Numbered from the stretch's first letter, positions 1-42,655 are shown. The stretch: DNA of 42,655 nt from Candidatus Thorarchaeota archaeon (GCA_029855935.1 JAGSHN010000026.1:1-42655); one strand, 5' to 3'. Made by a program: numbers and translations. Notes: generated from the letters alone by a model not told the origin.

Positions 1-19
1 AGATGTGTATAAGAGACAG
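1..19 (+). other. Tn5 mosaic end / Nextera adapter remnant (artefact)
   Basis: AGATGTGTATAAGAGACAG is the 19-bp Tn5 mosaic end, sitting at the very start of the sequence; it yields the spurious 'MCIRDR' N-terminus of ORF 3..365. Confidence 0.97.
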
Positions 20-365
20 GCACATAGTCGAGGCCTTCAAGTACTTCAGCGACAATCCTGGTCACGGCTTCCAGTTTTCCCTCTTGGGCAAGAGGAAGAC
101 AAGACTCACGTCTCTGCCCAAGAAGTTCGAGGCTGTGAAGAAGGCGATACTACAGATTCCAAAGAATGAGTTGAAAAAGAAGAAGAAGAAGGCACGGCCC
201 GCCGGAGCTGCCGCAAAGGCAAAGAAGACAGTGCCGAAGAAGAAGAAAAAGACTGCAGCCGCGAAAGAGGAACCTGTTGCAAAGGCCCCTCGTGCCGTAC
301 CGAGAAAGCCCAAACCCAAGAAACTGGTTGCCCGGCGTGGGAAGAAGCGAGGTCAGAAGAAGTAA
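20..365 (+). CDS. rpl18: 50S ribosomal protein uL18, C-terminal part (5' truncated), with Lys/Ala/Pro-rich tail
   Basis: HI..(A)F...QFS......LPKKFEAVKKAI resembles the archaeal uL18 C-terminus; lies directly upstream of uS5-uL30 as in spc order. Confidence 0.75.
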
Positions 366-373
366 GGGGATGA

Positions 374-1057
374 ATGCGAATGAGCAGGCAACAGAGACGT
401 AGGCGAATGCCCCGTGCAGAGTACGACCCTCTTGAGAATTGGGTGCCCCGAACCAATCTGGGGCGTCTTGTCAAGGAGGGCCACATAAACACGCTTGAGG
501 AGATCTTCTACAACAACTATCGGATTAGAGAGCCCGAGATTGTGGACGTCCTATTTCCCGACCTCCGACAGGAGGTCGTCGATGTGACGATGGTCCAGCG
601 TCAATCGGACAGCGGCCAGCAGAAGAGTTTCCGTGTCACGGTGGTCGTCGGCAACGGTGAGGGCGTCATCGGTATCGGTGTCGGCAAGGCCGCAGAGTTC
701 GTCCCCGCCGTTCGTGCCGCAGAGGCTCGTGCCAAGTTGAACATCACACTCTTCAGGCGTGGGTGTGGCTCGTGGGAGTGCCGTTGTGGAGAGCCCCATA
801 GCATTCCCTTCCAAGTCCGTGGTCGCTCTGGCTCCGTGACGGTGACGCTCCGTCCTGCACCGAAGGGTACGGGGCTCGTCACGGCAGAGATTGGACGGAT
901 TGTGCTGCGGATTGCAGGTCTGAAGGATGTGTGGTCCATCACAAAGGGCCGTTCTAGGACCTCCTCAAACTTTGCCAAGGCATTCGTTGATGCTCTAGCA
1001 CAGACCTACAGAATGCTCCCGCCTCAGGAATGGGCAAGCTCAGGAGTGTATGAGTGA
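374..1057 (+). CDS. rps5: 30S ribosomal protein uS5
   Basis: [39 protein letters not shown] motifs. Confidence 0.97.
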
Positions 1058-1539
1058 TGAGCGCAGACGAACCAGTCGTACTTGCCATCCGTGTTCGGGG
1101 AACAGTCGGAGTCAGGCCTCAGATAGAGGACACCCTCAACAAACTCAACCTTGTTCGGGTACATCATGCTGTCGTCCTGAAACTCACCTCGAGTCTACGA
1201 GGAATGGTTGACAAGGCCAAGGACTACATCACGTGGGGTGAGGTCGACGAGGAGACTGCGACGCTCCTCCTCATGAAGCGCGGCAGACTGACGGGAAATC
1301 AACGTCTCACCAATGCGTACCTGAAGAAACACTCAAAATACTCCAGCATCAAGGCGTTTGCGAAGGCACTTGTAGCTGGCAAGGCGACGGTGAGAGACGT
1401 TGAGGGGCTCAAGCCGGTGTTCCGACTGACCCCCCCCAGTGGCGGTTTCAAGGGCAAGAAGTATCGTGCCTATGGCGAAGGTGGTATCACTGGCTATAGA
1501 GGAATGGCAATAAACGAACTTGCCAAGAAGATGATATAG
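1054..1539 (+). CDS. rpl30: 50S ribosomal protein uL30 (archaeal long form)
   Basis: [39 protein letters not shown]. Confidence 0.96.
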
Positions 1540-1561
1540 AACTACTGTCGAGGTGAAGATA

Positions 1562-2110
1562 ATGCCTTGGGATGACTCTTATGACCCGGATGACCCACGA
1601 CGGTCATTTCGGAAGTGGCTGGGCGACTTTTTCCCAGATGACATATTCCGCAACATCGAGGAGATGATGGATCAGATCTTCCGGGAGATGTCCGAGAGTG
1701 GACTGTTTGACCCGAGCAGATTTGAGGAACTCATGCGGTCTGATGCAAGCCTCAGCCCCTTTGTGTTTGGATTCTCCATTCGGGTTGGCCCCGATGGAAA
1801 GCCCGTGATTCAGCGATTCGGAAATCGGCCCGCTCCGACCCCCGATGGACGCTTCAGGATGACCCCTGAGCTCGAGCCTCTTGTCGATGTCTTTGAGGAG
1901 GGCGACGAGATAGTGGTCGTTGCGGAGCTCCCCGGGGTTGAGCCGGAGCAGGTCAAGGTCCGTGTCAAGGGCAAGACGCTGACAATCGATGTCAACAATC
2001 CTGAACGACCGTATCACAAGACGGTCGAGCTTCCCGCAAAGGTCAAGAAGAACGAAGCCCGTCCAACTATGAGAAATGGAGTTCTGGAGCTGCGACTGAA
2101 GAAGGCCTAG
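1562..2110 (+). CDS. hsp20: Archaeal small heat shock protein Hsp20
   Basis: PFVFGFSIRVGPDGKP..FGN, EPLVDVFE, VVAELPGV, NGVLELRL alpha-crystallin motifs; SD GAGGTGA before ATG 1562. Confidence 0.93.
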   Translation: MPWDDSYDPDDPRRSFRKWLGDFFPDDIFRNIEEMMDQIFREMSESGLFDPSRFEELMRSDASLSPFVFGFSIRVGPDGKPVIQRFGNRPAPTPDGRFRMTPELEPLVDVFEEGDEIVVVAELPGVEPEQVKVRVKGKTLTIDVNNPERPYHKTVELPAKVKKNEARPTMRNGVLELRLKKA

Positions 2111-2126
2111 GTGAGTGTGACCTGTC

Positions 2127-2588
2127 ATGCAGAAACGACGACCAAAGAGGATCAACAAGCTACGAGGACGCAGGGCTGCGGGCTATGGACGCAGCGCTGG
2201 GCACAGGGCCTCCGGACAGAGGGGAGGCAAGGGCAGAGCGGGTTCTAAGAAGCACCACTATATCAAGGTCATAATGGAGGACCCAAACTACTTCGGCAAG
2301 CACGGATTCAAGCGGCCTGAGCCACTTGTGTCACGTCCTCAGACCATAAACGTCGGGGCGATCGATCAGATGGTGGACACGCTTGTCGAGCGGGGACTTG
2401 CAGAGAAGAAGGGTCGCAAGTACACTGTTGATGTCTCTCGCCTTGGTGTGGACAAGATACTTGGCGGAGGCAGGGTCACGCACGTCCTTGAGCTTACAGG
2501 TGTGCAGGCAGTTAGTGAGAGGGCGCGTGAAAAGGTTGAGGGTGCTGGAGGCTCTATCGAGCTGGTCGCCACCAACTCGCCCTCTTGA
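2127..2588 (+). CDS. rpl15: 50S ribosomal protein uL15
   Basis: RGGKGRAG.KKH, YFGKHGF, KILGGG, A.EKVEGAGG. Confidence 0.96.
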   Translation: MQKRRPKRINKLRGRRAAGYGRSAGHRASGQRGGKGRAGSKKHHYIKVIMEDPNYFGKHGFKRPEPLVSRPQTINVGAIDQMVDTLVERGLAEKKGRKYTVDVSRLGVDKILGGGRVTHVLELTGVQAVSERAREKVEGAGGSIELVATNSPS

Positions 2589-2763
2589 GATCTGCCTTTG
2601 ATCTACCACCCATCATGCAGACTCTCCATCTGCCGTGACAGTTGTTGCACTCGGTGTCCTGCCCACCAGAGCAGACAGGTCTATGAAGGTCAGTCCTCAC
2701 GACCACTATCTTTAAAGGTGCAGCCAGAAACGACGCAACAAAAGCCCTGCAGGTGACAAGGTC

Positions 2764-4266
2764 TTGCCATCAAAGTTTCTGAAAGTCCTTTCCCCGCTTG
2801 TACGAGTAATGCCTGAGGTCAAGGCCCCAGAGCGGGAGGTGTCGTTCAGAGAGAAGATAGTCTGGACTCTCGTCGTCCTGATCATCTTCTTGGTCATGTC
2901 ACACATGCCCTTGTATGGCGTTGACAAGAACGTCGGCACCGACTATCTCTGGGCAATGCGTGTGATTCTGGCGAGCACTCGTGGAACGCTGATGGAGCTG
3001 GGAATTGGACCAATTGTCACCGCGGGCCTTGTGATGCAGCTTCTCTCCGGATCGAAGATAATCGACGTGGACTTCAGTGACCCGGATGACCGAGCGCTGT
3101 TCACTGGTGGCCAGAAGGTCCTCGCGATGTTGATGACGGCCTTTCAGGCCATTGCCTACATTATGGGCAATGCCTATGGTCCTCTGACACCTGACAGACA
3201 GGTCTTGGTCTTCCTCCAGCTCTTTGCCGCAGGTGTGGTTGTTATCCTGATGGACGAGCTTGTCCAGAAGGGCTGGGGCCTAGGCTCCGGAGTGTCTCTC
3301 TTCATCATGACCAATGTTGCTGGCCGCGTGATGTGGAACTCCCTCAATATGCTGCAGCTTGAGGACGCTGCACCCGAGGGCTATGCAGGTACAGGTGGCA
3401 CTCGATTGCCGAAGGGTATCATAGCGGCAATGGTCGTCAATCTACTCCGCTGGTTCGGAATTGGTACCGATGCAGGCCCTGCGGTCGATGCAGCGTGGCT
3501 GGTGTTCAGAAACGGCTATGACCCCAGCATATTTGCGCTGGCCGTGACAATGGGCATCTTCTTCTCCGTCCTATGGATGGAGTCTGTGCGTGTTGAGGTT
3601 CCACTACAGTACGCAAAGTATCGGGGTATGCGAGCCCGCTATCCTATCAAGCTCCTCTACACGTCAAACATCCCGGTGATTCTCGCGCAGGCCCTATACG
3701 CCAACATCCTCTTCTTCGGACAGATCATCTACACCAACTGGAATCCCGAGGGCAATAATCCAATCCTCAATCTCATAGGCACCTTCAGTCAGCAAGAGGG
3801 CTCGACAAGAATGATTGCCGAGAGTGGTCTGGCCAGATACATCACTCCGCCACAGGGTCTGATTGTCTTCACTCAGCCTGATGGTGTCTTGCACGTGATA
3901 ATCTATGCCCTACTGATGATAATTCTCTGTTGGGGTTTCAGCGTGATATGGGTCGACATCTCTGGCATCGCGCCGAGAGACGTGGCTCGTCAGCTCCTCG
4001 GTTCGGGCTACATCGTGCCAGGCTTCCGCAGGAGCGAGCGTGTTCTTGAGAGGCTCTTGGACCGCTACATCCCTGTCGTCGCTGGTCTCGGAGGATTTCT
4101 CATCGGCATCCTTGCGGCAGTGGCCGACATCCTCGGTGCCCTGGCAAGCGGCACGGGCATCCTGCTGATGGTGTCCATCATCAAGCAGTACTACGAGACG
4201 ATTGCGAAGGAGCAGCTTGCCGAGATGGGTGGCGAGGGCGTGGCTGGTCTGCTCGGCATACTCTGA
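2764..4266 (+). CDS. secY: Preprotein translocase SecY/Sec61alpha
   Basis: GTLMELGIGPIVTAG, GWGLGSGVSLFI, PIKLLYTSNIP, PGFR, SGTGILL; about 10 TM segments; TTG start after SD AGGTGA. Confidence 0.98.
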   Translation: MPSKFLKVLSPLVRVMPEVKAPEREVSFREKIVWTLVVLIIFLVMSHMPLYGVDKNVGTDYLWAMRVILASTRGTLMELGIGPIVTAGLVMQLLSGSKIIDVDFSDPDDRALFTGGQKVLAMLMTAFQAIAYIMGNAYGPLTPDRQVLVFLQLFAAGVVVILMDELVQKGWGLGSGVSLFIMTNVAGRVMWNSLNMLQLEDAAPEGYAGTGGTRLPKGIIAAMVVNLLRWFGIGTDAGPAVDAAWLVFRNGYDPSIFALAVTMGIFFSVLWMESVRVEVPLQYAKYRGMRARYPIKLLYTSNIPVILAQALYANILFFGQIIYTNWNPEGNNPILNLIGTFSQQEGSTRMIAESGLARYITPPQGLIVFTQPDGVLHVIIYALLMIILCWGFSVIWVDISGIAPRDVARQLLGSGYIVPGFRRSERVLERLLDRYIPVVAGLGGFLIGILAAVADILGALASGTGILLMVSIIKQYYETIAKEQLAEMGGEGVAGLLGIL

Positions 4267-4311
4267 ACTGCGTGCAGATACTCTTGAGGGCCTGTCGCCA
4301 TGAACAGGCTC

Positions 4312-4857
4312 TCACGATTCCTGTCTTGCAGCACAGGCTGCCTCAGACGCTGTGCACAAGAACAGCTCTCCGACGCCATCCCCAGTCCGTGCACTTGTCA
4401 TCACGAATTCTAGGGAGAGCAGCTTGGCGAGCTGGCGTCCTCTCTCCAGTGCCTCTGAATGGTCCCCGTCGATATCTATCTTGTTGGCCACGAGAACGCC
4501 ACGTGGATACTCGCCCCTGGGGATGAAACACATCTGCGAGATCTGTCGGTACATCTCGGCAAGTGGCCTCAGGGTCTCCGGCCTACTCACATCATAGACG
4601 AATATCACCGAGTGAGCGTTTCTACAGTAGTTCATTCTGACATCGTCAAATGTCTGCTGACCCGCCATATCGAAGAGAATGAGTTCGGCATCTCCCTCTG
4701 GTAGCAGTAGTCTCTGGACAGTCACATCCACTCCGATGGTGGCCCTCACATTGTGACTGAACGCATCTTCCGCAAACCTTCTGACTAGAGAGCTCTTTCC
4801 CACTCCTCCGGGACCAACCATGATTATCTTCAGAGTTCGTACCAAGATGCCGGCCAC
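4312..4857 (-). CDS. Rab-like small GTPase (Ras superfamily)
   Basis: G1 GPGGVGKS, G2 TIGVD, G3 DMAGQ, G4 NKID, G5 TSAR; start taken at GTG 4857 (TTG 4845 possible), since the upstream part of ORF 4312..5436 is antisense to adk. Confidence 0.92.
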   Translation of the reverse strand: MAGILVRTLKIIMVGPGGVGKSSLVRRFAEDAFSHNVRATIGVDVTVQRLLLPEGDAELILFDMAGQQTFDDVRMNYCRNAHSVIFVYDVSRPETLRPLAEMYRQISQMCFIPRGEYPRGVLVANKIDIDGDHSEALERGRQLAKLLSLEFVMTSARTGDGVGELFLCTASEAACAARQES

Positions 4858-4918
4858 CCGCCCCTGACCACACAGTACGGCATTCACTAAAGGAATTTTC
4901 GCGTATTCTCTGTCGAAT

Positions 4919-4928
4919 GATATATAAC
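4919..4928 (+). promoter_or_regulatory. TATA box in divergent GTPase/adk intergenic region
   Basis: GATATATAAC in an AT-rich gap about 50 nt upstream of adk. Confidence 0.5.
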
Positions 4929-4974
4929 GCGACCCTGATGTTGGGCGCCCAACCCCCAAGAAAGGTGAATCTCG

Positions 4975-5565
4975 ATGAGTTCGACAAGGAACGCCGTCAT
5001 TGTCACGGGCATACCGGGCGTCGGTAAGACTACGGTCATCGACACTGCAGTGGCGATGGTCAAAGAGAAGCACAACGAGGAGGTCGCGGTGCTGAACTTC
5101 GGAACAGCCATGCTGGAGGTCGCCTTGGAACGCAATCTGGTCAAGGATCGAGACGAGATGCGTCGTCTGCCCACCGCAGTTCAGAGAGAGATTCAAAAGC
5201 TGGCTGGAGAGGCCATTGCAAAGCGTGCTGAGTCTATGCGGGTCATTGTCGACACTCACACTCTGATTCAGACCCCTAACGGATTCCTGATCGGACTCCC
5301 CGAATGGGTCGCTCGTGCAATCAGCCCAAAGACGATTGTCCTCGTCGAGGCAGACTCTGCAGATATCGCCAAGCGTCGGAGCGACGACCCTACACGTGCT
5401 AGGGACGCTCAGATGGTCGAGGAGATTGAGACGCATCAGTTGATGTGTCGTTCCGCTGCTGTCGCTGCTGCAACTCTGACGGGAGCCACCGTGCGCATCA
5501 TAAAGAACCGTCAGGGCAAGGTCGAGGAGGCAGCGAGAGAACTATATGAGACTCTGATGGAGTAA
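4975..5565 (+). CDS. adkA: Archaeal adenylate kinase
   Basis: GIPGVGKTT, NFGTAM, DRDEMRRLP, VDTH, GLP; canonical position after secY. Confidence 0.95.
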   Translation: MSSTRNAVIVTGIPGVGKTTVIDTAVAMVKEKHNEEVAVLNFGTAMLEVALERNLVKDRDEMRRLPTAVQREIQKLAGEAIAKRAESMRVIVDTHTLIQTPNGFLIGLPEWVARAISPKTIVLVEADSADIAKRRSDDPTRARDAQMVEEIETHQLMCRSAAVAAATLTGATVRIIKNRQGKVEEAARELYETLME

Positions 5566-5571
5566 ATCGGT

Positions 5572-6108
5572 ATGCAGGACATCCTTGTCTGGTTTGAGAC
5601 CACGTTCAAGTATCCGCCGCTCTCGGCGGTCCTCATAATGCTGGTGTCAGTCGGCATCTCGGTCGTCAGCAATCTTGCGATGAAACGTTTTGCCGATATA
5701 AGGCGCCTCCGGAGGTATCAGGCCGAGATCCAGGCCTACAATCAATTGAGACAGCGGGCGCAGAAGACGCAGAACGAGAAGCTTCTCCGAAAGGTACGCC
5801 GCAGAAAGGCCTACATCGACCGTATCCAGAAGGAGATGATGACGGCCCGGTGTAAGCCATATATGTTCTTCCTCATTCCCTTCATGATGATATTCTATCT
5901 CCTGTCTGGGTTCTATATGGAGGCTGGTCAGCCCATAATTGTGGCTGTCATCCCGTTTCACATCGAGTACGTGCTCTTCTTCCTCAATGGGTGGATTGGC
6001 GAGCCTGTGGTCGGTGGTTTCGGGATGTACTTCTTCGGGTTCTATATGCTCGTCGGTCTCGGTTTCGGCCAGATACTGCAGAGAATGATGGGCACCTCGC
6101 TCACTTGA
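5572..6108 (+). CDS. EMC3/TMCO1 (DUF106, Oxa1 superfamily) membrane protein
   Basis: TM - basic coiled coil - TM (KPY.FFLIPF) - TM topology; conserved adk-DUF106-eL34-cmk order. Confidence 0.85.
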   Translation: MQDILVWFETTFKYPPLSAVLIMLVSVGISVVSNLAMKRFADIRRLRRYQAEIQAYNQLRQRAQKTQNEKLLRKVRRRKAYIDRIQKEMMTARCKPYMFFLIPFMMIFYLLSGFYMEAGQPIIVAVIPFHIEYVLFFLNGWIGEPVVGGFGMYFFGFYMLVGLGFGQILQRMMGTSLT

Positions 6109-6185
6109 GGGTCCGTGCTCTTGACCGTTGGGCTTAAAAACTCAAGACTGTGAGAACGCAGAGCGTCAGTTCTAGGTGAAGGGAT

Positions 6186-6461
6186 ATGCCAAGACCAGGT
6201 CTATTGACAAGATCGCGTTCGAGTCGCGCAGTGAGGACTCCCGGGGGACGTGTGGTCATTCATCGTAGCAAGATCTACAGCGCCAAGGCCCACTGCGCCA
6301 TCACTGGCAGACGAATGCAGCTCCCCCGAGATGCCAAGCCCGGTAGAAACAAGCACGCAAGTCGTTCATCCAAGCGTCCGAATCGTCCGTACGGTGGCTA
6401 TGCGCTACCGTCGGCTGTGAGGCGCGGCATCATCAGAGCAGTGCGAGAAGGATCGACTTGA
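6186..6461 (+). CDS. rpl34e: 50S ribosomal protein eL34
   Basis: MPRP, VRTPGGRVVIH, KRPNRPYGG. Confidence 0.92.
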   Translation: MPRPGLLTRSRSSRAVRTPGGRVVIHRSKIYSAKAHCAITGRRMQLPRDAKPGRNKHASRSSKRPNRPYGGYALPSAVRRGIIRAVREGST

Positions 6462-7003
6462 AGCGCGTGATAACAGTTGGCGGTCCCCACGGCTCGGGAA
6501 AGAGCTCGATTGCGGACCGTCTCGCCGAAGAGTTCGACCTGCGCAGAACCTCTGCGGGAATCATCTTTCGCCGTCTGGCCAGGGAGCGTGGTCTCTCTCT
6601 GGAGGAGTTCAGCCGGCTGGCAGAGCAGGACAAGAGTATCGACCGTCTGCTTGATGACAGGCTTCGAGAGGAGGCTCGCAGAGGGAATGTCGTCATTGAT
6701 GGTCAGCTGGCCGCCTCGATGGCAGGAGAGTATGCCGACCTGAAGGTCTATCTGACAGCTCCACTCGAGGTCCGGGTCCAGCGTATCGCCTCACGGGATG
6801 GCCGTGACTACGACGCAGCTCTTCAGGAGACTATGATCCGGGAAGAGAGCGAGCGCAGACGCTACAGGGACTACTATGGCATTGACGTCGACGACTTGTC
6901 TATCTACGACCTTGTCCTCAACACTGAGCACTATTCGCTCGACGAGGTCTATGAGATCGTTTCTACGGCTGTTAGACTGCGGCTTCAAAACGACCGATTC
7001 TGA
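6458..7003 (+). CDS. cmk: Cytidylate kinase (archaeal type)
   Basis: GPHGSGKS, SAG.IFR.LA.ERG, IDR.LD, YYGIDVDDLSIYDLVLNT. Confidence 0.94.
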   Translation: MKRVITVGGPHGSGKSSIADRLAEEFDLRRTSAGIIFRRLARERGLSLEEFSRLAEQDKSIDRLLDDRLREEARRGNVVIDGQLAASMAGEYADLKVYLTAPLEVRVQRIASRDGRDYDAALQETMIREESERRRYRDYYGIDVDDLSIYDLVLNTEHYSLDEVYEIVSTAVRLRLQNDRF

Positions 7004-7209
7004 CACTGACTACCCATATTGATCTGCCCTGCTGACCGAAGCAATTCGACACTGCAATCGTCTCCGAACAGGCCACGTGGCAACCCGAACGGAAGGCTCT
7101 TATTCCCTCCTCCTCGTTCTCAGACAGGCTCTCAGGGTCCATTGGGATGAGAGCCACGAGGTGACTCGTGGCATCTCGTTTGACCTTGGACAGATTGAGG
7201 TGAGATACG

Positions 7210-7491
7210 ATGACACTCTTTGAAACTGGACGTGTTTGCGTCAAGACTATGGGCCGCGAGGCGGGAAGATACTGCGTGGTCGTCGAACAGATGAACGGAA
7301 AGTACGTTGTTGTCACTGGCCCCAAGTATCTGAGCGGAGTCCGGAGGCGGAGTTGCAATGTCCGTCACCTTGAGCCGCTGGACATCAAGATTGACATAAG
7401 GGACGGTGCCGATGACGACACCGTTGCGAAGGCCATAGAGTCCGCTGGGCTCACCGAGAGATTCAGACAGAAGGTCCGGCTCGGCGAGTGA
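7210..7491 (+). CDS. rpl14e: 50S ribosomal protein eL14
   Basis: GRVCVKTMGREAGRYCVVV, VTGPK.LSGVRRRSCNV.HLEP. Confidence 0.95.
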   Translation: MTLFETGRVCVKTMGREAGRYCVVVEQMNGKYVVVTGPKYLSGVRRRSCNVRHLEPLDIKIDIRDGADDDTVAKAIESAGLTERFRQKVRLGE

Positions 7492-8525
7492 GCTATGACC
7501 GCACGGGAGGTCTCTGTTTGACGGGTGCGCTTCCTGTCGACCTACCTCGTGAGGTCTTGGTACGTGCGCACGACACGACAGACCCACAGTACGGGTACTC
7601 CTCCCCCAGAGACCTCCCCGTCGAGTATCTCCTTGAAAATGGTGTTGTCTGCCTCGACAAGCCGTCGGGTCCCACCAGTCACGAGGTCGCCACGTGGGTC
7701 CGCAAGATCCTGAATGTCAGCAAGGCCGGTCACTCTGGTACTCTCGATCCGGGCGTCACTGGCGTACTTCCGATAGGCCTTGGAAATGCCACCAAAGTGA
7801 TGCAGGCTCTGCTTCCGGCGGGCAAGGAATACGTCTGCGTGATGGAACTTCACGACCTGGCTGGTGAGGACTCCATTCGCAGTGTGGCTCGCGAGTTCAC
7901 TGGGAAAATATACCAGCGTCCGCCGCTCCGCTCCTCAGTCAAGAGGGTACTCCGTGTCCGCGAGATATACTACATACGCATCCTAGAGATCAAGGGCCGG
8001 TTGGTACTCTTCCGTGTGGGATGTCAGGCGGGGACGTACATCAGAAAGCTATGCTTCGACATCGGCGAGGTCCTCGGCGTGGGGGCTCATATGCGCGAGT
8101 TGCGTCGTACCCGGGTCGGCAAGTTCTCAGAGGATGAGCATCTCTGCACTCTCCACGACCTCAAGGATGCATACGTGTTCTGGAAGGAGGACGCCGACGA
8201 GACAGACATCCGGAAGTACATACTTCCTGTTGAGGCTGCACTGCGTCATCTCCCCGAGATTGTCATACGGGACAGTGCCGTGGACGCAATCTGTCACGGT
8301 GCTGACCTTGCTGCAACGGGCGTTCTCCAACTCACGTCGGACGTGAAGAAGGGTCGTCTTGTGGTCATAAAGACATTGAAGGGCGAGGCCGTTGCGCTGG
8401 CAAGGTCATTGCTCGGGGCCGACCAGATACTCAAGGCCAAGAGCGGCCTTGTTGCCAAGACCGAGCGGGTGCTGATGGAGCGGGGCAGGTATCCACCAAT
8501 GTGGCGTCGCCATGACGAGGAGTGA
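7488..8525 (+). CDS. cbf5: H/ACA RNA-guided pseudouridine synthase Cbf5
   Basis: DKPSGPTSHEV, GHSGTLDP, QRPPLRSSVKR, GTYIRKLC, C-terminal PUA domain, YPPMW. Confidence 0.97.
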   Translation: MSYDRTGGLCLTGALPVDLPREVLVRAHDTTDPQYGYSSPRDLPVEYLLENGVVCLDKPSGPTSHEVATWVRKILNVSKAGHSGTLDPGVTGVLPIGLGNATKVMQALLPAGKEYVCVMELHDLAGEDSIRSVAREFTGKIYQRPPLRSSVKRVLRVREIYYIRILEIKGRLVLFRVGCQAGTYIRKLCFDIGEVLGVGAHMRELRRTRVGKFSEDEHLCTLHDLKDAYVFWKEDADETDIRKYILPVEAALRHLPEIVIRDSAVDAICHGADLAATGVLQLTSDVKKGRLVVIKTLKGEAVALARSLLGADQILKAKSGLVAKTERVLMERGRYPPMWRRHDEE

Positions 8526-8589
8526 CAGCCTCTCTCCCCTGTTGCCGAACAGTGAGATTCATTACCGTAGGATGGTCCTCCCATCTATG

Positions 8590-8948
8590 GTGGCTCTGGA
8601 GCGAAAGCGCGACTGACGGTGCCGGGAGCTCTGCTTCACGGTGCTGAGGAAGATCCCAACTACGCGCCGACACCAGTCCTGCGCGAGCAGGGAGGCGAGA
8701 GCCTCGCTCTGGGAGCAGAAACGACACGTCCGTGCGGGAGATGACGATGATACAGCGTCGAAACAAGCTGTTGAGGACCCGCACGGGACCGTTGAAACGG
8801 CCCATCACTGGGTAGCAACCCCAAGAATACGCCGATGAGGAGTCGGCCCGAGGCGTAGGGTAGGGGGCTTAGTCCAATGTCGCAAGGTCCGCAGGCGGCA
8901 ACGCGGCGGACGGAACAGAATTGGGGCTACTCTTCGTACCAGAGCCAC
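8590..8948 (+). ncRNA. rnpB: RNase P RNA (archaeal, probably type A)
   Basis: P1 GTGGCTCTGG/CCAGAGCCAC; conserved regions GAGGAAGATCCC, GCAGAAACG, TGAAACGG, GCTTAGTCCAATG, ACAGAATTGGGGCTA; P8 CCTGC-GCGA-GCAGG and P9 GAGGC-GAGA-GCCTC; long P12 with GA-rich kink-turn-like motifs. Confidence 0.9.
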
Positions 8949-8962
8949 ACATCATCTTCCTC

Positions 8963-9493
8963 TCAGGGCTGATGATTCCTCATAAACTCAGTCTGCAGCT
9001 CCACCACCTGCGTGCTGTTCTTGCAACTAGCGTAGGCGTCTAGCCACTCTCTATTTAGCGTGAGAAAGGAGGACCCCCACTTGAATACCGACATAATGTC
9101 CTCCGCCTTGTCCTTTAGACCGACGATGTACAGTGCTGCGGCAATGGCCTCTGCAGTGGAGAGCTTGATGGGCTTGTAGGTATTGACCGGATTGGCTGCT
9201 ATCAGATATGGGAGAGCCCGCTGGGCACCAATCCGCACATCGTGAAACAATGACTCGGCCAGTCTCCATGAGCAGTCGAGAGCAACGATGCCAGCCTGTT
9301 CAACGATGGGACGGTCCGCAGGCGATACTGCCGTCTTTGAAACGGGATTGAGGACAAGGGCCCGCCTCGGAATCCTTCTCATATCCCTCAAGATCTGAGC
9401 ACGTTTCATTCTCACCAGTCGAAGGCCGGTGCATTTCTTTGGGTCGCACTGATTGGCGTGGAAGACAATGACTCTGAGGGACGAGCTGACCAT
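8963..9493 (-). CDS. tsr3: 16S rRNA aminocarboxypropyltransferase Tsr3 (DUF367)
   Basis: QCDPKKCTG, LDCSW, RALPYLIAANPVN, LSTAEA, FKWG..FL.LN; start uncertain. Confidence 0.93.
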   Translation of the reverse strand: MVSSSLRVIVFHANQCDPKKCTGLRLVRMKRAQILRDMRRIPRRALVLNPVSKTAVSPADRPIVEQAGIVALDCSWRLAESLFHDVRIGAQRALPYLIAANPVNTYKPIKLSTAEAIAAALYIVGLKDKAEDIMSVFKWGSSFLTLNREWLDAYASCKNSTQVVELQTEFMRNHQP

Positions 9494-9561
9494 GACGCAT
9501 TCATCCCCCGACACGTCACAAGAGATTTCAAGCTTCCCATCCGTGGGCCGTCTGACCATCT

Positions 9562-9870
9562 ATGTTTCAGTACCGTCCGGGCAACCAGTGCGAGTCCTGT
9601 GGCAGATCCACCTCCCAGCTGTACCGCTGTAGGGTCTGTGGGGCACTTACCTGTGCCCACTGCCACATAGTAGAGCAACAGCTCTGTCCTGTCTGCGCAG
9701 AGGCCCTATGCAGAATCTGTTCTGAATATCTCTCGATACGTGCCTGTGACATCTGTGGTCGTCCCGTCTGTGAGGACCATAGTGTGCGCAGAGGCGAGGC
9801 GACTGTCTGCGACGACTGTCGGACCCGGGAACGCACTGCCACTCGACGAGTCGGGGTGTATGAGGATTGA
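9562..9870 (+). CDS. Small Cys-rich multi-zinc-finger protein
   Basis: Eight CxxC/CxxH pairs; overlaps the tiaS start by 4 nt. Confidence 0.75.
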   Translation: MFQYRPGNQCESCGRSTSQLYRCRVCGALTCAHCHIVEQQLCPVCAEALCRICSEYLSIRACDICGRPVCEDHSVRRGEATVCDDCRTRERTATRRVGVYED

Positions 9871-11219
9871 GTCCGGTCACTGTCCATCTTGGTCTGGATG
9901 ACATCGACAGTCCCCGTGGTGGATGTACCACCCACTTTGCCAGTGTGCTCGTCGAGCGGCTGATGCGGCTCAACGTTGAGTGGCTGGACTATCCCAATCT
10001 GATCCGACTGAATCCGAACATCCCGTATCGGACTCGCGGGAACGGTGCAGTGGCACTGAGATTCGTTGTCGACCCGTCACATTTCCACGAGATCCTCCCC
10101 CTAGTGCAAGACTCTCTCGAAGACTATGTTGTCCACGGCTATGCCAACACCAATCCCGGTGTCGTGATGCTGCGCGGCAACACCCCGATGGATGTGACCC
10201 GTCTCTCAGAGCTTGCGCTCTGGCGTGTGCTCCCTCTCTCTGTAGTGAAGAGACTAGTCAACAGGCTCAACCTGCCACATCTGGCACTGGGCAACGGACG
10301 TGGCCTCATTGGTGCCATTGCAGCCGTGGGCAACAGACTGACTGCTGATCACACATATGAGTATCTCGCGTATCGCCCCCTTGAGATGGCGACCGAGGAG
10401 CGTGGTATTGACGAGGCCTCAGTCCTCAGGATGGATGCTGCTACAAGACCCCACACCTTTTCAAACGTCGACGAAACAAATGGCGCAGTACTCATCGCTC
10501 CTCACGGTCCCGACCCTGTCCTGTTCGGCATCCGGGGTGAGACCGCCCAAGATGTCATTGACGCAGCGTCTTACATAGTTGCTCAGCAACCAATTGAACG
10601 TTGGACGGTCTTCAGGACGAATCAGGGGACAGCCGAGCACCTGCGTCACTATGTTCGAATTCGCGATCTCCGTCCATACATGGCTGTCGTGGTCCGGGCC
10701 CGCGTTGCTGAGCGGCCTCGGATGACGGTCGGCGGTCATCTGTTTGCGAAGGTCTCAGACACTACGGGGTCAGTCGAGTGTGCATTCTACGAGCCCACAG
10801 GGGACCTTCGGAAAGTGGCGGCCGGGCTGGTGCCGGGCGATCTCATCGACCTGTATGCAGGAGTCCGACCAGCCTCTCGTACGCACGGAGTGACGCTCAA
10901 CGTCGAGGGTCTGCGTGTGTTGTCGTTGACCGAGAGAGTACGGCTCCTGAATCCTGTCTGTAGCAGGTGTGGTACAAGGATGAAGAGCGCGGGTGCGGGA
11001 AAAGGCTTCAAGTGTCCAAAGTGCGGTCTGCGGGAGCGTTCAGCGGTGAAGGTAGCCCAGCGTGTGTCCCCGCACATTCGACCTGGACTGTACCTGCCTC
11101 CGCCACGTTCGCAAAGACATCTGACACGTCCGCTGTCCCGTCGGGGCGTCCGCAACAAGATGAGCGTCTCTGCACGACCGACAGTCAGATGGCACAGCAT
11201 TCTTGCAGCCAAAGAGTAG
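9867..11219 (+). CDS. tiaS: tRNA(Ile2) 2-agmatinylcytidine synthetase
   Basis: GLDDIDSPRGGCTTH, RLNPNIPYRTRGNG, PHGPDPVLFGIRG, TNQGT, OB fold, Zn ribbon, PPPRSQRHLTRP. Confidence 0.95.
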   Translation: MSPVTVHLGLDDIDSPRGGCTTHFASVLVERLMRLNVEWLDYPNLIRLNPNIPYRTRGNGAVALRFVVDPSHFHEILPLVQDSLEDYVVHGYANTNPGVVMLRGNTPMDVTRLSELALWRVLPLSVVKRLVNRLNLPHLALGNGRGLIGAIAAVGNRLTADHTYEYLAYRPLEMATEERGIDEASVLRMDAATRPHTFSNVDETNGAVLIAPHGPDPVLFGIRGETAQDVIDAASYIVAQQPIERWTVFRTNQGTAEHLRHYVRIRDLRPYMAVVVRARVAERPRMTVGGHLFAKVSDTTGSVECAFYEPTGDLRKVAAGLVPGDLIDLYAGVRPASRTHGVTLNVEGLRVLSLTERVRLLNPVCSRCGTRMKSAGAGKGFKCPKCGLRERSAVKVAQRVSPHIRPGLYLPPPRSQRHLTRPLSRRGVRNKMSVSARPTVRWHSILAAKE

Positions 11220-11383
11220 ACTCCTCTTTCAGTATGAGGCTCCATCAGAGTGGACACATTGCGGTGTCTGTCCTGCGTGGGCACAGGTGTATACTGTCAG
11301 CGAACACACTAGCCAGCGACTGAATGTGGATGCGTTGAACTGACCGACCAGTGGCCGATTGTGATATGGTCTCCGGCTGTTGG

Positions 11384-11782
11384 TCACACTCTTCGGCCAC
11401 GCCTTCCGCCAGGCTTTCGAGTGCCGTCGTGAGGAATGGGTGTGACCTCCTCAATCATTCCGGGTCTGAGACCAGCTCGGGCGAGGGCTCGTATCGCAGC
11501 CTGCGCACCAGGGCCGGGGGTCTTGGGGCCGTGACCACCAGGAGCGCGGACACGGATGTGAACTCCTTGGATTCCCTTGTCCTTTGCCTCTCTGGCAGCC
11601 TGAAATGCCGCCTGCATCGCAGCGTGCGGAGAGGACTCATTCCTGTCTGCCTTGACCATCATTCCACCCGAGTATCGCGCGATTGTCTCAGCACCTGTAA
11701 TGTCAGTGATGTGGACGATGGTATCGTTGTAGGATGCATAGATGTGAGCGATACCCCACTTCATCTCATCCCTCTTGCTCAT
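11384..11782 (-). CDS. rps11: 30S ribosomal protein uS11
   Basis: [50 protein letters not shown]. Confidence 0.98.
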
Positions 11783-12459
11783 ATTCTCTCATCTCCTGTG
11801 ACCTCAGCCTCGTCCTCGTCTATCTCGGGAGGCACTATGTCATCGTCCACAGCCTCGATGACTGGCATCTTGGGTTCCTCCGTAGCAGCATCCTCCTCAA
11901 CGGGTGCGGCGGCAACCTCTGCAGCGCTCCTCTGTGCCACCTCAGCTGCTGCAAGACGCGCGGGATGCGATGGATCATTTAGCGGAGACTGTGGAGCGTA
12001 TCCTATACGATCCTCTTCCTCGACCTGGATTATCCTACTTGGTGTTGTTACGCGGACCCCATCAAGAGCAATATGACCGTGTGTGACAAGCTGTCGTGCG
12101 TGATAGACAGAGCAGGCAAGGCCCTTACGAAAGACTATCGTCTGCAGACGTCTCTCCAGCAGATCCTCAAGGCTCAGGTCGAGAATGCTATCAAGTGTCG
12201 GGCTTCCACGTACGATGCCCTCTCGAAGAAGCTTGTCGATGAGTTCCTTCTCTCGCTGCTCACGCTCGTCAGGAGGCAATGCCAGAAGCTGCCGTGCCTG
12301 ACGTCGGTAGCTCGACAGCTGCGTTCTGTGTTTCCAGAGTTCACGCTTGTTTCGAAGTCCGTAGGTACCGACCAATTGGAGTTCTTGGTGAAATCTATCA
12401 CTGTCGAAGGGCTTCTTTGGGGTGACGTACTTCTTCTTCTGGCGTCTTGGATCTCCCAT
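11779..12459 (-). CDS. rps4: 30S ribosomal protein uS4 with acidic C-terminal extension
   Basis: [31 protein letters not shown]. Confidence 0.97.
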
Positions 12460-12485
12460 CTACCTGCTCCCTCACATGTCAATGA

Positions 12486-12938
12486 CTACGTCTTCTTCCG
12501 CGACACACCCACCGTGGCACCACGACGACCGGTCGTTCTCGTATGCTGTCCCCTCACCTTCAGGCCCAGTGCATGTCTTATTCCACGCCACGCACGCAGC
12601 CGCTTCAGCCTCTCTATGTCACTCTTGTGGATGAACTCGAGGTCGTTGCCGGTCAGGTGGACCATTTTGCCTGTGAGCCTGTCACGAGGCCGATTGACGT
12701 ACCAGTGTGGAAATCCTGCAGCCGTGGGGTCGCTGAGCAGTGACTCAATTCTCTCAATCGTATTGTCGTCGAGATAGCCCATTCTTGCCATGGGGTCAAG
12801 GCCCAGTTGTCGGATCACGGCCTTCGACATCCTGAGGCCGACTCCCTTTATCCGGGTCAGACCTTGAAGCAGGTTCTCCTGGCCATCAATGTCTCTGCCT
12901 GCAACTCGGACTATGTGTCTGTATTCCTGCGTGGACAT
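12486..12938 (-). CDS. rps13: 30S ribosomal protein uS13
   Basis: RHIVRVAG.DIDG, IKGVG, WRGIRHALGLKVRGQHTRTTGR; ATG 12938 after SD GAGGT. Confidence 0.97.
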   Translation of the reverse strand: MSTQEYRHIVRVAGRDIDGQENLLQGLTRIKGVGLRMSKAVIRQLGLDPMARMGYLDDNTIERIESLLSDPTAAGFPHWYVNRPRDRLTGKMVHLTGNDLEFIHKSDIERLKRLRAWRGIRHALGLKVRGQHTRTTGRRGATVGVSRKKT

Positions 12939-13089
12939 GGTCCTATACCTCAATCCGCCTGAAGTGAGGCCGGGGTCGACTTCTGCAGACGCCTTATAAC
13001 CATTGCCATCAGGCCAGAACGTTCATGCGCGGTCTCCTGAGCATCAGTCTGTGGTCTCCACCGAAAGACACATAGACCTATGTCCGACG

Positions 13090-13374
13090 GTGTGCATTGC
13101 GGCAGTCACTGACGACGTAATTGTTCGCAGGAGAGACACAGCGTACGAGGATGTTCTGCTTGGCATCTCACTGCTCGTTGTACTGTTAATAGTCGCGTTT
13201 CTCCTCCGTCGGAGCAGGAGCGGAAACCGCCGAACGCGCTACTGGAGAGGCGAGTTGCCCGGAAGCCAAGGATTTGACTATTCCTACTCACCTGGGATAA
13301 GAGGCGCAAAGGGAGGTCTGCCTGTGGGGATGCCCCGGGCGTCGGACCGTAGAGACTCCGATGAGCGTCGGTAG
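13090..13374 (+). CDS. Putative small single-pass membrane protein
   Basis: VLLGISLLVVLLIVAFLL followed by RRSR (positive-inside); start unclear. Confidence 0.35.
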   Translation: MCIAAVTDDVIVRRRDTAYEDVLLGISLLVVLLIVAFLLRRSRSGNRRTRYWRGELPGSQGFDYSYSPGIRGAKGGLPVGMPRASDRRDSDERR

Positions 13375-13453
13375 GCTCTCGTGTCTTCATGAGGGCCTTG
13401 GCTTGGCACGAGCGAAAAGCTTGAAAAGCACTCAAGTAACAGCTGTCACACAC

Positions 13454-13573
13454 GCCCGGATAGCCAAGTGGTTACGGCGGCAGCCTGGAGCTGTCAGGAC
13501 TCCTGATTGCCTGATCACCAGGCAGCTGCTCTCCCTCTGGGAGGCATGAGTTCGAATCTCATTCCGGGCGCCA
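13454..13573 (+). tRNA. tRNA-Ser(GGA) with 33-nt intron (13491-13523) at canonical 37/38
   Basis: Acceptor GCCCGGA/TCCGGGC, G73 plus encoded CCA, anticodon stem GCAGC/GCTGC, long variable arm, TTCGAAT loop; BHB with CTGG/CCAG central helix and two 3-nt bulges. Confidence 0.95.
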
Positions 13574-13635
13574 CTACTTCTATTCGCGTTGCACAGCTTG
13601 GTTTCACTGTGCTGGCAATAGGTCTATGCGGCTGC

Positions 13636-14691
13636 TCACAGCCCTAGCTCGCTTCCAAGACTCTCCCTGCCGATGTGTGGGATCTCACCCACAAAGTTGG
13701 TGGTCATCATCTCTCGCACTTGGTCGAGGTCATGCGTGTGGCCGAGTACCCATGCCAGCTTCACAAGTGCTGCCTCCGAGGTCATATCATAGGCGCTCAT
13801 AGCCCCCGCGTCCAGAGCAGCCCTACCGACCGCGTACAGTGAGAGATCTGTCCTGCCGAAGACGCACTGAGAGCTTATTACCACGGCGCACCCCTGAGCA
13901 ATGGCCTGCTGAATGGCCCCGGTCAGCGAGTTCTCCATCGTGGGTATGTTTCCGGTGCCAAACCCCTCCATAACAATACCGTGGTATCCCATGTTGATGA
14001 TTCGTGAGAGTATGGCTGGTGGTAGCCCGGGGAAGATCTTCAGGAGGAACACTCTGTCGTCTATTCTTGTGTCGAACTTGGGCACGAGATTGTGTCGTGT
14101 CCTATGCCAATCAAAGAGTACGATGTCCCTCCCAAGGACTCCGAGTGGCGACGGATCGACAGAGTCGTATGCATCGTACGCATCTGAACGCATCTTCTTT
14201 GTGCGTGTGGGCCGATGTATCTCGCCATTGAATACGATGCAGGTCTCCGCGAGGTCGGCAAAGGCTGCCACCCTGATGGCATCCAACAGGTTTCTGGGGC
14301 CATCGCTCCACGGAACATGTAGGGGTATCTGCGCCCCGGTGAAGACAACCGGCTTTCCGAAGTCTCGCACCATGAAACTCACTGCAGACGCTGAGTAGAC
14401 CATCGTGTCGGTGCCGTGAGTGACCACTATCCCGTCAAGATCCGGCATCTCGTTGTGGACCTGCTGGATCGCACTGGCTATCTCCTGCCAGTGATGCGGC
14501 TGCGCATTCGCGGAGTCCACCTCGAATATCTCTCGCGTGACGACACGCACGCTCTTCAGTCCTGGCGGTAGGGACTGCAGAAGTTTCTCTACAGACAGGC
14601 CCGGTCTCAGCGAGTCCACGGTCGGATCGTAGATACTACCTATTGTCCCGCCAGTGGTCATCAGACACACTGTGACCTCTGCATCTCTCAA
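13636..14691 (-). CDS. L-asparaginase (type I, AnsA-like)
   Basis: TTGGTI and HGTDTM motifs, VFTGAQ, GFGTGN, SQC; lacks the GatD N-terminal domain. Confidence 0.92.
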   Translation of the reverse strand: MRDAEVTVCLMTTGGTIGSIYDPTVDSLRPGLSVEKLLQSLPPGLKSVRVVTREIFEVDSANAQPHHWQEIASAIQQVHNEMPDLDGIVVTHGTDTMVYSASAVSFMVRDFGKPVVFTGAQIPLHVPWSDGPRNLLDAIRVAAFADLAETCIVFNGEIHRPTRTKKMRSDAYDAYDSVDPSPLGVLGRDIVLFDWHRTRHNLVPKFDTRIDDRVFLLKIFPGLPPAILSRIINMGYHGIVMEGFGTGNIPTMENSLTGAIQQAIAQGCAVVISSQCVFGRTDLSLYAVGRAALDAGAMSAYDMTSEAALVKLAWVLGHTHDLDQVREMMTTNFVGEIPHIGRESLGSELGL

Positions 14692-14737
14692 CTCTCAGCA
14701 CCAGCACGGACGTCGAGGACCTGTCTTATTGCTGTTG

Positions 14738-15730
14738 TCATGATCCATGTTGGCGCAGGGTCTTGTCCCCACTACCCCCGTTGCCTCTGGCCGTCGCGGG
14801 TTCTGTGACTTTGATACCGCTCCGTCTGACAGTGACCCGCATCAGGTCTCTCGCGAGGATGACGTTATCGAACTCTGTCCTGGCCTCCTCAAGGATTGGC
14901 ATCCCCATCTCAAGTTCGTATCTCGGACTGTAGTGCGTGAGAATGAGGGTCTTCACATTAGCCTCTCTGGCTAGACGTGCTGCCTCACGGGCGGTCATAT
15001 GGCCACGCTCCTCGGCCAGGTCAAGACGATCTGACGTGTACATCGCCTCCGAGATGAGAACATCTGCATTCTTCGCGGCGCGTCTGAGAGTGTCGCACGG
15101 TCTGGTGTCCCCACTGTAGACAATCTTGAGGGGTGGCGGTGGCGGGTCGCACACGTCCAGAGGCCTTATGGTCTTCCCGTTGACGATGATGCTCTCTCCA
15201 GACGCCAATCGACCCCACAGAGGCCCCCGTGGAACACCAAGCGCCTCTGCACGTTCTGGGTGGAACCTCCCTGTCAAGCGACGGAATGTCACGCTGTAGC
15301 CCAAGGCGGGTCCTCTATGTTCCACTCTGAACGCCTCGACGCTCAGGCCGCGTCTCTCAAGGAGTTTCCCCTCCTTGACGCCGTAGACCGTGGTCTCAAA
15401 CGTGGTGCCGAGGCCAATGGAGCTCCTGATGAGCCTCACATAGTCAACCAGCTCCCTTGGTCCGAATATCTGCAGAGGTCTTCTTCGGCCGAGGAGAGAC
15501 ATTCTGAGAATGAGCCCCGGGAGACCGATGACGTGGTCTGCATGGATATGCGTGATGAATATCGCCATTGGCGCGTTCAGGCCCAAGCGCGCTCTGATGA
15601 ACTGACGTTGTACATCCTCGCCAGTGTCGAATATGAGTACAGTTCCCTCGTGCCTTATTGCGATGGCAGGGTGATTCCGGTTGTCAGTGGGAATCGAGCC
15701 GCCTGTGCCTAGGAACACTATCTCAAACAT
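14738..15730 (-). CDS. rnz: Ribonuclease Z
   Basis: FLGTGG, THIHADH, exosite GVPRGPLW, YSGDTRP, HMT, THYSPRY. Confidence 0.96.
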   Translation of the reverse strand: MFEIVFLGTGGSIPTDNRNHPAIAIRHEGTVLIFDTGEDVQRQFIRARLGLNAPMAIFITHIHADHVIGLPGLILRMSLLGRRRPLQIFGPRELVDYVRLIRSSIGLGTTFETTVYGVKEGKLLERRGLSVEAFRVEHRGPALGYSVTFRRLTGRFHPERAEALGVPRGPLWGRLASGESIIVNGKTIRPLDVCDPPPPPLKIVYSGDTRPCDTLRRAAKNADVLISEAMYTSDRLDLAEERGHMTAREAARLAREANVKTLILTHYSPRYELEMGMPILEEARTEFDNVILARDLMRVTVRRSGIKVTEPATARGNGGSGDKTLRQHGS

Positions 15731-15774
15731 TCTCTTCGAGCCGGGGTCACGGCTCCTCATAACAGTTGTGACGG

Positions 15775-17199
15775 TCAAGTCGCGAGATCCACCGGGAGCC
15801 CCCTCCTTGTGGCCCGCCGCCTTGCCGTGAAGAATTTCTCAAGGTCCAGGAAGTCGTTCGAATCCCACCGCCACGTTCTATCCACGTGGTCATACACCGT
15901 GTGGACCAAGATACGGTCATCCATTCCCGCATTGACTGCGGTCGGGTGGAACCGGCCTCCCTCATCCTCCTCGTGCCGTGCAAATACGTACGCAATGTCT
16001 TCTGCCGTGCCAGTGGGCAACGCCGCCAGCATCAAGACCCGTGTTTCCTTCCCACTCTCTACGTCCCTGACACGCGAGATGTATGTGATTGGCAGGCTGA
16101 GCCACGCCCTGAGAAATGTCCCTGCCTGCTCAGGAGGGACGAAGAGAAGCAGCCTGTCAGTCAACCAGTCCAGTTGCGGTCTTGCTCTGGGGAGCAACAC
16201 CGAGAGCTCGCCGGTGAGCCGCGCCCGTCTCTTGAAGATGGTTGACTCTGACAGACCCGTCTGCTTCGCAAGCTCCGACGCAGCGGCCGTGAACTCTTGT
16301 CGGAGTATGTCTATCAGCCTTGTATCTGCATCAGAGAAACTTGTCCTCACAGTACCCACTGGCTCGTCCGTCCCCATTACAACTGGTTCGCCGGTGTGCC
16401 GTAGCAGGAGATGGAGAATGACGGGATCGACCGTCCATCGACGGCGACCACAGTGCTGATTGTAATAGAGGCTGGAGAATCGCAGCCGTCCCGTTGAGAG
16501 CCGCCACACCCGCACGCTCTCTGAGGTTGTTCGTAGGGAACGTACAAGCACGACTATGTCTGAGACCCGTTCTCTGGGGGCCGTCAGGGTCTGGAAGACG
16601 ATGCGCGTGGGGCCATCACAATAGAGCGTCTTCTCGACATAGGGCGACGATATCACGAAGGTCGGCTCGACCAATACCACGAGTATCCTTGCCAGACCCA
16701 TCTCCCCCACATTCAATATTGCCTGTGTCCTCAATAGCCCGGTCTGCAGAAGTCTTCGATAGGCTCTTCTCGTCCTGCTGTACGTCAGTCCAATCTCGGC
16801 AGCCAACTTTTGCAGAGCGGATGAACGATGGTCATTGACCATTGCACCGAGGACTCTCAACTCACTGTCACTGAGATGGGCGAGACCCCTGTGCCACTCC
16901 TGTTCTATTATCATGAGGATTTCTTGTTGTGTCAGAACACCCCCGTCCCCAGCACGACCAGCGCGCCTGACACGGTTCACCACAACTTGATACAGACTCC
17001 CTCTATGCGTTGCCACCATGTCACGTAGCCGACGTGCGTTCTCAATCTCAAACACGTCGACGTCTCTCCCAATCTCAATTGACCTCAGCAGACTCAGAAG
17101 GCGTTCTGCGGAGGGCGAGAGCCTGCAGCCCTCATACTCGTCCTCTGTTTCGTTTCCGCTTCCCCTCAAGAGGCTTGCCCCACGAGTTCTCATCATCAT
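15775..17199 (-). CDS. Protein with two Lrp/AsnC-type winged-helix domains
   Basis: LSDSELRVL...KLAAEIGLTYSRTRRAYRRL...LNVGEMGL and FSDADTRLIDIL...ELAKQTGLSESTIFKRRARL; start approximate. Confidence 0.65.
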   Translation of the reverse strand: MMMRTRGASLLRGSGNETEDEYEGCRLSPSAERLLSLLRSIEIGRDVDVFEIENARRLRDMVATHRGSLYQVVVNRVRRAGRAGDGGVLTQQEILMIIEQEWHRGLAHLSDSELRVLGAMVNDHRSSALQKLAAEIGLTYSRTRRAYRRLLQTGLLRTQAILNVGEMGLARILVVLVEPTFVISSPYVEKTLYCDGPTRIVFQTLTAPRERVSDIVVLVRSLRTTSESVRVWRLSTGRLRFSSLYYNQHCGRRRWTVDPVILHLLLRHTGEPVVMGTDEPVGTVRTSFSDADTRLIDILRQEFTAAASELAKQTGLSESTIFKRRARLTGELSVLLPRARPQLDWLTDRLLLFVPPEQAGTFLRAWLSLPITYISRVRDVESGKETRVLMLAALPTGTAEDIAYVFARHEEDEGGRFHPTAVNAGMDDRILVHTVYDHVDRTWRWDSNDFLDLEKFFTARRRATRRGLPVDLAT

Positions 17200-17239
17200 T
17201 GAGTGAGATCTGCTATGATATAAGGCCCAACAGCACGAC

Positions 17240-17998
17240 TCACCTGTCAAGAGGTCTTGAGTCGGTCCACAGCGAGTCGAAATAGGCCGCTGCCATTGAC
17301 GCGAACACAACGTGATTAGAGTATACTCCTAAGAACTGCTGTTCAGCGCCTCCCGTCAGCATGATGAGTGTCTCACGAGTATCACATACGAGTCCCGCAC
17401 CGAACACTCGGTCCCTAAGACGCACTTCGTATCGATGCGGAATGAGTGGGATGAGCCCCTCGGCCACGTGCGATGTCAGAATGTAGACACGCTGTGCCCG
17501 CACATCGAGCACCCGGTCGACAACAGCATCTATCTCCTCCACATCTGGTGTGAGACTGGGTAGCGAGAGCTTGATCTCTTCCTTTGCAGCCTCGATCATT
17601 GCTATGGCCTTCGCCAGAATGGCCGCCCGCCCGTGAATGACGAACACGTCGCGTGTAGTGACCTTCGTTTCCTTCTCGTAGAGCGGCTGAAGCTCCTCAA
17701 CGACTATCCGCGCAGACCTCTCAATCCGCTCCTCAATGGCGAGCCTAACAAGCTTCACCACCTCGACCGGGGCCTTGGCCACGTACAATGTCGGCCTTCC
17801 TCGTTGAACCTGGATGAAGCCCTTCTCCTCCAGTCGGCCAAGAACATCGTAGACCCTCGAATATGGGACTCCGGACTTCTGACTGATGTCCGATGCCGCC
17901 ATCTGGCCCCCCTGTATCATCACAAGATAGGCTGCGGTCTCGTACTCGGTGAGGCCCATATCTCTCAACGCACGTGTTGCTGCCTCACTGATGGTCAT
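17240..17998 (-). CDS. TrmB-family transcriptional regulator
   Basis: GLTEYETAAY, SGVPYSRVYDVLGRLEEKG, GRPTLY, C-terminal PLD-like effector domain. Confidence 0.92.
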   Translation of the reverse strand: MTISEAATRALRDMGLTEYETAAYLVMIQGGQMAASDISQKSGVPYSRVYDVLGRLEEKGFIQVQRGRPTLYVAKAPVEVVKLVRLAIEERIERSARIVVEELQPLYEKETKVTTRDVFVIHGRAAILAKAIAMIEAAKEEIKLSLPSLTPDVEEIDAVVDRVLDVRAQRVYILTSHVAEGLIPLIPHRYEVRLRDRVFGAGLVCDTRETLIMLTGGAEQQFLGVYSNHVVFASMAAAYFDSLWTDSRPLDR

Positions 17999-18172
17999 TC
18001 TCTTCACCCTCTAGACTGTTCTCTGTCCCTGTACTTATAGGCTTGTAAGAGGCGTTGCGCAGAGCGCAGTGACGCCCACGGCAGCACTACGTATATCAGG
18101 GGAATGGCTAACACAAGGCCCTGACTCGTGCAGAGTCTCAGCCTACTACAGGTATTCTGAGGTCCGGTCGAG

Positions 18173-18904
18173 ATGTCCTTCCCACAGGTGAGCGTTCCTG
18201 CGGCGGAGATGCCCTCCACCGTGTTACACTTCATGAGGATTGACGTACCGGACGCTCTTCCCCCGCCCAATCCCGATCTGATCCAGCGCTTCAATCCGCG
18301 AGCTGTAGTGATTGTGATAATTGACAACTTTGGCCTGTTTGAGGCGGTCGTCTACAGACCCGAGTTTCTAATCAAGAATATGGAGGTGCTTGCGCTCCTC
18401 CAGACTTCCAGCCCTCAGGCAGTCCCGCTCATCACATCTCTGCTGCGAGGTCCTCGTGCCTTTCATCTGACCGAGTACGTCCGAGGCTACGGAAAGTTCG
18501 TGCGGGTAGTGTGCCGTGCTGATGACGCCGAGCTCTTCGGGTTCGACCCTGCCTATACGGTCACAACACGCGATGACATGGCCACATACGTTGAGTCCAC
18601 AAGGTATGTCTTTCGGAGCGAGCTGTTGCTTGTCCACTTTCTCGATTTTGAGAGTCTCTATGCGCAGTACGGCCACAGGACTCCTCCTGAGACCCTCCTC
18701 GGGAAGATAGTGCGCAGGACTGACAACTGGATAAAGGTCCTCTATCGACAGGCACGTACCGGCACTCTCTTCATCATAGTTGGGAACCACGGTCGTCATC
18801 CAGTCCCTCTGAACTACGAGGGAAAGCTTGCGGAGTGGCGGAAGGCAAATGCCCCCATCGCCATAATGTTTCAAAAACGTGAGGACGGCTCACGCCAGCA
18901 ATGA
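18173..18904 (+). CDS. Hypothetical protein, alkaline-phosphatase-like core with degenerate motifs
   Basis: VIVIIDNFG near the N-terminus and FIIVGNHG near the C-terminus mirror the DG...SDHG motifs. Confidence 0.55.
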   Translation: MSFPQVSVPAAEMPSTVLHFMRIDVPDALPPPNPDLIQRFNPRAVVIVIIDNFGLFEAVVYRPEFLIKNMEVLALLQTSSPQAVPLITSLLRGPRAFHLTEYVRGYGKFVRVVCRADDAELFGFDPAYTVTTRDDMATYVESTRYVFRSELLLVHFLDFESLYAQYGHRTPPETLLGKIVRRTDNWIKVLYRQARTGTLFIIVGNHGRHPVPLNYEGKLAEWRKANAPIAIMFQKREDGSRQQ

Positions 18905-19720
18905 TGGGATCCCAAACACTATCGCCACGGCTCCGAGGATCACACACAGTCTCCAGAAGTCCACTCTTCTCGCGAGCCTCAGCAACGCCTCCATCGAGAG
19001 CAGTCCTGTCACGAAGACTATTGCCTCCATGACGAGAAGGTCCAAGAGTGGAACCGCAGGAAAGATCGAGTCACTGGTGAGGATGTCGACGAAGAGAGCG
19101 CCCACGACCGCTGGGACGCTCATCAGGAAACTGAACCATAGCGCCCTCTCGCGGTCGACCCTCATCAGCAGCAGGGCGGATATCGTGACCCCTGAGCGAC
19201 TGAGTCCGGGCAGGATTGACAGACCCTGTACGAGACCCGTCAATCCAGCACGTTTCTCATCTGGGTCGTTGTATTCCTTGTTCCTCCCACACTCGTCTGC
19301 GTTCTCGTCGTCGTTGTACAACTGGCGGTTCACGCGGGTCGGCAGGTAGAGCACAACCGCCGTGACAAGCAGTAGTGCGCCCACCATCACATTGATGATC
19401 TCGCCATTGAAGGAGGAGATGGTCTCGCGGACGAGAAGATAGAGCGGAATGCCCGTCAAAGCCGTTGCGATGGTCGCAATCAGCAGCCGACGCAGGAGCA
19501 CCCTGTCCCGAAGACCAAGTACGTTGATGAAGTCACGAGGATAACGTGCCACAACGGCAAGGGCAGTCCCGAGATGGAGCCAGACGACAACAGAGACTAT
19601 CTTGTCGGCTGGTACCGAACTCGTGTTGTAGACAAAAAGAACGGCTTGCCCCTCACTGCTTATTGGTAGCCACTCGACGAGTCCCTGTATCAGTGCCACA
19701 AGAATCTGCCATAGCTCCAT
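18890..19720 (-). CDS. uppP: Undecaprenyl-diphosphate phosphatase (UppP/BacA family)
   Basis: QGLVEWLPISSEG, LHLGT, PGLSRSG.T, FSFLMSVP. Confidence 0.92.
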   Translation of the reverse strand: MELWQILVALIQGLVEWLPISSEGQAVLFVYNTSSVPADKIVSVVVWLHLGTALAVVARYPRDFINVLGLRDRVLLRRLLIATIATALTGIPLYLLVRETISSFNGEIINVMVGALLLVTAVVLYLPTRVNRQLYNDDENADECGRNKEYNDPDEKRAGLTGLVQGLSILPGLSRSGVTISALLLMRVDRERALWFSFLMSVPAVVGALFVDILTSDSIFPAVPLLDLLVMEAIVFVTGLLSMEALLRLARRVDFWRLCVILGAVAIVFGIPSLLA

Positions 19721-19811
19721 CGAGGCGTTCTCTCCTCTCTTGCTGAGCGTGCTGAGAAGATTTAAAACTGGTGACCAGTGCTGGCAGCCCGTTCCTCAGG
19801 ATGTGCAGACA

Positions 19812-20474
19812 ATGGTACTTGACAATGGCAGATTCATTACCAGCGAGCTGGCAAATGTGACACATCTACTGGACGAGCACTTCAGGGTGGCACTGTCCGC
19901 GACGAAGATTGTGGCCGGAGCCATAGCCGACTGGCTGGAGGCTGGCAAGATGATCTCTGATGAGGACCTCCAGAAGATCACTGGTCTTGAGGAGAGAGGT
20001 GACGAGCTCAAGGCCGCCATCCTACACGAGCTTGCCTCTGCCAATACTCTGATGCAGCGTGAGGATCTGCTGCGGCTCGTTCACTACAACGACAAGCTCG
20101 TTGACGGAGCGGAGATTGCCTGCTACCATCTTGCGGCCTTTGTCAACCGGTGGACTCCTGAGGGACCGTTGAGAGCCAAGATCGCAGAGCTGGGCCAAAA
20201 ATATCTTGAGATTGTGACCCAGCAGCGCGAGGCGGTGCGATATCTCTCGCTGGACATTGAGAAGTCGCTCGCCAAGACCAATGACATTTGCAGTCTTGAG
20301 AAGCAGATTGACATTCTGATGCGTGAGATATGGGCCCACCTCTACCCGAGCGACCTGCCCATAGCCATCATCCTGCGAGTTCGAGACTTTGTCAATATGC
20401 TCGAAGAGGTCAGCAACTTTGCTGAGGACGCCGCGAACACGATTCGGGGCATATCTCTCACACTGAACACATGA
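19812..20474 (+). CDS. DUF47 / PhoU-like phosphate transport regulator
   Basis: LEERGDELK, REDLLRL...D..D, LEKQID, EDAA helical repeats; TTTAAAA box upstream. Confidence 0.85.
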   Translation: MVLDNGRFITSELANVTHLLDEHFRVALSATKIVAGAIADWLEAGKMISDEDLQKITGLEERGDELKAAILHELASANTLMQREDLLRLVHYNDKLVDGAEIACYHLAAFVNRWTPEGPLRAKIAELGQKYLEIVTQQREAVRYLSLDIEKSLAKTNDICSLEKQIDILMREIWAHLYPSDLPIAIILRVRDFVNMLEEVSNFAEDAANTIRGISLTLNT

Positions 20475-20490
20475 AACCTGTGTCAGCATC

Positions 20491-21081
20491 TTGAGCGTGA
20501 TTGGATTGGCTGAGGGCGATGAGACCTCTGACGACATTCCGGTCGCCGACTTTCTGGGTGATCGCGGAATAGTGTGGGACTCTCGGCACGGCACACGTCT
20601 ATACTCCAGTGGCTTCTTCGGTCAACCTGTGGGTATCAGAAAGCCAAAGTCCCCCGAGTTCGACAGACCTCTGGAGCTGTCGCTGCTTGAATGCGCCTAT
20701 CTAGTCGATGCCGGGATGCTACGTGTCATCGACGTGAGCGGGCAGGTCCCGATGACGGTCGACGATCTCATAAGGGCCGGTCTACTTCAGTCTGAGGAGT
20801 TCTATGAACGTTTTCTGGTCTACAAGGACCTGCGTAGGCGCGGGTTTGTGGTGCGTCCGGGGCTTAAGTTCGGGACAGACTTCGCGGTCTACGAGCACGG
20901 CCCGGGAATCGACCACGCGCCGTTCTTGGTCCACGTCATTCCCCAGAGAAAGGGTGTCCAACCCATAGACATGGTCCGAGCTGGCCGACTTGCAACGTCT
21001 GTGCGTAAGAAGTTCATCATAGCAACCGTCAAGGAGTCGGAGGAGATTACGTACTACTCCTTTGTCTGGCACCGCCCCTAG
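20491..21081 (+). CDS. endA: tRNA-intron endonuclease, catalytic subunit
   Basis: LSLLECAYL, VYKDLRRRG, GLKFGTDFAVY, GPGIDHA, VRKK (Tyr/His/Lys triad). Confidence 0.95.
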   Translation: MSVIGLAEGDETSDDIPVADFLGDRGIVWDSRHGTRLYSSGFFGQPVGIRKPKSPEFDRPLELSLLECAYLVDAGMLRVIDVSGQVPMTVDDLIRAGLLQSEEFYERFLVYKDLRRRGFVVRPGLKFGTDFAVYEHGPGIDHAPFLVHVIPQRKGVQPIDMVRAGRLATSVRKKFIIATVKESEEITYYSFVWHRP

Positions 21082-21154
21082 CCTCACCAGCAAAACAAAT
21101 AAGGCGTACCTGCAAGGTCCAATCAGTTTCATCCTGCTTGACGGTGAAGACAGA

Positions 21155-21472
21155 ATGTCAGACAAAGCGGAGAACGCGAAGGCCTTTGGCGACATCCTTA
21201 TGCAGGCTTGGGAGCACACTCCCTCCTTCATCTGCAGCAATGAGGACTACATCTATTGTCTGTTTCCTGCTGATGAGACCAACGAACGGTGGATCGAGGC
21301 CTCGATAACATTCCCAGATGGCTCTCTTGAGAAGAAGGAGATTGACTCCTCAAAGGCAATTGCCCTACTGGTTGAGGAGTTGAAGGTCCTTCCGACCTAT
21401 GGTGTCGAGTCGATTGTCAGCACCAAGGCCAAGCTGGATGAAGCGCTTGCTCGCCTCAGCACGCTGAAGTGA
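21155..21472 (+). CDS. Hypothetical protein (105 aa, acidic)
   Basis: SD GGTGA before ATG, protein-like composition; no family recognised. Confidence 0.75.
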   Translation: MSDKAENAKAFGDILMQAWEHTPSFICSNEDYIYCLFPADETNERWIEASITFPDGSLEKKEIDSSKAIALLVEELKVLPTYGVESIVSTKAKLDEALARLSTLK

Positions 21473-21779
21473 GATGTGTTGACATCGTGATACCATGCTG
21501 TGAGGAGGGTCCCACAGAGTCATAGTTGTCTTGGCGGAATGTGGTGATGTCATTCATCCCTCTGAATTCTATGGTTAACTACCTGCTGTTTCATCGTCAT
21601 TGCACGGCTGATGCAGCAACTTGGGGCACAGGGCGTCTTTGTTTCAAGACTCTCTCACTTGAGGGCCTACCTGTGAGATTGCTCTCTCCGCCGGGCGACA
21701 CTAGGGCAATCTGCTGTGGGGCGTTGTGACAGATCGTGTTGGAAACGTAACGAGTTGTGTGTTCTTGGGTGAAATCGCA

Positions 21780-22091
21780 ATGACCGAGAATCTATCGGAC
21801 TGTACTCCTCTCTGTAAGAGCTTTCGTTGTGATAGAAAGCCATCGGCACTAAAGATTCGTCGCAGAGGGGGAAGGAAAGTCATCTGGTGCACGTGGGTCG
21901 ACGATGAGTGCGACGGTCCGTGGTGCCAGTTCGGTGTGTGCCGTGAACTCAAGATGACCGCGGACGGGAAGTGCAAGAAGACCGTGGCGCCACCAAGGCC
22001 TCAACCGGTGGCAATTCCCGAGGACGACTATATCGACCCTGACGAACTGCCGGAACGAGTGGCCAAGAAACTGAGGGTGCGGGAGCGGTAG
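21780..22091 (+). CDS. Small Cys-rich (8 Cys) hypothetical protein
   Basis: SD GGGTGA; CxxxCxxxxC...CxWxxDxCxGxxCxxxxC...C pattern. Confidence 0.75.
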   Translation: MTENLSDCTPLCKSFRCDRKPSALKIRRRGGRKVIWCTWVDDECDGPWCQFGVCRELKMTADGKCKKTVAPPRPQPVAIPEDDYIDPDELPERVAKKLRVRER

Positions 22092-22323
22092 GTGAGTTCT
22101 CCTCTCGTCATCGCCTTTTGCACCCTCTCTCGGCTCTCACATTCAGCTATGAGAGTGAGATAGAGCCGTATGCAGACCGGTCAGCTGAGATGACAGGCCA
22201 GATAGGACTTATGAGCCTAAACACAGCCCTCGACTCTCGCTGTACTGGCGTGCGGTCGGACGACTGGTGGTCGCAACTTCTATAAGTGCTTCAGCTGGGG
22301 ACGGACCCGCAGGTGAGACGGGT

Positions 22324-22446
22324 TTGTTCGAAGAGGTTCGTCCCGAGATGCGTGCCCTGATATTCTTGATGATTGGTCTATCTCTCTTGGGCATTGGCAT
22401 TCTACTCAACCAGGCGAAGTTTGCAATAGACTTTCTCAGTCCGTGA
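22324..22446 (+). CDS. 40-aa single-TM micro-protein (below ORF track cutoff)
   Basis: TATA-like TCTATAA near 22280, SD AGGTGA, TTG start, MFEEVRPEMRALIFLMIGLSLLGIGILLNQAKFAIDFLSP. Confidence 0.55.
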   Translation: MFEEVRPEMRALIFLMIGLSLLGIGILLNQAKFAIDFLSP

Positions 22447-22473
22447 TCGGAGTTTCTGGCTGCGTGATTCCTG

Positions 22474-23478
22474 TTGCCGCAGATAGATGATATTGTTGAC
22501 TCCCTCCGCTCCTTTGAGGGAATCACCCGCAAGTATGTGATTCCAGATATCATCAGAAAGATCCGTGAGATCTCGTACAGGGGTGGCCTTCCGCACTCTC
22601 TGGGAGAGGACTCTGCGACAATCGGGACAGAGAGCGACGAGTACGTCCTCCTGACGACCGACTCTGTGGTGGAGGAACTGTGTCGCAGTCATCCCCGAGC
22701 TGCTGGATTCAATGTGGTCTTGGCCAACATTATGGACATCTATGCTGCAGGCGGTGTTCCGACCTCCTTTGCTGTCGCGCTATCCTACTCCTCACCATCG
22801 GTGGGTGAGGGTCTCCTTCAAGGGGTGATCGAGGGATCTCACGCCTTTGAGGTTCCCATCATTCGTGGTCACACCAATCCCTCTGCGAGCTGCACCTACA
22901 TAGTCGGTGCCGCCACTGGAAGAGTCAAAGTCGACGATGTGCTGACGGCCGGGGGCGCCACGAATGACGATCTTCTGGTCTTGATCTTCGACCCACAAGG
23001 AAGACGGGGTCGGTACTATCGTCTGGGCTGGGACACGGTCACCAAACGTTCCAGTGATGACAATATCCGTCGTCTCACAGTAATGACCCGGATTGCCCAG
23101 GAGCATCTCGCTACCGCCGCAAAGGACATCTCAACCGCAGGACTGGTGGGCACGGCCGCAATGATGGTGGAGTACTCAGGGATGGGGGCTCTCGTGGATC
23201 TTGATACACTGGACAGGACCCGTCCCTCAGCAATACCGCTCAAGGACTGGATTCGCATGTTCATCTCGTTGGGTTTCCTACTCTCTGTGAAACAGTGTCA
23301 TCTTGCCCGTGTTGAGGAGCTGACACAAGAGCACGGTCTTCGTGCAGTGGTCATCGGGCACGTGAACGACTCCGGGACACTGGACCTACAGTACGGCGAC
23401 GAGAGAAGGAGACTGTTCGACTTTCGCGATGGCCCCCTACTCACTCCTGCGGGTGAGGACTCGGATGAGCCGTCATAG
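22474..23478 (+). CDS. PurM/AIR-synthase superfamily protein (selenophosphate synthetase-related / methanogenesis marker 2-like)
   Basis: LRSFEGITRK, GEDSA, TTD, VLANIMDIYAAGG.P, RGHT, KDISTAGLVG. Confidence 0.85.
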   Translation: MPQIDDIVDSLRSFEGITRKYVIPDIIRKIREISYRGGLPHSLGEDSATIGTESDEYVLLTTDSVVEELCRSHPRAAGFNVVLANIMDIYAAGGVPTSFAVALSYSSPSVGEGLLQGVIEGSHAFEVPIIRGHTNPSASCTYIVGAATGRVKVDDVLTAGGATNDDLLVLIFDPQGRRGRYYRLGWDTVTKRSSDDNIRRLTVMTRIAQEHLATAAKDISTAGLVGTAAMMVEYSGMGALVDLDTLDRTRPSAIPLKDWIRMFISLGFLLSVKQCHLARVEELTQEHGLRAVVIGHVNDSGTLDLQYGDERRRLFDFRDGPLLTPAGEDSDEPS

Positions 23479-23518
23479 TTAAATCGTTCAGCTACTCGAC
23501 AATGCTGGAGTGAACGCA

Positions 23519-23755
23519 GTGTCAACTTCTACGAAGGTCTGCAGCATCGTCGGGTGCGACAAACCATCAAAGAGGTCCTTCTCGCGAGACAGGATCCTCC
23601 AGAGCATCATCAAGAGCGGCCTCAGGGTCAAGGAGCCACGATCTGGCAGGGATGCGCGTTCGCGAAAGGTCTACCTCTGTGCTGACCACTGGAAGGTAGT
23701 CAAGAAGGTGTTCAAGAAGGAGACCCGACCGGAACGTATGCGTTGGGGCCACTGA
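23519..23755 (+). CDS. Small basic C2CH zinc-finger-like protein
   Basis: CSIVGC...YLCADHW, Lys/Arg-rich; SD GGAGTGA. Confidence 0.7.
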   Translation: MSTSTKVCSIVGCDKPSKRSFSRDRILQSIIKSGLRVKEPRSGRDARSRKVYLCADHWKVVKKVFKKETRPERMRWGH

Positions 23756-23808
23756 TATCGCCTGCTCTCACTCTTCGGTTTCAACTGGTCCTTTGGGGGC
23801 GCCGTAGA

Positions 23809-24165
23809 GTGCCGGAAGCAGATAGTGTCTCAGGCCTGACTCCTCACTGGAAGCTCTGGCTTGAGCATGACGGTCGGTATGTCTTTGGGCGGGGTGCGTT
23901 TCTCCTGCTGAGAGCAATTCAGGATACGGGAAGCCTCACCGCTGCGGCTCAGCGTGTGGGTATGTCGTATCGCTATGCCTGGGGAATCATCCGAAAGGTC
24001 GAACGGGAGTTGGGTGCGCCAGTCGTGGAGACGCATCGCGGGGGCGCTGTTGGGGGCGGCGGGACGAGTGTGACCCCGGTCGGAGCGAGGCTGATTCGCG
24101 CGTTCTCTCTATTGGACGAGGCCTTTCAGAGGACCGCTGCACAACTCCAGGCTGACCTGCTGTGA
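23809..24165 (+). CDS. Stand-alone ModE N-terminal winged-helix regulator
   Basis: KLWLE...FGRG..LLRAI.DTGSL.AAA...GMSYRYAW...RGG..GGG. Confidence 0.9.
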   Translation: MPEADSVSGLTPHWKLWLEHDGRYVFGRGAFLLLRAIQDTGSLTAAAQRVGMSYRYAWGIIRKVERELGAPVVETHRGGAVGGGGTSVTPVGARLIRAFSLLDEAFQRTAAQLQADLL

Positions 24166-24166
24166 G

Positions 24167-25216
24167 CTATGAGAAGCGAAGTTCAATCGCCTTGTTCGGA
24201 CAGTGGCTCATGCACTCCAAGCAGAGGATGCAGTCGGCACTGTACATGTGGTCGTAGGGAAACTTCCTGATCTGAATGTTCATCGGGCAGACAACCTCGC
24301 ACACATTGCACGTGTCAGGTGTGCATCTCGCGGGGTTTCTGCCGATGCCTATGAGCGCGTCCCTTGAGAATAGACCGTAGAACCATCCTGCAGGACACAG
24401 CCATCTACAGAACCAGCGTGGCACCCAGAAGGAGACAACGAGGACGAACGTGACGAAGATGACCTGAAGCCAGACCACTGTGCCCCAGACCGAGAGATAC
24501 CACAGCGTATCGAGTCCCGTGGGCCAGACCTGGTTGGCCATGACCACAAATATGATGTATGCCGGGTTGAATGGGTCAAACGCCGCGTTGGCAAACATCC
24601 CGAGGACTGCCTCTAGGTCCTCCGCTGTGCCGGTCAACCTGCTCAGCCCCATCCACACTGCAAGGCCGACGACAATGACAAAGACGTACGCCTTGACTCG
24701 CCTGAGCTCTCTCTCTGTGTTGGGCGCAGGCCGCACCTTTGACCTGTTCGGCAAGGTGGCAAAGTCTTGGAGCGTACCAATGGGACAGATCCAGCCGCAG
24801 GCCACACGACCGAGGACAGTGAGGATGAGAATCATTGCTCCGAGGGTGAAGAACGGGAATATGCCACTGGAGAGCTCTCTCTGCATAGTGTCAAAGGACC
24901 CTGCAATCATCCCGAAGGGGGCCTCCAGCGGGGCGATGATTGGCAACGTCGGGATGGCGTTCCTCACACTCTCCCAGAAAGCGGTTATCTGTTCGTTGCC
25001 CCACCATGCTGCAAAGATGTAGCCATTGATTCCCAGCAGGAACAGAATCTGCACGACACGCCTGAGCATTCGGATGTTGAACACAGCACCCACGACCCGT
25101 CGTGCCAGTCCGGGTCGTTTCTCCATCGCCCTCTCTGCCCTCTTGGTCTCAGCTTCAGAGGATTTGTCCCTGTTCTCTTCCTTCTCCGTGCCAGGCGTCT
25201 CGGCATCCTTTGCCAT
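24167..25216 (-). CDS. Membrane-bound 4Fe-4S protein (NapH/MauN family)
   Basis: GRVACGWICPIG, RWFCRWLCPAG, CxxxxCxxCxxxCP, CILCLECMSHCP; multiple TMs. Confidence 0.9.
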   Translation of the reverse strand: MAKDAETPGTEKEENRDKSSEAETKRAERAMEKRPGLARRVVGAVFNIRMLRRVVQILFLLGINGYIFAAWWGNEQITAFWESVRNAIPTLPIIAPLEAPFGMIAGSFDTMQRELSSGIFPFFTLGAMILILTVLGRVACGWICPIGTLQDFATLPNRSKVRPAPNTERELRRVKAYVFVIVVGLAVWMGLSRLTGTAEDLEAVLGMFANAAFDPFNPAYIIFVVMANQVWPTGLDTLWYLSVWGTVVWLQVIFVTFVLVVSFWVPRWFCRWLCPAGWFYGLFSRDALIGIGRNPARCTPDTCNVCEVVCPMNIQIRKFPYDHMYSADCILCLECMSHCPNKAIELRFS

Positions 25217-25303
25217 CAGGTTCAGTCCTCGTCACCGGCGTATCGAACGGCGAAGACCTGAGGGCAGATTAAAAACGTTGTGCTGGACTGACATCGGCCC
25301 TGC

Positions 25304-25711
25304 TCATCGGCTGAAGGATATCGCAATCGTCCCGTTGTTCAGTTTCACCCTCAGAAGGTACACACCTGGCGAGTCAGGTGCGTCTGTCAGCAGTAGTGGG
25401 TGTGTGTATGTCTCAGTCCACAGGACTGGAGCGTCCTGTCCGGACTCGTATCGAACGGTCAGCGCTGTACCGTCCACATTGATGGAGACCCCATGGGGGA
25501 CCAACAGTTCAAGTGTCACCGACTCGGCCATTCCAGTGTCGACGGATGCGGTGGCATTATGCAGGACCTCCGCGAAGTGGCTTGCCTCCTCCAGTTGAGA
25601 TGCCGCATTGAAGTACTCAATTGAATAGAGGAGGACCGGTACTGCGACACTGGCTGCAGTCATCAGACCCACCGCAAGCAGCACCATCTTCTCTAGCGAT
25701 CTTGAGACCAT
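25304..25711 (-). CDS. Hypothetical N-terminally anchored protein, possibly pilin-like
   Basis: SRSLE then a hydrophobic helix, an amphipathic helix and a beta-rich C-terminus. Confidence 0.6.
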   Translation of the reverse strand: MVSRSLEKMVLLAVGLMTAASVAVPVLLYSIEYFNAASQLEEASHFAEVLHNATASVDTGMAESVTLELLVPHGVSINVDGTALTVRYESGQDAPVLWTETYTHPLLLTDAPDSPGVYLLRVKLNNGTIAISFSR

Positions 25712-25797
25712 ATCTCTCAGTGTATGCGGACCAGCAATAAACTCCTCGCTGGCTAGTGTTATAACCTGCCGCACGAAGACACACAAGGCGTGCAGGA

Positions 25798-27189
25798 ATG
25801 ACTGAGGAGCCGGTCACGGTACATGTGGGCCTCACTGGTCACATAGACCATGGCAAGACAGCTCTCGCTGCAGCGCTCAGTGAGGGTGTCTTCACAGCTG
25901 GTCTTGACAGACATCCACAGGCCCGGCAGCGAGGGATGACAATTGATCTCGGATTCACAATGTTCCATCTCGGCGACTATGTTGTGACCCTAGTCGATGC
26001 TCCGGGACACGCTGATCTCATCCGGAGTGTTGTCGCGGGGGCCAGCATAATCGATATGGCAATTCTCACGGTCGCCGCGGACGAGGGGCCCAAGGTACAG
26101 ACTGGTGAGCATCTTGTCGTTCTCGACTCGATGGGCATATCCTCTCTTCTCGTTGCAATCACCAAGATTGACCTTGTTGGTCGAGAGCAGGTCGAGAGGG
26201 TCGAGCGGCAGATGCGGTCGATACTCAGCGATCTGTCCTTTGACGATGTCCGCTTTGTGAGGGTGTCAGCGAAGACGCGTGAGGGCCTCGATGAACTGAG
26301 GCAGACGCTGCTGGACATGCTCCGCCCACGACCTCGAGACCGCGACGGTCCGTTCCTGATGCCAATAGACCACGCCTTTCCCGTCCGTGGTCACGGCACG
26401 GTCGTGACGGGTACCATCCTTCGAGGGTGTATCTCCTCAGACAATTTGGTAGAGCTAGCGCCACAGGGCCTGCGGGCGCGTGTCCGTACGATTCAGACCT
26501 TTGGGCAAAGCCGGAAGGCTGCTTGTGCCGGTGACCGGGTTGGCATCAACGTTCCCGACCTCGACCACAGAGACATCGTCCGTGGCTACTACCTCTGTCA
26601 GCCTCACTCGCTGGCGAATAGCCCGCAGTTCCTCGTGAGACTGCAGAGGACAAGACTCTACAGCGGGCGGGTGACCTCAGGTATGAGGCTGTCTGCCCAC
26701 GTTGGAATGCGCGCGGTGACCTGCGAGGTCATCCCACTTGTCGAGATTGAGGGGCGTCTTGTATTGTGTGAGGAGGCGGAAGACGAGGAGTTCCTTGCTG
26801 TGTTACGATCATCGCGCCCCATTGCAATAGAACCCGGAATGCGCGTCCTACTCCTGCGGACAGACCTTCCACCCACCACCATGCGTATTGTGGCATCGGG
26901 GGCGGTCCGGTGGACTACATCACCGACCACGGTATACAGACGTACGGTTCGGCGCGGGACTGTGCACCGTCTGCGTGAGGCCGACGTACTCGTCGTCGGA
27001 CTGGCCACCCGGCGTGAGCGTGCACTGCAGCTTCGTGGTCTGCGTGTGAGGGCTGCTGGTGGGGCCGTGGGGACGATTGGCGAGCCCTTTGGGACAAAGG
27101 GGGTTGTCAGCATATCATTCGACTCCCCAGTCACCGAGGGTGAGGAGGTCTATCTTGATGTGTTTCGTGAGGTGAGACTTGGTGGATGA
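25798..27189 (+). CDS. selB: Selenocysteine-specific elongation factor (archaeal SelB/EFSec)
   Basis: GHIDHGKT, RGMTID, DAPGH, TKID, SAK; IDHAF in domain II; C-terminal GEPFGTKG domain; overlaps SepSecS. Confidence 0.95.
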   Translation: MTEEPVTVHVGLTGHIDHGKTALAAALSEGVFTAGLDRHPQARQRGMTIDLGFTMFHLGDYVVTLVDAPGHADLIRSVVAGASIIDMAILTVAADEGPKVQTGEHLVVLDSMGISSLLVAITKIDLVGREQVERVERQMRSILSDLSFDDVRFVRVSAKTREGLDELRQTLLDMLRPRPRDRDGPFLMPIDHAFPVRGHGTVVTGTILRGCISSDNLVELAPQGLRARVRTIQTFGQSRKAACAGDRVGINVPDLDHRDIVRGYYLCQPHSLANSPQFLVRLQRTRLYSGRVTSGMRLSAHVGMRAVTCEVIPLVEIEGRLVLCEEAEDEEFLAVLRSSRPIAIEPGMRVLLLRTDLPPTTMRIVASGAVRWTTSPTTVYRRTVRRGTVHRLREADVLVVGLATRRERALQLRGLRVRAAGGAVGTIGEPFGTKGVVSISFDSPVTEGEEVYLDVFREVRLGG

Positions 27190-28504
27190 ACTGGAACGAC
27201 GGCTCTTGGAGACCATACCCACTAACATGGCGGCGAGAGGGCTCACCACTCTAGATGCCCTCATACGACCGATTCGCGACCTACTGAGTCGGCAGCAGTT
27301 TCCAGAGGAGTCACTGTCTGACAGACAGATCGAATGGCTCCTGAAACTGCTCTCCTCAATGGACTCTGACAAGGACCCTGCTGCCGCACGGGTGGGAGAG
27401 AGAGAGGGTCGCGTGGCATCTCCTCTGGTGGAGCGCCTCTCCTTCGCGTTCAACCATGGCGTGGGTCGCAGCGGTCATGTGACGGCACCACAGCCAAAGG
27501 CCGCCGGCGCGTCCCTGATGCAGCAGCTCTGCAACAATGTAGCTGTTGATGCAATTCGTCGTCTTGGCCTTCCCAACATCCGGCACGGCCTAGTACTCCC
27601 GGTATCGACGGGGATGTGCATCGCTCTCGTATTTGCGGCTCTGCGCCGGGAGCTTGGTGTGAGACGAGTCTTCTACCCACGAATTGACCACAAGTCCCCG
27701 CGTCGCGGACTGGCACTCGCTGGTGTCGAGGTGATTGAGGTCCCGACTATATTGACTGGCGATGCCGTCCGTCCGAACCTTGACTGGCTGAGTACCGTGC
27801 TGCCCGAGAGAAGAGACGAGGCTGCTGTTCTCGCCACGACCACGTTCTTTTCACCACGAGAGCCCGACCCTGTAAAGGAGATTGCCCGGCTCTGCAGCGA
27901 CCTTGACACGCCTCTCGTGATCAACAATGCCTATGGTGTGCAGTCTCCCCGCATCATGGCCATGATACGCTCTGCGGTTGATGCAGGTCGGGTCGATGCT
28001 GTGATACAGAGCAGTGACAAGAACTTCTTGGCCCCCGTTGGTGGGTCCATTCTCGTGTCAGCATCTAGAGACATAGTGGAGTGGACGGCTGCGACATACG
28101 CTGGTCGTGCCACCGCCGCACCAGTTGTCCAGACGCTTGCGGCCCTTCTGGCTCTTGGCAGGTCTCGATATGAGCAACTACGTTCAGAACAGGCCGAGAA
28201 CAGACAACTCCTCGAAACGATGCTGGGCGAGGTGGCCGATGCTGTCGGGCAGCGATTGCTCTCGGTGTTCAATCCAGTTTCTTGCGCGATGACCCTCGAT
28301 GGTCTTGACGCCCGGGTCATTGGAGCGAGGCTGTACAGTGCGCGAGTGACGGGGCCACGTGCGGTGGAGCAGGGAGATCAGGGTTCGTGCATCGATGGAT
28401 ACCCCCACAGCTATGTAGTTATGAACGCTGCAATCGGATCCTCACGTGAGGATGTCGAGACGGCAGTCGCCAAACTTCATAAGGAGCTCTCTCAAATGAT
28501 GTAA
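27179..28504 (+). CDS. spcS: O-phosphoseryl-tRNA(Sec) selenium transferase SepSecS
   Basis: MDSDKDP, GEREGR, GVGRSG, QPKAAG, DHKSP, NNAYG, SSDKNF (PLP Lys), YAGRA. Confidence 0.97.
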   Translation: MVDELERRLLETIPTNMAARGLTTLDALIRPIRDLLSRQQFPEESLSDRQIEWLLKLLSSMDSDKDPAAARVGEREGRVASPLVERLSFAFNHGVGRSGHVTAPQPKAAGASLMQQLCNNVAVDAIRRLGLPNIRHGLVLPVSTGMCIALVFAALRRELGVRRVFYPRIDHKSPRRGLALAGVEVIEVPTILTGDAVRPNLDWLSTVLPERRDEAAVLATTTFFSPREPDPVKEIARLCSDLDTPLVINNAYGVQSPRIMAMIRSAVDAGRVDAVIQSSDKNFLAPVGGSILVSASRDIVEWTAATYAGRATAAPVVQTLAALLALGRSRYEQLRSEQAENRQLLETMLGEVADAVGQRLLSVFNPVSCAMTLDGLDARVIGARLYSARVTGPRAVEQGDQGSCIDGYPHSYVVMNAAIGSSREDVETAVAKLHKELSQMM

Positions 28505-28549
28505 CCGTTTCCGACTGAGCGTGTCTCTGAGTTGTGATGGTGCGACGCT

Positions 28550-29185
28550 ATGACAACAGTCTCTCGAACTCTCCACTACGACGAACAGAGCCCATCGACA
28601 GTGTTCAGGATAGTCTGGTACGCGGCCGCACTGAGGCCTGGAGTCATACTGGTCGACCACAGCGAGGCTGAGAGCAAGACCCTCGACGCATCTGCGGAGT
28701 TCCAGCTGGACCTCGATGGCAAGCGGGTCAGCCTACAGGCGCACATCCGTGGCGATGATCGCTCTGTAGAATTGACAGTCTCCGGTGATGTCGACGGCTC
28801 AGCACTCGAGTCATATGTGGACGGCCTGACTCAGGAGATAGAGTCGCTGATCAAGAAGTTCGCTGCTATGGATGAGGCCACCCAACAACGTGTTGACCGC
28901 GCACTCTTAGCGAAGGCATGTTGGGACCGTGTGATTGCTGGCGTCCTCAAGAAGAGCCCTAGCAGCGACATATATTTCCAGCTCGCGCACGGCCGCGAGA
29001 TGATAATCAAGGCGACAGAGGGCGAGGATGTTCCTCCAATGGCGCTCACGACCAGTTCGTGGATCTCAAACATAGAGTCATTGCCACAGGACGAGCCGCT
29101 TCCCGCCTCCGTGGCGACCGATCTCGCAAAGAAGTGTGTCGAGTGGAAGAAGGAGACTCTGGAGATCTTGCGTCGGTATCTATGA
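28550..29185 (+). CDS. Hypothetical protein inside the Sec cluster
   Basis: 211-aa ORF with protein-like composition, between spcS and tRNA-Sec on the same strand. Confidence 0.8.
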   Translation: MTTVSRTLHYDEQSPSTVFRIVWYAAALRPGVILVDHSEAESKTLDASAEFQLDLDGKRVSLQAHIRGDDRSVELTVSGDVDGSALESYVDGLTQEIESLIKKFAAMDEATQQRVDRALLAKACWDRVIAGVLKKSPSSDIYFQLAHGREMIIKATEGEDVPPMALTTSSWISNIESLPQDEPLPASVATDLAKKCVEWKKETLEILRRYL

Positions 29186-29219
29186 TGTCTCTGGTGTGAC
29201 TGACATCCACATCACTGAT

Positions 29220-29310
29220 GGCCCCCAGCAGTGTCGGTGGTCCGGCGCCGCGGGCTTCAAACCCGTGATCGCGCAAGCGATGAGAGTTCGATTCTCTCTG
29301 GGGGCCGCCA
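29220..29310 (+). tRNA. selC: tRNA-Sec (anticodon TCA), 9/4 fold
   Basis: 9-bp acceptor GGCCCCCAG/CTGGGGGCC, 7-bp D stem with 4-nt loop, 6-bp anticodon stem with TCA at 29257-29259, variable arm ATCGC-GCAA-GCGAT, 4-bp T stem, G73-CCA. Confidence 0.96.
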
Positions 29311-29320
29311 CTCACGCCAT

Positions 29321-30115
29321 TCAAGACCTCAATATCCCATCCTCGTACAGCCTGCGCCGTAGAATATCGAGTGTTTCGGCCTCTGACAGCCCCTGTCGCA
29401 GTGCTGTCTTCAACACCTCTCTCCGCAGCTTGGACAGTCGTTGAGGGTCGCTCCTGGCTGGGTGGTCTCGAATGAAGGCAGCCACCAGACGCCTTGTGGC
29501 GACATCGAGCGAGGTGGCCCGCTCGTCTCTTGATGACGATGCCATCATTCTGCCCCTTCCTCTCTCCTCGGTTTCGATGAGTCTTCTGAGTCCACTGACC
29601 ACTAGTCTCGCAGCCTCGTCCACACCCATCACAGAGAGGTCCGCTGCAGCAATTGGCCGATCCCAGGCATAGCGGAGGCCCGGCGGGTCGAGTCTGTCAG
29701 CAATCCTCCGAAGCACCTCCTCCGGAACCTGGCGTCTTCTCTGTCTGTTCCAGCGTAGCGCGACCGCGAGTGGTGTCGTGACGTACACGACGCCAAACGC
29801 GACACTCATCCTCTCAGCAACGACCAATAGCTCGTGACGCATGCTGGCGTAGTAGTTCGTGTCATCGTGAATGACTGACTGTCCCTGATCCAGTGTCCTC
29901 TCGGCTCGTCTCAACGCCTTCTGCCGCACTGCATGTTCTCGCTCTGGTGTGAAGTTCCTGTAGTACTCGTCATCACGCAGAGCATCGGTGCTGATCAGAG
30001 TCGCGGGTCGAAGGTCGTCTGTCAGTTGAGCCAAGACAGCCTCTGCAAGGGTGGTCTTGCCCGATGCTGGAATGCCGCACAGCGCGAGGAGAAACTGTGG
30101 CATCAGAGGGTCCAC
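29321..30115 (-). CDS. pstK: O-phosphoseryl-tRNA(Sec) kinase
   Basis: GIPASGKTT, DDTNYYASMRHEL, RWNRQR, YAWDRP; adjacent to tRNA-Sec. Confidence 0.93.
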   Translation of the reverse strand: MDPLMPQFLLALCGIPASGKTTLAEAVLAQLTDDLRPATLISTDALRDDEYYRNFTPEREHAVRQKALRRAERTLDQGQSVIHDDTNYYASMRHELLVVAERMSVAFGVVYVTTPLAVALRWNRQRRRQVPEEVLRRIADRLDPPGLRYAWDRPIAAADLSVMGVDEAARLVVSGLRRLIETEERGRGRMMASSSRDERATSLDVATRRLVAAFIRDHPARSDPQRLSKLRREVLKTALRQGLSEAETLDILRRRLYEDGILRS

Positions 30116-30209
30116 CGAGTCTATTGTCCCCTGCTGTACAAAAGGAGTTTGTGGCCCGCCTCAAGAACGCGGTCCGCCCGGGGCGTTGCGCCACAAGACA
30201 TACAACGGT

Positions 30210-31154
30210 TCACGGACGGATTGTTATCTGTAGGCTGCTGGCGAGATCCTTGTACCTATTCCTGACCGTGACCTCTGTGACATTGGATGCCTCAGCAATC
30301 TCTCTCTGCGTCCGCCTGTCGTTGGTTATGATGCCAGCAATGTAGAGCGCCGCAGCCGCCAGTCCACCGGGGTCTTTTCCGGCTGTGATCCCCCTCTCAC
30401 GTGCCATGTCGATTATCTCCATGGCCTTCTGGACCGTACGACCATCGAGCCCGAGGTCGGACGATATTCTTGGCATCAGGTCATTGGCTGACGGGATGGG
30501 GACCTTCATCCTGACATTGCGCAGTATCAGCCTCACGCACTGTCCCAACTCCTTTCTGTTGACCCGCGCCTCAGTGACAATCTCATCCAGCTGTCTCGGT
30601 ATCCGGTGGATGCGACAGGAGAGATAGATTGCAGCCGCCACCATCCCCTCGATTGAACGCCCACGGACCAGTCTTCGGCTTAGTGCCTTCCTGTAGATCA
30701 GTGCGGCGGTCTCCTTCGCCTCGCTGGGAACACCGAGCTGCGAGGACAGTCGGTCAAGCTCGCTCATCGCGATTGACAGATTCCGGTGCTGTGAGCTGTG
30801 GACGAGTGTGCGAATCTGCCACTTCCTCATCCGATAGATTGCCGCCCGGGAGCTGCCGGATATCGCGCGACCGTTCGCGTCTCTGTCGCTCCAACCGAGA
30901 GTCGTTGCCAAGCCCTTATCGGCCATAGTGAGAGTAAGTGGCGAGCCCGTCCTCGCGCGCGCGTTTCTCTCCTCGGTTGTGAAGGCCCTCCACTCGGGTC
31001 CGGTGTCCATTATTCTCTCATCGAGGACACAGCCACACGATGTGCAGATGAACTCCCCCCGGGTGTGGTCCTCGTAGAACTCACTGCCGCCGCATATGGA
31101 ACACACCTGCAGCCCACGTTGTCTCTCTGTCGTAGGTCGCACTGGTCTTGCCAT
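30210..31154 (-). CDS. tfb: Transcription initiation factor IIB
   Basis: Zn ribbon CSIC..CTSC, DTGPEWRAF, two cyclin repeats (GRSIE, GKDPGG), VTEVTVRNRYK. Confidence 0.97.
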   Translation of the reverse strand: MARPVRPTTERQRGLQVCSICGGSEFYEDHTRGEFICTSCGCVLDERIMDTGPEWRAFTTEERNARARTGSPLTLTMADKGLATTLGWSDRDANGRAISGSSRAAIYRMRKWQIRTLVHSSQHRNLSIAMSELDRLSSQLGVPSEAKETAALIYRKALSRRLVRGRSIEGMVAAAIYLSCRIHRIPRQLDEIVTEARVNRKELGQCVRLILRNVRMKVPIPSANDLMPRISSDLGLDGRTVQKAMEIIDMARERGITAGKDPGGLAAAALYIAGIITNDRRTQREIAEASNVTEVTVRNRYKDLASSLQITIRP

Positions 31155-31431
31155 TGTGTCTTCACCATCCAGGTGGTCCCCGCGGGAGATGGCCGCGTGC
31201 ATAGGACCCGAATAGGTGGTCAAAAGCACGCTCCGAACGGGAAACGCTTGCGTAGCCCGAGCCCGCCGCCTAATAAATCTAAGGATTGACGAAGGAATGC
31301 ATCACTGTAGAATAGTCAGGAACTGGTCTATGCATGGTGGCACTGTTCTCGATGATGGGCAGCACGGTGGAAAAACAAGATGTCGGGCCCAGCCAACAAT
31401 CTGTTGAACAGTCTCTGGGGCGATAATGAAG

Positions 31432-31463
31432 CGGGCCCGGCGCCCGACTGAGCACCGGGCCCG
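31432..31463 (-). terminator. GC-rich 14-bp hairpin 3' of ORF 31501-32070
   Basis: Minus strand CGGGCCCGGTGCTC-AGTC-GGGCGCCGGGCCCG pairs fully with G-U allowed; followed by CTTCATTAT. Confidence 0.45.
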
Positions 31464-31500
31464 GGGGTGGTGGCGTTGTTGTGATGTGTAACGAGTCCGT

Positions 31501-32070
31501 CTACTCCAGACAGGACCAGCTCTGGATCGCTGACTCGGGGATCACATGTACATTGTCGTAGAAGACCTGACCAGAGTCAAGCACTGTCTTGTTAAGAGCC
31601 ACTCGGAAGACACCATCCTCCCTTGAGATGAGATATCCGGCAATGTACTTGACCGGGACCTTTGTCTGTCGGGCCTGCTCCTCAGACAGCGAGCAACACT
31701 CGACAACCGGGCTGACGAAGGAGACCTCCACGAGCTTATGGCTCTCACACTGGTCCGCACGCCTGAGCGTCCTGGACCTCTCAATGCGCTCGCGGCCGAT
31801 GATGTTCTCGATCTCATTATGGTCATAGTGATATGGCTCGCCCGGTATGAGATGTATTGACGGGGACACGTAGAGGACCCTTCCTTGGACCTCCTCCGTA
31901 GCACCCGCGCCACGATCCACCAGTCGCCTCTCTTGGCTCTCGCCCACTACGAAGCGCACGTGATAGTGCTTGGCATCTACAGACCTCTCTTCTCCGTTCT
32001 CATCTACAGCAACTGTTGCCTCATGCCACACCTCAATGGGGGTAAATGGATTCTCAGTGGAAACTGTCAT
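31501..32070 (-). CDS. Hypothetical protein (possible C-terminal Sm-like beta-barrel)
   Basis: 189-aa ORF with AT-rich promoter; LVEVSF...AGYLIS.....VAL...VIPESAI pattern. Confidence 0.7.
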   Translation of the reverse strand: MTVSTENPFTPIEVWHEATVAVDENGEERSVDAKHYHVRFVVGESQERRLVDRGAGATEEVQGRVLYVSPSIHLIPGEPYHYDHNEIENIIGRERIERSRTLRRADQCESHKLVEVSFVSPVVECCSLSEEQARQTKVPVKYIAGYLISREDGVFRVALNKTVLDSGQVFYDNVHVIPESAIQSWSCLE

Positions 32071-32086
32071 TCTCTGTCACTTCACA

Positions 32087-32103
32087 ATAGTTAAATTAAC
32101 TAT
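32087..32103. promoter_or_regulatory. Palindromic operator-like site ATAGTTAA-A-TTAACTAT
   Basis: Perfect 8-bp inverted repeat in a divergent intergenic region. Confidence 0.55.
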
Positions 32104-32175
32104 GGTTATTAGGTCTGTAGAGATATAAGTGTTGCGACCCATCCTGTCATCCGCAGCCTGAATCGCCATCATCGG

Positions 32176-32838
32176 GTGTCTGTCGTGTTCCAATACATTC
32201 TCATCATCAGCACTGTCGTTCTCTTCGGGGCCCTCCACTCGGGCCTCTCAAGTCACCGCGTGAAGTACCGTATCGTAGATAGATACGGCAATCAGACTTA
32301 CTCTCAGGTCTTCAAGTGGATCAGCATTGTCAGCTTCATCATCGCCTTCCTGTCGATTGGCTACTGGGACTGGCTCTACTTCGTCTACGATCCCGCAGTG
32401 ATACTCACTCCGAGATTCGTTCTTGCCACGGTGTTGCTCATTGTCGCTCTCGTCGTGGCCTGGCGCGCGTCAGTGGTCATATCGATAAACTCCGCCGCAG
32501 ACATGCGTAGCGAACGCCTCCCCGACCTCGCCACGGGTGGGATATACTCACGGATTCGGCACCCGCTCTATCTGGCGACCGTGATGATGTTTCTCACGCT
32601 GGCCCTGATATACCCGGATCTCCGAGTAGTGGTCTTCGCACTGGGAATGGCCGTATACACAGTGTTTGGCGCGTATCTTGAGGAGAGGAAGCTCATAACG
32701 TACTATGGAGATGAGTACCTCCGCTACAGGCAGACTGCGGGATTCCTTCTTCCACGCCTCAGACGACCCCGTGTCCTTGATTCTGCTACTGGCTCTGCAT
32801 CATCTGCTGAATCTTTGAGAGATGCCGGGACCTCTTGA
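32176..32838 (+). CDS. Isoprenylcysteine carboxylmethyltransferase / PEMT-family membrane protein
   Basis: FGALHS, LATGGIYSRIRHPLY, EERKL..YG.EY.RYR. Confidence 0.85.
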   Translation: MSVVFQYILIISTVVLFGALHSGLSSHRVKYRIVDRYGNQTYSQVFKWISIVSFIIAFLSIGYWDWLYFVYDPAVILTPRFVLATVLLIVALVVAWRASVVISINSAADMRSERLPDLATGGIYSRIRHPLYLATVMMFLTLALIYPDLRVVVFALGMAVYTVFGAYLEERKLITYYGDEYLRYRQTAGFLLPRLRRPRVLDSATGSASSAESLRDAGTS

Positions 32839-33226
32839 CCGCCTCGGGGCTCACCTCATACACCTTGCCTCTCTCGACAACGAAGTGTGCGGTCTCGATG
32901 TCGGTTGTGAAGTGTCTTCTGATGTCTTCAATGACATAGTGCAGCTGGACACAGTGGGGACTACCGTCGACCGTCAGAGCAGTGACTCTCTTTATTCCCG
33001 AATACCTCACTATCGACGCAATCTTGAAGCCCGCATGATTGACGTGAATCTCCTCAAGACAGATGTCGAGCACAGCTGGTCCTCCCTCTCTCTGGCGAAA
33101 CTCCTCAACAACCTCTGGGTATCGGGACATCATACAACTCCCAATTAGAAGCAGGTTTCCCGCCTCTCTGAGACGCCTGTCTCCCACATTTGTCCTCATC
33201 AGACACCCATCACAGTCGCAGCCCAT
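32786..33226 (-). CDS. Putative Fe-S / metal-binding protein
   Basis: CDCDGCLM, LLLIGSC, ICLEE.H, LTVDGSPHCVQLH. Confidence 0.7.
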   Translation of the reverse strand: MGCDCDGCLMRTNVGDRRLREAGNLLLIGSCMMSRYPEVVEEFRQREGGPAVLDICLEEIHVNHAGFKIASIVRYSGIKRVTALTVDGSPHCVQLHYVIEDIRRHFTTDIETAHFVVERGKVYEVSPEAVKRSRHLSKIQQMMQSQ

Positions 33227-33229
33227 GAG

Positions 33230-34165
33230 TCACCACTTCCTCCGCGGAGCACTCTCCTCATCTCTGTCGCGAATTGGCGTCCGTTCAGCGAGCGGTGCTG
33301 CCACACGTGCGACCACATCACCCTCGAACACATAGGTCATTCGGCTGAGTGCGACCACGGCGCCCTCCTGTGTCGTGACCACGGGACTCTTGTCCTGAAT
33401 GGCGCCCAACGGTTCATTCTGGGACACGACCTCTCCGAGATTGATCAACGGGACGAAGAAGCCCTCCTCTGAGACGTTGACCTTCTGAGCTCTGCCCATC
33501 AGCGTGTTCGAGACCTCCATAGGCTCACCGGACACCACGTTCACGACTCTGAGGAGATTCAGGACGGCCTCCTTTACTTCGACTGCGGCCTGCGGGTCCA
33601 CCTCTCCGCGTCCCCCGCGCATCACAATGGTGAGGGCTGCAATGCCCTCATGTGCAGCCTCGACGGAGAGCGCACCCCTTGTGCCCGGGGACTGGACGAC
33701 AAGAGGTAGTGCCACTTGGGTGGCAAGATTTCGGACGTGAATGTAGTCCCGATGTAGTGCCACCACGTGGCTGACGCAGGACAGGGTGTCTGTCTCTAGT
33801 TGAATGATGTATCGGGCGCTCATTGCCCTTCTCCATATCTCTCGGGCGGTCCTCTCGGTCACGGTGCCTCTCTCGTCACCCGGGAATGTCGAGTCGAGGT
33901 CACGGGAGTCGAGCGGCGAGACCGCGGCTCCCAGCCTGAATGCCAGAGGATTAGCCACTGGGAGAACGGTGACGGAGCCGTCGATTCTCTCCTGTGAACG
34001 TAGTTCTCTCATTATCAGGTAGCTGGCGTAGACATCTGTAGCTGACAGCCCACTCATACCGGCGACCAGCAGAACGTTCGGCTCGTCTCGTCCGTATGTG
34101 TAGAATCCGAGTGTGGTACCAGTCTTCAGGTCAATATCGACAGCGTCAACGCTCGGACTGACCAA
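33230..34165 (-). CDS. Succinylglutamate desuccinylase/aspartoacylase-like protein with degenerate active site
   Basis: GSVTVLPVANPLAF, SPLD..DL...FPGD..GT.TER.A, C-terminal barrel-sandwich hybrid; Zn ligands absent. Confidence 0.8.
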   Translation of the reverse strand: MVSPSVDAVDIDLKTGTTLGFYTYGRDEPNVLLVAGMSGLSATDVYASYLIMRELRSQERIDGSVTVLPVANPLAFRLGAAVSPLDSRDLDSTFPGDERGTVTERTAREIWRRAMSARYIIQLETDTLSCVSHVVALHRDYIHVRNLATQVALPLVVQSPGTRGALSVEAAHEGIAALTIVMRGGRGEVDPQAAVEVKEAVLNLLRVVNVVSGEPMEVSNTLMGRAQKVNVSEEGFFVPLINLGEVVSQNEPLGAIQDKSPVVTTQEGAVVALSRMTYVFEGDVVARVAAPLAERTPIRDRDEESAPRRKW

Positions 34166-34483
34166 TGTCTTGTTCTCCTACTGGCGCTGTTCTATCTCTC
34201 CACCGTGTCGAATATGAAGGAGTGTAACACAAAGGCACTCGTGCGAGAGAGCGTCCACACTCGTTCTACGTGGGACAGAGGTCGCTCACAGACCGATTCC
34301 CGACATGGTCAATGTTCGCTGGCCAAAGCTCTAATAAGGGACTTCTCACCCAACTCCGCACGAGAGTGAGCCAGGATGGATTGCGTTCTCAGATGAGCAT
34401 CACTGTTTCTGCGAGTCCTTTATAGAGGGCTCTCGCGTTGGCTCATTCGTGCTGTGGACACACAACAATCATAGTAGAGGCCA

Positions 34484-37405
34484 GTGAAGTTGAGTGACGA
34501 AGTGAGCGAGTTCACAAAGATCGAGCAGAAATGGCAGAAGAGATGGGAAAAGGACCACATATTCGAGGCCGACCCAGATCCCACTAGGCCCAAGTTCTTC
34601 ATCACAGTGCCCTATCCTTACACAAATGGGGCACTGCATATCGGTCACGGGCGGACGTACACGGTCGGCGACCTCATTGCGCGGTACAAGCGGATGCGAG
34701 GTTTCAATGTCCTGTTTCCGATGGCGTCTCATATGACAGGCACACCCATTCTGGGCATGGTGGAGCGTATCAAGGCTGGCGACAAGGAGGCCATCGAGCA
34801 GTACAAGCGTGACCTGCGGCTCTATCTGAAGACGGAGGAAGAGGTCGAGGCGCAGCTTGCGAAGTTCACTGATCCGTGGGTCACTGCGAAATTCTTTGCG
34901 GATGCCATATCCGCCGATTTCAAGGCGCTCGGATACAGCATCGACTGGCGCAGGAAGTTCACAACAGGCGACAAGATCTACAATCAGTTTGTCACTTGGC
35001 AGTATCACAAGTTCAAGAAGAAGGGCTACCTCAAGCAGGGCGACTACCCCCTTCTGTACTGTCCGCACTGCGGCAACCCGGTCGGTGAGGATGACCTGCT
35101 GGAGGGTACAAACGCGAAGATCAAGGAGTTCACAGCCATCAAGTTCAGCTTTGAGGATGGCTACATAGTGCCAGCGACGCTGCGGCCGGAGACAATCTTT
35201 GGTATCACGAACATGTGGATCAATCCCAGTGCCACCTATGTCTGGGCACGAGTCAATGGCGAAAAGTGGTTGATATCAGAGTCCGCAGCCGAGAAGCTGA
35301 AACTACAGGCCAAAGAGGTTGAAATTCTGGAGCGTTTTCCCGGCGCAAGGGTCGTGGGAAAGAAATTCAGGGCCATTCACGATGACCGTGAGCTGCCCAT
35401 TCTGCCTGCAGACTTTGTGGACCCGGACAATGCCACCGGAGTCGTCTACTCTGTTCCTGCTCACGCACCATATGACTACATCGCGCTGCGTGACCTCTGG
35501 GAGGATCCCTCTGGGCTGGAGCAGTACGGCATCTCGGCGGAGGATGTCCGCAGCATCGAGATGATCAGTATGATTGACATTGCTGGGTACAGCGAGTTTC
35601 CGGCGAAGGATGCTGTCGAGGCTCACGGGATAAAGAATCAGAGCGAGATTGAGGCGCTGGAGGAGGCGACTCAGGAGATCTACAAGGCCGAGTTCTACGA
35701 GGGTCGGATGAAGGACAACTGTGGTCAGTTCTCTGGACGCCTAGTCCGGGAGGTCAAGGACGATGTCGTCGCCTGGCTGAAGGCCAACAACAGGGCAGAC
35801 GTCTTCTACGAGCCGGACATACGTCCTGTCATCTGCAAGTGTGGAAGTGATGTGCACGTTGGAGTCTTTGCTGGCCAGTGGTTCCTCGACTACACAAGCC
35901 CGGGCTGGAAGGAGAAGGCTCGTGAGGCCCTAGACGGGATGTGCATAGTCCCCGAGATCTACCGGAACCTGTTCGAGGCGACCTTTGACTGGTTGACACA
36001 GCGACCCTGTGCTCGAAAGCGCGGTATTGGCACTCCACTGCCTTTCGACCCAGAGTGGATCATCGAGTCGCTCTCTGACTCCACAATCTATATGGCGTTC
36101 TACACAATCGCCCACAAGATCACCAGCAACAAGCTGAGGCCTGAACAGCTGACTCTGAGCTTCTTCGACTATGTGTTCCTCGGCAAGAGACCAGTCGAGA
36201 AGGTCGCCGAGGAAACGGGCATCGACGTCTCGCTGCTGAAGGATATGCGCGAGGAGTTCCTGTACTGGTATCCGAATGACCAGCGTCACACTGCACCCTC
36301 CCACATAACGAATCACCTCAGCTTTGCCATCTTTCATCATGTGGCCATCTTTCCAAAGAAACACTGGCTGAAGTGCATCAGCTTGAACGAACACGTCAAT
36401 ATGGAGGGGGCCAAGATGTCCAAGAGCAAGGGCAATGTCATCCCTCTCGTCGAGATTCCCAAGAAGTACGGTGCGGATGTCTATAGGACGTACGCGATAT
36501 CTGCAGCTGAGCCGTCGAGCCTGATGGACTGGAGAGAGCGCGATGTCCCAGCTGTGCGCAATCGGCTGAGGCGCTTCATCGAGATAATGGAGAAGTACTC
36601 ACGAGGGGAGCCGCACGCCTACTCGAAGAAAGAGAGGCCTACTATGGTGACCCGCTGGCTTCAGTCGCGTGTCAACTCCATCGTCCGTGACGCGACCAAG
36701 AGTCTGGACGAGTTCAAGCTACGCGACTACGCTCTGCTGGTGACAACGGAGATGATTCGTGTCATCAATCACTATCTGCGACGCAAGGAGGTACCTGAGG
36801 CGGAGCGAAAGGCTGCCATGGCCTATGTGTGCAACATCTGGGTGCGACTCGTCGCCCCAATGACGCCACACATTGCTGAAGAATTCTGGCACAAGATGGG
36901 TCGCGACGGGTACGTGTCACTGGCGTCGTGGCCAAAGTCCGACAAGAAGATGATCGACGGGCGTGTGGAACGGGCGTTCTCTGTCGTTGAGTCGACCGTG
37001 GCGGACATTCGCGAGATATTGAGTCTCCTCAAGGGGAAGAGTGCCAAGAGAGTCTACGTCTATGTAGCTCCTCAGTGGAAGTTCGATGTCTTGGAGAGTA
37101 TTCGACAGGCCAACCTGCCACTGGTGATGAAGGACATCATGAAACATGTGATGTCCAACCCTGAGTTCCGCAAGCGTGGCAAAGAGGTTCAGGCGCTTGT
37201 CACAAAGATATCAAAGGAGGGCAGCCTGTGGGATCACTCTGCAACTGCAAAGGACGAATTCGAGGCCATCTCGGGGTCGTCCGACTACATTCAGTCCGAG
37301 GTCGGTCTTGAGGTGAATGTCCAGTGGGCTGACAGGCCCGAGTATGATCCTGCTGGGCGCGCCAAGAACGCACTCCCCGGGAGAGTATCTCTCTATATCG
37401 AGTGA
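34484..37405 (+). CDS. leuS: Leucine--tRNA ligase (archaeal/eukaryotic type)
   Basis: PYPYTNGALHIGH, TLRPET and SVPAHAPYD editing domain, IESLSDSTIYMA, KMSKS. Confidence 0.98.
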   Translation: MKLSDEVSEFTKIEQKWQKRWEKDHIFEADPDPTRPKFFITVPYPYTNGALHIGHGRTYTVGDLIARYKRMRGFNVLFPMASHMTGTPILGMVERIKAGDKEAIEQYKRDLRLYLKTEEEVEAQLAKFTDPWVTAKFFADAISADFKALGYSIDWRRKFTTGDKIYNQFVTWQYHKFKKKGYLKQGDYPLLYCPHCGNPVGEDDLLEGTNAKIKEFTAIKFSFEDGYIVPATLRPETIFGITNMWINPSATYVWARVNGEKWLISESAAEKLKLQAKEVEILERFPGARVVGKKFRAIHDDRELPILPADFVDPDNATGVVYSVPAHAPYDYIALRDLWEDPSGLEQYGISAEDVRSIEMISMIDIAGYSEFPAKDAVEAHGIKNQSEIEALEEATQEIYKAEFYEGRMKDNCGQFSGRLVREVKDDVVAWLKANNRADVFYEPDIRPVICKCGSDVHVGVFAGQWFLDYTSPGWKEKAREALDGMCIVPEIYRNLFEATFDWLTQRPCARKRGIGTPLPFDPEWIIESLSDSTIYMAFYTIAHKITSNKLRPEQLTLSFFDYVFLGKRPVEKVAEETGIDVSLLKDMREEFLYWYPNDQRHTAPSHITNHLSFAIFHHVAIFPKKHWLKCISLNEHVNMEGAKMSKSKGNVIPLVEIPKKYGADVYRTYAISAAEPSSLMDWRERDVPAVRNRLRRFIEIMEKYSRGEPHAYSKKERPTMVTRWLQSRVNSIVRDATKSLDEFKLRDYALLVTTEMIRVINHYLRRKEVPEAERKAAMAYVCNIWVRLVAPMTPHIAEEFWHKMGRDGYVSLASWPKSDKKMIDGRVERAFSVVESTVADIREILSLLKGKSAKRVYVYVAPQWKFDVLESIRQANLPLVMKDIMKHVMSNPEFRKRGKEVQALVTKISKEGSLWDHSATAKDEFEAISGSSDYIQSEVGLEVNVQWADRPEYDPAGRAKNALPGRVSLYIE

Positions 37406-37602
37406 GTGTTCCTCGATATATCACACTGGCCTTGCGGGACCCCAGACTGGCACCAACCTCCATCCCCTCCACTCGTAAGATAAATAGGGTGCTTTCACGA
37501 TAGAGGCCCATCTTACAAGTCGTGCCCGAGCATGTCTGCCCCTGACTTCTCGTCAGCCATCGACGTGGTCCCCCAATCAACAGGTGTCTGAGGGTCTTCA
37601 CC

Positions 37603-40600
37603 ATGCCACGATCCGGCTTTCGCCCAAGTATGTTTGTTATTGACATCACGGTCTTCTTTCTGATGCAGCTGACTCCGATGGCCGCATCGCAGATTGTTGC
37701 GTCAAACAACGACGCCTATCATCCGGACACTAGTCTTGTGCTTCTCCCCGATCGCTCGGTCGTGCCACAGCCTCCAGGGACTCTCACGCTCACGCCTGTG
37801 AGCGGGCCATTGCTATCACCCGTGAGGGTCATGCAGCCGTCCAATGTGGTCGACTTCGAGAAGCGCAAGGCTGAGATATTCGCCTCCGTGGATCAGAACG
37901 GGAACAAGATTCACGACGAGCTGGACAGCATTGTCAGGGAGCGCGAGGCTGCGGGAGCCGCTGACGAGCCCGTCCGTGTCATAGTTGCTGTAGAGGATGG
38001 CGAGCTCGACCGTGCCACAGGCGAATTCAAGTCGCTTGGTGGCGTCCTGTACCAGAGGTACGAGGGTGCATTCTATGGGTTTGCAGGAGACATACCCTAC
38101 AGCGCCGTGACAGACGTATCCTCACTCTGGGAGGTCGAACTTGTGGAACGCGATCAGCCAATGATGAGGATGTCTGATCTCAGTACTCTGCTCACTGGAG
38201 TCCGGAACTATGTCTGGGACACGCTTGGATACACCGGCGACCCCAACAGTTCAATTGCTGTTCTCGACACGGGAATTGATGATACTCATCCCATGCTCTC
38301 ACCGTACGGCGACCTTGATTTTGCCAATGCCAAGATAGTGGGATGGCACGATGCCACGGGTGATGGTTCGACCTCTCCTGAGGACATGAACAGTCACGGG
38401 AGTCACTGTGCAGGTATTGCTGCTGGTAAGGAATACGCCTCAGAGACTGGTGACGGCCGTATTCAGACGACGTGGGGAATCAAGTATCCGTACTCCTCGC
38501 TCAGCGGAGGAGCGTCAGGCTATTTTGTCTATTACATTGACGTGAAGTCGCCTGGCCTTGTGGAGGTCAAGACCCTCTGGAGCGGCACCTCCGGAGTGAT
38601 GAGCAATGATGTCATCCTCAGAACACCTAACGGGACCTACGCCGACCACGTCGTCAGCTCCGCATCGCAGAGGGATCTGAGCGCGCTGGCTAATGCCACG
38701 GATATTGGGTTGTGGTCCGTGTGGATTCACGTGTCATTTCCTTCTGGCCTGAATCAGGAGTTCCGTGCCACTGGCGTCAATACCTATCCCTACGACTCGC
38801 CAACCGACGGTCATCTGCGATTCAGTGGAGTCGCCCCTGACACAAAACTGGTCAGTGTGAAGGTCTTTGACAACACTGGTTCCGGCTCGTCGACGGACTT
38901 GGTCAACGGCCTCGACTGGGTGTATAACAATGCGGAAAAATATCACATCACTGTGGCATCGATGAGCCTTGGATTCTCGGATACCGTTGCCTCAGTCGAC
39001 TCGGCCACCGCGAAGCTTGTCTCGAAGGGAATAGTCACCTGTGTCAGTGCCGGCAACGACGGGCAGGGCGCCAACAACATCAATACGCCCGGGCATGTCG
39101 ATGAGGTGATCTGTGTTGGTGCCACTGGCGATCACAATCAGGTGACATCCTACTCATCTCAAGGTCCTGGTCATCTCAACACCCAGAAGCCTGACCTCGT
39201 CGCTCCGGGTGGCGTGTCCTCACAGGGCGCGATTCTCTCTGTCGACTCCAATGACCAGGAGGCGGACGGTGCGTTCTCTGAGCAGCAGCCGAATGATATG
39301 GCAATAATGCAGGGAACGTCAATGTCATGTCCGTATGTCGCTGGCCTTGCAGCACTCCTTGTTGATGCGATGGGCGGGTACAGTAGCTGGACCTATGATA
39401 GCACCGCGAATCCGTTCACCGTGAAACAGATACTGATGATGACGAGCTACGAGGTATGGTCACACGACCGCGGAGGGAAGGATGTCGTTGAGGGCTATGG
39501 TCGTGTCTGTGCTGATGCTGCTCTCGAGGCGTACCTCTACGAGCATGTCATCGGCACCGCCGAGACTGGGACAATCGTGACTGGCGATGCCGGCCGCAAG
39601 GCTTGGGCCCGACATATGTCTCTCACGGCGGGGACCATCTACACGTTCGATCTTGATGTACCTGCGATGGCCGACTTTGACCTCTTCCTATATGACGGGG
39701 CCTACGACACGTATGGGGAGCCCGTCCTACTTCGTCGATCGATCAACTTCGCCCCTGGTGCCTCAGAGCACATAACATTCACCCCCTCGACCAGTGGCAC
39801 GTATTACATCGTAGTGAAGTACGTGACTGGAGAGGGCGGTACATTTACTCTCTCCAGTCGGTCTGGCACGTCGTTCCCATCGGTGAGCTTCAACAACCCC
39901 GCAGAGAATGATGTCCTTACTGGCTCTCTGACCGTTCAGGTGTCAGCCAGTGGAACTGGCCTCTCGTCTGTCGAGCTCAGGTTCTGGAACGACACGTGGA
40001 TTGACATAACGAGTGGCTACAACTCTGGCACGGGCTACTACGAGTACACTATGAATGTGTCCTGCATCGAGACGGGAAATGTGACGTTCGTCGCACGTGC
40101 AACGTCGCCGAGTGGAACAAGCTATGCCTCTGTCAACGTGTACGTGTCTACGTCGAGTCCGCAGATTCTCCTAGTCGATGATGACAATGGTGCCTCCTAT
40201 GAGAGCTACTACAAGGCCGCATTGGAGGATCTGGGGCTCAAGGAGAACGTCGCATATGATGTGTGGACAGTGTCCTCGGATGGATCTCCCTCTGCATCAA
40301 AGCTTCAATCCTACGTGATAGTCATATGGTTCACGTCTGACGACTATCAGACAACACTCTCCGACACTGATAGGGCCAACCTGCAGACCTTCCTCAATGG
40401 AGGCGGCAAGCTGTTCATCTCGGGTCAGGACATAGGATACGACTCGTCAAACAGTAACTGGGAATCATGGATTCAGACCTACCTCCACGGCGACTATGCC
40501 AACAATGACGACACGAACGGCAACGCGGTCAATGGTGTGGCGGGTGATGCTGTGTTTGATGGGGTCAGCTACTCTCTTGGCGATGGAGATGGCGGTGGCA

Positions 40601-42655
40601 ACAATGGCTATCCCGATGAGATCTCGCCCATCAACGGTGGCATTCAGTGCCTCACTTATGATGTCACCGGGACACCCGGTGCCGCTGTGAGATATGCTGG
40701 CACCTACAGAGTGGTCTATTTCGGTTTCAACTTCGAGGCGATATCCTATGCCGCCGACCGCACTGATGCGATGGACCGGGTGCTGGACTTCTTGGGTCTC
40801 GATTTGGCCCCATCCCTGCAGGTCTCATCTCCCTCACGATTCTCTTGGGTGTACTCGCCTGTGACTGTGAGCTGGACTGCAACCGATGACGTGTCGGTCT
40901 CGTATGTCGAGGTCTACCTTGACGGCCAACTAACGGCACACGTCACCAACAGTTCAGTGCAGGTGACTGTCAGCGAGGGCAATCACACACTCCGTGTGGT
41001 GGCCGTTGACTCCATTGGCCAGATAACGGTGCGTCAAGTCATCATCTATGTTGACAACACCGACCCCACAATCACCTTTCTGTCACCAGCCGCGGGTGCT
41101 GTGGTGAAGAGCGGCACCACCGTCGATGTCGACGTATCGGACGAACATCTTGATACTGTCTACTACAGATGGGACTCGAGAGTCTGGCAGGTCTTCACGT
41201 CACCATATGACACCGTGGTGCCCTCTGGTGATGGCCCTCACACGCTGTACGTGAATGCAACGGACCTTGCAGGCAATCTTGCAGCATCCTCCCGGCAGTT
41301 TGTCTGTGACGACACGGCGCCCACCATCACTCTAGTCAGTCCAGCTGCAGGCAGTGTTCAGCAGAGCGGGGTCACCGTTGACCTCGACGTGTCAGACGCG
41401 CACCTCAGTACTGTGCGCTATCACTGGGACTCTGATGCTTGGGCGGACCTTCCAGCACCCTTCGACACCACAATCCCGAGCGGCGATGGCGACCATACAC
41501 TCTATGTCAACGCGACTGATGAGGCTGGCAACTATGCGCTAGTGTCCTATACCTTCACGACCGACGACACTCAGCCCACCGTCACTCTGATCTCACCCGC
41601 GAACAACACAGTTCAGTCTGGCGGCACCACAGTGGACCTCTCTGTCTCGGACCTGCATCTCAGTACCGTCTACTATCGCTGGGACTCGGGATCCTGGGCT
41701 GTGCTCCCCGCCCCATACGACACTCAGATTCCCGAAACCGAAGGGATGCACATTCTGTACGTCAATGCCACAGATGAGGCTGGCAACGTCCGGCGCGAGA
41801 CGTACGTCTGGACAGTACCGTCAACAGGCAGCGCTCCGTCGGTGTGGTTGGTCTCCCCTCCTGACGAGAGTGTGAACCAGAGCGGTACGACGATTGACCT
41901 GAACATCACAGATGCTGATGGCGATCTCGGCACCGTCTACTACTGGTGGGACATTGGGTCGCCCGCAGTGCTGCCGTCTCCATATGACACAAGTCTTCCA
42001 TCCGGCGATGGTCCCCACACGCTCTATGTAAACGCTACAGACAGCGCTGGCCACTACACGTACGTCAGCTTCTCGTTCATCACAGACGACACACCACCAT
42101 CAATCACGCTCGACTCTCCACCCGACGGGTCTGTGATACGGTCGGGCACGACCGTGTACTTCAACGTGACCGACTTGAACTCCATAGTGAGCATACTGTA
42201 CGCCTGGGACGCCGCCGGGAATCTATCGCTTCCTGGTCCTTACAACAAGACCACCTACAATGTGAGCACCTCGGGTCTGTCGGAGGGTCTACATACGCTC
42301 ACGCTCTACGCCACAGACGAGGCTGGCAACGAGGCCTCGGCACAGTATACATACACGGTGGATGACACACCGCCCTCAATCACGCTCGTTTCACCGCCTG
42401 ACGGTTCCGAGATTCAATCTGGGACGACAATCGACCTTGATGTGACTGATCCGCACACTGTGCAGCAGGTACTGTACAATTGGGATGGAGGCTCTAACGC
42501 TTCGCTCTCAAGTCCGTACGACGTGTCAACAACTGGTCTGTCTGAAGGGTCTCATACTCTGAACGTCTATGCAAGCGACGGGCCCGGGAACTGGGCATTT
42601 GCATCGTACTCCTTTGTAGTCGACGATACTCCCCCAAGTGTCGTACTGAACTCGC
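37603..42655 (+). CDS. Large secreted S8 subtilisin-like protease with PPC-like, GATase-like and Ig-like repeat domains (3' truncated)
   Basis: Frame starts at ATG 37603 and appears open to the window end, which explains its absence from the ORF track; AVLDTGID (Asp 38266), HGSHCAG (His 38395), SAGN, GTSMSCP (Ser 39319); N-terminal hydrophobic segment and I9-like propeptide. Confidence 0.93.
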   Translation, partial: MPRSGFRPSMFVIDITVFFLMQLTPMAASQIVASNNDAYHPDTSLVLLPDRSVVPQPPGTLTLTPVSGPLLSPVRVMQPSNVVDFEKRKAEIFASVDQNGNKIHDELDSIVREREAAGAADEPVRVIVAVEDGELDRATGEFKSLGGVLYQRYEGAFYGFAGDIPYSAVTDVSSLWEVELVERDQPMMRMSDLSTLLTGVRNYVWDTLGYTGDPNSSIAVLDTGIDDTHPMLSPYGDLDFANAKIVGWHDATGDGSTSPEDMNSHGSHCAGIAAGKEYASETGDGRIQTTWGIKYPYSSLSGGASGYFVYYIDVKSPGLVEVKTLWSGTSGVMSNDVILRTPNGTYADHVVSSASQRDLSALANATDIGLWSVWIHVSFPSGLNQEFRATGVNTYPYDSPTDGHLRFSGVAPDTKLVSVKVFDNTGSGSSTDLVNGLDWVYNNAEKYHITVASMSLGFSDTVASVDSATAKLVSKGIVTCVSAGNDGQGANNINTPGHVDEVICVGATGDHNQVTSYSSQGPGHLNTQKPDLVAPGGVSSQGAILSVDSNDQEADGAFSEQQPNDMAIMQGTSMSCPYVAGLAALLVDAMGGYSSWTYDSTANPFTVKQILMMTSYEVWSHDRGGKDVVEGYGRVCADAALEAYLYEHVIGTAETGTIVTGDAGRKAWARHMSLTAGTIYTFDLDVPAMADFDLFLYDGAYDTYGEPVLLRRSINFAPGASEHITFTPSTSGTYYIVVKYVTGEGGTFTLSSRSGTSFPSVSFNNPAENDVLTGSLTVQVSASGTGLSSVELRFWNDTWIDITSGYNSGTGYYEYTMNVSCIETGNVTFVARATSPSGTSYASVNVYVSTSSPQILLVDDDNGASYESYYKAALEDLGLKENVAYDVWTVSSDGSPSASKLQSYVIVIWFTSDDYQTTLSDTDRANLQTFLNGGGKLFISGQDIGYDSSNSNWESWIQTYLHGDYANNDDTNGNAVNGVAGDAVFDGVSYSLGDGDGGGNNGYPDEISPINGGIQCLTYDVTGTPGAAVRYAGTYRVVYFGFNFEAISYAADRTDAMDRVLDFLGLDLAPSLQVSSPSRFSWVYSPVTVSWTATDDVSVSYVEVYLDGQLTAHVTNSSVQVTVSEGNHTLRVVAVDSIGQITVRQVIIYVDNTDPTITFLSPAAGAVVKSGTTVDVDVSDEHLDTVYYRWDSRVWQVFTSPYDTVVPSGDGPHTLYVNATDLAGNLAASSRQFVCDDTAPTITLVSPAAGSVQQSGVTVDLDVSDAHLSTVRYHWDSDAWADLPAPFDTTIPSGDGDHTLYVNATDEAGNYALVSYTFTTDDTQPTVTLISPANNTVQSGGTTVDLSVSDLHLSTVYYRWDSGSWAVLPAPYDTQIPETEGMHILYVNATDEAGNVRRETYVWTVPSTGSAPSVWLVSPPDESVNQSGTTIDLNITDADGDLGTVYYWWDIGSPAVLPSPYDTSLPSGDGPHTLYVNATDSAGHYTYVSFSFITDDTPPSITLDSPPDGSVIRSGTTVYFNVTDLNSIVSILYAWDAAGNLSLPGPYNKTTYNVSTSGLSEGLHTLTLYATDEAGNEASAQYTYTVDDTPPSITLVSPPDGSEIQSGTTIDLDVTDPHTVQQVLYNWDGGSNASLSSPYDVSTTGLSEGSHTLNVYASDGPGNWAFASYSFVVDDTPPSVVLNS
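41053..42655 (+). repeat. Tandem Ig-like repeats, about 85-92 aa each (six plus the start of a seventh)
   Basis: D[DN]TxP.ITL.SP...SGT..DL.V.D...Y.WD...PYDT...G.HTLYVNATD.AGN units starting near 41053, 41308, 41563, 41821, 42085, 42361, 42622. Confidence 0.9.

Follow-up and report, generated by a model that had tools for sequence, protein, structure and literature searches.

Sel_Asgard, an Asgard archaeal protein encoded between SepSecS and tRNA-Sec: a candidate adaptor with a possible role outside selenocysteine synthesis

Introduction

The coupling of the 3′-UTR SECIS to SelB in archaea is an unsolved problem, and the Asgard archaea stand at the archaeal–eukaryotic transition of the selenocysteine (Sec) system. 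This makes a gene that is confined to Asgard archaea and joined to SepSecS an obvious candidate for a missing Sec-pathway factor, and it had already been flagged as one. Such a gene is found in the stretch of 42,655 nucleotides from Candidatus Thorarchaeota archaeon analyzed here (hereafter, the window), which raises the question of whether its product serves the Sec system or a more general function. Huang et al. 2024 (ISME J, PMC11227280) described an Asgard-exclusive hypothetical protein (e.g., MBD3157761.1) often encoded beside secS, efSec, and pstk, which is probably the protein studied here. The family (in NCBIfam), its Sec neighborhood (Huang et al. 2024), and its domain class (Makarova et al. 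2024) were all previously on record, while the profile link to the tail of the cog.003822 scaffold (99.3%) and the colinear deletion in genome G370 were computed in the present analysis.

Results

Selenocysteine cluster and family membership

The window contains the genes for SelB, SepSecS, tRNA-Sec, and PSTK around the Sel_Asgard gene (Table 1). The 3′ end of SelB and the start of SepSecS overlap by 11 nt, and Sel_Asgard is separated by 45 nt from SepSecS upstream and by 34 nt from tRNA-Sec downstream; the ORF listing and the coordinates of SepSecS and tRNA-Sec thus agree with the 211-aa ORF and the two gaps given in the preliminary description of this locus. PSTK also matches TIGR03574 (E 7.8e-41, 140 bits), under the curated cut-off of 290.5. 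The SelD gene of the same genome is located on a different contig and has an in-frame TGA, indicating that the genome uses selenocysteine.

Table 1. Features of the window around the Sel_Asgard gene, with the two predicted domains of its product.
Feature	Coordinates	Strand	Description
Syntenic block	20491..22091		
PurM-superfamily gene	22474..23478	+	
Fer4_5 polyferredoxin-like membrane protein	24167..25216	-	Pfam Fer4_5, E 8e-12
SelB/EFSec, archaeal	25798..27189	+	TIGR00475, 283 bits (cut-off 242); aSelB_III and eEFSec_4th domains
SepSecS (spcS), putative upstream operon partner	27179..28504	+	PF05889, E 8.2e-109; TIGR03531, 437 bits (cut-off 224.85)
Sel_Asgard family gene	28550..29185	+	ATG start; 211 aa and stop; NF045535 match
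N-domain, residues 1-105	28550..28864	+	beta-alpha-beta4-alpha, TBP-like fold (DSSP order on AlphaFold2 model)
C-domain, residues 108-211	28871..29182	+	four-helix bundle, Vps28-C-like (AlphaFold2 model)
tRNA-Sec, anticodon TCA	29220..29310	+	ARAGORN; Rfam RF01852, 64.4 bits
PSTK, convergent with tRNA-Sec	29321..30115	-	KTI12, PF08433, E 1e-30
TFB, next after PSTK	30210..31229	-	85% identical ortholog adjoins Sel_Asgard in G370

With an E of 1.4e-56 and a score of 191.5 bits (cut-off 132), the window protein matches the equivalog-type NCBIfam profile NF045535, named "Sel_Asgard, putative selenocysteine system protein"; its residues 12-207 are aligned to profile positions 2-194 of 195. It had been described as belonging to no recognized family, which holds for Pfam (no family at E ≤ 1) but not for NCBIfam. 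The homologs of Sel_Asgard fall into 57 protein clusters; several homologs are already named Sel_Asgard by NCBI, and their source names, where given, are Thorarchaeota or Promethearchaeota. Orthologs were found in 250-281 of the 400 Asgard genomes, with no match in the 14 control genomes (0/14, against 281/400 genomes of the Asgard phylum), and a profile search of 1.84 billion representative proteins yielded only 29 family matches. The ORF is a genuine gene, as seen from its 57 clusters of homologs, its orthologs, their dN/dS of 0.05-0.25, and a confident predicted fold. An alternative start was given by one gene caller (GTG, 17 codons inside, 194 aa, P0001); the ATG is preferred because homologs cover residues 1-17 and because the AlphaFold2 (AF2) model has a strand at residues 2-9 (pLDDT ~95). 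The name "Sel_Asgard" in NCBIfam is a guess from the gene neighborhood, and is unsafe as functional evidence.

Gene order across Asgard lineages

Sel_Asgard is located directly downstream of SepSecS and on the same strand in seven family-level lineages (f1, f4, f16, f17, f21, f22, and f23), with gaps of 45-260 nt and a surrounding gene order that otherwise varies among lineages. In f15, the gene adjoins SelB, 2.3 kb from SepSecS. The tRNA-Sec gene is 3′ of Sel_Asgard in 17 of the 21 Thorarchaeal (f1) loci examined, while in f17 it is convergent to Sel_Asgard and abuts its 3′ end in 3/3 loci (L067, L069, L072); being on the opposite strand, it is not co-transcribed with Sel_Asgard in f17 and requires its own promoter there. 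The adjacency to Sec genes across these deep lineages is strong, and it constitutes the whole case for a selenocysteine role.

An old syntenic block adjoins Sel_Asgard in Thorarchaeia and in the Sec-less lineages f14, f29, and f6 (L051 768-4307; L053 3006-5754; L110 12179-15037; for the window, see Table 1). Its members are PhoU_div/DUF47, an EndA-like protein, a protein of 105 aa, in some cases SPFH and a Zn-ribbon protein, and a Cys-rich ~120-aa protein; it looks as if the Sec genes had been either inserted into this block or deleted from it. The Fer4_5 protein is a recurrent neighbor of the Sec cluster or of Sel_Asgard in Thorarchaeia and Sec-less f14; the window copy has 25% identity (E 2e-40) to the f14 neighbor of Sel_Asgard and 63% to the G370 ortholog, and an ORF of f19 is similar to it by eye only (loci compared: L051 4481-5710; L108 8242-9177; L109 16706-17626; L110 9202-10260). 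The PurM-superfamily gene, which is not SelD, has a homolog in f19 adjoining tRNA-Sec/SepSecS (27% identity, E 1e-44) and is kept in Sec-less G370 (57% identity); the ORF found in the corresponding position in f18 resembles it by eye only (loci compared: L108 7259-8245, L107 7002-7985, and L110 10956-11945).

Distribution against the selenocysteine trait

Sel_Asgard and SepSecS were profiled over the same 400 Asgard genomes, with lineages given as family-level codes. Five lineages have Sel_Asgard and no SepSecS: f14 (19/19 against 0/19 genomes), f29 (4/4 against 0/4), f28 (2/3 against 0/3), f6 (3/4 against 0/4), and f2 (1/1 against 0/1). Conversely, all five genomes of the Sec-using f30 have SepSecS (5/5), next to hdrA-frhD-frhG-frhA genes, and none has a Sel_Asgard homolog even with a broad family profile (0/5, two of these genomes being 100% complete). 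These absences are called from metagenome-assembled genomes, in which the count of 19/19 and the closed genomes make chance absence unlikely. The Sec users f18 and f19 have a C-domain-only relative alone, either unlinked or ~10 kb away. The phylogenetic profile that the preliminary description had suggested for its missing Sec factor therefore went against that proposal, since the co-occurrence of the two genes breaks down in both directions.

In five Sec-less genomes (f2, f14, f28, f29), no tRNA-Sec was found, the best matches to the model being tRNA-Leu, tRNA-Arg, and tRNA-Ser; the Rfam tRNA-Sec model scores tRNA-Leu/Ser/Arg at 42-50 bits in Sec-less genomes, and ARAGORN does not call these as tRNA-Sec. 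Similarly, the same five genomes have no SelD above the cut-off. The copies group by taxonomic family in the maximum-likelihood tree, with one clade per family, and the Sec-less copies are interspersed among the Sec-linked ones, with only the long paralog described below standing separate; the Sec-less copies are thus orthologs rather than members of a distinct paralogous clade. Purifying selection acts on these orthologs, with pairwise dN/dS values (NG86) of 0.05-0.25 in Sec-less lineages against 0.07-0.17 in Sec users. Because selection maintains the gene in lineages that have lost the Sec system entirely, its core function would be independent of selenocysteine.

The EAP30/ESCRT-II profile matched 349 of the 400 Asgard genomes and had no match in 3/3 genomes of f17, which carry Sel_Asgard. 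Being nearly universal, EAP30 is uninformative as a profile, with the exception of f17, which shows that ESCRT-II cannot be the universal partner of Sel_Asgard.

Natural deletion of the Sec genes in G370

A relative from the family of the window's genome, G370 (92% complete), lacks SepSecS. Contig 1 of G370 runs colinear, in inverted orientation, with positions 20491-37405 of the window and shares the genes for the EndA-like, 105-aa, Cys-rich, PurM-like, ModE-like, and Fer4_5 proteins, Sel_Asgard, and TFB, then four more genes, and LeuRS. In the position of the window's 160-aa ORF, G370 has a counterpart of 136 aa, which was not paired by BLAST. SelB and SepSecS are gone from one flank of Sel_Asgard, and tRNA-Sec and PSTK from the other, where TFB now directly adjoins it, with no tRNA left in the locus, and Sel_Asgard itself is retained. 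The G370 protein keeps all Thorarchaeal motifs, and its 62-71% identity to Sec-using congeners is in the range found among those congeners; its dN/dS is ~0.06-0.11, with dS near saturation. In G311 (f2), Sel_Asgard is also found beside a TFB-like ORF and an ORF weakly homologous to the 160-aa one, with no Sec genes.

Predicted structure

The AF2 model obtained from a 23-sequence alignment (pLDDT 91.7, pTM 0.89) has the two domains of Table 1, which bears out the alpha/beta N-domain and helical C-domain that had been recognized by eye. Structural matches of the N-domain obtained with VIA include a Bet v1-like protein (1vjh, Z 11.6), the N-domain of spermine synthase (Z 11.0), the C-domain of phosphopentomutase (Z 10.9), Flpp3 (Z 10.2), and KA1 (Z 9.9), as well as the adaptin appendage platforms of the AP-4 beta appendage (Z 9.6) and the AP-2 beta2 appendage (residues 847-937, Z 9.5). 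We take all of these matches to be of one fold class, the TBP-like fold of SCOP. The adaptin platform has been termed "TBP domain" by Makarova et al. 2024, where Flpp3 serves as the TBP-fold marker.

The C-domain has as its first-ranked match the C-terminal domain (CTD) of Xenopus Vps28 (2j9w_A, 99/101 residues aligned, rmsd 2.4) with a Z of 13.2, and values of ~13 are borderline for helical bundles, so that the likeness to Vps28-C is a resemblance and not a proof. The yeast Vps28 CTDs 2j9v (Z 11.4) and 2g3k (Z 11.3) rank third and fourth, and the three Vps28 CTD alignments cover 93-99 out of 94-101 residues with an rmsd of 2.2-2.8. Foldseek of Sel_Asgard against the PDB gave no match at E ≤ 0.001, and a family-profile sequence search of the PDB gave nothing meaningful (best E 0.19). 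A HEPN nuclease, to which weak Foldseek matches were obtained (RnlA NRD-HEPN), was rejected because of the lack of the Rx4-6H motif, with no conserved His found after any conserved Arg in alignment A2.

Relation to the cog.003822 scaffold and to Vps28

Lokiarchaeial and related genomes encode a second, weak Sel_Asgard match at the C-terminus of a protein of ~790 aa, which carries zinc ribbons and PCI/UFL1/DDRGK-type winged helices and matches Pfam VPS28 with 24.5-27.8 bits. This corresponds to the asCOG cog.003822 scaffold (Makarova et al. 2024, Table S2), with an architecture of Zn ribbons, UFL1/DDRGK winged helices, adaptin-C, and Vps28-C. The last ~220 aa of the long paralog align with the Sel_Asgard family over both domains in hhalign (99.3%, E 1.7e-20, 206 columns), while against Asgard Vps28 directly, Sel_Asgard reaches only 14.6% and the long paralog 30%, and none of 29 diverse Sel_Asgard family members matches Pfam VPS28 (PF03997, 0/29). 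The best description of Sel_Asgard is therefore a stand-alone module, adaptin-platform-like plus Vps28-C-like, and it is not a Vps28 ortholog; the Vps28-C assignment of its C-domain is a resemblance drawn from structure and from the transitive link via the long paralog.

Relatives with only the C-domain (118-144 aa) that keep the D...YF..A..RE motif were found in f17, f18, and f19 and are not adjacent to SepSecS (L081, L083, L084, L085, L088; L109 3251-3685, minus strand). No fusions of Sel_Asgard to SepSecS or other proteins were found in a longer-protein search that also missed the known ~790-aa paralog, and the SepSecS open frames have 439-499 aa throughout the Asgard genomes examined. Another contig of the window's genome encodes separate weak matches to Vps28 (19.1 and 14.9 bits, neither reaching the Pfam cut-off). 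One of these is a 261-aa protein (contig 21, ~164724-165506; L060 1477-2259), whose N-terminus weakly resembles the N-terminal region of Vps28 (positions 2-66 of Pfam VPS28, 14.9 bits) and whose C-terminus resembles an EAP30/Vps22-type winged-helix domain, which fits the arrangement "Vps22 fused to a steadiness box" described for Asgard archaea. In three Lokiarchaeaceae genomes (G149, G205, G242; L095, L096, and L101 against L046, L043, and L024), no more than 7-8 kb separate a bona fide Vps28 gene from the SepSecS-Sel_Asgard pair; these genomes are related, so that the proximity may be shared synteny only; the distance is 50 kb in f21 and far in f16.

Conserved residues and composition

Only D126, R149, and E150 are invariant across the 29 diverse family members of alignment A2, with F19, Y142, and K200 near-invariant, F19 being the only one of these outside the helical bundle. 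A catalytic or selenium-binding role of Cys124/His147 was rejected, as this pair is invariant within Thorarchaeia and replaced in other lineages; likewise, a selenoprotein variant was rejected, as the in-frame TGA of the G115 match is merely its stop codon. The acidic composition noted earlier, from which protein binding had been favored over RNA binding, is a property of the window copy (pI 4.9, net charge -10) but not of the family, which has a median pI of 6.5 and a range of 4.9-9.2. Neither the fold nor the sequence gives a hint of an enzyme, a Cys/Sec site for selenium, or an L7Ae/SBP2-like RNA binder.

Discussion

Proposed function of Sel_Asgard

Here it is proposed, with about an even chance of being right, that Sel_Asgard acts as an adaptor with no catalytic activity, that its core role is independent of Sec, and that in Sec users it may serve SepSecS as a further client. 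The protein would combine two protein-interaction modules, a TBP-fold domain as in the adaptin appendage platform and a Vps28-C-like four-helix bundle, and could be regarded as a stand-alone copy of the C-terminal ~220 residues of the UFL1-like/adaptin-C/Vps28-C scaffold of Lokiarchaea (cog.003822). The helical bundle would dock a partner present in all carriers, since it holds the invariant D126, R149, and E150, plus Y142 and W199/K200; both protein binding and this docking surface are what we infer. In Sec-using lineages, Sel_Asgard would be expressed from the SepSecS operon, and SepSecS, or its complex with tRNA-Sec, may be one client that the adaptor tethers to the general partner. This last step is put forward tentatively, at somewhat less than even probability, and the need of SepSecS for the two-domain protein is weakened by the Sec users f30 and f18/f19, which manage without it.

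The evidence has to be weighed against three other explanations. According to the one retained with the most weight, Sel_Asgard is a housekeeping adaptor unrelated to selenocysteine, perhaps acting in protein sorting, whether ESCRT-linked or not, and its position reflects inherited gene order or shared regulation without any physical or functional coupling to SepSecS. This is possible, although on the doubtful side. It accounts for why selection has kept the gene in five Sec-less lineages, and in G370 once both flanks were lost, as well as for its absence from Sec-using f30; its domain class is that of ESCRT-associated adaptors (Makarova et al. 2024), the old block with EndA, the 105-aa protein, the Cys-rich protein, and Fer4_5 is common to Sec-less f14 and f29, and a true Vps28 is encoded 7-8 kb away in Lokiarchaeaceae. 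However, the same-strand adjacency to SepSecS at 45-260 nt in seven lineages would be unusual without functional coupling, and the relocated copy of f15 still adjoins SelB. An adaptor with a Sec-independent core partner is the simplest reconciliation of the SepSecS linkage in seven lineages with the retention of the gene after the loss of Sec.

A dedicated Sec-pathway factor, that is, an SBP2-like coupler of SECIS and SelB, a tRNA-Sec chaperone, or a selenium carrier, is suggested by the operon position between SepSecS and tRNA-Sec, by the NCBIfam name together with what Huang et al. 2024 (PMC11227280) remarked, and by the lack of SBP2 in Asgard archaea. This reading is quite unlikely, given the Sec-less orthologs, the G370 deletion, the Sec-using f30 with no homolog, and the lack of RNA, selenium, or enzyme features: no L7Ae or other RNA-binding domain was found by Pfam in the window protein or in 29 family members, the family is not consistently basic (pI 4.9-9.2), and there is no conserved Cys/Sec residue for selenium handling. 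Of the missing Sec-pathway factor in the preliminary description, the deep link to Sec genes in seven lineages therefore stands and the dedicated role is unlikely. Highly improbable is a small-molecule binder or enzyme with a Bet v1/SRPBCC-like N-domain as the ligand pocket; Bet v1-like/START proteins are indeed among the top N-domain matches (1vjh, Z 11.6; cytokinin-binding protein; polyketide cyclase-like), but the domain spans ~105 residues that form five strands and two helices, without the long C-terminal helix-grip by which the pocket of Bet v1 is closed, and F19 is its sole residue conserved family-wide, with the invariant residues all located in the helical domain.

Comparative data thus disfavor a dedicated Sec role and favor a protein-docking module common to Asgard ESCRT/adaptin-like scaffolds, which moves the focus of experiments from SECIS and tRNA binding assays to the identification of partners. 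If SepSecS is a client of the proposed adaptor, Sel_Asgard would be the first accessory subunit of the archaeal Sec-synthesis complex. A bolder version, in which a moonlighting Vps28-C/adaptin-platform adaptor physically tethers SepSecS to a general scaffold of Asgard cells, for instance ESCRT-related or membrane-associated machinery, is unlikely; if true, it would imply a localized or channeled synthesis of selenocysteine, a mode not known from any domain of life, and would connect translation recoding with a trafficking module that is a eukaryote signature.

Comparison with known systems

The window protein is fully a member of NF045535, sharing both its Asgard-only range and its Sec-gene neighborhood; contrary to the name of the family, its members are also conserved in Sec-less lineages, and those of f2, f6, f14, f28, f29, and G370 are encoded without Sec genes nearby. 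Compared to the long cog.003822 protein, Sel_Asgard (211 aa) is missing the zinc ribbons, five winged helices, and an Ig-like sandwich, and the long protein forms a separate clade in the tree and is unlinked to Sec genes. The CTD of Vps28 (2j9w, 2j9v, 2g3k) is a four-helix bundle that the predicted C-domain resembles in size and topology; however, Vps28 has a steadiness-box helical hairpin at its N-terminus, where Sel_Asgard has the TBP-fold N-domain, and Sel_Asgard, unlike Vps28, is found outside any ESCRT gene cluster.

With the SBP2/L7Ae SECIS-binding proteins, Sel_Asgard would share a hypothetical role only, as it has no L7Ae domain, a different AF2 fold, and a distribution decoupled from Sec. 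Only a working analogy can be drawn with SepCysE, the scaffold of the archaeal SepRS-SepCysS "transsulfursome", since both would be small non-catalytic bridging proteins encoded with a PLP enzyme that converts Sep-tRNA. A SepCysE-like scaffold shared with the SepRS/SepCysS pathway itself was rejected, as the window's genome has no SepCysS (best match 20 bits). Unlike SepCysE, Sel_Asgard persists in lineages that have no Sep-tRNA pathway gene at all.
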